Shown here piece by piece: positions 1 to 64,000 of a stretch of 64,000 bases of DNA. Every line of letters begins with the position of its first letter. Positions within the stretch are counted from its first letter, which is position 1. Origin of the DNA: Candidatus Cloacimonadota bacterium (GTDB taxonomy: Bacteria; Cloacimonadota; Cloacimonadia; G963667145). The notes under the pieces were generated by a model. The model was not told the DNA's origin and did no database searches. It worked only from the letters and a program-made list of their open reading frames with translations. The stretch spans positions 1,184,001 through 1,248,000 of the forward strand of contig OY762940.1 of assembly GCA_963667255.1 (NCBI GenBank). The letters are read 5' to 3'. A program made the translations under genes and the position numbers.

Positions 1-2
1 TC

Positions 3-1298
3 CCGTTATTTATTCCCAAAAGCTATTTGGAAAAAGAGGCTGAACATGTGGAAGGCTTTGCCAAAGAGTGTGCTGTGGTTACTCACTCTCGATTGGAGAA
101 AGTCGAAGGTCAAGAAGGTTTGGTTCCCGCAGGTAAGCTGACTCAAGAGTTGGTGGTGCGACCGACATCCGAGACGATAATCGGCGAGTCTTTTTCCAAA
201 TGGGTAAACTCTTACAAAGATTTGCCTTTGCTCATCAATCAATGGGCTAATGTTGTCAGATGGGAGTTGAGACCGAGGCTGTTTTTGCGAACTGCCGAAT
301 TTTTGTGGCAAGAGGGTCACACCGTTCATTCCACCGCTGACGAGGCTGTCCAAGAGACCTTAATGATTTTGGATATTTACGCCGATTTTTGCAAAGAGAT
401 ATTGGCGATGCCTGTGCTAAAGGGCAAAAAGACGGAATCGGAGAAATTCCCCGGAGCTGCGGATACATATTGTGTGGAAGCGATGATGCAGGACAAAAAG
501 GCTTTGCAAGCCGGAACGAGCCACTTTTTGGGACAAAATTTTGCCAAATCTTCCGAAATAAAATTTCAGAATAAAGACGGAGAGATGGAATACGCTTGGA
601 CGACTTCTTGGGGAGTTTCCACGCGTCTGATAGGCGGGCTTATTATGGCTCATTCCGATGATGACGGACTGATATTACCACCGAGAGTCGCTCCAGCACA
701 GATAGTTTTGTTGCCCATTTACAAAAATCCTGAGGACGCAAAAAAAGTGCTGAGCTACTTGGAAGAGTTGAAGAAAGATTTGGAAAATATTTCGTATCAC
801 GGCGAAAATTTGGTTGTGATTTTGGATGATAGCGACGCTACCTCTTCCGCTCGCAGTTGGGATTGGATAAAAAAAGGTGTTCCTGTCAGAGTTGAGGTTG
901 GTTTGCGAGACTTGGAAAAGGACTCTTTGTTTGTTGGCAGGAGAGATAAGGCTCACAAGGGCAAAGAGAGCATTTTGCGGGAGGATTTTTTGTCGCAAAT
1001 AGTTTCCACTTTGGACAGTATTCATCACAATATTTACAACAAAGCAAAATCTTTCCTTGATGACAACATAAAGAAAATTGATACAAAAGATGAGTTTTAC
1101 GAGATTTTCAAGAGCAAGAACAAGCAACTCTTTGCTTTGTCTCATTGGTGTGGTTGTGCGGAGTGCGAAGAGGCTGTCAAGCAGGATTTAAAAGCGACAA
1201 TTAGGTGCATTCCTTTTTCTTCTGAGAGCGAAGAGGGCAAATGTATTTATTGCGGGAAGCCCAGTAAAAAAAGGGTTATTTTCGCTAAATCTTATTAA
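3..1298 (+). CDS. proS: Prolyl-tRNA synthetase (archaeal/eukaryote-like type), 5' truncated by window edge
   Basis: Frame open from base 3 (PLFIPKSYLEKEAEHVEGFAKE); RPTSET, QWANVVRWE, FLWQEGHT, QAGTSHFLGQNF, SWGVSTR motifs; C-terminal Cys-rich domain ending FAKSY. Confidence 0.96.
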   Translation, partial: PLFIPKSYLEKEAEHVEGFAKECAVVTHSRLEKVEGQEGLVPAGKLTQELVVRPTSETIIGESFSKWVNSYKDLPLLINQWANVVRWELRPRLFLRTAEFLWQEGHTVHSTADEAVQETLMILDIYADFCKEILAMPVLKGKKTESEKFPGAADTYCVEAMMQDKKALQAGTSHFLGQNFAKSSEIKFQNKDGEMEYAWTTSWGVSTRLIGGLIMAHSDDDGLILPPRVAPAQIVLLPIYKNPEDAKKVLSYLEELKKDLENISYHGENLVVILDDSDATSSARSWDWIKKGVPVRVEVGLRDLEKDSLFVGRRDKAHKGKESILREDFLSQIVSTLDSIHHNIYNKAKSFLDDNIKKIDTKDEFYEIFKSKNKQLFALSHWCGCAECEEAVKQDLKATIRCIPFSSESEEGKCIYCGKPSKKRVIFAKSY

Positions 1299-1313
1299 AA
1301 TTTTGGAAATTGA

Positions 1314-2882
1314 ATGAAACGATTGGTTATTGGGATGGGGACTTGTGGCAAATCTGTCGGAGCCGGCAAGGTTTTGGAGAAAGCTCGCGAGTTATTGAGC
1401 CGGAATAAAAGCTTGGTTGAGTTGGACACCACAGGTTGTATCGGTATGTGCTATAACGAGCCGTTGGTTTTTGTGGAAGGCGAAGACCATCAACGGACAG
1501 TGTATGCTCGCGTTACTCCAGAAGTTTTGGAAACGATTTTTGAGGAGCATCTGCTGGGTGATAATGTCGTTATAAGTCACAGGATAATGGACCAGCAAGC
1601 GAATTTGGCAAAAGCTTTTTTCCCCAAACAAAAGAGGATTGCCATAAGAAATATTGGGAAACTCAATCCGGAATCTTTCGAAGATTATGAGAATAGGGAA
1701 GGCTTCAGGGCGTTACAAAAGGTCTTAGAAAGTTCAAAGAATGCGATTTTGTCTGTTTTGCAAAGTTGTGGTTTTGAAAATCTCGGAAAATATGAGAATA
1801 GTGCTGTAGATAATATTCCGAAGAAGAAAACGGTCATAATCTGCAATGCAGATTGTTGGGAAAATTCTGCCTTCATTGACAGGTCGCTTTTGGAAGGCAA
1901 TCCGTTTCTAATTATCGAGGGAATGCTGATTGCCGGTTACGCTCTTGGTGCTGACGAAGGCTACATTTCAGTTAGTTCTGAGTTCCCTTACGCAATTGAA
2001 TTTTTGCAAAATGCGATAGAAATCTTAAAAGAAAATAGGGTTCTTGGCAAAAATATTTTTGGAAGTGATTTTAGTTTTGATTTGCATATAAGAGAGGGAG
2101 TTGGAGAGTTTATCGGCATTGGCGACACCTTTTTAGCCTCAAGAGTTGAGAAGAGCGATAGCTTCGTAGAGGTAGAAAATTTTGCTTTCGCCAACTTTGG
2201 CTTGACCAATACTCTTGTTGAGATTGGGACTACCGAGATTTTTGCCAAAATTCCGTGGATAATCTTGAATGGTGCGGAGGAGTGTAAGCAAAATCAGACA
2301 AAAGTTTTGGTCATTTCTGGTAAGATTAACCGCTCGGGATTGATAGAAGCCCCTATTGGAGCAACATTTAGAGAGATAATTTTTGATATTGGCGGTGGGA
2401 TGAAAGATGATGGCATGTTCAAGGCTGCGTTGGTAGGTGGTCTTTCGGGCTTTTGTATTTCGGAGGAACAGTTGGATTTCCCCATAGATTGTGAGTCAAT
2501 TGCCCAGATAGGATTTGCTGCGGATTTTAGCAACATCGTTGTGATGGACGAAAGTTCTTGTATGGTTGATGTGGCGAGACATTCGCTTTTATTTGCATTG
2601 AGAGAGAGTTGCGGTAAATGTTTGTCGTGCAGAATAGGGGTAAGAAAACTGTTTGATATTTTAGAAAGAATAGTAGCTGGCAAGGGGAGAAGTGAAGATT
2701 TGGACACTCTTCGGGAGATAGCTGAGGATATCAAAAAATCTGCTTGTTGTGTCGTTGGGAAATCTGCTGCCGATACGGTTTTGTCAACATTGGAATTTTT
2801 TAAAGCCGAATATATTGAGCATATAGAAGGGAAAAAATGTCGTGCGGAAGTTTGCAAATTTGGAGTCACGGAGGTTGTTTAA
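1314..2882 (+). CDS. NuoF/HydB-like iron-sulfur protein with degenerate FMN/NADH-binding motifs
   Basis: N-terminal thioredoxin-like 2Fe-2S domain (GMGTCG, TGCIGMC), CNAD..DR..LEGNP, SLBB region, ESCGKCLSCRIG...C 4Fe-4S motif; GRGGAGF and CGEETAL motifs absent. Confidence 0.8.
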   Translation: MKRLVIGMGTCGKSVGAGKVLEKARELLSRNKSLVELDTTGCIGMCYNEPLVFVEGEDHQRTVYARVTPEVLETIFEEHLLGDNVVISHRIMDQQANLAKAFFPKQKRIAIRNIGKLNPESFEDYENREGFRALQKVLESSKNAILSVLQSCGFENLGKYENSAVDNIPKKKTVIICNADCWENSAFIDRSLLEGNPFLIIEGMLIAGYALGADEGYISVSSEFPYAIEFLQNAIEILKENRVLGKNIFGSDFSFDLHIREGVGEFIGIGDTFLASRVEKSDSFVEVENFAFANFGLTNTLVEIGTTEIFAKIPWIILNGAEECKQNQTKVLVISGKINRSGLIEAPIGATFREIIFDIGGGMKDDGMFKAALVGGLSGFCISEEQLDFPIDCESIAQIGFAADFSNIVVMDESSCMVDVARHSLLFALRESCGKCLSCRIGVRKLFDILERIVAGKGRSEDLDTLREIAEDIKKSACCVVGKSAADTVLSTLEFFKAEYIEHIEGKKCRAEVCKFGVTEVV

Positions 2883-3339
2883 CATCGTTTTATATCAGCC
2901 GGAAATAGCTCTGAATACTGGCAATATCGGGCGACTTTGCGTTGGTAGTGGCTCAAAGTTGCATCTGATAAGACCGATGAGATTTATGATAGATGATAAG
3001 AGTATTCGTCGTTCGGGACTCGATTATTGGGAGAAGTTGCACTATCGACTTTATGATGATTGGGAAGATTTTTTGAGCTCCAATTCCGGCGGACGGTTCT
3101 ACCTTGCCACAACTAAATCGAGCAGGGTTTACTCTTCCGTTACCTATGAAGAGAACGATTTCTTGATTTTTGGTCCGGAAAGCAGAGGATTGCCGGAAGA
3201 GATTTTGAACAAGTATTCCGCCAGCACCATTACTATCCCTATGCATCCCGACATTCGCTCTATTAATCTCAGCAATAGCGTGGCGATTGTTTTGTATGAG
3301 GCTGGCAGACAAAGAGGTTTTGAATGGAAAAGTTTGTAA
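2875..3339 (+). CDS. trmL: tRNA (cytidine/uridine-34 2'-O)-methyltransferase TrmL (SPOUT)
   Basis: IVLYQPEI..NTGNIGR, RSGLDYW, FGPESRGL, IPM..IRSINLSNSVA; TTG start at 2875 inferred. Confidence 0.92.
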   Translation: MFNIVLYQPEIALNTGNIGRLCVGSGSKLHLIRPMRFMIDDKSIRRSGLDYWEKLHYRLYDDWEDFLSSNSGGRFYLATTKSSRVYSSVTYEENDFLIFGPESRGLPEEILNKYSASTITIPMHPDIRSINLSNSVAIVLYEAGRQRGFEWKSL

Positions 3340-4574
3340 TTAATGGAAAAAAGAAGCTCTCTGGTTCGGTTCGTATCGGAGGAGCAAAAAACGCTGTTTT
3401 GCCTATTATGGCTGCTGCGATGCTTGCCAGAGGCGAGTTTGTTTTGGAAAACATTCCTCAACTCCAAGACATAAAATTTATGTCTCATCTTTTGGAAACC
3501 ATGGGTGTGAAGGTTGAGCATGTTGGCTCCACGATGAGATTGAACACGGGAAATGTGTTTTTTCAGGAAGCTCCCTACGATATAGTCCGCAAGATGCGGG
3601 CGTCTATCTATGTGTTGGCTCCGCAACTTGCTCTGATGGGAAAAGCTGTGGTTTCTTTCCCCGGAGGTTGTGCCATAGGTGCTCGTCCTGTCGATTTGCA
3701 CTTGAAAGCGATGGAGGCTTTGGGGGCTAAGATTCAAATCAATCACGGAAATATTTCGGCTTCAGTAAGCAAATTAAAAGGTTGTTCGTTCTATTTTGAA
3801 AAGATTTCCGTAGGGGCTACAGCCAATATGTTGATGGCGGCTTGTTTGGCTGAAGGAGAAACGATAATAGACAATGTTGCCAAAGAGCCTGAAATTGCCG
3901 ATTTGTGTAACTTCCTGATGAAAATGGGTGCTAATATTTCAGGGATAGGAAGCTCTACCCTAAAAGTGCAGGGCGTTTCTTCTTTGCACGCTTGCGATTA
4001 TGAGGTTATTCCCGATAGAATAGAGGCGGGAACTTTTCTTTTGGCAGGAGCGATTACAAAAAGCGAGATTACTGTAGATAACTGTGTCCCTGAGCAATTA
4101 AAAGCACTTTTGCAGAAGATGGAAGAAACTGGATGCAAATTCACTATCGGCGAAAGGAAAATAACCGTTCATCCACCGAAAAAGATATTGTCGGCAAAAA
4201 AAGTTATAACTTCGGAATATCCGGGGTTTCCCACCGATTTGCAGGCACAATTTATGGCATATATGGGGATTTCCGCTGGGAGTTGCATCATTGAGGATGT
4301 GATTTTCCCTGACCGCTTTATGCATGTCGCCGAGCTTAGTCGCTTGGGAGCAAATATCCAGATTGATAAGAATATAGCACTTGTGGAGGGCGTGGACTCT
4401 TATAGTGGAGCCAAAGTTATGGCAACAGATTTACGAGCCAGTGCCGCTTTGGTTTTGGCAGGTCTTGCCAGCGACAATACTACGGAAATAATGAGAATTT
4501 ATCATATCAGAAGAGGTTACGAACAGATAGAAGAAAAACTGCGAAAGTTGGGTGCAGATATCAAAGCCATCTAA
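3324..4574 (+). CDS. murA: UDP-N-acetylglucosamine 1-carboxyvinyltransferase
   Basis: GAKNAVLP, MRAS, PGGCAIGARP (catalytic Cys), YPGFPTDLQ, DLRASA. Confidence 0.97.
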   Translation: MEKFVINGKKKLSGSVRIGGAKNAVLPIMAAAMLARGEFVLENIPQLQDIKFMSHLLETMGVKVEHVGSTMRLNTGNVFFQEAPYDIVRKMRASIYVLAPQLALMGKAVVSFPGGCAIGARPVDLHLKAMEALGAKIQINHGNISASVSKLKGCSFYFEKISVGATANMLMAACLAEGETIIDNVAKEPEIADLCNFLMKMGANISGIGSSTLKVQGVSSLHACDYEVIPDRIEAGTFLLAGAITKSEITVDNCVPEQLKALLQKMEETGCKFTIGERKITVHPPKKILSAKKVITSEYPGFPTDLQAQFMAYMGISAGSCIIEDVIFPDRFMHVAELSRLGANIQIDKNIALVEGVDSYSGAKVMATDLRASAALVLAGLASDNTTEIMRIYHIRRGYEQIEEKLRKLGADIKAI

Positions 4575-4595
4575 TTGATTTAACTTTAGATAAAA

Positions 4596-4626
4596 AAAAG
4601 AGGTCGCAAGTTTTGTGACCTCTTTT
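4596..4626. terminator. Bidirectional intrinsic terminator between convergent murA and deaminase
   Basis: AAAAGAGGTCGCAA-GTT-TTGTGACCTCTTTT hairpin with A/T tracts on both sides. Confidence 0.8.
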
Positions 4627-4644
4627 CCGGTTTTAAGACTAAAT

Positions 4645-6051
4645 CTACTTTTCTCTTTTCGTAAAATCTATGCCTGTGGACTTGCAAGCTTTTTCCAAAA
4701 TTCTTCCAGCTAACTCATTTTGTCGTTTTATTAAGTTGTTAATATCAAAATTGTGTTTACCGTTTTCGATGATAATCTCTCCATTTATGATGGAAGTGTC
4801 CACGGAATTGGTGTCTTGGCAGAAAATCAAAGCGGCAACAGGGTCGCTCATCCCACCGGCATAAGCAATCCTATTCATATCAAAAGCAACGATATCTGCA
4901 CATTTGCCTTCTTCCAAGCTACCAATATCGTCTCGACCCAAAGCCAAAGCTCCGCCTTTGGTAGCCATCCACAGAACATCGCGGGCAGAGAGCCAATTTT
5001 TCTTATCTTCGCGGAGTCGAGACAACAACATAGCAAGTCTTGCTTCAGCCAGCATATTCGAGGAATCGTTGGAGGCAGAGCCGTCCACGCCCAGCCCTAC
5101 GCTCACTCCGGCATCTAACATCTCTCTTATTCTGGCAATTCCCGAGCCAAGACGCATATTGGACGAGGGGCAATGGGAAATTCCCATTCTTCTTTCTCCC
5201 ATTAGGCTTATCTCTTCATCACTCAGGTGGATTGAGTGAGCTGTCCAAGAGTTTTGGGCAATCCAACCCAAATCGTCCAAGTATTTTGCTGGACGAGCAC
5301 CAAATTTTTCCAAGCAGAAATTCTCTTCATCTTTTGTCTCAGCAAGGTGAGTGTGAATCATCAAATTATGCTCTTTGGCAAACTTTGCGACATCTTTCAT
5401 TTGCTCGCCTGTAACAGAAAACGGAGAGCACGGTGCGAGGCTAATTCGGAGCATAGAGCCGTATGATGAGTCGTGATAGAGATTGAGAAGCCTTTTGCTA
5501 TCTTCCAAAATCTCGTCAGTATTTTGCACCACATTGTCGGGTGGTAGCCCTCCGTCTTTGTCGGAAAGTGTCATGGAGCCTCGTGTAGGTTGGAAACGGA
5601 TTTTTAGCTCTTTCGCAGCACGGATTTCTTCGTCAATCAGTTTCCCGTCAGTGTCTTTTGGGAATAAATACATATGGTCGGAAGAGGTCGTGCAACCTGT
5701 TAGCATCAATTCCAATAGCCCGACTTTTGCGGAGATGTAAACGCATTCGTTATCAATCCCTTTCCACACTTTGTAGTGGTTTGTGAGCCAAGGGAAAAGC
5801 TCTTTATCTTGCATTCGGGGGACATTGCGGGTCAAAGTCTGAAAGAGATGATGATGGCAATTCACCATACCCGGCATTACCAATTTGCCACTGGCATCGA
5901 TTACCTTATCAAATTTTTCGTCAGCTTTCGGGGAATAGTTCATAGATTTGATAATGTTGTTCTCTATCAAGATGCAAACATTTTTCAATTCGTCTTTGTT
6001 CTGATTTTGGGTTATCACAATCAGTGGATTTTTAATTAAAATTTTACTCAT
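4645..6051 (-). CDS. 8-oxoguanine deaminase-like amidohydrolase (AtzB/SsnA group)
   Basis: HHHLFQTLTR metal motif, SDHMYLFP, APCSPFSV, HTHLAET, HCPSSNMRLGSG, LGVDGSASND. Confidence 0.85.
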   Translation of the reverse strand: MSKILIKNPLIVITQNQNKDELKNVCILIENNIIKSMNYSPKADEKFDKVIDASGKLVMPGMVNCHHHLFQTLTRNVPRMQDKELFPWLTNHYKVWKGIDNECVYISAKVGLLELMLTGCTTSSDHMYLFPKDTDGKLIDEEIRAAKELKIRFQPTRGSMTLSDKDGGLPPDNVVQNTDEILEDSKRLLNLYHDSSYGSMLRISLAPCSPFSVTGEQMKDVAKFAKEHNLMIHTHLAETKDEENFCLEKFGARPAKYLDDLGWIAQNSWTAHSIHLSDEEISLMGERRMGISHCPSSNMRLGSGIARIREMLDAGVSVGLGVDGSASNDSSNMLAEARLAMLLSRLREDKKNWLSARDVLWMATKGGALALGRDDIGSLEEGKCADIVAFDMNRIAYAGGMSDPVAALIFCQDTNSVDTSIINGEIIIENGKHNFDINNLIKRQNELAGRILEKACKSTGIDFTKREK

Positions 6052-6147
6052 TTTGTCTCCTTGTCAAAAAACTCATCCGCAATAGCCACAAATTTGAATT
6101 TTTTTGTCAAATTTTTTATGTTTTTGTGTAATAAATAAACAAAACTG

Positions 6148-6200
6148 TTGACATTTTCATTATAACTATAATAAAGTCATTTAAAATCACAAAAAGTCAT
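6148..6200 (+). promoter_or_regulatory. Putative dcw/mraZ promoter with 10-bp-phased direct repeats (candidate MraZ boxes)
   Basis: TTGACA at 6148-6153; AAAGTCAT/AAAATCAC/AAAGTCAT at 6173, 6183, 6193; AGGAG RBS before mraZ. Confidence 0.6.
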
Positions 6201-6215
6201 TATTCAGGAGAGAAT

Positions 6216-6650
6216 ATGTCCGGAAGGTTTAATGGAATTTCAGAGGTAACGCTAAACCAATACAGGATTGTTATACCTACTCAGATGAAAGAAAAATTTT
6301 CTCCAGAATCTTTTGGCAGAGTGGTTTTGACAATCGGTGTAGGCAAGTCTATCGCTCTATATCCGCTGGATAATTGGGACGAATATTGTGCGAGAATGGA
6401 AGAGGGGACGGACGAGCAAGTTGCGATTATTGACTATTTGGCAGATTATGCAAAAGAGCAAAAAATTGAGGCTTCAGGTCGTGTTAAAATTTGCCAAGAG
6501 CTTTTGGAATATGCAGGCATAGATGAGAAGGCTATTTTAAAAGGGAACGGTAACTACATTTCACTTTGGTCGCCAGAAGAGCACAAACTGAAAATTGAAG
6601 AAGGACTTAAAAAATTCCCGAATTTAACCCCAAAAGATTTGAGAGGATAA
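6216..6650 (+). CDS. mraZ: Division/cell-wall cluster transcriptional repressor MraZ (divergent)
   Basis: 144 aa, two AbrB-like repeats (RIVIP; SGRVKI...YAGI...GNGNYISLW), first gene of dcw cluster before rsmH. Confidence 0.85.
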   Translation: MSGRFNGISEVTLNQYRIVIPTQMKEKFSPESFGRVVLTIGVGKSIALYPLDNWDEYCARMEEGTDEQVAIIDYLADYAKEQKIEASGRVKICQELLEYAGIDEKAILKGNGNYISLWSPEEHKLKIEEGLKKFPNLTPKDLRG

Positions 6651-6651
6651 T

Positions 6652-7548
6652 GTGACTAAACATATACCTGTGTTGTTGGACGAGAGTATTGATTTGTTAA
6701 ATATCAAATCTAACGGCGTTTATGTTGACCTTACGCTGGGCGAAGCCGGACACACCAAGAAAATTTTGGAATCTAATCCTGATTGTTTTGTTTTTGGCAT
6801 CGATAGAGACCAAAGAGCCATTGACTACGGGACAAAAGTTTTGTCTGACTTTATGGGAAGATTTACACTAATCAAAACTGACTTTGCATCTTTCCGCTCG
6901 GAATTGGCTTTGCACAAGGTTGGCAAAGTTGACGGAATTTTATTGGATTTGGGGGTTTCGACTGTGCAAGTGTTATCAGCGGAGAGAGGGTTCAGCTACA
7001 CCAACGACGGACAATTGGATATGCGGATGGACACTTCGTCTGAGTTGAGTGCGAAGAAGGTGATTAACACTTTCAGCAGAGACGAACTAAAGCGAATAAT
7101 TTATGAATTTGGCGAAGAGAAGAAAGCTGGATATTATGCCAGTCAAATTGAAAAAAATCGACCGTTGGAGACTACAGCCGAGTTGGCGGAGATAATTGGC
7201 AAGCACGACAAAAAATCTTTGTCCAGAGTGTTTCAGGCGTTCAGAATATTTGTAAACAAAGAGTTGGAGCAGATTTCCGAAGTTATCCCCAAAGCGATAG
7301 ATGCGTTAAAAATAGGTGGCAGATTGGTGATAATTTCCTACCACAGCAAGGAAGACAGAATTGTGAAGTCGCTATTCAAACAATATGCAGAGAGTTGTAT
7401 CTGTCCGCCTGGGTTGCCCGAATGCACTTGCGGGCATCAAGCCAAATTAAAGATTTTAACCAAAAAACCTATAACACCATCTGAATTGGAAATTGAAAAA
7501 AATAACAGGGCAAGAAGTGCCAAGTTGAGAGTGGCAGAAAGGAGATAA
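6652..7548 (+). CDS. rsmH: 16S rRNA C1402 N4-methyltransferase
   Basis: HIPVLL, DLTLGEAGH, DLGVS, RGFS, LDMRMD, FQAFRIFVNKE, ISYHSKEDR, NNRARSAKLR. Confidence 0.96.
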   Translation: MTKHIPVLLDESIDLLNIKSNGVYVDLTLGEAGHTKKILESNPDCFVFGIDRDQRAIDYGTKVLSDFMGRFTLIKTDFASFRSELALHKVGKVDGILLDLGVSTVQVLSAERGFSYTNDGQLDMRMDTSSELSAKKVINTFSRDELKRIIYEFGEEKKAGYYASQIEKNRPLETTAELAEIIGKHDKKSLSRVFQAFRIFVNKELEQISEVIPKAIDALKIGGRLVIISYHSKEDRIVKSLFKQYAESCICPPGLPECTCGHQAKLKILTKKPITPSELEIEKNNRARSAKLRVAERR

Positions 7549-7550
7549 AG

Positions 7551-7850
7551 ATGAGGAGATTGATGATAGCTTTTTCGGTATTGTTGCTGTTTTTTGTGGT
7601 AATTGGGGAATTGAACAAGCAAGTTTTGCGTGAAAACACGAAAAAAATTAATATGTTGGAAAATTCTAACAGTCTTCTAATTGCGGAAAATAAGGACATT
7701 GAAAGCAAGGTTAATCAGTTGACACAGGAAGTTAAAGAAAAAATATTGTCGAATGGGAGCTTGAGTATGATTACTCCCAAAGAGATTTTTTATGCTAAAG
7801 TTGAAAAAGAGGAAGTTAATTTGGTATTTGTATTTACCGATAAAATATGA
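7551..7850 (+). CDS. Probable FtsL-like cell division protein
   Basis: Single N-terminal TM helix plus coiled coil; position between rsmH and ftsI. Confidence 0.6.
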   Translation: MRRLMIAFSVLLLFFVVIGELNKQVLRENTKKINMLENSNSLLIAENKDIESKVNQLTQEVKEKILSNGSLSMITPKEIFYAKVEKEEVNLVFVFTDKI

Positions 7851-9931
7851 AATTCATTAAGGTCGCCAATTTTACAATTCTTATTATTATGCTTGTTTAT
7901 TTGTTTATAATACAGGTTTTTGACCCGTTTGATTTGGCAAAAGTATGGCGATCGCGACACATTCCGCACAAAAAAATTCTAATCGCTAAAAGAGGCGATT
8001 TTTTGGATCGTTCCGGACGAGTTTTGGTTAGTTCGGACGATTTTTATCAAATAGACATCGACAAAAACCTCTTGAGCATTCATTCACGCAGAACAGGGGA
8101 CGATTTATTGTCTATCTACTATTCGGTTGCCAGGATTTTGGACGATAATCTCAAAATGAGAACTCATCCGCTGCTCACTAAATCTTCGAGTCTTGAGTCG
8201 GTTTATATCAAAAACATGGTGCCAGCAACAGTTGTGAAGAGTATTATTGATGAGTTTAACAAGGCGAATTTGCCTTTGCCCTTGATTTCCTACAACGGCT
8301 CTAAACGGAATTACCTTTCTCAATTGGATTTGGAACCGATAATCGGAGAAGCTAAAAGTGTGAGCAAAATGGTTACAGATAGCAGGATTATTCGTGAAAA
8401 TTTGGTTGGTCTCAGTGGTCTGGAAAAGTTTTTTGAAACAAATTTGCATGGGGAAGACGGATGGCGAAAATTTTATGTAAACGGAACTCCTTACATTAGA
8501 AAGAACTACGAGACAGAAGCCAAAGATGGTGCAAACATTGTCTTAACTATTGATGGGGAAATTCAAAAAATTTTGACTTCGACTTTGCGAGACGGAATAA
8601 AAAAGTATGGTGCTAAATCTGCGATGGGGATAGTGATGAACCCCAATACCGGTGAAATCTTGGCGAGCTGCGGATACGACAATAAAAACGGGAAAGTTTC
8701 CTTGCCGTTCATAAATTATTCGATTTCTTACCTCTTCGAGCCGGGTTCGACTATCAAGCCATTCATTTTGCAGTTGGCACTGGATAATGGGCTTTTTGAC
8801 TTAAATTCCAAGATTGATTGTTCTCCTTACAAAGTGAAAGGCGAGACTAGAACTATCAGAGACCATGAGTCCGATAGCAGAAAAAGCGACACCTTAAACT
8901 TGGAGCAAATTTTACAATATTCGTCTAATGTGGGCGTGATGAAGATTGTGGAAAAAGTAGGTGGAGAGTCGCTCTATAACAGACTGAAAAAGTTGGGGTT
9001 TGGCTCATATCTTCTGACGGATATGTATGGCGAGGAACCGGGGATTTTACGCGACCCATCTCAATGGAGTGGATACACGCTGACCTCTTTGTCCATCGGT
9101 CATGAGATTGCCCTTACACCCGTGCAATTGGCGAGTGCTTATGCCAGTATCGCTAATGGTGGTTACCTTCTTCGACCTTATATCGTAAAAAGGATTGAAC
9201 TACCCAATGGGAAATCTATTGTTAAAAGCAAAAAAATTCTTTCAAAAATTTCCACCAATGAAAACATTAAGACAATCAAAAGTATGATGAGTAAAGTTGT
9301 GGAGGGCGGAACTGCTGTCCAAACCAACATCAAAAATATGCATATTGCGGGGAAGACGGGAACTGCTGAAGAATTGGGAAGAAGTCAGAAAGATAATTTG
9401 GTGCATTCGTCTTCGTTTTGTGGTTTTTTCCCTATCGCAAATCCGAAGTATCTAATTCTTATTGTGTATGAAGGGGCGAAGGGGAAATATCGTTACGCTG
9501 CACAGTCTGCCGTTCCGACATTTCGCCAAATCGTAACCAAGATGATGGTTGACCCCGATATCAATGTTGTGGGCAAGGAGAAGATTTTGGAGATGCCTAA
9601 TTTTATTGGACTGAACAAAGCTGAAGTTAATCGTATTTTGGAAGAAAAGGAAATATTTGGCAAGATAATCCAAAAGCAAGTGAAAGACTCAATTGTGGTT
9701 GACCAGTTTCCTAAGTCGCACTTGAAGTTTGCCACCGGAATACCCATATCGATAATTATGGGGAATGAAAAAGATTTAGAGGTAAAAGATTCGCTGAATT
9801 TTGTAGGATTAACAATGCGTGAGGCTTTTAGTTTAGCAAAAGAGCAAAACATCAACATTGAAGTTACAGGCTCAGGTGTTATCAAATCCCAAGACGATTT
9901 TGGATTTATATTTGATTTGAGGGCAGAATGA
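7847..9931 (+). CDS. ftsI: Class B penicillin-binding protein FtsI/PBP3 with C-terminal PASTA-like domains
   Basis: RG.FLDR, EPGSTIK (SxxK), SSN, KTGT motifs; MPNFIG and NFVG PASTA-like repeats; dcw position. Confidence 0.88.
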   Translation: MKFIKVANFTILIIMLVYLFIIQVFDPFDLAKVWRSRHIPHKKILIAKRGDFLDRSGRVLVSSDDFYQIDIDKNLLSIHSRRTGDDLLSIYYSVARILDDNLKMRTHPLLTKSSSLESVYIKNMVPATVVKSIIDEFNKANLPLPLISYNGSKRNYLSQLDLEPIIGEAKSVSKMVTDSRIIRENLVGLSGLEKFFETNLHGEDGWRKFYVNGTPYIRKNYETEAKDGANIVLTIDGEIQKILTSTLRDGIKKYGAKSAMGIVMNPNTGEILASCGYDNKNGKVSLPFINYSISYLFEPGSTIKPFILQLALDNGLFDLNSKIDCSPYKVKGETRTIRDHESDSRKSDTLNLEQILQYSSNVGVMKIVEKVGGESLYNRLKKLGFGSYLLTDMYGEEPGILRDPSQWSGYTLTSLSIGHEIALTPVQLASAYASIANGGYLLRPYIVKRIELPNGKSIVKSKKILSKISTNENIKTIKSMMSKVVEGGTAVQTNIKNMHIAGKTGTAEELGRSQKDNLVHSSSFCGFFPIANPKYLILIVYEGAKGKYRYAAQSAVPTFRQIVTKMMVDPDINVVGKEKILEMPNFIGLNKAEVNRILEEKEIFGKIIQKQVKDSIVVDQFPKSHLKFATGIPISIIMGNEKDLEVKDSLNFVGLTMREAFSLAKEQNINIEVTGSGVIKSQDDFGFIFDLRAE

Positions 9932-12564
9932 CAGAGATAGAAAGAGTAGACATTTCGCTATATTCGGGCATCGCATCCGACTCGAGACAGGTAAAGCAAA
10001 ACTATATCTTTATTTGCATAAAGGGTTTATTGCAAAATGGACACGATTTTGTCAATGATGCTATCAAAAACGGGGCATCGTTAATTATCGCCGAAGATAA
10101 AATCGAGACAAAAGTTCCTGTAATTGTGTGTAAAGACAGTCGTTTGGCAGCCGTCTATTTGTCAGACAAGTTTTACAGCAACCCGTCAGACAAGTTGAAG
10201 ATAGTGGGTATAACCGGAACTAACGGGAAATCGAGTTGCTCTTTCCTAACTCACAGAGTTTTAACTAAGTTAGGGTATAAAGCCGGCGTGATAGGAACCG
10301 GTAAATATCTAATAGGGACGGAAGAGTTCACGAACGAACGGACGACTCCCGACATTATAGAATTGCGGTATATTTTGTCCAAGATGGTAGAGGCTAAGGT
10401 TGAATTTGTTTTGATGGAAGTTTCTTCACATGCTATTGCTTTACAAAGAGTTGCAGGGATTAAATTTGATTTTGTTTGTTTCACAAATTTATCTCAAGAT
10501 CATTTGGATTTTCATAAGACTTTTGAAAACTATGTAGAAATTAAAATTAATTTTCTCAAAAATGCGATTTTTTGTGGGAGCATTGCTCTGATAAATTGGG
10601 ATGACGAGCAAGGTAAGATACTTGATAGCAATAAAATACTAAAGATTTCCTCAATAGATAAGAAAGCCGATTATTATTATAAATGTGAGAAAAGCGATTT
10701 GTCAGGGATTAAATTTTATCTAAACGATTTGAGCTGTTCCTCATCACTTTTAGGCGAGATTAATCTTTTCAATTCGGCTTTTATTTTGTCGCTGTTGGAT
10801 GTTATGCTGGGTAAAGTTTTTACCGATGTTTTACAGGGAATAAAGCCTTTGGAAGGCAGATACAATCTTATTAGGGACAATGTTTTGGTCGATTACGCTC
10901 ATAGTCCGGACTCGTTGCAGAAAGTGTTGCAATTTGCAAAAAAGTTAGGCAGGAAACGGATAATTACTTTGTTTGGCTGTGGTGGAAATAGAGACCGCGA
11001 TAAACGCAAAAAAATGGGCAAGATTGCCGTTGGAAATTCAGATTTGGTGATAGTGTGCGAGGACAACTCCCGCAAGGAAAATGTGGTTGATATTGTCTCC
11101 GAGATAGCTGATGGTAACGATATGTCTAAAATAGTTATTATAAAGTCTCGTAAAATTGCTATAACTTATGGATTGTCAATCAGTAAGGAAGAAGACATTT
11201 TTTTGGTTTTAGGGCGAGGAGCAGAAAAAAAGATTGATAGGGGGTTTGAGGTTTTGCCGTTTTCTGATTTAGAATATTTATCAGGAAATTTGGACAATTC
11301 GTTCAAACAAGTTTTTGATCCGCTTTGGGTTGAGAAAGTTCTCAATTCATCTTTTGGAGGAAATTTTTCCTTGGATTTTGTGTTTGAGAGAGTTGTAACG
11401 GACTCAAGAAATTTAGAGGAAAACTCTTTGTTTATAGCGTTACCTGGGAAAAATTTTGACTCAAATCAATTTGTAAGACAAGTGCTGGAAACTCAAGGGT
11501 GCTGTGCAGTTGTTAATAAAGAATGCGAAATTGAAGATGACAGGGTGTTGGTCGTTGAAGATACAGTGGATGCTTACCAATCTTTGGCTAAAGCTTATTT
11601 ATCGCATTTCGATCCTGTGAAAATCGGCATTACCGGTAGTGTGGGAAAAACCACCACGAAAGAGATATTAAGCAATGTGTTGAGCCAAGACGGGAAAGTG
11701 TTGAAAACTTTTGCCAACGAAAATAATCAGATTGGAGTCCCTAAGACGATTTTTCGCCTAACCCCTTCGCACAAATATTTGTTGATAGAAATGGGAACTG
11801 ATCACCCGGGGGAAATAGAAAAGCTTGCATCGGTTGTTTGCCCGAATATCGGGATTATTACCAATGTGAGTGCCAGTCATCTGCAAGCTTTCAGGACAAT
11901 TAAGGGCGTTTATCAAGAAAAAAAGAGGTTGTTTGATTATAGCGATATAAAGTTGACATTGGCAAAGGAATTTTTTGATGAGAGTTTGGATTTTGATATA
12001 ATTGAGAAAGATGAAAATGTTTTTGTCAAAATCGATAAACAGATTTTTGAATTGGGGAATCAACCGAGATTTAGAGCAGATGCAGCAGCTATAGCTGTAA
12101 AAGTGGGAATGATTTTGAGTGTCGATAACTCTAAAATCTCCAAAGGTTTATCTCAGTTTCTTGACTTGGAAAATAGGTTAGAAATCAAAAATATTGATGG
12201 CGTTGATTTTATTTTCGATTGTTATAACGCAAATCCATTGTCCATGAGAGAATCTATAAAATTTTGGAAAAATTATAAGAAAAATAGAAATCATATTGCA
12301 ATTTTGGGAGATATGTTGGAGTTAGGAGACAAGGAAATCGATTTTCACGCAGAAATTGGCAAATTTGTTACAGGCTATACAATTTTTGGTGTTGGCAGGC
12401 TCTCTAAGCACTACAATCCGACATATTATTATGGGAATGTTGACAGATTTTGCGAAAATCTCCCAAAGTTTTCTTCGGGAGATGTTGTTCTGATCAAAGG
12501 TTCAAATGGAGTTGGGTTGACAAAACTAAAGAAGATTTTGGAAAGTAAATCAAAGGAATTATAA
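9928..12564 (+). CDS. murEF: Fused MurE-MurF peptidoglycan precursor ligase
   Basis: One 878-aa ORF with two P-loops (GITGTNGKS; GITGSVGKTT); MurE motifs MEVSSH, DHLDFH, DYAH, CGGNRD, DNSR; MurF motifs NNQIGVP, EMGT, DCYNANP, GDMLELG, KGS. Confidence 0.93.
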   Translation: MTEIERVDISLYSGIASDSRQVKQNYIFICIKGLLQNGHDFVNDAIKNGASLIIAEDKIETKVPVIVCKDSRLAAVYLSDKFYSNPSDKLKIVGITGTNGKSSCSFLTHRVLTKLGYKAGVIGTGKYLIGTEEFTNERTTPDIIELRYILSKMVEAKVEFVLMEVSSHAIALQRVAGIKFDFVCFTNLSQDHLDFHKTFENYVEIKINFLKNAIFCGSIALINWDDEQGKILDSNKILKISSIDKKADYYYKCEKSDLSGIKFYLNDLSCSSSLLGEINLFNSAFILSLLDVMLGKVFTDVLQGIKPLEGRYNLIRDNVLVDYAHSPDSLQKVLQFAKKLGRKRIITLFGCGGNRDRDKRKKMGKIAVGNSDLVIVCEDNSRKENVVDIVSEIADGNDMSKIVIIKSRKIAITYGLSISKEEDIFLVLGRGAEKKIDRGFEVLPFSDLEYLSGNLDNSFKQVFDPLWVEKVLNSSFGGNFSLDFVFERVVTDSRNLEENSLFIALPGKNFDSNQFVRQVLETQGCCAVVNKECEIEDDRVLVVEDTVDAYQSLAKAYLSHFDPVKIGITGSVGKTTTKEILSNVLSQDGKVLKTFANENNQIGVPKTIFRLTPSHKYLLIEMGTDHPGEIEKLASVVCPNIGIITNVSASHLQAFRTIKGVYQEKKRLFDYSDIKLTLAKEFFDESLDFDIIEKDENVFVKIDKQIFELGNQPRFRADAAAIAVKVGMILSVDNSKISKGLSQFLDLENRLEIKNIDGVDFIFDCYNANPLSMRESIKFWKNYKKNRNHIAILGDMLELGDKEIDFHAEIGKFVTGYTIFGVGRLSKHYNPTYYYGNVDRFCENLPKFSSGDVVLIKGSNGVGLTKLKKILESKSKEL

Positions 12565-13665
12565 ATGTTTTATTTTTTATATAATTATATTGGGCAAAAT
12601 AATGTTTTACTTAATGTTCTTCGATATGTAACATTTCGCTCTGCAGCTGCTTTCGTGACGGCGTTTCTGTTCTCATTTTTGGTCGGTCCTTGGACTATCA
12701 AATACTTGAAGAGAATGAAAATTGTAGAGAGCATCAACTCGTTTATGCCTCAGCACAACACCAAGCAAGGCACGCCCTCAATGGGTGGAGTTATAATAAT
12801 TTGTGGACTTATGCTCTCGTCGCTGTTGTGGAACGATTTGAGTTCTCCGTATATTCTTATTCTGTATTTTGTTGCGATTTGGTTGGGGGCTTTGGGATTT
12901 ATAGACGATTACCTAAAGAACATAAAAGGCTATGGAGAAGGATTGGTAGCCAAGCATAAGCTATGGGGGCAGATATCTTTATCTCTCTTGACTTTTTGCT
13001 TCCTTTATATAATTCATCCCGATTTTTCAGTTTTGGGCAAAATTTCTGTTCCTTTTTTGAAAAACACTTTTTGGGAACTAAACTTTTTCTTTATTCCTTT
13101 CTTGATTTTTTTGATTGTCGGCTCGTCTAACGCTGTAAATATAAGTGACGGTTTAGACGGCTTAGCCGGAGGTTTGGTCTGCATTTGTCTGATACCTATA
13201 GGCATTTTGGCGTATATGAAAGGCAATGTCATTTTGTGCAATCACTTTCATTTGGAGTTCATTCAAGAGGGCTCAGAGATTTGCGTGTTCGTTTTTGCAA
13301 TAATTGGCACAACGCTGGGTTTTCTGTGGTATAACGCAAATCCGGCACAAATTTTCATGGGTGATACCGGTTCTCTTTGCCTCGGTGGTTTGCTGGCGGT
13401 GATTTCCATAATCATTAGGGAAGAATTGTTATTAGGAATTACGGCTTTTGTTTTGGTAGCGGAAACGCTTTCCTCTTTCTTGCAAACCTCATATTTTAAA
13501 TATACCAAGAAAAAATTTGGAGTAGGCAAACGACTGTTTTTATGTGCTCCGCTACATCACCATTTCGAGAGAAAAGGGTTGTCAGAGGAAAAAATAGTTA
13601 TTAGATTTTGGATAATTGCGGTTATTTTTGCCGCCTTGGCATTGATGACGATAAAACTTCGGTAG
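12565..13665 (+). CDS. mraY: Phospho-N-acetylmuramoyl-pentapeptide transferase
   Basis: GTPSMGG, GFIDDY, SNAVNISDGLDGL, FMGDTGS, APLHHHFE; multi-TM. Confidence 0.97.
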   Translation: MFYFLYNYIGQNNVLLNVLRYVTFRSAAAFVTAFLFSFLVGPWTIKYLKRMKIVESINSFMPQHNTKQGTPSMGGVIIICGLMLSSLLWNDLSSPYILILYFVAIWLGALGFIDDYLKNIKGYGEGLVAKHKLWGQISLSLLTFCFLYIIHPDFSVLGKISVPFLKNTFWELNFFFIPFLIFLIVGSSNAVNISDGLDGLAGGLVCICLIPIGILAYMKGNVILCNHFHLEFIQEGSEICVFVFAIIGTTLGFLWYNANPAQIFMGDTGSLCLGGLLAVISIIIREELLLGITAFVLVAETLSSFLQTSYFKYTKKKFGVGKRLFLCAPLHHHFERKGLSEEKIVIRFWIIAVIFAALALMTIKLR

Positions 13666-13668
13666 ATT

Positions 13669-14949
13669 ATGGATTTTAAAGATAAAAAAGTTTGTGTTCT
13701 CGGTTTGGGGATTTCAGGACTTGCAGCCACAAAGAGACTTTTGCAATTGGGTGTGAAAGTTTTTGTGTCCGATAAGAGCGAAAAATCTTTGACCGAGTTG
13801 CAACGATTAGGTTGTGAATTTGAATTGGGAAACCATTCGGATAAGGTTTTGGATAACGATTTTATCGTTGTGAGTCCCGGAATAAGGCTGGATATTCCCA
13901 TTCTGAAAAAAGCTCGTAAAAATGGCATCAACATCTTGTCTGAGATTGAGTTAGGTTATCTATTGAAGCCTGAAAAAACCAAGATTATTGCAGTGACAGG
14001 AACGAACGGGAAAAGCACTGTCGTTTCGCTAATTAAGCACATTTTGGATGTTGGAGGAGTCAAAGCTGGATTGGCAGGGAATATTGGTTTTCCTATAACC
14101 TCTTACGATTTGCAGAAAGAGCAGTTTGACTATTTGGTTTTGGAGCTCTCCAGTTTCCAGTTGGAATTATTGGAAGCCTTCAAAGCTGACATAGCTATTT
14201 TGTTAAACATTACACCCGATCATCTTAATCGTTATTCTTCGTTTGAGGAGTATGCTCAAATCAAATATAACATTTTTAAAAATCAATCAAAGCGAGATAA
14301 AGCTATATTTTCAAACGAGATAAATAGACCACAAATAAGTTCATCTTGTTTGACAATGGAAGATTTTTTATATGGAAATGAAATTGTTGTAAATGGATTT
14401 GCATTCAAAAATTGTAACAAAACCCTTTTGGGAAACCATAATCTAAAAAACATAACATTCTCTGTTCTCGCTTGTTATAATATAGTTCCTAATAATTTAA
14501 TTCAGAAAGCTATAAACAGTTTTTCGCCTTTGGAGCATCGTTTGGAGAAGTTTTATGAAAGCAAAGGGATTGTCTTTGTTAACGATTCCAAAGCTACCAC
14601 AGTGGATTCGACTTTGTGTGCGTTGCAAGCATTCAGCCAAAAAATTGTTCTGATTTTGGGTGGTTCGGATAAGGGCGAAGATTTTAATAGACTTTTACCT
14701 CTTTTGAAAGAAAAATGTAAAAAAGTTTATTTGATAGGGGAAACTGGTAAAGTTATGTTTTCGTCTTTCCAAAACGATGTTGATTGTGAGTATGTTCTTG
14801 AGTTTGAGGATTGTGTAAAAAAGTCAATTTCATCTGCTCTAAGTGGAGATATTGTGCTTTTGTCGCCCGCTTGTGCGAGTTATGATATGTTCGACAATTT
14901 TGAGCAAAGAGGCAGAAAATTTAAAGATTTGGTTAAAAATTTAGTTTAG
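13669..14949 (+). CDS. murD: UDP-MurNAc-L-Ala-D-Glu ligase
   Basis: GLGISG, VSPGI, TGTNGKST, ELSSFQL, DHLNRY, NDSKAT, LSPACASYDMF. Confidence 0.96.
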   Translation: MDFKDKKVCVLGLGISGLAATKRLLQLGVKVFVSDKSEKSLTELQRLGCEFELGNHSDKVLDNDFIVVSPGIRLDIPILKKARKNGINILSEIELGYLLKPEKTKIIAVTGTNGKSTVVSLIKHILDVGGVKAGLAGNIGFPITSYDLQKEQFDYLVLELSSFQLELLEAFKADIAILLNITPDHLNRYSSFEEYAQIKYNIFKNQSKRDKAIFSNEINRPQISSSCLTMEDFLYGNEIVVNGFAFKNCNKTLLGNHNLKNITFSVLACYNIVPNNLIQKAINSFSPLEHRLEKFYESKGIVFVNDSKATTVDSTLCALQAFSQKIVLILGGSDKGEDFNRLLPLLKEKCKKVYLIGETGKVMFSSFQNDVDCEYVLEFEDCVKKSISSALSGDIVLLSPACASYDMFDNFEQRGRKFKDLVKNLV

Positions 14950-14953
14950 AGAT

Positions 14954-16057
14954 ATGTTTGATTTTTTTAAAAAAGCGGATAGATTTATAACGATAGCCTA
15001 CATTTTTCTTGTGTGCATTGGGTTATATTTTGTGATGAACATAGCTTCATACGGGCATATGGCTAAGTTTATGAAGCAGATTGTTTGGGTTTTGATATCA
15101 TTTGTTGCTGTTTTGGTATCTTTTGAGTTGGATTTGGAGAAAATCAAAAAACTAATTCCTTTTATGCTCATTTTTGTCTCTTGTTTGCTCATTCTGGTTT
15201 TGCTTTTTGGAGTGGAAATCAGAGGAGCGAGAAGGCTTTTCCATTTCGGGTTCATCTCGTTTCAACCGAGTTTGTTGGCACGGCTGGTTTTGATTTTGTA
15301 TTTCGCCTATATTTTGGACAAAAAAAAAGAATGCAAAATTAGCGGGCTAAAAGATTTTTTTACCCATTATAAGCAGCTTGTTTTGGTTTCTGTTGTAATA
15401 TTTTCTCTTATTTTAGCCGGAAGGCATTTAAGCATTCTGATTATTCTCGGCTTGTCCCTTCTTATGATGTTAATTGCTGCAGGGATTAGCAAGCGAATTG
15501 TTTTTGTTCTTATCTCCACTCTGGCGGTTTTATTGGTTTTAGTTGTAAGTTTTGGAGCCAGCTTCAGATTGCAAAGAATTGGCGTTTACCAAAAATACAA
15601 TCTTTTGATGAGTGAAGACACCTCTTTCGTCCTCAGGGAAGGAGCGGACTATTCTACCAAGCAGAGCCTTATGGCTTTGGCTTCCGGCGGATTTTTTGGC
15701 GGAGACGGCAGAGCAAAAGACTCAAATCTCCCCGAGGCAGACACGGATTACATTTTTTCGGTAATAGCCGAAGAGTTTGGATTTTTTGGGGCTTTCATCA
15801 TAATTATCGCTTTTGCTATCATCTACTTTAGAGCCCTAAAACTTCTGAGTTCGGAAACAAATCTTTACAAGAAACTTATGGGAGTTGGCTTAATTCACAA
15901 TATTTTTTACAATGTCATAGTCCATATAGGGGTAACTATTTCCATGCTACCGCCGACAGGGGTTACTTTGCCATTCATCAGCTATGGAGGGACTTCGATG
16001 TTGGTCAACTCTTTGTCCATTGGCATAATTCTTAATCTTACCAAAAAAGAGATTTGA
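14954..16057 (+). CDS. ftsW: SEDS-family peptidoglycan polymerase FtsW
   Basis: GARR, FQPS, LPEADTDYIF..IAEE.G, TGVTLPFISYGGTS; dcw position. Confidence 0.9.
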   Translation: MFDFFKKADRFITIAYIFLVCIGLYFVMNIASYGHMAKFMKQIVWVLISFVAVLVSFELDLEKIKKLIPFMLIFVSCLLILVLLFGVEIRGARRLFHFGFISFQPSLLARLVLILYFAYILDKKKECKISGLKDFFTHYKQLVLVSVVIFSLILAGRHLSILIILGLSLLMMLIAAGISKRIVFVLISTLAVLLVLVVSFGASFRLQRIGVYQKYNLLMSEDTSFVLREGADYSTKQSLMALASGGFFGGDGRAKDSNLPEADTDYIFSVIAEEFGFFGAFIIIIAFAIIYFRALKLLSSETNLYKKLMGVGLIHNIFYNVIVHIGVTISMLPPTGVTLPFISYGGTSMLVNSLSIGIILNLTKKEI

Positions 16058-16058
16058 A

Positions 16059-17102
16059 TTGGTGAAAGTTGTAATATCGGGAGGTGGGACAGCTGGTCAT
16101 ATCATCCCCGCTTTAGTGATAGGTAACGCTCTAAAAGAAAAAGGCAACGAAGTCGTTTTTGTGGGGAACGCAGACTCTATGGAAGAAAAACTTGCAGTTG
16201 ATTTTTCTTATTTTCCCATAGCTGTCCAAAAATTGTATAGGAAATTTACCTTCAAACACATTTTATTTCCCATTAAATTATTTTTCAGCTTTTTTAAGTG
16301 CTTGCTTTTTTTCTTCAAGTTTAAACCGAATATTTTTGTGGGAAGTGGGGGATTTGTTTGTGCTCCACCGGCGTTAGCAGCCATTTTTTACAATAAATTG
16401 GCTAAAAGAAAAATTCTCATCTATTTCCATGAGCAAAACTCATATCCGGGCTTAGTTACGCGAAAATTGGGGAAATATGCTAAAACCGTTTTTTTGGGAA
16501 ACGAAAAGGGAAACACTTATTTTCAAAGAAGTTTATTCGTAGGCAATCCAATCCAAAGTCAATCTGTTTCCAAAGGGAATAACATATTGGTTGTTGGAGG
16601 GTCGCAGGGCTCAGAGTTTCTGAATGAGAAATTTTTGGGAATTTTGGATTTTCTGTTGGAGAGAGAGTTTCAAATAGATTGGCAGGTTGGAGAGAAAAAT
16701 ATTGAGTTGTATTCCTCTTTCAAAAGCGAAAAAGTCAATATTTTCGGGTTTTCAAACAAAATGCCCGAGATTTATAATAGGGCAGGATTGGTTATTTGCA
16801 GAGCTGGAGCTTTGACCATTGCGGAGCTACAAGCTCGCGGAGTGCCCGCCATTTTGGTTCCGTTGGGGATTTCAGCAGGCAATCATCAATATCAGAACGC
16901 TCTTTCTTACACCGAATCGGGAAGGGGAATTGTGTTGAAGGAGACGGAGTGCACAGAAGAGAGTTTGAAAGATGCTGTTCTACAAATTTTGGGAAATTAC
17001 GAGCAGTATAAAAATTTTGCCGAAAAAAATAGTTGCAAAGCTGACATCGGAAAAGTAATTAGCGAAAAAATTTACGGAGATTTTGAGAGAGGGAGGAAAT
17101 AG
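16059..17102 (+). CDS. murG: Undecaprenyl-PP-MurNAc-pentapeptide GlcNAc transferase
   Basis: GGGTAGH, GGFV, HEQN, GNP, GGSQG, RAGALT, HQYQNA. Confidence 0.95.
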   Translation: MVKVVISGGGTAGHIIPALVIGNALKEKGNEVVFVGNADSMEEKLAVDFSYFPIAVQKLYRKFTFKHILFPIKLFFSFFKCLLFFFKFKPNIFVGSGGFVCAPPALAAIFYNKLAKRKILIYFHEQNSYPGLVTRKLGKYAKTVFLGNEKGNTYFQRSLFVGNPIQSQSVSKGNNILVVGGSQGSEFLNEKFLGILDFLLEREFQIDWQVGEKNIELYSSFKSEKVNIFGFSNKMPEIYNRAGLVICRAGALTIAELQARGVPAILVPLGISAGNHQYQNALSYTESGRGIVLKETECTEESLKDAVLQILGNYEQYKNFAEKNSCKADIGKVISEKIYGDFERGRK

Positions 17103-17103
17103 T

Positions 17104-18564
17104 ATGGAAAAACTAAAGGCTTTTGATTTAAACAAAAAAACACTTAGCTTCATTTTGTTCAAGGCGTATTATTCATTAACGGACAAACAAAGACGATTGG
17201 TGGTAGAAAATTCCGTGAAAGACGGTTTGTATATAGAGGATTTTCGTCGTAACTATGTGTCTCGCAGTATGGTTGAGACGATTCAGACGAAAATGCAAGA
17301 GATTATCGATAGCGATTTGCCTATCGTGAAGAAAACAGTGTCGGTGGAGGAAGCCAAAGAAATTTTTAGTGAACGAAAAGATGTTTTGAAAAACATTGAG
17401 TTCTTGAAATTTGAGGAAGTAGATATTTATTGCTGTGAAGAGTATTGTGATTATATTGTGGGAGATTTGTTGGATAGCACAGGCAAAGTGGGGGAGTTCA
17501 AACTTTCCGATTATAGTCCCGGGTTTATTCTGCGGATGGCATCGTGGGAGACGGGAGAGTTCAACTCTAATTTCGATATATCAAAACGGCTGTTCAATGC
17601 TCATCAATCTTACAAAAGATGGCTTCTTCTCACTAAAATGTATAATTTGGGGTATCTAAATCAGGCGGTTGACAATGGCTCTATCAAAACACAAATTTTG
17701 ATGGATGAGACACGAGTTGAGCAGGAAATCACTAAAATTGCTTCCGCCATTCAGTGCGACAAATTGGTGAAATTGGTTCTTATTGCCGGTCCGTCTTCTT
17801 CGGGCAAAACGACATTCGCTTCCAAGCTGAGACTGCATTTGTCTGTTTTCGGGCTGAAGCCCGTGGTAATCAGTTTGGATGACTATTTTTTACCGCGAAC
17901 TCTCACTCCGCGTAAGCCTAATGGCGATTTTGATTTTGAGTGTTTGCAGTCGATAGATTTGCAGTTTCTGAATAAGGATTTAAACAAAATTTTAAGAGGG
18001 GAAGAGGTTGAACTCCCTAAATATGATTTCAAATCGGGAACACGAGAGAAAAGCGGACACACTATCAAACTTGGTTCTAAGCATATCCTAATCATTGAGG
18101 GCATTCATGCTCTGAACAGGGAACTTACTTATTCCATACCTTTTTCGCAAAAGAAGAGCATTTACATCAGCCCGCTGTTCCAACTAAATCTTGATAGACA
18201 CAATCGCATAACCACAACGGAAATTCGACAGTTGAGGCGGATAGTGAGAGATAAATACTATCGTGGATACTCTGCCGAAGACACTCTTGGTCGTTGGGAA
18301 TCCATCAGAGAAGGCGAAGACAAAAATATATTCCCATTCCAAGAGGAAGCGGATTTTATTTTTAATTCGGCTCTGACCTATGAATTGGCAGCCCTGAAAT
18401 CCCATGCTATCAGACCGCTATTGGAGGTTGAAAAAGAGTCTGCTAATTATCCAAAAGCTTGCAAACTGCTGGCTATACTGGAGCATGTAAAAGAGATAGA
18501 CGACACATTTATTCCCCCGACTTCGGTTTTGCGTGAGTTTATCGGGGGCAGTATTTTCCGTTAA
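17104..18564 (+). CDS. Uridine/nucleoside kinase with N-terminal ThrRS-editing-like region
   Basis: P-loop AGPSSSGKTT, ISLDDYF, EGIHAL, RRIVRD..RG, GEDKNIFP; N-terminus resembles ThrRS N2 region (MQEIIDSDLPI); ATG after GGAGG. Confidence 0.8.
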   Translation: MEKLKAFDLNKKTLSFILFKAYYSLTDKQRRLVVENSVKDGLYIEDFRRNYVSRSMVETIQTKMQEIIDSDLPIVKKTVSVEEAKEIFSERKDVLKNIEFLKFEEVDIYCCEEYCDYIVGDLLDSTGKVGEFKLSDYSPGFILRMASWETGEFNSNFDISKRLFNAHQSYKRWLLLTKMYNLGYLNQAVDNGSIKTQILMDETRVEQEITKIASAIQCDKLVKLVLIAGPSSSGKTTFASKLRLHLSVFGLKPVVISLDDYFLPRTLTPRKPNGDFDFECLQSIDLQFLNKDLNKILRGEEVELPKYDFKSGTREKSGHTIKLGSKHILIIEGIHALNRELTYSIPFSQKKSIYISPLFQLNLDRHNRITTTEIRQLRRIVRDKYYRGYSAEDTLGRWESIREGEDKNIFPFQEEADFIFNSALTYELAALKSHAIRPLLEVEKESANYPKACKLLAILEHVKEIDDTFIPPTSVLREFIGGSIFR

Positions 18565-18679
18565 TTGTAGAATATAACAAGAAGACAAAAAAATCTTGTC
18601 AAATAGGATTTAGATGAAAGTTTTGTCAGGATTGATTTATTGATGAAAGAGTTTGTAATTATATTTTAGGAACACAAAT

Positions 18680-19081
18680 ATGGGTTTAAGAAGAAAGGGT
18701 CGGGAAATTGCTATGCAGGCACTCTATGGTGATGATTACGACAAACAAAGGGTTTTTGATACTTTGGAGCAGATAGGCAATGACGAACAATTGGCTTCAA
18801 ATAGTTCTATCATTTTGTTTGCCAAAGAGTTAGTTTCTGGAGTGTTGGACAATTTGGAGCAAATTGACAGGATTATAATTACGAAATCGAAAAATTGGGA
18901 ATTTTCCAGAATTTCTCCCGTAGATAAGGCATTGCTGAGGATAGGAATTTTTGAACTTCTAAACACCAGTGTTCCTCGAGCCGTTGTCATTAATGAGGCT
19001 ATAGAGATTGCCAAAGTTTTTTCGACCGTGTCTTCGGGAAAATTTATCAATGGAATTTTGAATCAAGTTGAAGCGGATTGA
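18680..19081 (+). CDS. nusB: Transcription antitermination factor NusB
   Basis: RRKGRE.AMQALY, W..SRI..VDKALLR, INEAIEIAK, FINGIL. Confidence 0.95.
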   Translation: MGLRRKGREIAMQALYGDDYDKQRVFDTLEQIGNDEQLASNSSIILFAKELVSGVLDNLEQIDRIIITKSKNWEFSRISPVDKALLRIGIFELLNTSVPRAVVINEAIEIAKVFSTVSSGKFINGILNQVEAD

Positions 19082-19129
19082 AATAGTTTTTTAAGTTAGT
19101 TATTATTGCACTTTGGGAGAGTTAATAGT

Positions 19130-19969
19130 ATGAATTTTCAGGATATAATAAAAAATCTTAATAATTTTTGGGCAGATTGCGGTTGCAATATTTTGCAACC
19201 TTATGATGAGCAAGTTGGAGCCGGGACATTTCATCCTGCAACTTTTTTCGGCTCGTTGTCCGATAAGCCCACTTCTGTTGCTTATGTCCAGCCTTGTCGC
19301 AGACCGAAAGACGGCAGATATGGCGAAAATCCGAACAGATTACAGCATTATTATCAATATCAAGTCATTATCAAGCCTTCTCCAGATGATGTTCAAGAGT
19401 TGTATATCAAGAGCCTTCAGCATATAGGAATTGACACATCCAAGCACGATATTCGTTTTATTGAGGACGATTGGGAGTCTCCGACTTTGGGTGCTTGGGG
19501 ATTGGGATGGGAAGTTTGGCTTGACGGTATGGAAATCACGCAATTTACCTATTTTCAACAAGTTGGTGGCATAAATCTTTCCCCGATTAGTGTGGAACTA
19601 ACCTACGGTTTGGAGAGAATAGCCATGTATATTCAGAAAGTTGACGATTATCGAGACATTGCTTGGAACGACAAAACGACCTACGGCGATCTTTTCTACC
19701 AGAGAGAGGCACAATTCACAAATTTCAACTTTAACTATTCCGCACCTTCCATTTTATTTAAGCAATTTGATGAATATCGGGAGCAAGTTTTGTTTTTGTT
19801 GAAGAATGATTTGGTTTATCCTGCATACGATTATTTGTTGAAATGTTCACATTTATTCAATCTTCTTGATGCTCGAGGCTCTATTTCGGTCACACAACGA
19901 ACCGCCTATATCAAATCCATTCGGGATATGGCGAAGGGTTGTGCTCAAAAATATATCCAATTAAATTAA
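19130..19969 (+). CDS. glyQ: Glycyl-tRNA synthetase alpha subunit
   Basis: [55 protein letters not shown]. Confidence 0.97.
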
Positions 19970-19976
19970 ATAGGAA

Positions 19977-20711
19977 ATGCTTATGTTATTTAGATTTTTG
20001 ATTTTTATTTGTCTGCTTTTCTCTTTTACTCTTGGTTTTGGTGAGGATACTGAGAAGGTTGAGGTAAAACAAGAAGAAGTAGAGAACACTGTAGAAGAGG
20101 AAAGTTCATTCAAGATTTTTTCGAATTGCGAAGGGAATCTAAAAGAAGTGCAAGTTGTAGATGGTAATAGTGGAAAAAAAGACAGCAGTTCTCTTGATGT
20201 GATTGACGAAAAAGCTGCTGGAAACCTATACGATATGGAATTCCCAATAAAAGCAACTTTTGACTTTAATAAGCACGAGTTGCAAACCAAAGGGGTCTAT
20301 GTTCTCTACACAATGAGAAGAATATATTTTATTATCGGTGGCAGAGTTTATGGTCCGGTATACGACTCCAAAAAGGAGTTTTGGGAAAATAAGTGGGTAA
20401 TGCCGAAAGACTTCCAAAAAATTGCAAAAGATGAAGATTATGAAATTTATTATTTTGGTGATGTGCCTTACATACAACTAAAAAAATTCCATATCTATTG
20501 GCTATCTAAGTATAATACCAAAAAATATAAAGAGGCTACTACGAACGAATGTTATTTCACAGATATTTTGCTTAAAATGACCAATTACAAAATTAAATTT
20601 TATTCAATGTCTGAGGGGATGAGATTGTATGTGAAAGTTCCGCAAATAATGAAGAAGACCGAAAAATATTTCCCTCCTATAAAAGAAGTTTTTGAAGGCG
20701 AATTTCTTTAA
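19977..20711 (+). CDS. Hypothetical exported protein
   Basis: 244-aa ORF in operon context, N-terminal hydrophobic signal-like segment, acidic linker; no family recognised. Confidence 0.6.
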   Translation: MLMLFRFLIFICLLFSFTLGFGEDTEKVEVKQEEVENTVEEESSFKIFSNCEGNLKEVQVVDGNSGKKDSSSLDVIDEKAAGNLYDMEFPIKATFDFNKHELQTKGVYVLYTMRRIYFIIGGRVYGPVYDSKKEFWENKWVMPKDFQKIAKDEDYEIYYFGDVPYIQLKKFHIYWLSKYNTKKYKEATTNECYFTDILLKMTNYKIKFYSMSEGMRLYVKVPQIMKKTEKYFPPIKEVFEGEFL

Positions 20712-20720
20712 ATAATAGTG

Positions 20721-21224
20721 ATGAAATTAAAGCTAAGAGATTTGACCATTTTGGCTTGTTTGACGGGATTTGCCATTTGCGGATATGCATTTGAATCTTT
20801 GATTCCCAAGCCTTTACCTTTTTTCAGATTGGGCATTGCCAATATACCGGTTCTTTATCTGATTATTAAAAACAAATTTTTGCTTTCTTTTTTTGTGGCA
20901 ATAGGAAAGGTTGTCGGCGGTAATTTGCTTGTAGGAACTTTGTTTTCTGTTCAATTTGTTTTTTCTTTTTCGGGAACTGTTGTTGCTTGCCTATTTATGA
21001 TAAATTCTCGAATTTTCCTGAAAACCCTTGGCATTGTGGGCGTTAGTGTTATTGGGGCATATGTTTCATCTCTCGTGCAATTATATTTGGCATCTATAAT
21101 GCTGTCCGACAATTTATTTTATCTGTTTGCTCCGTTTTCTCTTACTTCCATTTTTTCCGGCATAGTTGTTGGGATAACTGTTTTTTATATTGATGACAAC
21201 TTGGAGATGAAATTGACATGGTAA
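20721..21224 (+). CDS. Gx transporter / heptaprenyl diphosphate synthase component I-like membrane protein
   Basis: E..IP.PLP..RLGIAN motif, GVSVIGA..Q, highly hydrophobic. Confidence 0.75.
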   Translation: MKLKLRDLTILACLTGFAICGYAFESLIPKPLPFFRLGIANIPVLYLIIKNKFLLSFFVAIGKVVGGNLLVGTLFSVQFVFSFSGTVVACLFMINSRIFLKTLGIVGVSVIGAYVSSLVQLYLASIMLSDNLFYLFAPFSLTSIFSGIVVGITVFYIDDNLEMKLTW

Positions 21225-23638
21225 GAAAATATTTAAGAAACTATTTGTTTGTGCTTTTGGGTTTTCTTTCTTTGGGAATTGGGGTTGTTGTCAGTATTTT
21301 TTCCTTTTATAATTCCCAATTGCCACCATTGACAGCCATAAAATCTTTCGATTTTAAAACAGGCTCTGAGGTTTATGATAAGGATGGGAATCTTGTCTAC
21401 ACTTTTGCTTATGAATCGAGAGAATATTTACCCATTAATGAAATCCCCGAGTATGTGAGCAAAACTTTGTGTGCCGTAGAGGACAAGAAGTTTTATGACC
21501 ACTGGGGCGTAGATATTTTGGGAATCATCAGAGCTTTGGTGTTTGGGGTAGTAGGAGGACAAAGAATCTCCGGGACCAGCACCATAACTCAGCAATTGGC
21601 AAAAAATATGTTCCTCTCTTCAGACAGGTCTTTCGGTCGAAAGATTAAAGAGGCTATGTTGGCGATCAAGTTAGAGGGAGCTTTTTCCAAGAGCGAAATT
21701 TTGGAATTTTATTTGAACAAAGTTTATCTTGGAGCGGGACAATTCGGCATTGAAGCTGCATCTCAAAGGTATTTTAAAAAATCTGCCCGTTACCTCAGCA
21801 AGTTGGAAGCAGCTTTTTTAATAGGACTTTTGAAAGCTCCCGAGGGATATTCCCCTTACAAATATCCTTTCGCTTCTATTGAGAGAAGAAACCTTGTTTT
21901 ACGCAGAATGCTGGCTGAGGGCGTTATTTATGAGAGCGAGTATGATGACTTCAGATACAAGTTGTTGCAATTTGCTTCACATAGCAAGAAGAGTAATTCT
22001 ATAGATTACTACATAGATTATGTGAAAAGGGAGTTGCTAAAAAGATATTCGGTTGACCAAATTTTTGGTGGTGGGTTAAAGATTTACACTCCTATGGATT
22101 TTGATTTGCAAAATTATGCCGATACGATTGCGAATGTGGAATTGGCAAAGGTAGAAAATAGGAATAGTTATGAAAAAAAATACAGCGATTATCCGACTGA
22201 CACCACCGATTTCAATACAGATTATTTGCAGGTTGGGATACTCAGTATGGACCCGCGAACCGGTTATGTTCGAGTTTTAACAGGTGGTCGTAATTTTTCT
22301 CATAGCAAATTTAACCGAATTATGCAGGCAAAAAGGCAGCCCGGGTCTTCTTTCAAACCGATAGTTTATTCCGCCGCATTGCGTGCAGGTTATACGCTTG
22401 CAACAGTTATCCAAGACGAACCTGTGGAATTTGTTGAGCACGACACGGTATTTTGGGAGCCTGTGAACTATTCCAGAAAGAATTACAGTTATTTGCGAAT
22501 GAGGGAAGCTCTGAAAGAATCCAAGAATATTTATACCGTCAAAATGTGCTATGATATAACTCCAAAGAAAATTGTTTATATGGGTCGGAATTTTGGATTA
22601 ACGGGAAGGCTTACTTATTCGCAAAGCGTGGCTCTTGGGTCTCATGAATTGACCCCCAGCGAACTCATTAGTGCCTATTCTACTTTCGCCAACAAAGGGA
22701 AACGAGTTGAACCGATTTTTATTACTAAAGTGGAAGATTCGCAAGGGAAAATTTTGTTTGAAACTGAGACTAAAGAAATTGAAGTTTTAACCGAACAAGA
22801 AGCTTTTTTGATGAACAGCATGCTTCAATCTGTGATAAAAGACGGGACTGGCACAAGGGCTCTTTGGATGGGATATCGCTGGACTGCCGGAGGTAAGACC
22901 GGAACAAGCAGTGATTTCCGAGATGCTTGGTTTGTCGGGTTTAACAAATTTTTGGTTACAGGAGTTTGGGTAGGATTTGACGATTTTAGTTCTATCGGCG
23001 AAGGGCAGGCAGGCTCTAATGTAGCTTTGCCTATTTGGACTAAAATTATGATAAAAGCCGTTCATGACAACAAAGAGTTCCGAAATGAGAGAAACGAAAT
23101 TGATAGCAAAAAAATGGAATTTGAGAAGCCGGAAGGCATTGTAACCAAGAAAATATCCAGAGTTACCGGTCTTTTGCCACGAAGTGCAGGGGAGTCCGTG
23201 ATGCTTGAATACTTCATTGACGGAACTCAACCTACGATTTCTTATCCGTATCGCTACAATTTTGCTCCTACTTGTTACAAAAATAATGAAAAAAATAAAT
23301 TGATTATCGATTTTGGTGGTGACCCGTTCGATTGGGAAGCAGCTAAAAATAAAGGGTTTGTTAAAGTTTACCCCGATAGTCTGAAACCTGATTTCTTTGT
23401 TTTGGAAAAATTCAAATTGCCCAAGGCTCCAAGTTATAGCGATGCCGCTGTTATCAGAGACAGAAAATATGTAGAAGATGAAAGACAAGCTGAAGTCGTC
23501 AGACAAGTAAATAAAGAAGACCAACTGATGGATAATCTGTTGGATAGCCTGTTGGTAAAGAGTTACAGAGAAAAGACTGTAGATACACTCGATTCACTCA
23601 CGGAAGAAGATTCGTCTTATTATGATGGACCTTTTTAG
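21218..23638 (+). CDS. mrcA: Class A bifunctional penicillin-binding protein (PBP1A family)
   Basis: Transglycosylase motifs EDKKF.DH.G, GTSTITQQ, RKIKE, YLN; transpeptidase motifs QPGSSFK, SKN, KTGT. Confidence 0.9.
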   Translation: MVRKYLRNYLFVLLGFLSLGIGVVVSIFSFYNSQLPPLTAIKSFDFKTGSEVYDKDGNLVYTFAYESREYLPINEIPEYVSKTLCAVEDKKFYDHWGVDILGIIRALVFGVVGGQRISGTSTITQQLAKNMFLSSDRSFGRKIKEAMLAIKLEGAFSKSEILEFYLNKVYLGAGQFGIEAASQRYFKKSARYLSKLEAAFLIGLLKAPEGYSPYKYPFASIERRNLVLRRMLAEGVIYESEYDDFRYKLLQFASHSKKSNSIDYYIDYVKRELLKRYSVDQIFGGGLKIYTPMDFDLQNYADTIANVELAKVENRNSYEKKYSDYPTDTTDFNTDYLQVGILSMDPRTGYVRVLTGGRNFSHSKFNRIMQAKRQPGSSFKPIVYSAALRAGYTLATVIQDEPVEFVEHDTVFWEPVNYSRKNYSYLRMREALKESKNIYTVKMCYDITPKKIVYMGRNFGLTGRLTYSQSVALGSHELTPSELISAYSTFANKGKRVEPIFITKVEDSQGKILFETETKEIEVLTEQEAFLMNSMLQSVIKDGTGTRALWMGYRWTAGGKTGTSSDFRDAWFVGFNKFLVTGVWVGFDDFSSIGEGQAGSNVALPIWTKIMIKAVHDNKEFRNERNEIDSKKMEFEKPEGIVTKKISRVTGLLPRSAGESVMLEYFIDGTQPTISYPYRYNFAPTCYKNNEKNKLIIDFGGDPFDWEAAKNKGFVKVYPDSLKPDFFVLEKFKLPKAPSYSDAAVIRDRKYVEDERQAEVVRQVNKEDQLMDNLLDSLLVKSYREKTVDTLDSLTEEDSSYYDGPF

Positions 23639-23676
23639 TCGTTATTTTAGATTATAATTTGGAAATTGGAGGAAAA

Positions 23677-24999
23677 ATGGAAAAAATCTTCGTTTTGGAT
23701 ACAAATGTGATTATTCATAATCCCAACTCAATCTTTGCGTTTAAAGATTCCACGGTCGTTATTCCTATCACAGTCTTGGAAGAAATAGACAAATTCAAAA
23801 ACGGTTTGGATGAAAAAAGTCGTAACGCCAGAGAGTTCGGACGAATAATGGATAGGCTCAGAGAAAAATCTGGCTCCGATTTTAGAAAGGGTGTTCCCAT
23901 CAAATCAGGCGGGAAACTTTTTGTCGGATTATCCAGTTTGATTTCTCAAAAGTTGCACGATTTGTTATTGGAGAAAAAAAATGATAATCTTATTATCAGC
24001 ACGGCATTGCATTTCAAAGAGAAAAATCCCGATAAGCGAGTTATTTTGGTTTCCAAGGATGTTAATGTGCGGATTAAAGCTGATGCTTTGGGCTTGGAGG
24101 CACAAAATTTCAAAAATGATCAGGTGAAGTTTGATGAGATTTATACAGGTGTTAGAGAAATTGATTTGAGCGAGAAAGAGCATAAAGATTATAGCAAAAA
24201 CAACTATTTTGAACCACCAAAAAAAGCAAATGTTAAACCCAATGAATTTGCTGTTTTCAAGACCGAAGGTCGCAAGTCTTTGGCACGATACAGTGCCGAA
24301 AACAAGCTTTTTTATCCTCTAAATTTTTATAAGGGCAGTGAATCTATATTTGGTATAGTTCCTCGCAATACAGAGCAAAGGATGGCGATGGATTTATTGC
24401 TTGATCCCGAGATAAAATTGGTAACTCTTTTGGGAACAGCTGGAACTGGTAAAACTTTTTTGGCATTAGCAGCGGGTATGGAGCAAGTTGTGCAAAAAGG
24501 CTTCTACAAAAAAATGGTCGTGTCCAGACCGATTTTCCCTATGGGTAAAGATATTGGGTATTTGCCTGGTTCCAAAAAGGATAAGTTCAATCCTTGGATG
24601 CAACCTATTTATGACAATATGGAAAAAATTATAGAGGATACGGAAGAGTCCAACAAGAAGCAAAAGAGAATTGATGATTATATCGATTTTGGATTGTTGG
24701 AATTGGAGCCTCTCACATACATCAGAGGTCGAAGCCTTACCAATCAATATTTGGTGGTGGATGAAGCACAAAACTTGACCGCTCATGAGATAAAGACGAT
24801 TATTACCAGAGCGGGGGAAAAGACGAAGATTGTCTTCACGGGCGACCCTTATCAGATTGATGTTCCTTATCTCGATTCCGAGTCCAACGGATTGTCTGTT
24901 GCAGTGGAGAAACTGAAAGAAGAAAGTGCTGTCGGGCATGTAACTTTGGTGAAAGGCGAACGGTCGGAGCTTGCCAATATAGCAGCGAGAGATTTTTAG
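23677..24999 (+). CDS. PIN-PhoH (PhoH2/YlaK-like) protein
   Basis: N-terminal PIN (VLDTNV, ND..I, SKDVN.R); PhoH ATPase GTAGTGKT, GYLPG, YIRGRS, DEAQN, GDP.QID. Confidence 0.9.
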   Translation: MEKIFVLDTNVIIHNPNSIFAFKDSTVVIPITVLEEIDKFKNGLDEKSRNAREFGRIMDRLREKSGSDFRKGVPIKSGGKLFVGLSSLISQKLHDLLLEKKNDNLIISTALHFKEKNPDKRVILVSKDVNVRIKADALGLEAQNFKNDQVKFDEIYTGVREIDLSEKEHKDYSKNNYFEPPKKANVKPNEFAVFKTEGRKSLARYSAENKLFYPLNFYKGSESIFGIVPRNTEQRMAMDLLLDPEIKLVTLLGTAGTGKTFLALAAGMEQVVQKGFYKKMVVSRPIFPMGKDIGYLPGSKKDKFNPWMQPIYDNMEKIIEDTEESNKKQKRIDDYIDFGLLELEPLTYIRGRSLTNQYLVVDEAQNLTAHEIKTIITRAGEKTKIVFTGDPYQIDVPYLDSESNGLSVAVEKLKEESAVGHVTLVKGERSELANIAARDF

Positions 25000-25005
25000 A
25001 AAAAT

Positions 25006-26043
25006 ATGGATATTCCTCAATGTCGCAGTTGGGTAGAGGTAAATTTAACCAATTATCGCCAAAATATAGAGAAGCTAAAAAAGTTCATCCCGAAAGGGAC
25101 TTCTATTTTGCAGATTGTGAAGGCTAACGCTTACGGTCACGGCTCTGTTACTATAGCCAAAGAGGCTTTGAAAGTCGGAGCTTCGCTTTTCGGAGTGGCA
25201 AATTGTTGGGAAGGTGTGGAGCTTCGCAAAGGCGGAATCTTTGACACTCCTATTTTGGTTTTGTCTCCTTGTTTTGATTTTGAGATTCCTATTCTTAAAA
25301 AATTCAATCTTACGCCTTCTGTTTCTACTCTGGAATTTGCTCGGGAATTTTCTGGCAAAGTGCATATAAATTTGGAGACGGGGATGGGTAGAAGTGGATT
25401 TGATGGGAGTTTGGCAGAATTGGAAGAAATCTGTGCTCTCCCCAATATTGAGGTTGAGGGAATTTATTCTCATTTGGCAGCATCTGAAGACGATTTTGAT
25501 TATACCGAGAACCAGTTAAAAAAATTTGAGGATATTTTGTCCAAATTGTCGTTTAAGCCCAAATACATTCATATTGCCAATAGTGGTGGCATTTTTTCTA
25601 TCAAGTCGCCCATTACCAATATGGTGCGGATTGGTTTGATGAGTTTCGGCGGACAAATTGGCTTTTTTGACAAGATTGATTTAGTTCCAGCTCTGTCTTT
25701 TAAAAGTAGAATTGCTATGATAAAAACCGCTAAAATTGGTCAGACAATTGGCTACAATAGAACATATAAAGCTATGACAGACATTACTTATGCCATTATT
25801 CCGGTTGGTTATGCCGACGGGTATAATTACCTTTTGAAAAATAAAGGCAATGTTCTTGTTAATGATAAGTTATGCCCTGTAATAGGCAAAATATCTATGG
25901 ATATGATTACGGTAGATGTAACAGATTTGAAAGTTTGTGTGGGAGATGAAGTCGTTTTGCTCGGCTGGCAACACCTCAAATTGTATCCCCAAAATGTAGC
26001 AGGTCTGTATGACGGCTCTGGTTACGAAATCCGTGTGCTGTAG
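25006..26043 (+). CDS. alr: Alanine racemase (last ~14 residues apparently frameshifted)
   Basis: VKANAYGHG (PLP Lys), TGMGR.G, SHLA, IANSG, GYADG, ISMD; a conserved-looking tail continues in another frame to 26075. Confidence 0.92.
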   Translation: MDIPQCRSWVEVNLTNYRQNIEKLKKFIPKGTSILQIVKANAYGHGSVTIAKEALKVGASLFGVANCWEGVELRKGGIFDTPILVLSPCFDFEIPILKKFNLTPSVSTLEFAREFSGKVHINLETGMGRSGFDGSLAELEEICALPNIEVEGIYSHLAASEDDFDYTENQLKKFEDILSKLSFKPKYIHIANSGGIFSIKSPITNMVRIGLMSFGGQIGFFDKIDLVPALSFKSRIAMIKTAKIGQTIGYNRTYKAMTDITYAIIPVGYADGYNYLLKNKGNVLVNDKLCPVIGKISMDMITVDVTDLKVCVGDEVVLLGWQHLKLYPQNVAGLYDGSGYEIRVL

Positions 26044-26106
26044 GTAGAAGAGCCCAGTGGGTGTATGTTGAGTAGTGAATATGTTAAATTTGTAGGTAAT
26101 TGCTTT

Positions 26107-26133
26107 AAAAAGAGCCTCGAAAGAGGCTCTTTT
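26107..26133. terminator. Intrinsic terminator downstream of alr (bidirectional)
   Basis: AAAAAGAGCCTC-GAAA-GAGGCTCTTTT perfect hairpin. Confidence 0.88.
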
Positions 26134-26178
26134 CTGTTGTAAACTAGCTAAAAAAACAAAATTTAGGGGAGCGTGCAT

Positions 26179-27325
26179 TTAATTGGGTCTAATTTCCACT
26201 CCTTTTGAATAATTATTGAACCAAATTTTCAAAAAATGATTCATATTTTTTTCAGATTTAAATCCGTCTAAATTTTTTAATTTCCTATTCAATTGTCGAT
26301 TAATATTTTCAATTTTATTTGTTGTTTTATCCAAAAAATCGTAATGAAAATGAGCAGTTAATAAACCAAAGTTTCGATTAATTGATTTAATAAAACGCTT
26401 ATGAATTTTTAGGCGAAAAAATTTTTCATAGTGATTAAGCGAACTTAAATTATTTTCAGCTTCTTGTAAAGTTTCAGCATTTAAAATGCTCTTAATCAAG
26501 TTCTTAAAGAAAATATTTCGTCTAAAAAACTTACTCTTTTTTGTTTTAGGAACATTGATATTAACGCTTCTTAAATAATGAACCAAGCAAATTTGATGTG
26601 GAACATCTTCAAAAAGTTGGTTAACTGGCTTAACAAAGCACATTGATATTAACGCTTCTTAAATAATGAACCAAGCAAATTTGATGTGGAACATCTTCAA
26701 AAAGTTGGTTAACTGGCTTAACAAAGCACTTCCCTCGCCCAAAATCTGACACAATCCCAATTATTTTGTTGTCATACATTTTTTTTAGTCTATTCAAAAA
26801 GTCTTCAGATGAACTACTATGTTCTCTATCATAAATCTTGTAATATATTGGTTTATCAAGTAGTTTGCTACTGGCGACTAAGACAACTTTTCGCTTACCG
26901 TTTATCTTAATTTCCTTGCCATCAATATAAATTGTTGTCTCATCTATATTGCTGTGTAACACATTATCCTGATATAAATTAGCTCGCTGAGGTATCCAAT
27001 TAAGAATACTATTTTTACAAATCCCATGTCTTTTAGCAACTTCAGAAAGAGAACTTTTGGTTGAAATATAGTCAGTAACAACCTTATCTTTGAATTTTGG
27101 TGCAAAATGAGTTCTCTTATTATATCCAAAATTGGTAAAACTTATTTGGCAATCTTTACAATAAAATCGTTGAGTTTTGACTTTAATTTTCCCACGATTA
27201 GTTGTTCTTTCAGAGAAAATATATCCCTTCTTTTTTGTGTTTAAGCTATCACAATTTGGACAGTGTTTTTTTTGATTATACTCATGGCATTTTAATAAAT
27301 GTTCATAACTTATTCTGTCAAACAT
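26179..27325 (-). pseudogene. DDE transposase (Zn-ribbon + HTH + Mutator-like DDE) split by 88-bp tandem duplication
   Basis: CPNC..CKDC, HTH, IDG, SDFG, QICLVH (CxxH), TTNKIENINR; ORFs 26630-27325 and 26179-26643 share a duplicated peptide; removing 88 bp gives one 352-aa ORF. Confidence 0.88.
26553..26728. repeat. Exact 88-bp tandem duplication
   Basis: CATTGATATTAACG...TAACAAAGCA at 26553-26640 and 26641-26728. Confidence 0.95.
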
Positions 27326-27373
27326 AATTAGGTCTTATTTCAGACCCAGTTATTTGCACACTCCCAAATTTAG

Positions 27374-27402
27374 TTGACGAGTTGTCTTGCAGGACAACAA
27401 TT
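27374..27402 (+). promoter_or_regulatory. Putative TA operon promoter with palindromic operator
   Basis: TTGACG at 27374-27379 followed by near-perfect 18-bp palindrome GTTGTCTTGCAGGACAAC (27381-27398). Confidence 0.6.
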
Positions 27403-27407
27403 TGAGT

Positions 27408-27753
27408 GTGAAAAAGATTAAATATTATGTTGATAGTAATGGCAAATGTCAAGTTTCAGAGTTTATAGAGAAATTGGAGACAAAAGTTAAAACAAAAATT
27501 CTTTGGACATTGAAGATTATCAGTGAAGAGAATAGAGTACCTGACAAATATTTTAAGAAATTGCAAAATACTGACGATATTTAGGAAGTAAGAGTTGGCT
27601 ATAATGGCAATGCTTTCAGGTTTTTAGGGTTTTTTTGATAATGGAGAATTGATTAGTCTAAATCATGCTTTTACGAAAAAGAGTCAAAAAACACCTGCAA
27701 TAGAGATAAAGATTGCCGAGAAGAGAAAGGAGGAATATTATGAGTGCTACTGA
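27408..27753 (+). pseudogene. RelE/HigB (Gp49-like) toxin pseudogene
   Basis: VKKIKYY...KYFKKL.NTDDI*EVRV...FRFLGFF then +1 shift in T7 run to ...LNHAFTKKSQKTP..EI; TAG at 27582 (Trp position) and frameshift at 27630-27636. Confidence 0.85.
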
Positions 27754-28033
27754 TAGATGCATAGATTTTGATGAGCATTTAGAGCAAATGAAAAAAGATG
27801 ATCCGGTATTCAAAAAGGAGTTTGAAGAGGGTTATGAGGCTTTTAAAATTGGTGCTTTGCTCAAGGGAAGTAGACAAAAAGCTAATCTCACTCAAGAGCA
27901 AGTAGCCAAAAGGGTTAATACAACTAAAAATTTCATTTCACGCTTGGAAAATCATGCTAAGGATGTTAAATTTTCCACCTTGTGCAAATATGCAGAGGCT
28001 CTTGGAAAGAAAATCGAGATAAGAATTGTTTAA
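27740..28033 (+). CDS. XRE-family HTH antitoxin (HigA-like)
   Basis: R.KANLTQEQVAKRVNTTKNFISRLEN HTH, STL.KYAEALG; AGGAGG RBS; overlaps toxin 3' end. Confidence 0.88.
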   Translation: MSATDRCIDFDEHLEQMKKDDPVFKKEFEEGYEAFKIGALLKGSRQKANLTQEQVAKRVNTTKNFISRLENHAKDVKFSTLCKYAEALGKKIEIRIV

Positions 28034-28370
28034 TTATTGAAGGTTGAAAATCCCGCAAATACAGGAAAATAACACATATCCCTCAAAATATTGATCGAAA
28101 ATTTATAAATTATACCGTTGTAATGAGCAAATGCTTGTCACAGCGGTTTTTTTATTGTTCTGGCTGTCAAAATCAATGTGCAGAATACGAAGTTGACACA
28201 AAAACAAAAAAATAGAAGTGGGAAAACGCTAAAACAGGAATTCAGGAGTGTTTAGACTAAGGTCAAGTAAAAATCGGCTCTAAATGAAGCTATTGTAGCA
28301 TTCCGCAAAAAACCCTTGACCAAGAGTATCTCAAAATTATGTTAAGCGAGAGTTTGCTTATTTGGGTTCA

Positions 28371-28398
28371 ATCTCTGATAATATATATTATGTAAACT
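28371..28398 (+). other. dif-like XerC/XerD recombination site
   Basis: ATCTCTGATAA-TATATA-TTATGTAAACT; spacer and XerD arm identical to the Bacillus subtilis dif as I recall it; intergenic. Confidence 0.8.
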
Positions 28399-28468
28399 TG
28401 GAGATATGACAAGCATCCTCTTTCATTTGAATGAGTTACGGATATTTTAAAATAAAAGGTTAAAACTT

Positions 28469-29326
28469 ATGAAAAGCATGACAGGTTTTGCGTCGGGAGA
28501 GTTTCAAATAGGCGAATTTAGAGGGCCTATTTCTATCAAGAGTGTCAATTCCCGCAATTTGGATATTATTGTAAAATTGCCGGCATTTATGGTCTCGTTG
28601 GAATCAAATCTCGTTCAGCTTGTAAAATCACGGATAAATCGAGGTCGATTTGTTGCTACGATTGATATTGATGTATCTAACTCCATTTCTTTAAAGCTAA
28701 ATACAGCCCTTTTTAGTCAATATTTGGACATTTATGAAAAGGCAAAAAAGATGTCGGGTCTTCCCTATAGTTTGGATTCTATTTTGCACAATAGCGAACT
28801 TGTTGGTACTCGGTTCGATATGGATAATGTTGAGCCTATTTTTTTGCAAGAGTTCGAGAAAATATTGGATGAGTTCATCGCTTCAGTGTCTGCTGAGGGC
28901 GATAGTATGCGTAGTTTTTTTGTTGAGTCAATGCAAAAAATAGAGATATCCCTTGAAATTGTTGAAGGTCTCTTCCCTATTTATAGAGAAAAAAGATTTT
29001 TGCGATTGAAAGAGAATTTGCAAAACACATTGGAGCGTAATTTGGAACCGGACGAATTGTCGAAATCGTTATCCGAGGTAGCTTTTCTGATGGAACGGTC
29101 GGATGTTACGGAAGAAATTGAGAGATTGAAGCATCATATTAAGACTTTTAGCGAAAATCTGGAGGTTGAAAATTGCGGTAAAACCTTAAATTTCGTAGTG
29201 CAGGAGATGCAAAGAGAAGCAAATACTATGGGTTCTAAGTTTGCTTCCGAAGATGCTTTCCCCCATATTTTATTAATAAAAGAAGAGATAGAAAAGTGCA
29301 GAGAGATGGTTGCCAATGTTGAATGA
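28469..29326 (+). CDS. yicC: YicC/YloC family endoribonuclease
   Basis: MKSMTGF, SVNSR.LD, RG, DVTEEI.RL..H, G..LNF..QEM.REANT.GSK, IEK.RE.V.NVE. Confidence 0.93.
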   Translation: MKSMTGFASGEFQIGEFRGPISIKSVNSRNLDIIVKLPAFMVSLESNLVQLVKSRINRGRFVATIDIDVSNSISLKLNTALFSQYLDIYEKAKKMSGLPYSLDSILHNSELVGTRFDMDNVEPIFLQEFEKILDEFIASVSAEGDSMRSFFVESMQKIEISLEIVEGLFPIYREKRFLRLKENLQNTLERNLEPDELSKSLSEVAFLMERSDVTEEIERLKHHIKTFSENLEVENCGKTLNFVVQEMQREANTMGSKFASEDAFPHILLIKEEIEKCREMVANVE

Positions 29327-31304
29327 AAATGATGTTTTAGAAGCAATTTACAATGTTGATGGCTGTAACTTGCAAGAATTAAGTAAATTATGCAATATAA
29401 GTAAACATGAACGCAAAGACTTGCTCAAAATTCTTCGCAAATTAGAGAAAGACAAGTCAATATCTTATTCAAATAGCAAGTATGTTAAGGGTATAAACTC
29501 TGTTGAAACAGGAAGATTTGATGCTCTTGCTCTGATGAAAGGGCATCAGTTTGGCTTTGTTATTACTGAATCCGACCATATATTTGTAAACATTGAAGAT
29601 ACTTTAGGTTTGTTTCATAACGACCTTGTTGAAGTGCAAGTTACAGGCATTAAGAAGAATGGGAAGGTTGGGAAAGTAATTAGGATTGTGGAAAGAGGCA
29701 GAAAGGTTTTGGTGGGAACTGTAGCTAAATTAGGCAATCAAGCGATGTTGACAGGCATAGGTGGTCATTTTCATAGGGATGCACAAATTATCAATCCGGA
29801 AATTGCAAATTCTGGAGACAAAGTTGTTGCTTCCGTTAGTTTTTGGGGTGATTTGGAAGTTTACCCTCGGGTAAAAATAACGGAAGTTTTGGGTCGTAGC
29901 GGTGATATTCAGACGGAAATTTTATCTGTTATCTATTCTTACGAGTTGCCTCTTGAGTTTGATGATAAACTTGTGAAGGAAGCAGAAAAACTCAACGAGA
30001 GCTTTGATGTTGAAGATGATATGAAGGAGCGGAAAGATTTGCGGGAATTACACACCTTTACCATTGATCCTGCCAGTGCCAAAGATTTTGACGATGCCGT
30101 TTCCGTGCAAATCAATCATAATGGAGAATATGAACTTTTTGTGCACATCGCTGATGTTTCTCACTTCGTCAAACTGGGCTCTGCCCTATTTGAAGAGGCT
30201 CTATCACGGGGGAATTCCTACTATTTTCCCAAGAGAGTCATTCCAATGCTTCCGAAAATTATCTCCAATTCTTTATGCAGTTTGCGTCCTAACGAAGACA
30301 AATATACAATTACCGTAAAAACTGTGCTCAATAAAAATTTTGAAATTTTGGAGCAAAGTGTTTTTAAATCGGTAATTTGTTCCAATGTGCGATTTAATTA
30401 TGAGCAAGTTGATGAAATTTTTGAAAAAGGGAATTTGGAAGAGATAACTAAGGAAGATAAAGATGCTTTGTTGTTGGCCGATAGGCTTTCCAAGGGTTAT
30501 TTCAAAAAAAGAAAGACCTATATTCAATTTTCGTTGCCTGAGGCTGAATTTGAGTTTGATGAGGACGGTTTACCGATAAATATTTTTAGGTCTGAAGAGA
30601 CGGCTTCGCACAAACTGATTGAGAATTTTATGTTAATCGCTAATGAGTATGTGGCCAAATTTTTATCCTCAAAATCAAGCATTTATAGGGTTCATGAGCC
30701 TCCTGAATATGCTGATGTGCAAAAGGTAAAAAAAGAGCTTGAACAAAATAGCATTGAGGTCCCAGCATACAAAAATCCGACGGAATTTTATCAAAGAACA
30801 TTGAAAGTATTAGATTCCGATGATAAAAAGAGGACTTTCGAGCGAAAAATTTTGCGAAGTATGAAAAGAGCTGAATATAGTTTAACCAATTCACATCATT
30901 TTGGGATAGGAATCGATTTTTATACGCATTTCACTTCCCCCATCAGAAGAATTTGTGATTTGGGGATACATTTGTTGATAAAAAACGCAATTAATTCCGA
31001 AAAATTACTAAAAAAAATAGTCAACAATGCGAACGAGAAGGAACAAATTGCTACAAACGCTGAAAATGATGTGCAAAAGCTTTATTACTTGCAATTTATG
31101 AAGAAAAGATTGGGCAATGAATATACGGCTACTATCGTTGACATAAAAAGAAATGTAATCAAATTGGAATTGGTTAAATATCCTATTTTTGTTAAGGTTT
31201 TCAGTGAAAATAATGCGTTGCGAAATAAAAAAATTAAACTTACTCAAAGAAAATCGGTTAAAATTATTAAGGTAACCGATGAAATAGAAGTAAAAATTAT
31301 TTAA
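29316..31304 (+). CDS. rnr: Ribonuclease R (RNB family)
   Basis: FGFV cold-shock region, TIDPASAKDFDDA, HIADVSH, IENFMLIANE, YRVH, YTHFTSPIRR. Confidence 0.9.
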   Translation: MLNENDVLEAIYNVDGCNLQELSKLCNISKHERKDLLKILRKLEKDKSISYSNSKYVKGINSVETGRFDALALMKGHQFGFVITESDHIFVNIEDTLGLFHNDLVEVQVTGIKKNGKVGKVIRIVERGRKVLVGTVAKLGNQAMLTGIGGHFHRDAQIINPEIANSGDKVVASVSFWGDLEVYPRVKITEVLGRSGDIQTEILSVIYSYELPLEFDDKLVKEAEKLNESFDVEDDMKERKDLRELHTFTIDPASAKDFDDAVSVQINHNGEYELFVHIADVSHFVKLGSALFEEALSRGNSYYFPKRVIPMLPKIISNSLCSLRPNEDKYTITVKTVLNKNFEILEQSVFKSVICSNVRFNYEQVDEIFEKGNLEEITKEDKDALLLADRLSKGYFKKRKTYIQFSLPEAEFEFDEDGLPINIFRSEETASHKLIENFMLIANEYVAKFLSSKSSIYRVHEPPEYADVQKVKKELEQNSIEVPAYKNPTEFYQRTLKVLDSDDKKRTFERKILRSMKRAEYSLTNSHHFGIGIDFYTHFTSPIRRICDLGIHLLIKNAINSEKLLKKIVNNANEKEQIATNAENDVQKLYYLQFMKKRLGNEYTATIVDIKRNVIKLELVKYPIFVKVFSENNALRNKKIKLTQRKSVKIIKVTDEIEVKII

Positions 31305-31391
31305 AGCTATTTATTAGAAGTATTTAGACAACTTGCTTATTTGCTGTATGTTATATTACGCAAGATAAAGTTAATTATTTTGGGAGAAGAT

Positions 31392-33146
31392 ATGAAAGTT
31401 AAAAAGAAACTCAAATATTTGGTTTGCTGTTTTGTTGTTCTTTTGGTTGGTTTATATTTTTCTAGGAATATAATTTTTGCTTACATATTTGAATTTGGAG
31501 CTGAATCGGTATTTGGAGCTAAAGCAGAAATTAAAAAGTGTAATCTGCAAATTTTTTCCGGCAAGTTGTCTTGGGAAGATTTTGAGGTTGCAGACAAAAA
31601 TAAGCCTATGAAAAATCTTTTCCAGACAGGATATGTAGAATTAGATTTTGGCTTGTCTGCCCTATTCAAAGGGCAATTTGTCTGTGAAAATGTTCTTATT
31701 GATAGATTGGAATTTGGAACTAACAGAACAACTGATGGTAGTTTACCCAAGAAAGCGGATAAAAACGAAAAGTCAGCTTTTGCTGGGGCTGCTGTCAATT
31801 ATTTGGAGAATAAGAAAAAATCAATTCCTATCTTGGAATATCAATCTTTGAATGTAGATTCTATTTTGAGTGTGGCTAAATTTATTACTCCCGCGAAAGC
31901 AGATTCTTTGCGGAAAGAGATAGAAGATGCTAACGAATTTTGGACAAATGTGTTGGCTGATAAGGAATATAAGCAAAGAATAAACGGAATTAAGCAAAAA
32001 TTTGATGATTTGGATTTATCAAATCCCGATATAGATATCAAAGAGTTGGGTGTTTTATACAGGGAAAGCAGTGCTTTATACAAAGAGATTAAGGAGAATA
32101 AAGCTGAATTTGAAAAGCAAATTGCATTACTCAAGACGGCAAATGAGCTGAAAGATTGGGCTAAACAAGATTACGACAATGCTATGAAAATGGTAAAATT
32201 CCCTGATACGCAGGGTAAACAAATCGGAGAATTGCTGTTCGGTGATTTTGTTTATGATTTGATATTGAAGGGCGTTACAGCTATCAAAACAGTTAGAACT
32301 GCGTCTTCGGCAGAAAAAAAGAAAGAAAAGCAAAAATTGCGGTTTTGGTTGAAAGAAGCACAAATAAATTCAAGGCTAAATAACGGAATCACCATAAAAG
32401 GAAATATCAAAAATATTTCCAATGCCCAAAAGTTAACGGGAGAACCGACAATCATATCTCTTTCGCTAACTTCCGAAAAAATTGAATTTATCAAAATTGC
32501 GGGTGAACTCAACTATTTGAGCGACAAATCAACGGAAAGCTTTCTTGTTGATATGAAAGGTGTTGGGTTGAGTAACATAAAGTTAAATCAAGAAGTGTTG
32601 CCACCTAAAATTAAGTCATGCTCTCTAAATGGTAAAACATCGCTGAGGGTCGTTGGTGACGATATTTTGGTTGATAATTTTACAAATATTAATGATATTT
32701 TGTATTCATACGAATATGAAAAACCTGTATCCTCTCAAATGAAAGAGATAGCAGAAATAGTTGGAAGTTCTGCAAATGCCGTATGGGTAAAGGTTAATTG
32801 TGAATTTACTTCCGATAAAAATGTGAGTGAAATTAGCTCCAATCTCGATGAAATTGTAAAAAATGCTTTATACAAAAAGTTTTCCAAAGAAAGCAAAAAA
32901 TTGGAAGAAAAAATACGAAAAAAAATAGGTTTACAAAAAGAGCAAAAGGAATTAAGTTCACTATTCGAAAAGTTGGATAGTAGAGTGCAGTCTATCTTGT
33001 TTACATCAGAGCCGATTAGTGCCGAGGAAAAAGGCAAAAAAGAGAAAGAAATTAATGACAATTTAATAGAAAAAGGAAAGGAAATAATAGACAACAACGA
33101 GATTAAAGATAAGGCTAAAGAGTTAATAAAAGGAATAAAATTTTGA
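31392..33146 (+). CDS. TIGR03545-like AsmA-related membrane-anchored protein
   Basis: N-terminal TM, GAKAEI, VAD...PMKNLF, GT.R.TDG.L motifs; coiled-coil middle; SNLD near C-terminus. Confidence 0.65.
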   Translation: MKVKKKLKYLVCCFVVLLVGLYFSRNIIFAYIFEFGAESVFGAKAEIKKCNLQIFSGKLSWEDFEVADKNKPMKNLFQTGYVELDFGLSALFKGQFVCENVLIDRLEFGTNRTTDGSLPKKADKNEKSAFAGAAVNYLENKKKSIPILEYQSLNVDSILSVAKFITPAKADSLRKEIEDANEFWTNVLADKEYKQRINGIKQKFDDLDLSNPDIDIKELGVLYRESSALYKEIKENKAEFEKQIALLKTANELKDWAKQDYDNAMKMVKFPDTQGKQIGELLFGDFVYDLILKGVTAIKTVRTASSAEKKKEKQKLRFWLKEAQINSRLNNGITIKGNIKNISNAQKLTGEPTIISLSLTSEKIEFIKIAGELNYLSDKSTESFLVDMKGVGLSNIKLNQEVLPPKIKSCSLNGKTSLRVVGDDILVDNFTNINDILYSYEYEKPVSSQMKEIAEIVGSSANAVWVKVNCEFTSDKNVSEISSNLDEIVKNALYKKFSKESKKLEEKIRKKIGLQKEQKELSSLFEKLDSRVQSILFTSEPISAEEKGKKEKEINDNLIEKGKEIIDNNEIKDKAKELIKGIKF

Positions 33147-34072
33147 GAAAATTACTACTTCTCACTATAACTTTTTTTTGTGCTGTTCTTTTTGCGGATG
33201 AGATAAAAAACCTGACTGATAATTTGCAGGACGAGAAATCATCTTTTTGGGATTCGTTGCAAAAAAAGCAACCGGAAAAGGATACCGAGCGGTTTTTGGT
33301 CTTGGCGAATGTCTATTTTGATATGGGGCATTACTACTCTGCAAGGAAGTATTATAAGCTCTATTTTCAAAAAGGTGATGACCATAAGGCTAAGTTTAAG
33401 ATGGCTTTGTGTGACTTTTATATAGCAGGCGGGAAAAACAAAATCACTTTTGTGAAAAGTTTTGTTAGTGACAATCCGGATAACCTTTTGAACAAATATT
33501 TAATTTTAGAAATGGGGAAATATTATTTAGAAAATAAACAGTATTGGGATGCCTGCAAAGTGTTGGAGAACAACAATCCTCATTTCCCCTATTTAAATTA
33601 TTTCAGAGCTGTTGCGTTTAAGAATTTGGATAAGCCATCCAGCAGTGCTTATCTTTTTGGCTTGGTTATCAAAAATGCCAACACTTCCAAAGTGTTATTG
33701 AAAAATGCGACAGATTTGTATATGGAAGAGATTGCCAAATTGCCTTGGCAGAGAGCAGCCAGCAGAACGAGCAGAGTGATTATGTTTATGCCGTATAGCG
33801 AAAATAAGGTGGAGTTGCTTCTGTTTTTGGCCGGAATTTATGATAAAAATTACTTTTATGCTCAATCGAACGAAATCTATTACGATTTGATTAATACCGA
33901 AAAAATGTATAAGTTATATAAGTTTACCATCAACAATAATGTGGAGTCGAAGAATTACAAAAAGGCTTTACAGGACATTGATACATATTTGGAGCTTTTG
34001 GGTGAATCCAAAGAGAAAAAGGGAATTCTAAAGATAAAAAGCGAGATTGAGGACTTGACCAAGAGTGAATGA
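33143..34072 (+). CDS. Exported TPR-like hypothetical protein
   Basis: Signal-peptide-like N-terminus; repeated helical LA..Y...G.Y..A patterns. Confidence 0.55.
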   Translation: MRKLLLLTITFFCAVLFADEIKNLTDNLQDEKSSFWDSLQKKQPEKDTERFLVLANVYFDMGHYYSARKYYKLYFQKGDDHKAKFKMALCDFYIAGGKNKITFVKSFVSDNPDNLLNKYLILEMGKYYLENKQYWDACKVLENNNPHFPYLNYFRAVAFKNLDKPSSSAYLFGLVIKNANTSKVLLKNATDLYMEEIAKLPWQRAASRTSRVIMFMPYSENKVELLLFLAGIYDKNYFYAQSNEIYYDLINTEKMYKLYKFTINNNVESKNYKKALQDIDTYLELLGESKEKKGILKIKSEIEDLTKSE

Positions 34073-35768
34073 TATTTATTCTAAGGTGCTTGACCGTGTT
34101 GATATTGTCGATGTTGTTAGCAAATATTTGCCTCTAAAAAAAAATGGCTCCAATTACAAAGCGTGTTGCCCTTTTCATCAGGAAAATACACCTTCGTTCG
34201 TTGTAAGTCAGACAAAACAGATTTTCAAATGTTTTGGTTGCGGTGTCGCCGGAAATGCAGTCAGTTTTGTCAAAGAATACGAAAAAATCTCTTATTATGA
34301 AGCTGCTCTCAAGCTGGCACAGCAATATGGGATTAAGGTAAATGTTGATAAGTTTTCTCGACAAAAAGAGTCTAAGACGAGTTTAATTTTACAAATTTAT
34401 TCGTTAGCAAAAGATTTTTATCGCGAAAATCTTTCTTTGCATGGGAAAATGGCTGTCGAATATTTAAAGAGCAGAAGTATTTCCGAAAACACAATCAAAA
34501 CTTTTGAGTTAGGATTTTCACTAAACTCGCAAACCGCTTTATACAATTACCTGCGAAAAAACAATGTGAACAAAGATATCTTGTTGGAATCAGGTATAGT
34601 TAAGTCCAATAATAAAGGTTATTACGATTTATTTTCCAATAGAGTGGTCTTCCCTATCGTTTCTTCGACCGGTGTTACCGTTGCGTTTGGAGCTCGGGCG
34701 ATGGATAATGCGATGCCCAAATACATAAACTCTCCGACCACCGCTGTTTACCAAAAAAGCAAGGAGTTATACGGTTTCTACATTACTAAGCATGAGATAG
34801 CGAAACTTGACAAGGTGATAATTTGCGAAGGTTATTTGGATTTTTTGCGACTATATGAAAATGGTTATCACAATGCTGTGGCATCTTTGGGAACTTCTCT
34901 GACCGATGAGCAGGTCTCTTTGCTCAGGAGATATTGCAAGAATTTTTACATCCTCTATGACGGCGATGATGCGGGATTAAAGGCGACTTTGCGTGCTGCT
35001 TCCAAAGTGCTTTCTCAATCAGGGGAAGCAAAAATTGTTCGTTTGCCTACGGGAGAAGACCCCGACAGCTTTTTGCTCAAAAAAGGCAAAGAGTCTTTGG
35101 ATGGATTACTCGAGAACTCCCCTACTTATCTGCAATATTTGAAAGACAGTTTGGAGCTGTCGGAAGCGATGGAGGTTCTTTTGGAGGTTGCTGGCTCTAT
35201 CATCAACCAATTGGACAGATTTGTTTTTATCAAAAAAGTTTCGGAAATGTTTGGAGTTGAGGAGTCTGTTTTTTCCTCTCAAGTAAAAACCAAAAAAGTT
35301 TATTTTGAAAAAGACAATAATGCAAGTAAAAATCAGCTTGAAGGCTTGGAAGAAAGGTTGCTCTTGATGGTGTGTATGTCCGAGAAAAGCAAACTACAAG
35401 CTATGGTTTCGGCGTTGTCCTCGACCGATTTTTTGGTTTCTGAGTATAGAAATATCTTTGAAGAGTTGGTGACAGCGAGTGCAGATGAGACTCTCAATCT
35501 CAATGCTTTAGCTTGTCAGAGCAAATTCCCGCAGATATTTAACGAGCTTATTGTGGAGAGTGAGCAAGGAAAGAGCGTGGATTTCGAACAAGTTCTCAAC
35601 GGTTTTCGGATAAAAAAAGAGGTCAATGCAATAAAAGATTTGGACGAAAAGCTCGTCAGCCATTTGAATAGCGAAACCGATAACTCTCTAATGCAAGAGA
35701 TTTTGACGCAAAAAAAGAATGCAAAACAGAGATTGGTTGATCTTGGATATAACAAAACTAAAATTTAA
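34065..35768 (+). CDS. dnaG: DNA primase
   Basis: CPFH.E.TPSF..CFGC zinc finger, FGAR, KYINSP, EGYLD, YDGD.AG, DPD. Confidence 0.96.
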   Translation: MNDIYSKVLDRVDIVDVVSKYLPLKKNGSNYKACCPFHQENTPSFVVSQTKQIFKCFGCGVAGNAVSFVKEYEKISYYEAALKLAQQYGIKVNVDKFSRQKESKTSLILQIYSLAKDFYRENLSLHGKMAVEYLKSRSISENTIKTFELGFSLNSQTALYNYLRKNNVNKDILLESGIVKSNNKGYYDLFSNRVVFPIVSSTGVTVAFGARAMDNAMPKYINSPTTAVYQKSKELYGFYITKHEIAKLDKVIICEGYLDFLRLYENGYHNAVASLGTSLTDEQVSLLRRYCKNFYILYDGDDAGLKATLRAASKVLSQSGEAKIVRLPTGEDPDSFLLKKGKESLDGLLENSPTYLQYLKDSLELSEAMEVLLEVAGSIINQLDRFVFIKKVSEMFGVEESVFSSQVKTKKVYFEKDNNASKNQLEGLEERLLLMVCMSEKSKLQAMVSALSSTDFLVSEYRNIFEELVTASADETLNLNALACQSKFPQIFNELIVESEQGKSVDFEQVLNGFRIKKEVNAIKDLDEKLVSHLNSETDNSLMQEILTQKKNAKQRLVDLGYNKTKI

Positions 35769-35786
35769 GGATATCGACCAAATAAA

Positions 35787-36395
35787 GTGAAAGAAATTTT
35801 AATAACTCTTTATAATTCAAATGTTTTTGACTATTTCATCTTGCCTCTATTTATTTTTTTGGCGAAAATAACGGAAGTCTCTATTGGAACATTGAGAATT
35901 ATTTTTGTATCCAAAAACAATAAACTTTTATCTGGAATTACTGGCTTTTTTGAGGCTTTGATTTGGCTTATTGTTATAGCAAAAATCTTTGAAAATGTTA
36001 GTAATGTTTACAGTTATTTGGCGTATGCTACGGGATTTGCTGCCGGCGTAGTTGTGGGAGTGATGGTCGAAGAAAAGCTTGCCATGGGGACTGTGCTGGT
36101 AAGGATTATAACGCAAAAAGAAGCGGATTTATTAATCGATTACTTCAAGGAAAGCAATTTTAGAATAACTTATTTTGAGGCAATATCTAATAAGGACGAA
36201 AAATCAAACATCATCTATGTTGTTGCTAATAGGATAGATATAGGGTTTTTGGTTAAGAAGATAAAGACACTAAATCCCAAAGCTTTTTACACAATTGAGG
36301 ATATAAAATTCGTGAGCGAAAAATTGGTCAAACACCACTTCATTTTTAATAAAGTTTTTAAAAGAAACTCGCTAAAGTTTTTCAAGAAGAAATAG
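35787..36395 (+). CDS. UPF0316/DUF2179-type membrane protein
   Basis: VSIGTLR, GFFE.LIW, YA.GFA.G..VG..EEKLA.G, P.AF..IED. Confidence 0.8.
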   Translation: MKEILITLYNSNVFDYFILPLFIFLAKITEVSIGTLRIIFVSKNNKLLSGITGFFEALIWLIVIAKIFENVSNVYSYLAYATGFAAGVVVGVMVEEKLAMGTVLVRIITQKEADLLIDYFKESNFRITYFEAISNKDEKSNIIYVVANRIDIGFLVKKIKTLNPKAFYTIEDIKFVSEKLVKHHFIFNKVFKRNSLKFFKKK

Positions 36396-36406
36396 GGCGG
36401 AAAAAA

Positions 36407-37063
36407 ATGAAAAAAATTATTATTGTAGTTGGAGCTTATGGTAGCGGGAAAAGTGAATATTCTGCCAATTTAGCATATAGAGAAGGGAAATCGGTTATTG
36501 TTGATTTGGATATAATGAATCCTTACTTTAGAACTAGAGAATTAACGGAAAGATTTGCTGCCATTGGGATTGAAGTTGTTGCTCCCGAAGGTTCATTTCG
36601 CCATACTGAACTTCCCATGCTTTCACCGAGAATACAAGCAAAAATCGAAGAAAAAGATAAGATGATTATAATGGACATTGGTGGAGACCCTTTAGGGATG
36701 AAAGTGCTCGGACGCTACAAAAAAAATCTCACTAATAGAGGTTACGATCTCAGGATGGTTGTTAACACCAAGCGTCCTCAAACCTCTTCTGTAAAAGCAG
36801 TCTTAGAGATGTTTGATGAATTTGAATACTATTCTAAAATGAAAATAACAACTTTGGTTTCCAATACAAATTTGATGGAGTATACTAATTTGGAAGTTGT
36901 CACAGAAGGAGTAAGAATTGTTTCGGAAGTTGCCAAAATGAAAGGTGTAGATTTCTTTGAATACTGTGTCTTAAAAAAGAATTGCAGGGGCATTCCAGAT
37001 AAAATTGGTGAACAAAATATTTTTATAATGGATTATTTTTTGGGCAAGCCTTGGGAAAGATGA
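36407..37063 (+). CDS. Conserved P-loop ATP-binding protein
   Basis: GAYGSGKSE, DLDIMNPYFR.RE, DIGGD..G, VVNT.RP. Confidence 0.75.
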   Translation: MKKIIIVVGAYGSGKSEYSANLAYREGKSVIVDLDIMNPYFRTRELTERFAAIGIEVVAPEGSFRHTELPMLSPRIQAKIEEKDKMIIMDIGGDPLGMKVLGRYKKNLTNRGYDLRMVVNTKRPQTSSVKAVLEMFDEFEYYSKMKITTLVSNTNLMEYTNLEVVTEGVRIVSEVAKMKGVDFFEYCVLKKNCRGIPDKIGEQNIFIMDYFLGKPWER

Positions 37064-38253
37064 ACTTACCTTTTTTTTTCTCGTTAAGATACTTAAAAGG
37101 GAAAAGTAGATTTCCAATCAGTTTATGGTCGCTATTGAGTTGTGTGGGGATTTTCTTCGGAGTGTTTTCGATTTTGGTCTCTTCCGCCTTCATGGACGGA
37201 CTCAAGCAAGTAATGATGGATTCGTTGCTACAAAGCAGAGCACATATCACTATCAAAAGCAACGCAAATCAAGTTTTTGAGCAAAACTTTATAGAAGAAT
37301 TGCAAAACGATAACGACATCCAATTTTTTTCTTTTGTAATTCGCACCCAAGGCGTCATAAAGGTAGGAAATAAGTTTCAAGGAGTGCAAATTCAAGGAAT
37401 TGATTTTGCTAAACATAGAAAAATTTTGCCTTATCTAAATTCTCTATCAATAACCAAGTTGTCTGACAATCAAATTGTTCTCGGAAATACTCTTAAAACT
37501 CGTTTGAATATTTTTGACGGAACTCCGATTTACTTTTATTCGTTGCAACACACTCAAATTACAGCATTTGGAACATTGCCTGCGATTTATAAATTTAGCT
37601 TGTCAGATGAGTATTTCTGTGATGACAAAGTTTCGGAAGGCAATTTAGTGTTTGTTAACTTATCTACAGCTCAAAGGATTGCAGGCAAAAAGCGTGCAAA
37701 ATCTTTGGAAATTCATCTGAAGAGTCCGGATAACGCTGAAGTTGTGGCGGAGAGGTTGCAAGCGAAGTTAGGAGAAGGATTTACGGTGAGCGGTTGGTAT
37801 CAGGAAGATAAAACTATTTACAATTCATTGAAGATAGAAAGTATTGCTCTCAACTTGGTTCTTTTCTTGATAGTTATTTTGGCGATTTTTAATATGAGTG
37901 GTAATTTTTTGCGGTTGGTGAGCGAAAAGAGCGGAGAGATAGGCATTTTGAAATCGATGGGACTTCAGCAATCGCAAATAAAGAAGATTTTCATCTATTG
38001 CGGACTATTGATAGCCGGCATTGGAGTTGTGGTTGGTATTTTGGTTGCCTATGTTTTCTTGCATCTGCAATACAATTATCATCTAATAAAAATTCCTATT
38101 CAAGGATTGGGTTTTGACTATTTGCCTGTAGAGATTTCGTATGTTAACGGAGTTTTTATCTTTTGTGCGGTAATACTGTCCAGCCTGTTTTTTAGTTATT
38201 ATCCGTGCCAAAAATTGAAAAAGATTGAACCGATTAAAGTGATAAAAGGATGA
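37060..38253 (+). CDS. LolC/E (FtsX/MacB-like) ABC transporter permease
   Basis: LRYL, TM1 plus periplasmic domain, EK..EIGILKSMG, terminal P....I.P..VI. Confidence 0.85.
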   Translation: MNLPFFFSLRYLKGKSRFPISLWSLLSCVGIFFGVFSILVSSAFMDGLKQVMMDSLLQSRAHITIKSNANQVFEQNFIEELQNDNDIQFFSFVIRTQGVIKVGNKFQGVQIQGIDFAKHRKILPYLNSLSITKLSDNQIVLGNTLKTRLNIFDGTPIYFYSLQHTQITAFGTLPAIYKFSLSDEYFCDDKVSEGNLVFVNLSTAQRIAGKKRAKSLEIHLKSPDNAEVVAERLQAKLGEGFTVSGWYQEDKTIYNSLKIESIALNLVLFLIVILAIFNMSGNFLRLVSEKSGEIGILKSMGLQQSQIKKIFIYCGLLIAGIGVVVGILVAYVFLHLQYNYHLIKIPIQGLGFDYLPVEISYVNGVFIFCAVILSSLFFSYYPCQKLKKIEPIKVIKG

Positions 38254-39224
38254 AGAATTTGAGACACAAGAAAAGAAAATTACTGTTTTTATTCGCTCTG
38301 ATTGTTTTGCTAACGGCTTTTTGGATGCCCGATTCGTCTTCGCACAAGATTAAATACATAGAGCGAAGCTCCGACAAAGTAAAAGTAGAAGAGGTTGCCG
38401 GCGAAAAATGGCTGATTTGGCTATACAATAACCCAGTCGGGAGGCTATCTACAAAAGCTATCGTTAAACGAAAATTTGTTTCCGGCTGGTATGGCAAGAT
38501 GATGGACAGTCCGAAATCGCAAGAAAAAATTTCCTCTTTCATTTCCACTTATGACATCGACACCTCGATAGCAATAATGGAAGATTTTTCCAATTTCAAC
38601 GAGTTTTTTATCAGAAAATTGAAAAAATCCGCTCGCCCGATTGATGCGATGGAAAATTCCGTTGCTTCTCCGGCTGATGGCAAAGTGTTGGCTTGGGAAA
38701 ATCTGGACGAAAGCGATTTTATCGTCAAAGGTTACAAATTTAATCTCAGCGAATATTTGCAGGATGATGAACTTGCCAAAAAGTTTGCAGGTGGCTCAAT
38801 GATGCTTTTCCGCCTTTGCCCTACCGACTATCATCGCTTTCATTTTCCTGTGAGTGGAGTTGTCGAAGAGAACAAGAAAATTGACGGGGATTACTATTCT
38901 GTATCCCCTATTGCCATAAAAAAAATCGTCGAGCTTTTTTGTTTAAACAAAAGAGAGTTGACATTAATCGGGACAAAAGATTTTGGAGACATTATCATGA
39001 GTGAGATTGGTGCCACGATGGTTGGGAGCATCATCAACACTTATGTCGGCGACACTGTTGCCAAAGGTCAAGAAAAAGGCTACTTCAAATTTGGCGGTTC
39101 TTCAGTTTTGCTTATATTTGAAAAAGGCAAAGTTACTATTGACCGAGATATTTTGGAGAATACCAAAAAAGGCTTTGAGACGAAAATTTTTATGGGAGAA
39201 AGAGTAGCTATTGGCAAAGAATAG
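38250..39224 (+). CDS. psd: Phosphatidylserine decarboxylase proenzyme
   Basis: FNEFF.R, SPADG, RLCPTDYHRFHFP, GATMVGSI, FGGSS self-cleavage motif. Confidence 0.93.
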   Translation: MKNLRHKKRKLLFLFALIVLLTAFWMPDSSSHKIKYIERSSDKVKVEEVAGEKWLIWLYNNPVGRLSTKAIVKRKFVSGWYGKMMDSPKSQEKISSFISTYDIDTSIAIMEDFSNFNEFFIRKLKKSARPIDAMENSVASPADGKVLAWENLDESDFIVKGYKFNLSEYLQDDELAKKFAGGSMMLFRLCPTDYHRFHFPVSGVVEENKKIDGDYYSVSPIAIKKIVELFCLNKRELTLIGTKDFGDIIMSEIGATMVGSIINTYVGDTVAKGQEKGYFKFGGSSVLLIFEKGKVTIDRDILENTKKGFETKIFMGERVAIGKE

Positions 39225-39242
39225 CAATTTATGGAGAGAAAG

Positions 39243-40499
39243 ATGAATTTTGATCAAATTAGCAGAGAGAGTGAGTTTTACGGCAACACTTCCGCCGTGG
39301 AATTGATAGAGAAGTATGGTTCGCCATTGTATGTATATAATGAGAATATTCTGAAAAAACGCTGTCGTGAGATGATGAATCTTGTCAGATATCCGAAGTT
39401 TAAGGTGCATTATTCGGTCAAAGCTAACTCCAACTTGGAGTTAATGAAGATAATCCGCAACGAAGGTCTGTATGTAGATGCGATGTCCCCTGGGGAGATG
39501 TATGCGGAGCTAAAAGTCGGATTTAAGCCTGAGCAGATTTTGTTTATTTGCAATAATGTGTCCGCTGAAGAGATGAGATTTGCCATAGACAGAGATATCA
39601 GAGTCAGCGTTGATTCCTTGTCTCAACTGGATTTGTATGGACAATTAAATCCCGGTGGAGATGTTTTTGTGAGGATTAATCCTGGAATTGGTGTTGGTCA
39701 CAGCGAAAATGTGATTACCGGTGGCAAGAAAACCAAATTTGGTATAGAGATGAAATCTATCCCCGAGCTCAAAAATATTTTGGCAAAGCATAAACTCAAT
39801 CTTATCGGCATCAATCAACACCTCGGTAGCCATTTTATGAGTTGGTTCGAGTATATCAACTCCGTGAATGTTGTTTTGAGGATTGCCCGAGAGTTTGAGG
39901 ATTTGCAGATTATAGATTTGGGTGGTGGCTTTGGTGTGCCCTATCACAAGCAAGACAACGAACAAAGGCTCAATCTTTCCGAACTTGGCAGTGAGCTTAA
40001 CGCTCGACTTTTGCAATGGGCTAACGAATATAATAGAGAAATCGAGTTTCGTGTAGAACCTGGTCGTTATATCGTGGCGGAATGCGGTATTCTGCTTGGC
40101 ACAGTGTTTACCAAAAAAGAGAACGATTATCGGAAATACATCGGGACAAATCTTGGCTTTAACCAATTCAAAAGGAAAGTGATGTATGATTCATATCACG
40201 ATATTGAAATTTATCGCAAAAGCGAAGACATCGACCTCAATGACAGAGAAAAAGTGATTATCGTCGGCGATATCTGTGAATCGGGAGATATCATAGCTTC
40301 CGACCGCTATTTGCCGAAAATCGAAGAAGGCGATATTCTTGGCGTGATGGATGCCGGAGCCTACGGCTTCAGTATGGCATGCAACTACAACAATAGATTG
40401 CGACCAGCTGAGGTTCTCATCGATTCCGAGGGTAATGACAGATTGATAAGAAGACGCGAAACATTTGAAGATTTGATGGCGTGCTTTGTGGAAGAGTAA
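39243..40499 (+). CDS. lysA: Diaminopimelate decarboxylase
   Basis: YSVKAN (PLP Lys), DAMSPGE, TKFG, HLGS, DLGGG, EPGRY, ICESGD, GAYG..M..NYN.R. Confidence 0.92.
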   Translation: MNFDQISRESEFYGNTSAVELIEKYGSPLYVYNENILKKRCREMMNLVRYPKFKVHYSVKANSNLELMKIIRNEGLYVDAMSPGEMYAELKVGFKPEQILFICNNVSAEEMRFAIDRDIRVSVDSLSQLDLYGQLNPGGDVFVRINPGIGVGHSENVITGGKKTKFGIEMKSIPELKNILAKHKLNLIGINQHLGSHFMSWFEYINSVNVVLRIAREFEDLQIIDLGGGFGVPYHKQDNEQRLNLSELGSELNARLLQWANEYNREIEFRVEPGRYIVAECGILLGTVFTKKENDYRKYIGTNLGFNQFKRKVMYDSYHDIEIYRKSEDIDLNDREKVIIVGDICESGDIIASDRYLPKIEEGDILGVMDAGAYGFSMACNYNNRLRPAEVLIDSEGNDRLIRRRETFEDLMACFVEE

Positions 40500-40517
40500 A
40501 ATAGCTGATTAATTTTT

Positions 40518-40552
40518 AAAAAACGGAATTGAAACTCAATTCCGTTTTTTTT
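40518..40552. terminator. Bidirectional intrinsic terminator after lysA
   Basis: AAAAAACGGAATTGA-AAC-TCAATTCCGTTTTTTTT. Confidence 0.9.
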
Positions 40553-40633
40553 GTTATACTTGATTTAGTTTAGATATTTGGGTGGAGGGCGTTATTGGCT
40601 GTTGTATGTAGTTTAGCTTATTATATATTTTAC

Positions 40634-41917
40634 TTACTCTCCCTCATTTAGGTTAGTCTCTCTCAATAAACCTATTTCGCTTGGAATATCAAAATCATCA
40701 ACGGTTTCATTGTCATATAAGAACACAATTTTTTTTCCGCATTTATAAGCATATCCGATTTCAAGAGAGGTTTTTGTTCCTACATATTTGTCAAAGTTGC
40801 AAACTATAATCATGTCACATGTTTCAATTGCTTTTAAGTGAAGTGCTTCAACAGACCAAGTGCAACGGTTAATAATTTTATCATTTTTAAAAAGAATAAA
40901 ACCTTTCTCAGACCCAACCACTTCAGTATTTAATGGACTATCTACAGTAATACCTTGAGTTTTGAGCACGCCAATTAGCTTTGTAATTTTATCAAGTTGT
41001 TTATTAAAACTTCCGCAAATTACAACATTTTTTACCTCTTGAACATTTATTCCATCAATTAAATTTGAGTCTGAGGGAATTATTTTGTTTATCCCATATT
41101 GCATACAAATAGCTTGAGCTATTGCGGAACAAGCTCTTGCTCCATTCATCCAAGCCGGATTATTAGGCATCATATTACGCAAATCAGCAATTGTTATTTC
41201 AGAAAATATACGTTTATTCTGAATACAATAATTATCAATTGTAATCATTGATGGATGATTTTCATCATCAAAAATATTGTTTTTCTCTAAATAATATCCT
41301 GCAACGTTCATATATGTTAATTCTCCACCTGTATATATTGCAGTATCATATCTTCTATCAACAAAAGGAAGCATATTTGAAATATACTCAACTACTTCGC
41401 TTAAAGGAGTTGGGCTGTACTCTTCATTTATCGCGTTATATTTTTTTAGTATTGTTCCAACACCCAAAGATAACATTTTTCGTTCCGTTACGAAACCGTT
41501 ATTGTAAAAAATCAATTCCGTTGTTTTTCCTCCTATATTTATAATCACTAACTTATTCTTATAATCACAATTTCCTATCCATGCTTTTTCCAAATAAAAT
41601 GCCTCTAATTCATGTGAAACAATATTAAAAAAAAGTCGAGTCATAGTATAAAATTCTTCAATAAAAGCTTGCTTATTAGTAAGCTCTCTAAAAATTCCTG
41701 TAGCAAACAACTTAGTATTACTACGTGTAAGTGATAATTCTTCTATCGTTTCATTAAAAAACGAGTACATGTTTTCTTTATTCAGACTTGATAAACCTAT
41801 CGCTGAGTCAAATTCATCCTTAAAATCAAATGTTTTCGCTTTAATAAGTTTTACTCTTACCCCATCATGTGTATATATTTTTACAGTTGAAGATCCTACA
41901 TCAATTAAATATTTCAT
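40634..41917 (-). CDS. Ppx/GppA-like ASKHA domain fused to nucleoside 2-deoxyribosyltransferase-like (NDT) domain
   Basis: IDVGSSTVK, FATGIFRE, VSHELEA, INIGGKTTE, TGG, SNLIDG (Ppx/GppA-NTPDase-like); C-terminal VVICGSF...HLKAI..CD...GTKTSLEIGYA...K (NDT-like); ATG at 41917 after TAAGGA. Confidence 0.72.
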   Translation of the reverse strand: MKYLIDVGSSTVKIYTHDGVRVKLIKAKTFDFKDEFDSAIGLSSLNKENMYSFFNETIEELSLTRSNTKLFATGIFRELTNKQAFIEEFYTMTRLFFNIVSHELEAFYLEKAWIGNCDYKNKLVIINIGGKTTELIFYNNGFVTERKMLSLGVGTILKKYNAINEEYSPTPLSEVVEYISNMLPFVDRRYDTAIYTGGELTYMNVAGYYLEKNNIFDDENHPSMITIDNYCIQNKRIFSEITIADLRNMMPNNPAWMNGARACSAIAQAICMQYGINKIIPSDSNLIDGINVQEVKNVVICGSFNKQLDKITKLIGVLKTQGITVDSPLNTEVVGSEKGFILFKNDKIINRCTWSVEALHLKAIETCDMIIVCNFDKYVGTKTSLEIGYAYKCGKKIVFLYDNETVDDFDIPSEIGLLRETNLNEGE

Positions 41918-41954
41918 TTTTTCATCCTTAGTTATTGTTTTTTTCCGTAATAAG

Positions 41955-44072
41955 TTAATCAATATTTTCTATTGGCCAATATTCTTTTGGAATGAATGAT
42001 AATTGCACATCCTCAATTGGCTTTTGCCAAAATGCAATTGTTTTCCTTAAGGCATATGCATAATATATTTCGCATTTTGTCGATTCCCCTATATATCCAT
42101 TATTATATTTATTACATATAAAAAGGACATCACAATCATCTATTGCTGTTAAGTGTTCATACTCTGTGTCGGGAGAAATATCTTTTTTTAACTTTCCCTT
42201 TCGATCAAATTTTGGGCTTAATACCTTAACATCTTTCATTTCTTCCATTTTTTTACTGGCTTTATACAAGTATTTAGTTCCTTTATCATGAGTAGTCCCA
42301 CTAATTACAATATTAAAAACATACGCATTTATATTTGCACTAATAGTTAAATCGTCTTTCGGAATTACTATCTTATTATTTAGCTTATCAAGAATAGTTT
42401 CAATAATTATATGTCCAAATTTGAAGCCATGTAGTCTTTTCACCATTGTTTCATCGTCATACTCTTTTTTTAAGGACTCTAAATAATTTGCAGAAAATAA
42501 CGCTTCTCTATTATGAATTTTATATTCATCTTGAGAAAGACATTGCTCATTTGCATTTTGCTTTAGTCGATATCCCATTTCATTCATAAATTTCAATTCA
42601 CCCTTTAGTATAATCGCTTGATTAATCTTTACTCCATCTAGCGATGATTCTATTTTATTTTCTATAAATTTCTTTATTTTATTAATTGAGTTATCATCCC
42701 ATACTTCCGATGCAATATTAGTGGATACATAAGTTTGAACATCTTTTATCGTTACTAATAAATTGTACTCATGATATTCTTTTCCAGAATAATATAAAAT
42801 ATCTGTGCAATGAGAACCTATATTAATTATTGCCGTCCCATCACTTAAATTTCCAAACAAACGATCAATGTTTTCAGTTGTTTTCTCTTTAGAGATAATA
42901 TTAAAATACAGATTTGTTTCTTTATAGAATTTCCGGATAACATCTTTTAACTTTTTAGGCTCATTTTCGTTAAATATTTCCCCAAATCTATAATCTACGA
43001 AAACTTTTCTCAGCATTTGAGAATCATTTTTATGTACTTTCTCTGATTGTAATAAGGATTTTACGCAAGCTATAATTTCATCGAGATGAAAATTGTCTTT
43101 AAAAACATCACAGTTATAGCTTATCATCTCAAGTTCCTTAGAATTATCTTTGTCTATAATTTCAAAAAGACGACATGATGTTGTTCCAATGTTTATAAAG
43201 TAACCTAATGGTCCAGCTACTTTTTTAGGTTTTTTATTCATATTATTTTGTTGTTTTTTTTTTTGCGTAATGCTTCCTGTTGATATGTTTCTTTTTTTGG
43301 GCAATTTATCAAATGCATTTTTTTTTAAAAACACGTGTTCTAATAATGATACAGCTGCCTTTGAAGCCATAATTTGATTTTTTTCTTTGTTCGGATTTTC
43401 TTTATTTACTCCCCAATCACAAATCGCTTTTACAATTATCCATTCGTCCATTCTTGCTTTTTTGCATGCAGCATAAGCCCCACGTCCTTCCATTTCTCCA
43501 CCAATTGCACGTGGTGCATCCTTAAAAAGTTTTTTCTTGTAGACAAGATCATCTACAACTTTATTTCCTGATAGAATCATTCCAAATTCACATTTTAATT
43601 TTCTTGAGCCACTATAGTTCTCCCATGTTTTTGAGTAATTCTTAAAAACTGATAATAATGTTTCTCCTGCCTCTGCTCTTACTCCATCAGATAGGAATTT
43701 TCCATTTGTTATTTTACCACTTTCACAATCTACCATAATTTCTGATATTAAAACATCTCCAATATGTTGCTTAGGGTTTTTTTCATTTCCGTTCTCTTTA
43801 CCAAATGCAATTCCAAGCAAAATTACAGCATCTGGTTCCCACCCTTTAATAGCCGCATTAATTGAAAATAATGCAGCTCCTGTTTTTGCTGTTCCTTTAT
43901 TTTGCAATTCAAAATGAATTATATCATAATTCCCTATTTCCCCAACATTATAAAAATTGTTATCATCGGTGGCTTTAGCCCGCTGATTCTTTTCGTAATT
44001 AAAATTTTTACAATTTAGTAATGCATTTGTTTCATGATTGTTCGCCGTTACAAGTAGAAATCGTTTCTTCAT
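41955..44072 (-). CDS. PNP/MTA-SAH nucleosidase-like domain + degenerate Ppx/GppA-like ASKHA domain + NDT-like domain
   Basis: LVTA...E, LLGIAFG, GDVLIS, SGNKVV, GEMEGRG, VKAICDW (PNP_UDP_1); INIGTTSCR and INIGSHCTD (ASKHA); IVISG...HLTAIDDCD...GESTKCEIYYA (NDT-like); ATG at 44072 after AGGAGA. Confidence 0.75.
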   Translation of the reverse strand: MKKRFLLVTANNHETNALLNCKNFNYEKNQRAKATDDNNFYNVGEIGNYDIIHFELQNKGTAKTGAALFSINAAIKGWEPDAVILLGIAFGKENGNEKNPKQHIGDVLISEIMVDCESGKITNGKFLSDGVRAEAGETLLSVFKNYSKTWENYSGSRKLKCEFGMILSGNKVVDDLVYKKKLFKDAPRAIGGEMEGRGAYAACKKARMDEWIIVKAICDWGVNKENPNKEKNQIMASKAAVSLLEHVFLKKNAFDKLPKKRNISTGSITQKKKQQNNMNKKPKKVAGPLGYFINIGTTSCRLFEIIDKDNSKELEMISYNCDVFKDNFHLDEIIACVKSLLQSEKVHKNDSQMLRKVFVDYRFGEIFNENEPKKLKDVIRKFYKETNLYFNIISKEKTTENIDRLFGNLSDGTAIINIGSHCTDILYYSGKEYHEYNLLVTIKDVQTYVSTNIASEVWDDNSINKIKKFIENKIESSLDGVKINQAIILKGELKFMNEMGYRLKQNANEQCLSQDEYKIHNREALFSANYLESLKKEYDDETMVKRLHGFKFGHIIIETILDKLNNKIVIPKDDLTISANINAYVFNIVISGTTHDKGTKYLYKASKKMEEMKDVKVLSPKFDRKGKLKKDISPDTEYEHLTAIDDCDVLFICNKYNNGYIGESTKCEIYYAYALRKTIAFWQKPIEDVQLSFIPKEYWPIENID

Positions 44073-44376
44073 AAGCCATTCTCCTCTCAAAATATAGTAC
44101 CTGTCTATTTAATTTCAAATTAAAATATTTTGCATTTATGTTGTTTTGTTTTTTAATATTTATCTTAATTTCCCTTCCAAATTGTACACAACATTTAAAT
44201 AACCTCAACTGTGTTTATTTATCCAAATTGGGAGGGATAAACACAATTGCCTTTATTTTCCTTTATATTTTTATTCACAATAAAAAAGTTAAGTTTTCTT
44301 TGTCAACTCATATTTCCTTGACTGATTTTTCCTTTTAATCTTCTTAAAATCACTATCTAAATCAAGGAAAATTTAA

Positions 44377-44916
44377 ATGAATTGTATAGAAATTGCCCTT
44401 AAACACATTCGCCAAGATTTGTGGGATTCGTATTTTGTTCATTCTGTTTTGGTTACGCAGATGTCTTTGGAGATTGCGGAGAATTTGAATTTGGACGAAG
44501 CAATCAAACAGTTTATCCGAGAAGCTGCTATGCTCCACGATATAGGTATCGGAGAAGTGAGTATGGACAAGAAAAATCCGCAAAACAAGCCACCATACAT
44601 CACTCACGGACTCGTTGGTTTTCGGATTTTGAGCGAATTGGGCTACCCCAAGCACGCACTCGTCTGTCGCAATCACATCGGTGTAGGGCTTACCAAGGAG
44701 ATTATCTTGCGGAACGGATTTCCTTTGCCTGCTGAGGATATGACACCATCTACCTTACCTGAAGAGATAATCACTTATGCGGACTTGTTTTTTAGCAAAA
44801 GCAATCCTTTCAAAAAGAGGAGTTTTGCCGAGGTTGTGAAGAAAATAGAAACCTACGGGCAAGAGCAATTAGACAAATTTCATCAACTGCATAAAAAATT
44901 TTCTTCGCTCAAATAA
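44377..44916 (+). CDS. HD-domain (HDIG) phosphohydrolase
   Basis: HS, AMLHDIG, HG..G, H.G.G, EEIITYAD. Confidence 0.88.
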   Translation: MNCIEIALKHIRQDLWDSYFVHSVLVTQMSLEIAENLNLDEAIKQFIREAAMLHDIGIGEVSMDKKNPQNKPPYITHGLVGFRILSELGYPKHALVCRNHIGVGLTKEIILRNGFPLPAEDMTPSTLPEEIITYADLFFSKSNPFKKRSFAEVVKKIETYGQEQLDKFHQLHKKFSSLK

Positions 44917-44949
44917 AAAAGGCTTTCTCATCTTTCGATAAAAAAGCCT
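44915..44949 (-). terminator. Probable intrinsic terminator of fusA
   Basis: Imperfect hairpin AGGCTTT...AAAGCCT with A6 tract (U-tract on - strand). Confidence 0.6.
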
Positions 44950-44968
44950 AAACTATTTTAAAAGCTAA

Positions 44969-47047
44969 TTACTTTTTAGCCTCTTTGTTTTTTTGGATTT
45001 CAGCCAAAATGTCATCTTCCAAGTTTCTCGGCACTCTCTCGTAACGGTCAAACTCGATAGAAAGCTCGGCTTTACCTTGGGTGTTAGACCTCAGAGCAGT
45101 TCCGTATCCGAAGATTTCTGACAAAGGAATCTCGCCAACTACGATGGCAAGGTGCTCCTCGTCTCTTGTCTCCAACACGGTTCCTCTTCTTTGGTTGATA
45201 CTTGTCAGCACCGCACCGCGAAATTCGATAGGAACATCGATGGAAACTTTCATCATCGGCTCAAGGATAGCAGGAACAGCTTTCTTGTAATTCTCTCTGA
45301 TGGCAGATTTTGTGGCAAGCTCAAAAGCAAGTTGTGAAGAGTCAACCGGATGGAAATCACCATCGTTGATGATCATCTTGATGCCAACAGCAGGGAAACC
45401 TGTGTAGTAGCCTTCTTCCATCATTGCATTAAACCCTTTTTCACAGCCTGGGAAATAGTTGGATGGAATAGCACCACCTTTGATATCTGTCTCGAAAACA
45501 TTGTCATCGCTACCACTTGGCGAGATAATTCCCATAATTTTAGCGTATTGACCGCGTCCACCAGATTGTTTTTTGTGGATGTATTCAAAAGGAATTTCTT
45601 TGGTAATGGTCTCACGATAAGCAACTTGAGGCTTGCCCACTTCCAATTCCACGCCATATTCTCGCTTCATTCTCTCGATGTAAACATCCAAGTGAAGCTC
45701 GCCAATGCCTTGGATAATCGTCTCGGAAGTCTCTTCGTCAAGGTAAGATTTGAAAGTCAAATCCTCTTTGGTAAACCTGTTCAAAGCCTTTGCCATATTG
45801 GTTTGAGACTTGTTGTCTTTTGGCTTGATAGACAAAGAGATAATCGGCTCAGGGATGTGAGAGGCACGCAATCTGTAGTGAATGCTTGGGTCGGTAAAGG
45901 TGTCGCCCAGTGCACAATCAACCCCGAAAATAGCACCGATATCGCCGGCTTTGAGCTCGTTCAACTCTATCATCTCGTCAGCGTGCATTTTGGCAAGTCG
46001 TCCGACTTTCACTTTTTTTCTGGTTCTGTTGTTGATAATCTCGTCGCCTTTTTTGATAGCACCTTGATACAGTCTGATGTAAGTCAGCTGACCGTATTGT
46101 TGGTTTTCCAATTTGAAAGCGTAAGCGACAGTAGGGTCGGACTCGTTCATACTTAACACAACGGTAGCATCATCGTTGTTCACATCGAAACCTTCGTTGC
46201 AGATTTCCGTAGGGTTTGGCAAATAACTTGTGATAGCCTCAAGAAGTGGTTGCACACCTTTGTTTTTGAAAGCGGAACCCATGAAAACAGGAGTAATCTT
46301 ATCGTTGATAACACCAAATCTAACGACTTTTTTTATCAGCTCGGGAGTTTCCGTCCCTTCCAATATGGCTTCTGCCAAATCGTCGTCCAACATGGAAAGT
46401 TCATCCAACATTTTTTCGCGATACTCTGCAGCTTGGTCAGCCAAGTCACTGGGGATATCTTCGTAGCGGATTTTTTCACCGTTTTCACCGTCAAAATATG
46501 TTGCTTTCATTTTTATCAAATCAACAATACCTTTGAAGTCATCTTCTTTGCCGATAGGGATTTGCATCATTATGGCGTTTCTTCCCAATTTTTCGCGTAA
46601 CATCTCTGTCACACGGAAAGGATTTGCTCCGATTCTGTCTAATTTATTGATAAAAGCTATATTTGGCACATTGTTGCGGGACAATTGTCTATCCACAGTA
46701 AAAGACTGAGATTGCACTCCACCAACTCCGCAAAGCACTAAGATAGCACCGTCCAAAACCCTAAGAGCGTTTTCCACCTCCACGGTAAAGTCCACATGCC
46801 CGGGTGTATCGATAATATTGATGTCGGTCTCTCCCCAACTGACATAGGTAGCCGCAGAAGCTATCGTAATTCCTCTCTCTCTCTCCAACTCCATTGAGTC
46901 CATTTTTGCTCCGACGCCGTCTTTGCCCTTAACCTCCGAGATTTTGTGTATCTTATTGCAATAGAACAAGATTCTTTCGGTAAGGGTAGTTTTGCCGGAA
47001 TCAATGTGAGCACTAATACCAATATTTCTAGTTTTTTCTAAGTTCAT
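44969..47047 (-). CDS. fusA: Elongation factor G (spirochaete/mitochondrial EF-G1-like)
   Basis: [45 protein letters not shown]. Confidence 0.95.
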
Positions 47048-47142
47048 ATAGCTTTTCCTTTTTGATTATCCATTATGTTGACACAACTTTTTTTTGAGGT
47101 CTTAAAAGTCAAGAGAAATTGCCGACTAATTTGACAGCGATT

Positions 47143-47988
47143 TTATTGATTAACAGTCCTTTTGGCAGTAAAAGGTGTGGCAAATTTCAACGCTCCGGTC
47201 GGGCAACTTTTTACGCAATCCCCACACCTTATACATTCAAAGTTTTTTTGATTTTCCCTTATGTCGATGTCCATTTTGCAAACGCTTTCGCATTTATGAC
47301 AGTCTATACACTTGCTTTGTGAAAAATCAATTTGCAGAAAGGAGATTTTGTTGGTCAAAGCATATAGAGCTCCCAGCGGACAAACGGTTTTGCAAAAAAA
47401 TCGGTAATATCTGATGCTGAGCAACGAGAACATAACTAAGAGCGACACCTTGAAATAAAACAGCACACCGATTAATCTTTGCAGATTAGGGATTAGAAAC
47501 AACAGTGGAATGCCGGCTTCCAGAGTGCCTGCGGGGCAAATGTATTTGCAAAATGTTGGATTGCTGAGCCCAAACTCGTCTTGCCAAAAAATTGGTAGAA
47601 TGATAACAAAAATCAGCAAAATCAAATATTTGAAATAAGACAGTTTTTTGTTGAGCTTACTCTTAGCAGAGGGTATTTTATACAGCAAATCCTGATATAG
47701 CCCAAACGGGCAAACCCATCCACAAATTGCTCTTCCCAAGATGCCGCCAAAAAGCAGAATAAAACCCGAAGCATAAAAACTGAAACTGTATTTAAAGTTG
47801 GTGACAACCGATTGAAAAGCTCCGATTGGACAAGAGCCGGTAGCAGCAGGACAACTATAACAATTAAGCCCGGGAACGCACACTTTTTTGAAAGAGCCTT
47901 TATAGATAAGCTTGGTAAAAAATCCTTTCAGATGCAAATTTTGCAAGAGAGCAAAGAAAATTTGAACAACCGTTCTTCTATCCGACAC
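47143..47988 (-). CDS. Membrane 4Fe-4S-binding protein (NapH/MauN-like)
   Basis: CVPGLNCYSCP..GSCPIG, CGWVCPFG, FCKYICPAG, FCK..CPLG, two CxxCxxCxxxC ferredoxin motifs. Confidence 0.85.
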   Translation of the reverse strand: MSDRRTVVQIFFALLQNLHLKGFFTKLIYKGSFKKVCVPGLNCYSCPAATGSCPIGAFQSVVTNFKYSFSFYASGFILLFGGILGRAICGWVCPFGLYQDLLYKIPSAKSKLNKKLSYFKYLILLIFVIILPIFWQDEFGLSNPTFCKYICPAGTLEAGIPLLFLIPNLQRLIGVLFYFKVSLLVMFSLLSIRYYRFFCKTVCPLGALYALTNKISFLQIDFSQSKCIDCHKCESVCKMDIDIRENQKNFECIRCGDCVKSCPTGALKFATPFTAKRTVNQ

Positions 47989-48106
47989 CGATGCACTCCA
48001 AGCAGATATTGATTGCCTTCAAAAATACAGAGAGATGTTCAAGCCTGTAGAAACCGAAAACAACGAAGAGAAGAGCAATCAGAAGAAACAGAAAACCTCT
48101 TTTCAT
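47978..48106 (-). CDS. Small membrane CXXC protein (CD1871A-like), missing from ORF track
   Basis: Manual translation MKRGFLFLLIALLFVVFGFYRLEHLSVFLKAINICLECIGVG*; fills gap between TlpA-like gene and 4Fe-4S gene. Confidence 0.8.
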   Translation of the reverse strand: MKRGFLFLLIALLFVVFGFYRLEHLSVFLKAINICLECIGVG

Positions 48107-48109
48107 TAT

Positions 48110-49096
48110 CTATTTTAAAAGTTTCTCTATGTTTCTTTTGTATCCTTCGACATCCGCTCCAACAATTATCTCTCCTACAACAACGCTGTTTCTATTTACA
48201 AAAAAAGTGGTAGGGACAGCAGAAATAAATCTCAAAACTTTATCGTTCATGCCACTGTTCGGGACAAGGTTAGTGAAGTCAATCTTGAGCTTCTTCACCA
48301 TTGATATAGCGGTTTCTTCGTTATTGTTGGCATCGATTACTATTCCCACGATAGCAAAATCTTCATATTCGTCGTTTAGCTCGATTAGCTCCGGCATCTC
48401 TTTTATACACGGATTGCAATAAGTCCCCCAAACATTTACCATAGTGATTTTGTTTTGTTTGAACAAATCCAAGGAGTTTACCGCATTTCCCTCTAAATCT
48501 TCAGCCTGAAAATCTATTTTGCCACTGAGAGAATTAGCTGGGTTTCCAGGTTGCTCGGGATTTTTCGGAGTAAATGTTTTCACAGACTTTCTTATTTTAT
48601 CAAAAATCGAAAAATATTGTTTGTATTTTTCTCCGTAATTTTCGTCTATCCCTTGGGAATTATCGGCTTTGCAAAAGAGGATATTGTATTTTTCGTTTTT
48701 TCCAATTTTTTTCAATTTGTCCCAGTTTTCAGTCTTCAAATTTTCAAATTGCGAAGAGCTATTTTCACAAACAACAATTCTACTCAAACTATAGGATTCC
48801 GCCAAAATCTGAGGTAGTGTTTCAAGACTTAACTTGTTGTCTTTCGCTAGATTTTCTCTTATTTTTTTGGCATCGTCTGGCATAAAATAGAAAGCAATCT
48901 CAAAATAATCGCCGTTGTTATCCGATTTCTGAATGGGAACGATGATGATATCTTGTGCTTTGTTCCACTCTTCGGGAATCTCAAAACTAAACCCCATGAC
49001 ATCAACGGGAATTTTGGTCATTTTGATATTGTCCGCTTTTGAGCTACAGCCCAACAAAAAAAGTAAAAATATCGAGAAGATTCTTAAAAATTTCAT
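48110..49096 (-). CDS. Lipoprotein with C-terminal TlpA-family thiol-disulfide oxidoreductase domain
   Basis: Lipobox LLGC; NVWGTYCNPCIKEMPEL; VPTTFFV. Confidence 0.85.
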   Translation of the reverse strand: MKFLRIFSIFLLFLLGCSSKADNIKMTKIPVDVMGFSFEIPEEWNKAQDIIIVPIQKSDNNGDYFEIAFYFMPDDAKKIRENLAKDNKLSLETLPQILAESYSLSRIVVCENSSSQFENLKTENWDKLKKIGKNEKYNILFCKADNSQGIDENYGEKYKQYFSIFDKIRKSVKTFTPKNPEQPGNPANSLSGKIDFQAEDLEGNAVNSLDLFKQNKITMVNVWGTYCNPCIKEMPELIELNDEYEDFAIVGIVIDANNNEETAISMVKKLKIDFTNLVPNSGMNDKVLRFISAVPTTFFVNRNSVVVGEIIVGADVEGYKRNIEKLLK

Positions 49097-49118
49097 AACA
49101 CCTCTTTTAAATAAAAAT

Positions 49119-49433
49119 TTACATCAACCCAGGGATGTTCATTCCGCCGGTAATTGCCGACATGCTTTCCTGCGATTTCGCTTCGATTTGCGATTTGGCA
49201 TCATTTATAGCCGTGATTATCATATCTTGCAACATCTCCACATCGCTGGGGTCTACAGCCTCAGGGTCTATTTTTAGCCCTGTAATGTCAAAACTTCCGT
49301 TCATGGAAACCTCTATCATTCCGCCACCGCTGGTAGCAGTAACAACGGTATTCTTGGTTTCCTCTTGAGCTTTCAAAAGTTCTCGTTGCATTTTTTGAGC
49401 TTGTTTCAGCATCTTATTTATGTTCTTATTCAT
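49119..49433 (-). CDS. ybaB: YbaB/EbfC nucleoid-associated protein
   Basis: KQAQKMQ, SGGG.IEV..NG, IDP....D.EMLQD.I..A.NDA. Confidence 0.93.
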   Translation of the reverse strand: MNKNINKMLKQAQKMQRELLKAQEETKNTVVTATSGGGMIEVSMNGSFDITGLKIDPEAVDPSDVEMLQDMIITAINDAKSQIEAKSQESMSAITGGMNIPGLM

Positions 49434-50439
49434 CAGAAACTCTCCTTTTCATTTTTTCAAATAAATCCATATTTATGTCCAAATAGCGTTTCGCATTATA
49501 CTCCACATATTCGCAACTAACACCGTCACGGGAAATATCCACAAAATTTTCTTTTGGCAATCGGGGATTGTTGTCAACCGATTTATTTACCGGATAAAGA
49601 TTTAATTCGCTCGTTATTATTTTTTGAACTCTCTCCGAAAGAAGCAAATCAATAAATTTTTGGGCAATCTCTTTATTTGGGGAATTTTTGTATATTCCCA
49701 TACCGAAAACTTCTCTAATGCCCAAATCTTTTAACAAAATTGGCTTTAGTTTCGGATTGTAAAACGAATAACTGACACCCCCTATCCAAAGTCCGGCTTC
49801 TCTTGCCAAAACCATTCTGTGAGCGAACGACGGACTGGGAGCAATTTCGCGGATTTTATTTTGCATACTGTGCCAAAATTGCCTATGACCGCTCTGTGTG
49901 AACCGAGCGAGAGTTTTGATATAAAATCCCCTGCTGTATGCAAAATTTTCGGGATTGCACAAGATGAGTTGGTTGTTGCAAAAATCTTCTTGAAGATTTC
50001 CGAGAGTCCGAGGAACGCTTTTAATCTGTGTCGTGTCAGCCAAAATGCAAACATAATCGTAAAACAAGGGCGTGAAGTGATGAGAATTGTTAAAATCCAA
50101 ATCTTTCATACTATTGGTTTCTTCGGATTTATACACATTAAATTTATTGCTCTTAATAGCTTCTTTCAGGAACGGGTTGTTTATCCCTATTGCCACATCA
50201 AAATCCTCAGAAGAGGTGATGAGGTCGTTTATGCCTTCAAAATAGTAAAATGCCGGCTTGTATTTCAAAGAGTTTTCAACTATCTCGGTTATGGAATTTG
50301 GAAACCATTCACCAATGATGTTTTTAACGATGGCGATTCTCAATATGGGCAAGTTTTCTTGTTTTTGAACGCCTTTATTTGTTTTGGAGTTGCAACCAAA
50401 AACTATGATAAAAAGAAGTGGAAATAAAATTTTTCTCAA
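49426..50439 (-). CDS. ABC transporter substrate-binding lipoprotein (thiamine/TbpA-like fold)
   Basis: TTG start after GGAGG, lipobox-like VFGC; A.KFID.LLS..VQ and YPVN C-terminal motifs. Confidence 0.6.
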   Translation of the reverse strand: MRKILFPLLFIIVFGCNSKTNKGVQKQENLPILRIAIVKNIIGEWFPNSITEIVENSLKYKPAFYYFEGINDLITSSEDFDVAIGINNPFLKEAIKSNKFNVYKSEETNSMKDLDFNNSHHFTPLFYDYVCILADTTQIKSVPRTLGNLQEDFCNNQLILCNPENFAYSRGFYIKTLARFTQSGHRQFWHSMQNKIREIAPSPSFAHRMVLAREAGLWIGGVSYSFYNPKLKPILLKDLGIREVFGMGIYKNSPNKEIAQKFIDLLLSERVQKIITSELNLYPVNKSVDNNPRLPKENFVDISRDGVSCEYVEYNAKRYLDINMDLFEKMKRRVSDE

Positions 50440-50440
50440 T

Positions 50441-51193
50441 CTAACCTCCAAACATTGCCGAAGCAACGATAAAATCCATAATAAGAATGGCAATGCTGGA
50501 ATAGACCACGGTGGCAGTAGCGGCAATGCCCACTCCTTCTGCACCATTTTTTGTCCTGCTACCCACGAAGCAGCCCACACTGGTGATTGCCACACCAAAG
50601 AATAGGGATTTTATCAATCCGCCCCACAAATCAAAAGGCAAAAATTTGTCCCGCATACCGCCAAAAAAGATATAGAGGCTAATACCATGATTTAGATACG
50701 ACAAAAGAAAAGCGGAGATAATGCTAACAAAATTGGACAGAATGGTAAGAATGGGGAAAACTATGGCACCTGCGACTATCTTCGGCATATAGATGAAGTT
50801 TATGGGATTTATAGACATGCTGTGTAGAGCGTCCAATTGTTCGGAAATTTTCATTGAGCCTATTTCCGCTGCGACAGATGCTCCGACTTTTCCGCTCAAA
50901 ACCAATGCTATCAATACAGGTCCCAATTCGGTTAAGGTTGTTTTTTCTATGAAAATTCCTATCATACCTTTTGGAGCTAATCCTGCTGTCTGATAGATGG
51001 TTTGCACGGCGGTAACAAAGCCCATAAAAGCGGAAGTTACGACTATTAACAAAAACGAATCGTAGCCGATAGATTTCATCTGTTTCAGGATGTAGTATTT
51101 ACGAACGGGCAGGTATTTTAAAGATTTTATAAATTCAAAGAAAAAAAAAACGAACTCTCCAAAATTATAAAAAAGCAGATATATCTTTTTCAT
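50441..51193 (-). CDS. mlaE: MlaE-family ABC permease
   Basis: ELGPV..ALV.SGKVG...AAEIGSMK.SEQ.DAL..M..NP; GAEGVG.A.T. Confidence 0.92.
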   Translation of the reverse strand: MKKIYLLFYNFGEFVFFFFEFIKSLKYLPVRKYYILKQMKSIGYDSFLLIVVTSAFMGFVTAVQTIYQTAGLAPKGMIGIFIEKTTLTELGPVLIALVLSGKVGASVAAEIGSMKISEQLDALHSMSINPINFIYMPKIVAGAIVFPILTILSNFVSIISAFLLSYLNHGISLYIFFGGMRDKFLPFDLWGGLIKSLFFGVAITSVGCFVGSRTKNGAEGVGIAATATVVYSSIAILIMDFIVASAMFGG

Positions 51194-51210
51194 TTTAGTC
51201 TAAAAACATA

Positions 51211-52629
51211 TTAATCAAAGTCTGGTTCAGACTCCAAATTCATTTCGTCAAAATCGGATAAAGAAGTAGGTTCTGCAAAATCTTCAAATTCGTTGTGTTG
51301 CTGGTCGAGAGTCAAAAATCTTGTTTTCTCGCCCTGGAATTTCAGCCTCGTAAATCCTACTGCTCCATGACGATTTTTTGCTACTATAATCTCGGCAGTC
51401 CCTGGATATTCACATTTCTCTTTGTTGTAGTAATCGTCACGATAGATAAAAATTACTTGGTCGGCATCTTGCTCTATAGAGCCAGACTCACGCAAATCGG
51501 AGAGGAACGGTCTTTTATTGTCTCTGCTCTCTACGCTACGGTTGAGTTGAGATAGAGCTATCACATTGATGTCCAAATCTTTAGCCATAATTTTCAGACC
51601 TCTGGAAATATCGGAAATTTGTTGATATCGTTGTTCGCGTGAATTTGAACTCATCAATTGCAGGTAGTCGATAATAACCATGTCTAAACCGCCAAGTTCT
51701 GCTTTTAGTCGCATAACCTTGGAGCGAATAGAACTCAAAGTGTTTGCTCCGGCATCGTCAATATACAAATGGGATTTTGATAATATCATAGCCGCTTGGG
51801 AGATGCCTCTGAGTTTTTCGGCGTTCATTCCTTTTCCTCTATTCATGCACTCCACATCAACATTGGCAGGACCGGAAAGCATCCGTATCAAAAGCTCTTC
51901 TCCTTCCATCTCCATACTAAAAATAGCAACTTTTCTGTCAGACATATTAGTTAAATTATGGGCAAAATTCAAAGCAAGTGAAGTTTTCCCCATCGCTGGT
52001 CTTGCAGCCAAAACCAAAAATTGTCCCTTGCTAAAACCGCCGATAAGTTTGTCGATATCAGGAAATCCTGTGCTCATACCCGAGAGTTGACTTTTGCTTA
52101 AAGATTTTTCGTTTATTGTCTGGACTACTCCACCCAAATAAGATTCAGCACTTCGGAGTCCGTCACCAATTTTATTGTCTGCAACCTTGAAAACCAAAGA
52201 CTCAGCTTTTTCCACAATCTCATCAACAGGCTCATCATCAGCGTAACATTTTTCTAAAATTGTGTTGGAGACATTTATCAGTTGTCGTAGCCTTGATTTT
52301 TGGAGAACGATTTTGGTGTGATATTTTAAATTGCCACCACTCATCACCACATCGGAGAGTTGATTTAGAAAAGCTAATCCACCAATTTTCTCTAAATTTG
52401 CCTTGCTTTTAAGTTTGTTGGCAATAGTGATTATGTCCACTTCCGTGTTCTCATCAAAGAGTTCTCTAATGGCATTAAAAATCAGACGATGAGAGTTCTT
52501 GTAAAAATCCCATTCTTGTAGTTTTTCGAGAGCAATGGCAACATTTTGATTGTTAATCATCATTGCCGAGAGGATGCCAGATTCGGCTTCCAAATTGTGC
52601 GGTAAGACCTTTAAAGAGTTTTCTTCCAT
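51211..52629 (-). CDS. dnaB: Replicative DNA helicase
   Basis: PHNLEAE, AARPAMGKT, FSMEM, IDYLQL, LSQLNR, SDLRESGSIEQDAD, KNRHG. Confidence 0.97.
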   Translation of the reverse strand: MEENSLKVLPHNLEAESGILSAMMINNQNVAIALEKLQEWDFYKNSHRLIFNAIRELFDENTEVDIITIANKLKSKANLEKIGGLAFLNQLSDVVMSGGNLKYHTKIVLQKSRLRQLINVSNTILEKCYADDEPVDEIVEKAESLVFKVADNKIGDGLRSAESYLGGVVQTINEKSLSKSQLSGMSTGFPDIDKLIGGFSKGQFLVLAARPAMGKTSLALNFAHNLTNMSDRKVAIFSMEMEGEELLIRMLSGPANVDVECMNRGKGMNAEKLRGISQAAMILSKSHLYIDDAGANTLSSIRSKVMRLKAELGGLDMVIIDYLQLMSSNSREQRYQQISDISRGLKIMAKDLDINVIALSQLNRSVESRDNKRPFLSDLRESGSIEQDADQVIFIYRDDYYNKEKCEYPGTAEIIVAKNRHGAVGFTRLKFQGEKTRFLTLDQQHNEFEDFAEPTSLSDFDEMNLESEPDFD

Positions 52630-52638
52630 AATCTCAAG

Positions 52639-53268
52639 TTATACAGTTTCTAAAAATTTTTGTAGGTTTTGCAAATCAATCCAAGCCAACTTTTTCCACT
52701 CATTTCGCCTCAAAAGAGCGGACGGATGATATGTAACAAAAGTGGGAATATTGCTGAAAGAGTGAACTTTTGTTCTCAAATCTTGCATTTTGTCGTCCAA
52801 CCCCAACAGAGAACTTGCAGGAACTTTTCCCAATAAGAGCAAAGCTTTCGGTTTAATTTGTTCTAATTGAGCATACAAATTTGGAATACATTTTTCGACC
52901 TCTTCCGGGAAAGGATTTCTATTTTCCGGAGGACGACATTTGACCACATTGGAAATAAAAACATCCTTTCTATCGATGTTTATTGCCTCCAACATTTTTG
53001 TAAGCAATTTACCGGACCTTCCCACAAAAGGCTTTCCCGAACGGTCTTCTTCTTCGCCAGGAGCTTCCCCAATTATAAACAAATCGGCATTAGGATTGCC
53101 CTCTCCAAACACAATATTCGTCCTTGTTTTAGCCAAAGAACACGCTTGGCAAGCACACTCCGCATTCTTGGATGGAGAAAAATGCCAATGATTGACCCCG
53201 GCGAGTTTCAGCTCTTCAAAATACTGCAAAAATTGTTTGTTAGGATTCAACAATTTCCTCTTCGGCAC
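52639..53268 (-). CDS. Family 4 uracil-DNA glycosylase (4Fe-4S)
   Basis: CQAC.L, GEAPG..ED..G.PFVG, NVVKCRPP.NR, TYHPS. Confidence 0.93.
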   Translation of the reverse strand: MPKRKLLNPNKQFLQYFEELKLAGVNHWHFSPSKNAECACQACSLAKTRTNIVFGEGNPNADLFIIGEAPGEEEDRSGKPFVGRSGKLLTKMLEAINIDRKDVFISNVVKCRPPENRNPFPEEVEKCIPNLYAQLEQIKPKALLLLGKVPASSLLGLDDKMQDLRTKVHSFSNIPTFVTYHPSALLRRNEWKKLAWIDLQNLQKFLETV

Positions 53269-53470
53269 TTTCTACATCATCGATAGAGTATTCTGGAATA
53301 TTATCGAAAGCTACATGTTCTATAGCTGTATGAGCAATTTTCTTCTTAAATTGTTCTCTAATCACAGAAGGTAATTTGCGTAATCTCTCAGCCTCTTTTT
53401 CTGCGGCTATCAAGAAAAGATAGTTCTTGTTAAGTCCTTCCAAAACTTGGCTTACTCTTTTATCAAACAT
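53240..53470 (-). CDS. rpoZ: Probable RNA polymerase omega subunit (divergent)
   Basis: 76 aa directly downstream of gmk; N..Y...AA.K.A..L and K...TAIE patterns. Confidence 0.55.
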   Translation of the reverse strand: MFDKRVSQVLEGLNKNYLFLIAAEKEAERLRKLPSVIREQFKKKIAHTAIEHVAFDNIPEYSIDDVESAEEEIVES

Positions 53471-53487
53471 ATTAGGTATCTCCTACA

Positions 53488-54087
53488 TTATTCAAAATGA
53501 ACATCAATTAGATTAGAAATTTTATTCTCTTCGGCTTCGATAATTGAGTTAGTTAATCTCACCGCTTTTGACAGTTCATTATTGATAACCAAATAGTCAA
53601 ACTCTTTTATTCTTTTTAGTTCCGTCATCATACTTTGCTTGCGAACCAAGATATCTTGCGGGGAGTTCTGCCCTCTTTTTTTGATACGAGCAAGCAATTC
53701 ATCGACAGAAGAAGCCATAATAAAAATAGAAACAGAACTTAAATCTTTATGTTTTTTTATTTGCTCCGCCCCTTGCACATCTATGTCGAGCAAAATGTGC
53801 TTGCCGGCATCCAACCTATTTTGAACATACTTTTTTTCTGTCCCGTAATAATCGGAATGAACTTTGGCAAACTCCAAAAAGTCTTTGTTGGCAATTTTTT
53901 TCTCAAACTCCTCTTCAGAGATGAAAAAATAGTCAACACCATGCACTTCATCGGTGCGAGGCTTGCGAGTAGTAAAAGAGATAGAGAACTCCAAATCGTC
54001 GCGAACTTTGAGAAGTTCATGACAAATAGTACTCTTCCCTGCTCCCGACGGAGCGGCTAAAATAAAAAGAAGTTTTTTATTTTTCAT
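53488..54087 (-). CDS. gmk: Guanylate kinase
   Basis: APSGAGKS, TTRKPR.DE.HG.DY.F, YYGT, DIDVQG. Confidence 0.96.
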   Translation of the reverse strand: MKNKKLLFILAAPSGAGKSTICHELLKVRDDLEFSISFTTRKPRTDEVHGVDYFFISEEEFEKKIANKDFLEFAKVHSDYYGTEKKYVQNRLDAGKHILLDIDVQGAEQIKKHKDLSSVSIFIMASSVDELLARIKKRGQNSPQDILVRKQSMMTELKRIKEFDYLVINNELSKAVRLTNSIIEAEENKISNLIDVHFE

Positions 54088-54467
54088 TCTTTTATCATCA
54101 AGCAATAGTCATCACTTTTGTAAAAAAAATCAAACTCGCTGGGGTCGTCCACTTTGTAACGAAGTAACCAGCCGTTTTCATACGGAGAGGAATTAATTAA
54201 CCCCGGTTCGTTGTCCAAATCTTCGTTTATCCTCTCAATGATCCCGCTAACAGGCGAAATAATTGGCTTTAATCCGTCCTTGGTGCCGATGTATCCGCAG
54301 ACCTCACCCTTTTCAAATTCATAGCCAATCTTAGGTAATTCCACAAAACCGATAATTCCGTATTTCTCTTGAATATATTCAGTTAAGCCTAAATAAACAA
54401 CATTATCTTCAAAAACTTTAAGCCAATGATGGTTCTCTGTATAAAAGAGATCCTCTCTGATTTCCAT
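54084..54467 (-). CDS. Glycine cleavage H-protein-like protein with atypical lipoyl-attachment loop
   Basis: YTENHHW, GLT.Y.Q...G.I.FVELP, SPVSG, N..L...P.LIN.SPY..GW; ESVKA replaced by GTKDG. Confidence 0.8.
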   Translation of the reverse strand: MEIREDLFYTENHHWLKVFEDNVVYLGLTEYIQEKYGIIGFVELPKIGYEFEKGEVCGYIGTKDGLKPIISPVSGIIERINEDLDNEPGLINSSPYENGWLLRYKVDDPSEFDFFYKSDDYCLMIKE

Positions 54468-54714
54468 AGGAAATCTCCTTCCCTACACGATGCAAACAAA
54501 ACACAAACAATTAAAATTTTATTTGAGTAAAAATTTTTCGACCTCTTGTTTTGTCAAATTTTAAATCTTTCTCTTTTTTACATATTTTTTAAGTGATTGA
54601 AGACAATGTAAATAAAAATTTAGCTTAAGAGAGAAACAAAATCCAAATCAGCAAAAATTTAAAATTTAGGCTTAGAATGCTTGACATTTTCGACGGCTGG
54701 ATTTTCCCGATGAT

Positions 54715-55326
54715 ATGAGTATTTTAATAAAATTATTGGGAATTCTCCTATTTATCCCACTACATGAGCTGGCACACGGATATACTGCGTATGTTTTGGG
54801 AGATGACACCGCAAAGAGAGCGGGAAGGCTTACGCTAAACCCAATCAAGCATATAAGCGTAGTTGGGGCAGTTTTGCTTTTTTATGCCGGATTTGGATGG
54901 GCAAAGCCCGTGCCAATCAATCCGATGAATTTCAAGAATGTAAAGCGAGATATGGCGATAACAGCTGCCGCCGGACCTCTGATGAATTTTTTCTTGGCTG
55001 TCTTGCTGGCTTTTGTTTTCAATAAACTTCGCTACATTCTTGTGGCAAACACATTTAACACTTACCTGCTAACTTTCATCTATATCGGTATTCAACTGAA
55101 TGTAGGTCTCGGGATTTTCAACTTGATTCCTCTGCCTCCGCTTGACGGGAGCAAAGTATTGGGAGGATTTTTGTCAGATTCCGCTTTCGCTCGATACACC
55201 CTCAACGAAGAAAAGGGGATAATTTTACTTTTGGTGATTTTTGGACTCGACTACTTGTTCGGCATCAACATCCTTCATTATGTGATTTATCCGCCGATTA
55301 GGCTGATAATGTCAGCGTTGATTTAA
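54715..55326 (+). CDS. Site-2 protease (M50 family)
   Basis: HELAH, GRLTLNP, GWAKPVP, AGP, FNLIPLPPLDG. Confidence 0.93.
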   Translation: MSILIKLLGILLFIPLHELAHGYTAYVLGDDTAKRAGRLTLNPIKHISVVGAVLLFYAGFGWAKPVPINPMNFKNVKRDMAITAAAGPLMNFFLAVLLAFVFNKLRYILVANTFNTYLLTFIYIGIQLNVGLGIFNLIPLPPLDGSKVLGGFLSDSAFARYTLNEEKGIILLLVIFGLDYLFGINILHYVIYPPIRLIMSALI

Positions 55327-55327
55327 G

Positions 55328-58270
55328 CTATTTTATTTCCAAATACGCAGTCTCAATTTTTGCAAACCCATACATTTTTTCTAAAATGGCACGGTAAACT
55401 TCCAATTGATTTTCGTTGGTAATCTCGCCGGTTTTATACTCTACCACAAACGCATCCTTGTTGTCGTGAGAAACCATAAGCCTGTCTATCCTATGCTCTT
55501 TACCTTCAGCTATTATCGGCATTTCACAGAGGATATTCCCCCATTTTTGCTTGTCATACAACCAAGGATTTTTAGAAACTTGCTTATCTAAAACGAGCAA
55601 GTAATTTTTCCATTTCAAACCAAATTTTTTAAGAGTCATTTTGTGGGCTAATCTTTTCTCTTTTTCAGTGTTCCGCTTTATGAAGCTCAAATAGTAGTGA
55701 ATCATCTCCCCGAATAACAAATTTTCTCTATTGCTTTTTTGTGTAGTCTTTGTTTCGTAACTGATTGATAAATCTAAAGATTGCTCGTTCCACTTGTCCG
55801 ACGACTTTTTGGCTTCATTAGTCTTTTTTGCAATTTCGCATACACCTATTTTTGCACTAAAAACTTCATCTGTTTTTTCGACAATTTCACTATCAGCAAA
55901 GCCGCTCATCAACTCATAAGACAACCTTTCTAAGATATTCAAATCATCATCTCCACTTTTTCCCATATCAAAATTGGTAAAAATAAAGAGATTTTTTACC
56001 GCTCTCGTGAGAGCAACATAAACAAGATTCAATATTTCCAAATCATTTTTTTGTTTCACATTATAGACATCTTCGAGCAAATTTTTATAACTGTATGTCA
56101 AAATACTATCTTCAACTTCAGAGAAGTCTGAATTATAAAAGATATAATTTAACAGTTCGGGAGTATTATTTTTTCTATTTGAGCAATCCATAAAATAGAA
56201 AACGGTATCAAATTCCAGTCCTTTGCAAGAATGAATCGTAATCAAATTAATAGCATTTTTATTGACTTCATCCACTTTTTTTAGCTTGTCTTTGTTCTCA
56301 TCAAAATATTCTATAATTTGTGGAATATTGTTGTCGATTTCGCTCAATATTTTTGCCAAAGCCAAAATATTTTTTTGGTCGTTCCCGTCGGAGAAATAGT
56401 CTAAATAATTAAATTTCCTTATAAACTCGGAAAAAATATCAGTCGAGTTTTTTATTTTGTATTCATCTTGTAACTCTTTGTTTTCCAAAATATTTTTGAT
56501 TTTCGTTCCATCCAAGAATAAAGGTGCACCTTTCAAAAATTGATAGAGGGAGTATAAATCATCATAAGCTTGGAATTTCAAGAAATAGATAAATGGCTTG
56601 ATAGCTTTGTGCTCCAAAAGTGAGTCCGCTTGCTTTTGATAGGTTTCAACGCCATTGGCTTTCAGAGTTTCTGCAAAAAAAGACAATTCGTTATTTTTTC
56701 TCGCTATTATGGCACATTTTGACAAATCGATTTCGCTATTTTTGAGAACAGGAACTATGTTTTCGTTTACAAAAGAAGTGATTAAATCTTTCAGTTTTTC
56801 TTTTTTAGCTTCACTCTTTTTTATCTCAAAATTCACAAAACCTTCAGCCTTGAGAGAAGAATTTACCGCTTGATAATTCCACAAATCACCATAATTTTTG
56901 CTAAAAAGATTATTGACCGAATTTACAATATTGACACTACTCCTGTAGCTCGTGTTCAAAACCAAAGACTCACAATTTGGCAAGATGTCAGCCATTTTGT
57001 CCAAGAGTCTCTGCTCTCCGCCTCGCCAAGAATAGATAGCTTGTTTGGTGTCTCCCACGATAATTACAGAGCCATTTTTCTCTTTTATTGCGTTAATTAT
57101 CGGCAGTAAATTCAAATATTGACTGACCGAAGTGTCTTGAAATTCGTCTATCATCAGGACTTTAGGCAAAACATCAAGAAATTGCCAATATTCTTCTTTT
57201 AATTTGCCTGAGTTGGTTAAGAAATTTCCTTTGGAGAAATAGTCTTGCAAAATTCTCCCGAAATCAGCAAAAGTTAATCTTCCATCAATCTCTTCGGTGT
57301 AATAATTTTGGGCTTTTACCGCCAAATCCAAGAGTTGATTATGCTCGATATAAGCCTTGGTTTTTATTAGAAAGTTGCTAAAAATTTTTTGAAATTCCGA
57401 GTATGCCTCTTTAAATTTTTCCAAGGTCTCGAGATTATCACATTTAATTTTTTTCAAAAAAGGCGATTTCTTCCAAATATCGTTCCCAAAATTATTGAAA
57501 GCTTCCAAATAAAATTGCTCATCTTTAGTGATTTTGGAAAAGTCAACGGCAAAATCTTCGGAAAGGACTCTCAATCCTTTTTCTAAAAGAGTTCGAAAAG
57601 GCTTGAGAAACATTTTGTCTGCAGGAATTGGATTGTTGGGACTCACGGCTGAAGCAACAAATTGCAAATCGGATAAACCTTTTTTTAGCTTGTCCAACTC
57701 CTTTTCGTATTCTATATTCTTGCTTTGAAATTCTCGCAAATTTATAGAAAGCAATTCATTTACAAATTCCGAAAATTTGTCTAACTTCTTATCTTGTCTA
57801 TCGATAAAAAATTTGTGGGATTCTCTCAAAGCGAAAATTTTTTCCAATACCTCTTCTCTTTTTTGGGACGACAACGAAGAAGCAACGGAAAAAGAAGAGT
57901 CGCTTATCTCCTGCGATATTAGGCAATTAAAAAGAGATTGCAAATAGCTGTCGAGGGTGTAAACTTTGAGTTTGCTTTTGTCGAAGAGCAGATAGTCGCT
58001 AAAAGAGCTTAAATATGAAAAATCGTCCGCAGACAATTCTAAATTGCAGATATTCCTCAAGTTTTCTTGCAGATCTTTATCGTTCGGGCAATTTTTGAGG
58101 AAGTCAAGAATCCGCTGTTTTATCTCGCTCGTCGCTTTCACGGTGAATGTCATCACCAAAATATCTTCGGGCTTGAGGGCTCTATCTTGCAAAAGAGCCG
58201 CTAAAAATTCTAAGGCGAGACGATAGGTTTTGCCTGTGCCTGCAGAAGCGGAGATGACTTTGCTTTTCAT
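55328..58270 (-). CDS. AddA/RecB-like UvrD helicase with C-terminal PD-(D/E)xK nuclease
   Basis: ASAGTGKT, TFT.KA, IDEFQDT, VGD.KQAIY.WRG, SYRS, TIHSCKGLEF, YVALTRA; nuclease RIDRL..EYKTG..QL..Y. Confidence 0.87.
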   Translation of the reverse strand: MKSKVISASAGTGKTYRLALEFLAALLQDRALKPEDILVMTFTVKATSEIKQRILDFLKNCPNDKDLQENLRNICNLELSADDFSYLSSFSDYLLFDKSKLKVYTLDSYLQSLFNCLISQEISDSSFSVASSLSSQKREEVLEKIFALRESHKFFIDRQDKKLDKFSEFVNELLSINLREFQSKNIEYEKELDKLKKGLSDLQFVASAVSPNNPIPADKMFLKPFRTLLEKGLRVLSEDFAVDFSKITKDEQFYLEAFNNFGNDIWKKSPFLKKIKCDNLETLEKFKEAYSEFQKIFSNFLIKTKAYIEHNQLLDLAVKAQNYYTEEIDGRLTFADFGRILQDYFSKGNFLTNSGKLKEEYWQFLDVLPKVLMIDEFQDTSVSQYLNLLPIINAIKEKNGSVIIVGDTKQAIYSWRGGEQRLLDKMADILPNCESLVLNTSYRSSVNIVNSVNNLFSKNYGDLWNYQAVNSSLKAEGFVNFEIKKSEAKKEKLKDLITSFVNENIVPVLKNSEIDLSKCAIIARKNNELSFFAETLKANGVETYQKQADSLLEHKAIKPFIYFLKFQAYDDLYSLYQFLKGAPLFLDGTKIKNILENKELQDEYKIKNSTDIFSEFIRKFNYLDYFSDGNDQKNILALAKILSEIDNNIPQIIEYFDENKDKLKKVDEVNKNAINLITIHSCKGLEFDTVFYFMDCSNRKNNTPELLNYIFYNSDFSEVEDSILTYSYKNLLEDVYNVKQKNDLEILNLVYVALTRAVKNLFIFTNFDMGKSGDDDLNILERLSYELMSGFADSEIVEKTDEVFSAKIGVCEIAKKTNEAKKSSDKWNEQSLDLSISYETKTTQKSNRENLLFGEMIHYYLSFIKRNTEKEKRLAHKMTLKKFGLKWKNYLLVLDKQVSKNPWLYDKQKWGNILCEMPIIAEGKEHRIDRLMVSHDNKDAFVVEYKTGEITNENQLEVYRAILEKMYGFAKIETAYLEIK

Positions 58271-58277
58271 GCCAAAT

Positions 58278-60977
58278 CTAATGTGCGTCCAGCCAATTAT
58301 CGGCAACCTTTATGTCAACAGTCAGCTTAATCCCGCAATCGAACTCGTATTCCATCTCTTTTTTTATCAAAGGCAGAAGATTTTCGATATCAGATTTCGG
58401 AATTTCAAAAACTAACTCGTCATGCACTTGAAGAACCATTTTTGCATTCTCGGGCAAAACCTTTTGCAATTTTGTCATCGCCAGTTTTATGATGTCGGAA
58501 GCCGTCCCCTGAATAGGCATATTGACGGCAATCCTCTCAGCTTGAGCCTTGAGTCTGCTGTTAGTGGACAAAATATCCGGCAACTGAAGTTTTCGTCCAA
58601 AAAAAGTCCGCACCGACTCTTCGTGAGTAGCTTGCTTAATCTGATTTTCGATAAAATCTTTAACCGTTTTAAATTTTTCAAAATACTTTTCGATAAAGGA
58701 TTTTGCTTCAACAACCGAAATTCCGGTCGATTTTGCCAAAGATTTTGCTCCCATACCGTAGATAATCCCGAAATTTATTGTTTTCGCCAAGGCTCTTTCC
58801 GTTCTTCCAATCTCGTTCCCCTCAAAAATCAATTTTGCCGTTTGCATATGCACATCTTCATTATTTTTGAATGAGTTTAGCAAAATCTCATCTTGGCATA
58901 ACGCTGCTAAAATTTTCAACTCCATTTGCGAATAGTCGGCAGCTACGATGCAATATTGGTCGTTTTGGGCAACAAACGCTCTTCTGATTTTCTTGCCTTC
59001 ATCGGATTTTACGGGAATATTTTGCAAATTTGGATTTGAGCTGGATAGTCTGCCTGTGGAAGTAATTGCTTGATTAAAATTGGTATGAACCCTCTTCGTT
59101 ACGGGATTAATCAGCTTTGGCAGAGCGTTGATATAGGTTGAAAGCAACTTGTTTATCGTTCTGAATTTCAAAATTTCTTTCACAATTTCGTGCTCGTTAA
59201 TCAGGTTTTCCAAAACAGCTTCGGAGGTAGAAAAGCCGGTTTTTGTTTTGGCGGTAGCTGTTAAACGCAGTTTTCCAAACAAAATTTCCTGCATCTGTTT
59301 TGGAGAGTTCAGGTTGAACTTTTCGCCTGCCAAATCGTAAATATTTTTTTCACAAACAATTATCAGTTGCTCCAACTCTCCTCTTTGCTTTTGCAAAACG
59401 GTTTTGTCTATATACACACCGTTCAATTCCATTTGTGCCAACACCGGAACCAAAGGCATCTCAATAGTCGTAAACAATTCGTATAGTTGCAAATCGACCA
59501 ATTTGGATTTGTATTTTTTATACAATTTGCAAGTTATAAAAACATCTTCACAAGAGTATTCGGCAGCTTTTGTTGGGGAAATCTCGCTAAATTTTGCACC
59601 GCTTGTTACAGCGGAAAACTGTATCATCTTCTTGCTAAATTCCTGAAAAGCACAATCTTCCAAGCTCAATCCGCCTCTCCCGGGCTTCATCAGATAAACA
59701 GCAATCATCGTATCAAAATATATCACATTTTTGGGCGAAAATTCATTTTGGGTTAGAAATTTTAAGTCAAATTTAAGATTGTGCCCGATGAGGGTTTTGT
59801 TATTCAATTTGTCGAAAATTGAGTTTAACTCATTATTTGTCCATGTGATGCCTTGGTGCAGGATTGGGAAATAAAAAGATTTTTCATCAAGAAAACAAAA
59901 GCTGATGCCCACAAGCTCATCTTGGAAAGGGTCAAGCCCGTTAGTCTCGGTATCTATCACAACTATCTCTTCTTCTCCAAGCCTATCTAACAATGTTTGC
60001 AACTTTTTTGGGGTATCAATTAGCTCGTAATCAAAACTAAAATATTCATCGCTATTTGGTTGACTGGAAGGCTCATCAAACAATGTCAGCTGGACATTTG
60101 AATAATTTTTGGGAATCTCTTTTGGAGCGAATTTGCTAATCCTCTCTGCCAAATTCCACAATTGTTGCTCTTTTAAATAAGCAGACAAATCTTTCAGCTT
60201 TTCCGTGCTGAACGCTAAGTTGAGATTGTCAAATTGCAAATCTGTGACAATAGTGGCTAACTTTTGGGACAAAAAAGCGTTCTCTTTGTTTTCAATTAGT
60301 TTATTTTGCAGAGAACTCGGCTTTATTTGATCTATATTTTCATAAATATTTTCCAAACTTGAAAATTCCAGCAAAAGCTTTTCCGCACCTTTTTTGCCTA
60401 CTCCTTTTATCCCGGGAATATTGTCCGCACTGTCCCCCATTATCGCCAAATAATCAATCATTTGAGCGGGTAAAATCCCCAGCTTGTCTTGGACGAAATT
60501 TATATCAATCAGAGAGTTTTTGCTCAGGTCGAACATCGTCACGCTCTCATCTATCAGTTGAAAGAAATCCTTATCTCCGGAAACAATCACGACCTCATAA
60601 TCTTTTTTCATTTTCGTGGCGAAAGAACCGATAATGTCGTCAGCCTCATACCCGTCTTTTTTCAGATTCTCAATATTTAGAGATTGGAAAATTTCTTGAA
60701 TGATTTTGACTTGAGAGATTAAATCTTCTGGCATCGGAGGTCTATTTGCTTTGTATTCGTGATAAACATCGTTGCGGAAAGAGCCACCTTTTTGGTCAAA
60801 AGTAACAGCGAGTTTGTCTGGTTTGAAATCTTTAATAAAGCTAAAAAACATATTGAAAGTGCCATAAATAGCACTTATATTTTCGCCTTTGTCGTTGGTC
60901 AGCGGATTGCGAGAAAAAGCGTAATGTGCTCGATAAACCAAAGCACTACCGTCAATTATGTAAATCTTCTCTCTCAT
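58278..60977 (-). CDS. polA: DNA polymerase I
   Basis: 5'-3' exo (IDGS, YKANR, EADD, GDKD, GDSADN), 3'-5' exo (DTET, HNLKFD), polymerase (TGRLSS..PNLQNIP, DYSQ.E, INFGIIYG, QVHDE). Confidence 0.97.
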   Translation of the reverse strand: MREKIYIIDGSALVYRAHYAFSRNPLTNDKGENISAIYGTFNMFFSFIKDFKPDKLAVTFDQKGGSFRNDVYHEYKANRPPMPEDLISQVKIIQEIFQSLNIENLKKDGYEADDIIGSFATKMKKDYEVVIVSGDKDFFQLIDESVTMFDLSKNSLIDINFVQDKLGILPAQMIDYLAIMGDSADNIPGIKGVGKKGAEKLLLEFSSLENIYENIDQIKPSSLQNKLIENKENAFLSQKLATIVTDLQFDNLNLAFSTEKLKDLSAYLKEQQLWNLAERISKFAPKEIPKNYSNVQLTLFDEPSSQPNSDEYFSFDYELIDTPKKLQTLLDRLGEEEIVVIDTETNGLDPFQDELVGISFCFLDEKSFYFPILHQGITWTNNELNSIFDKLNNKTLIGHNLKFDLKFLTQNEFSPKNVIYFDTMIAVYLMKPGRGGLSLEDCAFQEFSKKMIQFSAVTSGAKFSEISPTKAAEYSCEDVFITCKLYKKYKSKLVDLQLYELFTTIEMPLVPVLAQMELNGVYIDKTVLQKQRGELEQLIIVCEKNIYDLAGEKFNLNSPKQMQEILFGKLRLTATAKTKTGFSTSEAVLENLINEHEIVKEILKFRTINKLLSTYINALPKLINPVTKRVHTNFNQAITSTGRLSSSNPNLQNIPVKSDEGKKIRRAFVAQNDQYCIVAADYSQMELKILAALCQDEILLNSFKNNEDVHMQTAKLIFEGNEIGRTERALAKTINFGIIYGMGAKSLAKSTGISVVEAKSFIEKYFEKFKTVKDFIENQIKQATHEESVRTFFGRKLQLPDILSTNSRLKAQAERIAVNMPIQGTASDIIKLAMTKLQKVLPENAKMVLQVHDELVFEIPKSDIENLLPLIKKEMEYEFDCGIKLTVDIKVADNWLDAH

Positions 60978-62167
60978 TTTTTAACCAATTTGACGAGTTT
61001 AATAGCTTTCTTGTCCGATTTTTCAACAGTCAGTTGGCAATCGCCTATTCTGAGATTATCGCCGATTTTGGGAATAGATTCCATGGTAAACAAAATAAGT
61101 CCGGCAATAGTGTTATAATCTTGGTTCTCAGGCAAATCCAGTTTATATTCTTCGTTCAGATAGTCAATTTCAGCTTTCCCATTTATCAAAAATGAGTCGC
61201 TATTCAGCTGCTTGACCAAGATTTCGTTATCCAAATCGTATTCGTCTTCAATCTCGCCGACCAACTCTTCTAAAATATCCTCAATAGTTACTATCCCCGA
61301 AGTGCCACCATAAGAATCGACAAGCACACAAAAAACGCTTTTGTTGCTTTGCATATTTCGCAAAAGTTTATCAATTTCAATATTGTCGGGAGCAAAATGC
61401 GGTTTTCGCATTATGTCTTGAATACTCTTTTTATCAACCTTCAACAAATCGTATAAAGTCAGCACTCCAACGATTTTGTCGATAGTTTCCAAATAGACGG
61501 GAAACCTCGTATATCCGCTTTCTTTCGCCAGATTTATAGCCTCGTGCAACTGTTCTTCTTGATTGATGGCGACAATGTCAGTTCGCGGTGTCATTATCTT
61601 TCGAGCTTCCACCACAGAAAATTCTAACCCTTCTTGTATTAAATCTTCTTTAGTTTCTTCGTCTTCATCATCCAGGATGCTGGCTAATTGGTAAGGCAAT
61701 ATCTTCTCTTCCAAGATTTTCTCGTCACCCTCCAATTTTTTTATTAGTTTTGAGATAAATAAGCTGAACGGATAAAATAGCTTGTAGAAGAACAAAAAGA
61801 AAGGTAAGGATTTTTTAACTAACTCCTCGGAATACTCTTTATACAAAATTTTGGGTAAACTCTCAGCAAAAATCACCATAAATCCCGAGAGAAAGAGCGA
61901 CAAAATCTCTGAAGAATAGGGTAATCTCAAATTTTGCGAACAATAATATGTAAACAGCGAAGCGAGGGCAATATTGGACAGATTGTTTCCTATGAGAACA
62001 GAAGAGATGACTTTTTCTATATTCAAGCACAAAGAGTAAACTTTTTTGGAAATTTTGCTTTTTTCGGCGTCGAGCTTGAGAGCAACTTTGTCCAAGGTTA
62101 AAAACCCAGTTTCCAATCCCGAAAAAAAAGCGGAAAGACAGAAGAATAAAAACAGGAGATAAATCAT
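60974..62167 (-). CDS. CNNM/DUF21-CBS-CorC (hemolysin-family) protein
   Basis: FFSG.E, LIGNN, E..PK, IMTPR, YTRFPVY, VDSYGG..GIVT.EDILEELVGEI, TIAG. Confidence 0.92.
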   Translation of the reverse strand: MIYLLFLFFCLSAFFSGLETGFLTLDKVALKLDAEKSKISKKVYSLCLNIEKVISSVLIGNNLSNIALASLFTYYCSQNLRLPYSSEILSLFLSGFMVIFAESLPKILYKEYSEELVKKSLPFFLFFYKLFYPFSLFISKLIKKLEGDEKILEEKILPYQLASILDDEDEETKEDLIQEGLEFSVVEARKIMTPRTDIVAINQEEQLHEAINLAKESGYTRFPVYLETIDKIVGVLTLYDLLKVDKKSIQDIMRKPHFAPDNIEIDKLLRNMQSNKSVFCVLVDSYGGTSGIVTIEDILEELVGEIEDEYDLDNEILVKQLNSDSFLINGKAEIDYLNEEYKLDLPENQDYNTIAGLILFTMESIPKIGDNLRIGDCQLTVEKSDKKAIKLVKLVKK

Positions 62168-62871
62168 TTTTTTCGGCTAAATCGCAATCTCCAAACCATA
62201 AAAATTGCTTCAAAAACAATGCTTTTACTCATCTTTGATTGCCCTAGCGTCCTGTCTGTGAACACAATGGGAATCTCTTTTATTTTGAAACCCTTTCTCC
62301 ATGCTTTGTAATTCATCTCAATTTGAAAAGAGTAGCCTTCAGCATGAACTTTGTCTAAATTAATAGCTTTCAGAACTTTTGCTCTAAAACACTTAAAACC
62401 GCCGGTTGGGTCTTTAATCTGCATTCCCGTGAGAAACCTGACATAAAAAGATGCTCCATAACTCAAAAACAGCCTTTTCAGTGGCCAATTGACGATGTGC
62501 ACTCCCTTTATGTAGCGAGAGCCTATTACTAAGTCAGCATCATTGCACGCTTCCAACAATCGGGGAATATCGCTTGGGTCGTGAGACAAATCTGCATCCA
62601 TCTCCATGATATACTCGTATCCCTTTTTCAAAGCGAATTTGAACCCGCGAATATAAGCAGAACCAAGTCCCATCTTTCTCGGTCTCACAATCAAATTAAT
62701 TCTTGGGTCTTTGTCCGCTAATTCCTGCACCAATTCGTAGGTTTTGTCAGTGGAATTATCATCAATAATCAAGATATCCAAATCGCTTTTGGCTTCAAAA
62801 ACTTTAGCAAACAAAGATTCAATATTGCATCTTTCGTTATAGGTAGGGATAATAATTAGAGTATTATTCAA
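62164..62871 (-). CDS. Polyprenol-phosphate mannose synthase-like GT2 glycosyltransferase
   Basis: IIPTYNE, DDNS.D, GLGSAY, MDADLSH, GSRY, D.TGGF, GYSFQIE, F.DR..G.SK. Confidence 0.9.
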   Translation of the reverse strand: MNNTLIIIPTYNERCNIESLFAKVFEAKSDLDILIIDDNSTDKTYELVQELADKDPRINLIVRPRKMGLGSAYIRGFKFALKKGYEYIMEMDADLSHDPSDIPRLLEACNDADLVIGSRYIKGVHIVNWPLKRLFLSYGASFYVRFLTGMQIKDPTGGFKCFRAKVLKAINLDKVHAEGYSFQIEMNYKAWRKGFKIKEIPIVFTDRTLGQSKMSKSIVFEAIFMVWRLRFSRKK

Positions 62872-64000
62872 AGTAACCTCTCTTCATATTTTCGTTGCTT
62901 TCCACCAAGGCTTTGATAGGCTCTAAGGCATTAATGGAACGAGTTTCGAGAACTTTCAAAATAGTTCCTCCTCCTGTGAAAAAATAGTAGTTAGGGTCAT
63001 CGTCTGCCTTACGGAAAAGATTGGGCAGTCCCAATTTAAATTCCTGGTTCGTGTCGCCACCGCCATAGAGTTTATGAGCTTTTTTATTCCCGTCGATAGC
63101 TGTGTACAGGGCTATACTCCCCTCCAAATAATGAGGACTAAAACCCATAACAGCATTAACAAAAATAGTTTTTGCAGAAGACAAAGCAGCTTTTATATCG
63201 TCCTGTTCGACAAACGAAGATGCCGCATCTACTATGTAACCAACCTTTTTTCTTTTTTGCAAATCTTCCAAGGTCACCTCTTTCCAGTCAGCTTCATCTT
63301 TCCCTGCCAATTTATCAGCTTCGACGAGATGCCTGATAAGAAGTATCTTGTGCTCATCATCTTTAACCGCTTGTATAAATTTTTTAGCTTGCTCTTTTTG
63401 CTCTGGCAAAACTCCCGCAATATCCAAATCGTATTTTGCCGCAATGTATGTATTGTAAATATGACCACCCAAAATCAAATGGTCAACTGTTTTGATAATA
63501 GAGGTCAAAGTCTCTATCTTCGTGTCAAATTTCATTCCGGCAATCACGGCAATCATCGGCTTTTTTGGTTTCAATACACTCTTCAGATTTTGAACTTCAT
63601 ATTGCATCAGATATCCTGCGTAGGACGGAAGATACTTGGCAACTCCGCAAGTTGAGGCGTGTGCCTGCCACGAACCAAAAGCATCGTTGACGAAAATATC
63701 AGCCAATCCCGCCAATTGTCTGCTCAGGATATCCTCTTCCTCTCCACCCGCTTCTTCGCCTTCAAACCAACGCGTATTGGGCAAATATATACCACCAATT
63801 TTCCGTTTTTGCAGTTGTCTTATCAACAAGTTAATCGAAGTATCAATCGTTTTAATGGATTTACCAAAGTCAATTTTGGGAATTACAAATTTTGTATAAA
63901 GCCTATTTTCCAAATATCTGACAATTGGCTCAACGGAGTCCATCTCCTTAATCTGAATACTACCATCTTTGCTGCGAGGACGACCAACATGACTCATCAA
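62864..64000 (-). CDS. pgk: Phosphoglycerate kinase (divergent), 5' truncated by window edge
   Basis: SHVGRP, NTR, FVNDAFG..AHAS, AG.K..TKI, GGGDT, TGGG. Confidence 0.85.
   Translation of the reverse strand: MMSHVGRPRSKDGSIQIKEMDSVEPIVRYLENRLYTKFVIPKIDFGKSIKTIDTSINLLIRQLQKRKIGGIYLPNTRWFEGEEAGGEEEDILSRQLAGLADIFVNDAFGSWQAHASTCGVAKYLPSYAGYLMQYEVQNLKSVLKPKKPMIAVIAGMKFDTKIETLTSIIKTVDHLILGGHIYNTYIAAKYDLDIAGVLPEQKEQAKKFIQAVKDDEHKILLIRHLVEADKLAGKDEADWKEVTLEDLQKRKKVGYIVDAASSFVEQDDIKAALSSAKTIFVNAVMGFSPHYLEGSIALYTAIDGNKKAHKLYGGGDTNQEFKLGLPNLFRKADDDPNYYFFTGGGTILKVLETRSINALEPIKALVESNENMKRGYFE

Follow-up and report, generated by a model that had tools for sequence, protein, structure and literature searches.

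Gene content of the insert and domain composition of A and B

The window, i.e., the whole 64,000-nucleotide stretch of Candidatus Cloacimonadota DNA that was analyzed, contains two co-oriented genes, A and B, separated by an intergenic gap of 37 nt (Table 1). The first-pass annotation had placed them between the lysA terminator and a gene for an HD-domain protein, and both open reading frames were confirmed on the minus strand, flanked by lysA (39231-40499, +) and the HD gene (44377-44916, +). No other genes lie inside the insert. As had been noticed earlier, the pair is AT-rich (29.6% and 30.1% GC for A and B, respectively, vs. 39.3% for the genome), and its GC3 of 20.6% compares to a median of 42.5%, placing it near the 6th percentile among 1164 ORFs. 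AT-richness is not confined to the pair within the window, e.g., positions 31000-31499 have 26% GC. An assembly artefact was ruled out by a 43.9-kb contig from the reads, which spans 40497-46000 with zero differences. Neither terminal repeats nor a target duplication were found around the insert, and the lysA end occurs only once in the genome; an integration mechanism could therefore not be identified. Judged by its sequence, the hairpin next to lysA is likely a terminator common to lysA and the convergent A-B operon. The consensus scan that returned the promoter-like site yielded 35 sites, compared to 23.5 expected by chance.

Table 1. Coordinates of the A-B insert and its features (positions in the window).
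Feature	Position	Strand	Description
Whole insert	40501..44374	.	Occupies the variable lysA-HD site; absent from 5/5 same-genus genomes
Hairpin	40518..40550	.	15-bp perfect stem; A/T runs on either side
Gene B	40634..41917	-	427 aa; Ppx/GppA domain and NDT domain
B residues 294-427	40634..41038	-	NDT/MilB-type N-glycosidase fold; nucleophile E386
B residues 1-293	41039..41917	-	Ppx/GppA domain; D6, R77, E105, E134 retained; second Asp replaced by N127
Gene A	41955..44072	-	705 aa; PNP effector, linker, degenerate Ppx/GppA domain, NDT domain
A residues 584-705	41955..42323	-	NDT/MilB-type domain; H640 and E668 largely retained
A residues 289-583	42324..43208	-	Ppx/GppA-fold domain without catalytic set
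A residues 251-288	43209..43322	-	Lys-rich linker, predicted disordered
A residues 1-250	43323..44072	-	PNP/MTAN-fold nucleosidase; exchangeable effector
Promoter-like site	44277..44306	-	Upstream of gene A; supported by 10/12 consensus positions only

The five domains originally assigned to A and B were upheld by profiles, AlphaFold models, and fold searches. For B (whole-protein model, pLDDT 93.5), Pfam Ppx-GppA matched with an E-value of 6.8e-9 (36 bits vs. a cut-off of 27), while the NCBIfam Ppx and GppA models scored far below their cut-offs, and Pfam NDT (E 1.9e-4) remained below the gathering score. Matches of MsbA to the NDT profile were treated as chance. Fold searches aligned residues 1-296 with Ppx/GppA 1t6d_A (Z 18.6, rmsd 4.0, 284 aligned) and residues 296-423 with NDT 6evs_B (Z 11.7, rmsd 3.3, 116 aligned); the latter part also matches MilB (Z 10.4) and ThsB (Z 10.0). 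With residue roles of the Ppx/GppA catalytic set taken from PMC11234463, D7, R86, E114, and E143 of DrPPX correspond to D6, R77, E105, and E134 of B, and D136 is replaced by Asn in 107 of 108 homologues. Conservation within the B family (n = 108) amounts to 106 for D6, 108 each for R77 and E105, 107 for N127, and 105 for E134. B thereby resembles the Ppx/GppA phosphohydrolases (Aquifex 1T6C/1T6D, E. coli GppA) and NTPDases in fold and in four of five conserved catalytic residues, but differs by its low identity (~19%), the Asn in place of the second Asp, an NDT domain instead of their C-terminal domains, and the presence of a dead paralogue, A. We consider the phosphate-stripping site of B probably intact, and B may hydrolyze polyP or pppGpp. 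With the DNPH1/Rcl, MilB, and NDT N-glycosidases, B shares the fold, a Gly-Ser phosphate motif, and the nucleophile Glu; however, the Tyr/Phe-Asp-Glu triad of these enzymes is incomplete, as the first strand lacks a Tyr/Phe (register by eye) and His360 occupies the position of the general-acid Asp (aligned to 4jen_A). Both E386 and H360 are retained in 107/108 homologues. Given the Asn for one metal-binding Asp and the His for the NDT general-acid Asp, both activities of B are altered or uncertain.

The PNP/MTAN assignment for A is based on NCBIfam (E 7e-8, below cut-off) and on Foldseek (3dp9_C, E 1.6e-15, TM 0.79 on target), and the closest solved folds are housekeeping MTANs. The motifs GGEMEG (191-196) and KAICD (215-219) are present, with EME in 31/32 and [KR]xI[CS]D in 32/32 PNP-type homologues, and (d)ATP nucleosidase activity is predicted from these retained catalytic motifs. 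PADLOC matches of this domain (PDC-M60C, E 5e-12; 'PN-superfamily effector', E 2e-7) give no more than a hint of membership in the Cap17 clade. The Lys-rich linker noted earlier is predicted to be disordered at 264-284, where pLDDT falls below 50 in the AlphaFold model. No sequence profile matched the middle domain, and the core of A had no sequence match in the PDB; the Ppx/GppA fold was recognized by Foldseek (1t6d_B, E 3.2e-13, TM 0.62 on target). Positions of the catalytic set are now N294, G364, T398, N417, and D424, i.e., the catalytic Glu (T398), the Arg (G364), and the loop Asp (N294) are all lost, and the domain has its own conserved residues, R301, D360, K490, and E492. The catalytic Glu is found in 0/51 homologues of A and in 2/18 more distant ones. 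Because the catalytic set is missing, this domain is likely a receptor or another binding or regulatory module, not a second phosphatase. The NDT domain of A (weak Pfam match, E 0.026) was assigned via homology to B. Its Glu (E668) is retained in 45/51 homologues and 12/18 more distant ones, and its His (H640) in 49/51 and 18/18; as the Glu is mostly retained, A itself may be catalytic through this domain.

Pairing of A with B and exchange of the effector domain

Beyond the first-pass annotation, two features emerged, namely the loss of the catalytic Glu in A and the paralogy of the two genes. The Ppx/GppA-NDT part of A is a paralogue of B (HHalign probability 100, E 3.3e-47, 384 columns). The proposed co-occurrence of homologue pairs was borne out, as a B-type gene lies immediately downstream of A in 22/22 A loci (18 distinct). 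Furthermore, 26 of 50 A homologues are located on a contig of equal size to that of a listed B, and A and B distances are correlated (rho 0.52, Mantel p 0.001, 27 pairs). In 4/22 loci, B is a form of 256-260 aa that lacks the second ASKHA lobe and retains the NDT part; hence, the phosphatase of B is not always required. Paired B proteins form their own clade (35/36, support 0.94) and are close in sequence to stand-alone B proteins from clean-up contexts, whose genes often adjoin those for MPG, NUDIX, Ham1, HD, and nucleotide kinase proteins. Whether A arose from a paired B or earlier depends on the root of the ASKHA tree, which is poorly supported (0.71 to 0.85).

Immune systems typically swap their effectors, and here too different immune effector domains are joined to one and the same core. 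Among 51 A proteins, the N-terminal domain is PNP in 32, and PRTase-CE, deaminase, TIR, and a helical domain occur once each; the remaining 15 have none, and some of these may be cut short. In a further 18 relatives, the domains found include SIR2 (E 1.3e-20), caspase (3e-15), SMEK in two proteins (1e-31), and calcineurin together with PNP. Both SMEK forms carry an additional NDT stretch that resembles that of B. Catalytic motifs are present in the swapped-in domains, and A effector domains match ThsA, LmuA, pAgo-associated REase, and retron PRTase models, including a ThsA-like SIR2 domain in one homologue. On a quick tree of the core, the swapped forms nest among the PNP forms. Thus, A and B are paralogues that move as a pair; A lacks the Ppx/GppA catalytic residues, and its PNP is an exchangeable effector that gives way to six other immune-type domains in relatives.

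Distribution, neighbors, and relation to known systems

The pair occurs in one of 232 genomes of the phylum searched and is absent from the other 231; in the family of another carrier, it occurs in 1/401 genomes. Cultured strains (L029, and L060 with an effector-less form) also carry it. No relative was found in IMG/VR viral contigs or in 50,697 phage records, and no relative of the A core in 72,556 plasmids; B matches six Streptomyces plasmids with its NDT part only. Elsewhere, neighbors of the pair include Gabija (L113), Azaca ZacB/ZacC (L118), R-M, HNH, and AbiD (L111/112), AbiLi (L041), and mobile elements. Among hand-chosen neighbors, named defense systems flank 4/18 distinct loci, or 6/18 with PDC candidates, and 12/18 show no PADLOC neighbor among the scanned genes. 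Controls gave 0/14 for two-gene systems and 3 to 4/14 for single-gene PADLOC matches, with unequal sampling of pair and controls, and any enrichment appears modest.

The ASKHA-NDT core is covered by no PADLOC model, as the first-pass annotation had expected for a novel system, and our literature searches likewise returned no description of the core. CD-NTase, histidine kinase, ThsA-ThsB, and reverse transcriptase are all missing from the insert, the sole trace being ThsB (E 0.029) over 41 residues of B. Regarding the Cap17-clade PNP systems (CBASS Cap17, Detocs DtcC, Avs, pAgo, DRT8), as far as covered by the main text of 10.1101/2023.01.24.525353, A shares the N-terminal PNP, whose motifs are intact and which takes the place of an effector, but the pair has none of their sensor modules. 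That main text does not mention Ppx or deoxyribosyltransferase, and its list of 1,038 Cap17-clade genes may include the operon; Ppx is also not mentioned in 10.64898/2025.12.03.692087 and PMC13276650. Thoeris ThsA/ThsB and the NDT effector of retron Ec86 share with the pair the NDT/TIR flavodoxin-like fold with a catalytic Glu, whereas A-B lacks SLOG, Macro, and reverse transcriptase, and the NDT domain follows ASKHA in both genes. The closest parallel in logic is Kongming, in which, according to the portion of 10.1101/2024.12.20.629578 considered here, a dead HAM1 receptor derives from a nucleotide clean-up family; in A-B, a dead copy from such a family is likewise a putative receptor beside an effector. 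However, the Kongming set (HAM1-like KomB, SIR2 KomC, deaminase KomA) is missing, with neither a HAM1 nor an adenosine deaminase gene in the insert. Instead, a Ppx/GppA-NDT module is the dead one, its active paralogue remains in the operon, and the effector is fused and exchangeable.

A putative nucleotide-triggered alarm and its alternatives

Effector exchange, the dead site in A, the probably intact site in B, and absence from close relatives together suggest that A and B probably form an anti-virus alarm of a kind not described before, which would fire on an abnormal nucleotide. We put the probability of a defense role of some kind at about 0.85-0.9; the suggestion of the first-pass annotation to this effect has gained from the effector swaps, strict A-B pairing, patchy spread, and defense or mobile neighbors. 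By analogy, Kongming-like logic on a new core appears to be the best reading. As enzymes of the NDT fold dimerize and share their sites, A and B could assemble via their NDT domains. In the resting cell, B would strip phosphates and cleave the base from the ligand, thereby keeping it below a threshold; this eraser step is weakened by the short B forms. Phage infection would raise the ligand, an abnormal polyphosphorylated nucleotide such as a modified or non-canonical (d)NTP or an alarmone-like nucleotide, which the dead Ppx/GppA cleft of A would sense. Cap17 and DtcC cleave (d)ATP to adenine, and ligand binding might activate the PNP of A to do the same, halting the cell in an abortive infection. 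This exact wiring, with the dead cleft of A releasing the effector and B as eraser, is tentative, and we consider it somewhat more doubtful than true.

The logic of a sensor with a swappable effector is already known; the Ppx/GppA-NDT core and any messenger are new. The fold of this core is familiar from polyphosphate and alarmone metabolism. To our knowledge, a previously unseen messenger or phage weak point came to light with every new immune core (CD-NTase, TIR, HAM1). That the Ppx/GppA-NDT enzyme and its dead twin are writer/eraser and reader of a nucleotide messenger, and hence a new class of immune signaling, falls just short of an even chance in our estimate. If true, the Ppx/GppA (ASKHA) fold would have its first role as an immune receptor here, and the system could link abortive infection to nucleotides that are alarmone-like or base-modified, with seven or more types of effector under its control. 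The active enzyme, the dead twin, the stand-alone clean-up relative, and the seven effectors constitute a built-in natural experiment, and two genes (3.4 kb), cultured carriers, and clear catalytic mutants make the ligand question directly testable.

Among the alternatives, the best-surviving, albeit distinctly less probable, is a Thoeris-like scheme, in which B would make a messenger on infection, e.g., by base exchange, and the dead pocket of A would bind the product and trigger the effector. Two-gene systems usually consist of a synthase and a receptor-effector, the NDT part of B matches ThsB and keeps E386 and H360 almost invariably, and this same part is retained in short B forms and, as a B-like copy, fused to the two SMEK forms; in addition, the active sites of NDT and TIR resemble one another (PMC11204291). 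However, B has no obvious phage-sensing domain, and paired B is near the stand-alone clean-up B, with no change of catalytic residues marking a new product.

It is unlikely that B simply silences A by binding, as in a guard or toxin-antitoxin arrangement in which a phage protein targeting B, e.g., an inhibitor or a nucleotide-binding protein, would free the effector with no need for a small ligand. A was never seen without a B-type gene, and retron Ec86 cages an NDT-like effector similarly (PMC13276650), but the invariant catalytic residues of B and the distinct conserved cleft of A would be left unexplained. Slightly less likely still is a role outside defense, i.e., a mobile cassette that salvages or cleans up modified nucleotides and in which PNP adds an extra salvage step. 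Salvage, which the first-pass annotation had named as its alternative, fits the stand-alone B relatives and their gene neighbors better and agrees with the housekeeping MTAN folds closest to the PNP and with the 12/18 loci without a PADLOC neighbor. It fits the A-B pair less well, as SIR2, TIR, caspase, SMEK, and PRTase-CE, none with a role in salvage, share the effector slot, the spread is extremely patchy, and paired B forms a separate clade.

Direct depletion, with all domains working in series to take phosphates and then bases off (d)NTPs and so starve the phage, is improbable: both B sites and both NDT glutamates are retained, effector-less A forms occur, and an NMP-hydrolase domain was proposed as a type VIII Thoeris effector (10.64898/2025.12.03.692087), but the dephosphorylate-then-cleave pipeline of the first-pass annotation conflicts with the dead ASKHA site of A, with a PNP that is one exchangeable effector, and with the caspase and nuclease-type effectors that replace it.

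The gene pair and its insertion site

The two co-oriented open reading frames that the first-pass annotation had placed between lysA and an HD-domain gene are real (Table). Genes A and B are separated by 37 nt and flanked by lysA, with its hairpin, and the HD gene; a 43.9-kb contig from the source runs spans the pair with zero differences. Their AT-richness was likewise confirmed, with about 30% GC in each gene compared to 39% in the genome, and a GC3 at the 6th percentile. The annotated domains were upheld by fold search or, for the NDT domain of A, by alignment. For B (model pLDDT 93.5), structure comparison of the predicted model related the Ppx/GppA domain to 1t6d_A (Z 18.6), and the NDT/MilB domain to 6evs_B (Z 11.7), MilB (10.4), and ThsB (10.0). 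For A (pLDDT 83.4), Foldseek assigned an MTAN fold to the N-terminal part (PNP/MTAN) and a Ppx/GppA fold to the middle part (E 3.2e-13); its NDT domain, a weak Pfam match (E 0.026), was upheld by alignment to that of B.

B was detected in 0/5 complete same-genus genomes, and the core of A (A minus its N-terminal slot) in 0/231 further genomes searched within the phylum. The spacing between lysA and the HD gene is ~40, 50, and 430 bp in three relatives; at this position, a fourth (G001) has part of a Mutator transposase together with a RelA/SpoT-domain gene that matches PADLOC PDC-S33 (E 5.7e-20), and a fifth has three genes, one of them a GH18 hydrolase. The slot is variable, and horizontal gain would be the simplest account of the pair; terminal repeats around the insert were not found. 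In G001, an alarmone-synthetase-like gene occupies the place of the Ppx/GppA-like pair. Upstream of A, a ~100-bp imperfect palindrome with four further genome copies (74–84% identity) may be a small repeat element. In sequencing runs X1 and X2, the 3' end of lysA occurs as two alleles (14 differing sites, all synonymous), with depths adding up to that of the insert-bearing contig, reflecting either a strain mix or a recombination trace beside the insert.

Features of the gene pair, its surroundings, and homologous loci
Feature	Locus	Positions	Strand	Description
Gene A	window	44072–41955	minus	ORF, 705 aa
Gene B	window	41917–40634	minus	ORF, 427 aa
Palindrome	window	44186–44290		
lysA 3'-end alleles	window	40325–40526		
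lysA–HD slot of G001	L021	1153–3563		
Extra upstream gene	L060	7929–8708		
Extra upstream gene	L115	470–1333		
Adenylate-kinase-like + Ppx–NDT fusion	L057	9104–11239		711 aa
NUDIX + Ppx fusion	L102	5130–6506		458 aa
NDT protein cluster	L122, L123, L124	~4400–12500		Streptomyces plasmids
Upstream block	L030	740–6316		
Upstream block	L113	3367–7907		
Gabija	L113			pair neighbour
ZacB/ZacC, after rlmD	L118			pair neighbour
Type II R-M with HNH and AbiD	L111/112			pair neighbour
AbiLi	L041			pair neighbour

Catalytic residues of A and B

A profile of A residues 285–705 aligned end to end with the B profile (probability 100, E 3.3e-47). The conserved Ppx set comprises D7, R86, E114, D136, and E143, most activity being lost in E114A (PMC11234463). 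Among 108 homologues, B retains D6 (106/108), R77 (108/108), E105 (108/108), and E134 (105/108), the second Asp of the set being Asn. A carries N294, G364, T398, N417, and D424 at these positions, and has fixed residues of its own (R301, D360, K490, and E492). For A, the catalytic Glu occurs in 0/51 homologues and in 2/18 more distant ones. Judged by its residues, A is a dead twin (paralogue) of B. The NDT nucleophile Glu is kept in both (B, 107/108; A, 45/51 and 12/18), and both NDT domains have His at the position of the general-acid Asp of CMP N-glycosidase (residue roles from PMC10603095).

Pairing, spread, and the exchangeable slot

A B-type gene directly follows A in 8/8 genome and 14/14 metagenome loci (18 distinct cases), 22/22 loci in all. 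In four of these, the partner is a 256–260-aa form with one ASKHA lobe and NDT. With identical longest-contig size as a proxy for a shared contig, 26 of 50 A homologues without context matched a listed B exactly; tree distances of these pairs and the window pair were correlated (rho 0.52, Mantel p 0.001), as expected from shared travel alone. Paired B proteins form one clade (35/36) apart from stand-alone forms (FastTree support 0.94), and A proteins a separate one (14/14). Among the carriers are Bacillota, Actinomyces, Porphyromonas gingivalis, and a genome of Thiotrichaceae; in one carrier's family, A was found in 1/401 genomes. Seven B homologues (P0003–P0006, P0012, P0014, and P0019) have 502–606 aa with partly duplicated NDT segments, and several pair by contig proxy with PRTase-CE and deaminase A forms.

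The N-terminal slot of A is, by sequence comparison, exchangeable. Among 51 A proteins it holds PNP (32), nothing (15), PRTase-CE, deaminase, TIR, or an unannotated helical domain (one each); 18 extra representatives added SIR2, caspase, SMEK (two, with a second NDT stretch), and calcineurin plus PNP, with catalytic motifs in place. In a quick core tree, the PRTase-CE form groups as sister of a PNP form (support 100), with the deaminase, TIR, and helical forms falling among PNP forms. By the contig proxy, a B partner goes with five of these forms (PRTase-CE, deaminase, TIR, helical, and calcineurin). Two effector-less loci have an extra upstream gene, with a Pfam NDT match in L115 and no match of any kind in L060; its N-terminus is NDT/TIR-like, and it could be an effector or sensor that has been split off. 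Placement of this kind was the basis on which PNP was classed as an immune effector in earlier work, which also showed (d)ATP loss by Cap17 and DtcC (10.1101/2023.01.24.525353). Slot domains match PADLOC models (ThsA, LmuA, pAgo-associated REase, retron PRTase, and caspase); the core had zero matches and is covered by no PADLOC model (2023), as predicted for a new system. A full-text search of mostly open-access literature found no description of the core. The pair very likely represents a defence system not described before, built on a new core.

Candidate mechanism and genomic neighbourhood

A is missing from 72 of 80 retained genome loci, some on contigs too short to judge. Hosts of these stand-alone genes (Ppx–NDT or Ppx-only) are mostly Patescibacteria, small-genome archaea, and Clostridia/Bacilli. 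An MPG glycosylase adjoins them in 6 loci. Among 63 chosen neighbours scanned, we identified NUDIX (as a fusion in L102 and close by in L045, L054, L099, and L103), Ham1, an HD nucleotidase, kinases for thymidylate and guanylate, and a fusion with adenylate kinase. As these are of nucleotide clean-up type, they suggest clearance of odd nucleotides as the ancestral role. The NDT family recurs next to DNA glycosylases. On three Streptomyces plasmids, this NDT domain (31–33% identity) occurs in a protein of 260 aa, encoded in a conserved cluster with a SAM methyltransferase, a uracil-DNA glycosylase family member, an AMP-binding protein, ketosynthases, and a thioesterase; the cluster may represent a pathway that modifies bases or nucleotides.

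The closest logic is that of Kongming, in which HAM1, a clean-up enzyme deprived of its catalytic Asp, has come to serve a SIR2 effector as dITP receptor (10.1101/2024.12.20.629578); here, a dead Ppx/GppA–NDT enzyme is proposed as receptor. B would hold an abnormal nucleotide at a low level; infection would raise it, the dead cleft of A would bind it, and the effector, here PNP cleaving (d)ATP, would fire. The short B forms argue that NDT, not the phosphatase, is the indispensable part of B, which keeps two alternatives alive: possibly, B makes a signal that the dead pocket of A reads before firing the effector, or, a less probable option, B silences A until a phage protein acting on B frees the effector. 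A salvage cassette for modified nucleotides without a defence role fits less well and is unlikely. Direct depletion, with all domains stripping (d)NTPs in series, is also a poorer fit and the least probable.

Named systems adjoin 4/18 distinct pair loci, PDC candidates two more (L110 and L115), and genes for integrase, relaxase, type IV secretion, or insertion sequences (IS) six (L027, L030, L041, L060, L106, and L113), from hand-chosen neighbours and several short contigs. The control, which took in every gene (147 in total) up to 5 kb from 14 stand-alone loci (out of 29), contained no two-gene named system; near-full-length single-gene matches occurred in three loci and a nicking-enzyme match in a fourth. 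Given these single-gene matches and the chosen neighbours, the enrichment in defence islands is suggestive only. Upstream of the pair, L030 and L113 have a block in common (integrase, a protein with TPRs, and an ATP-grasp ligase), to which L030 adds a lysine aminomutase-like radical SAM gene.
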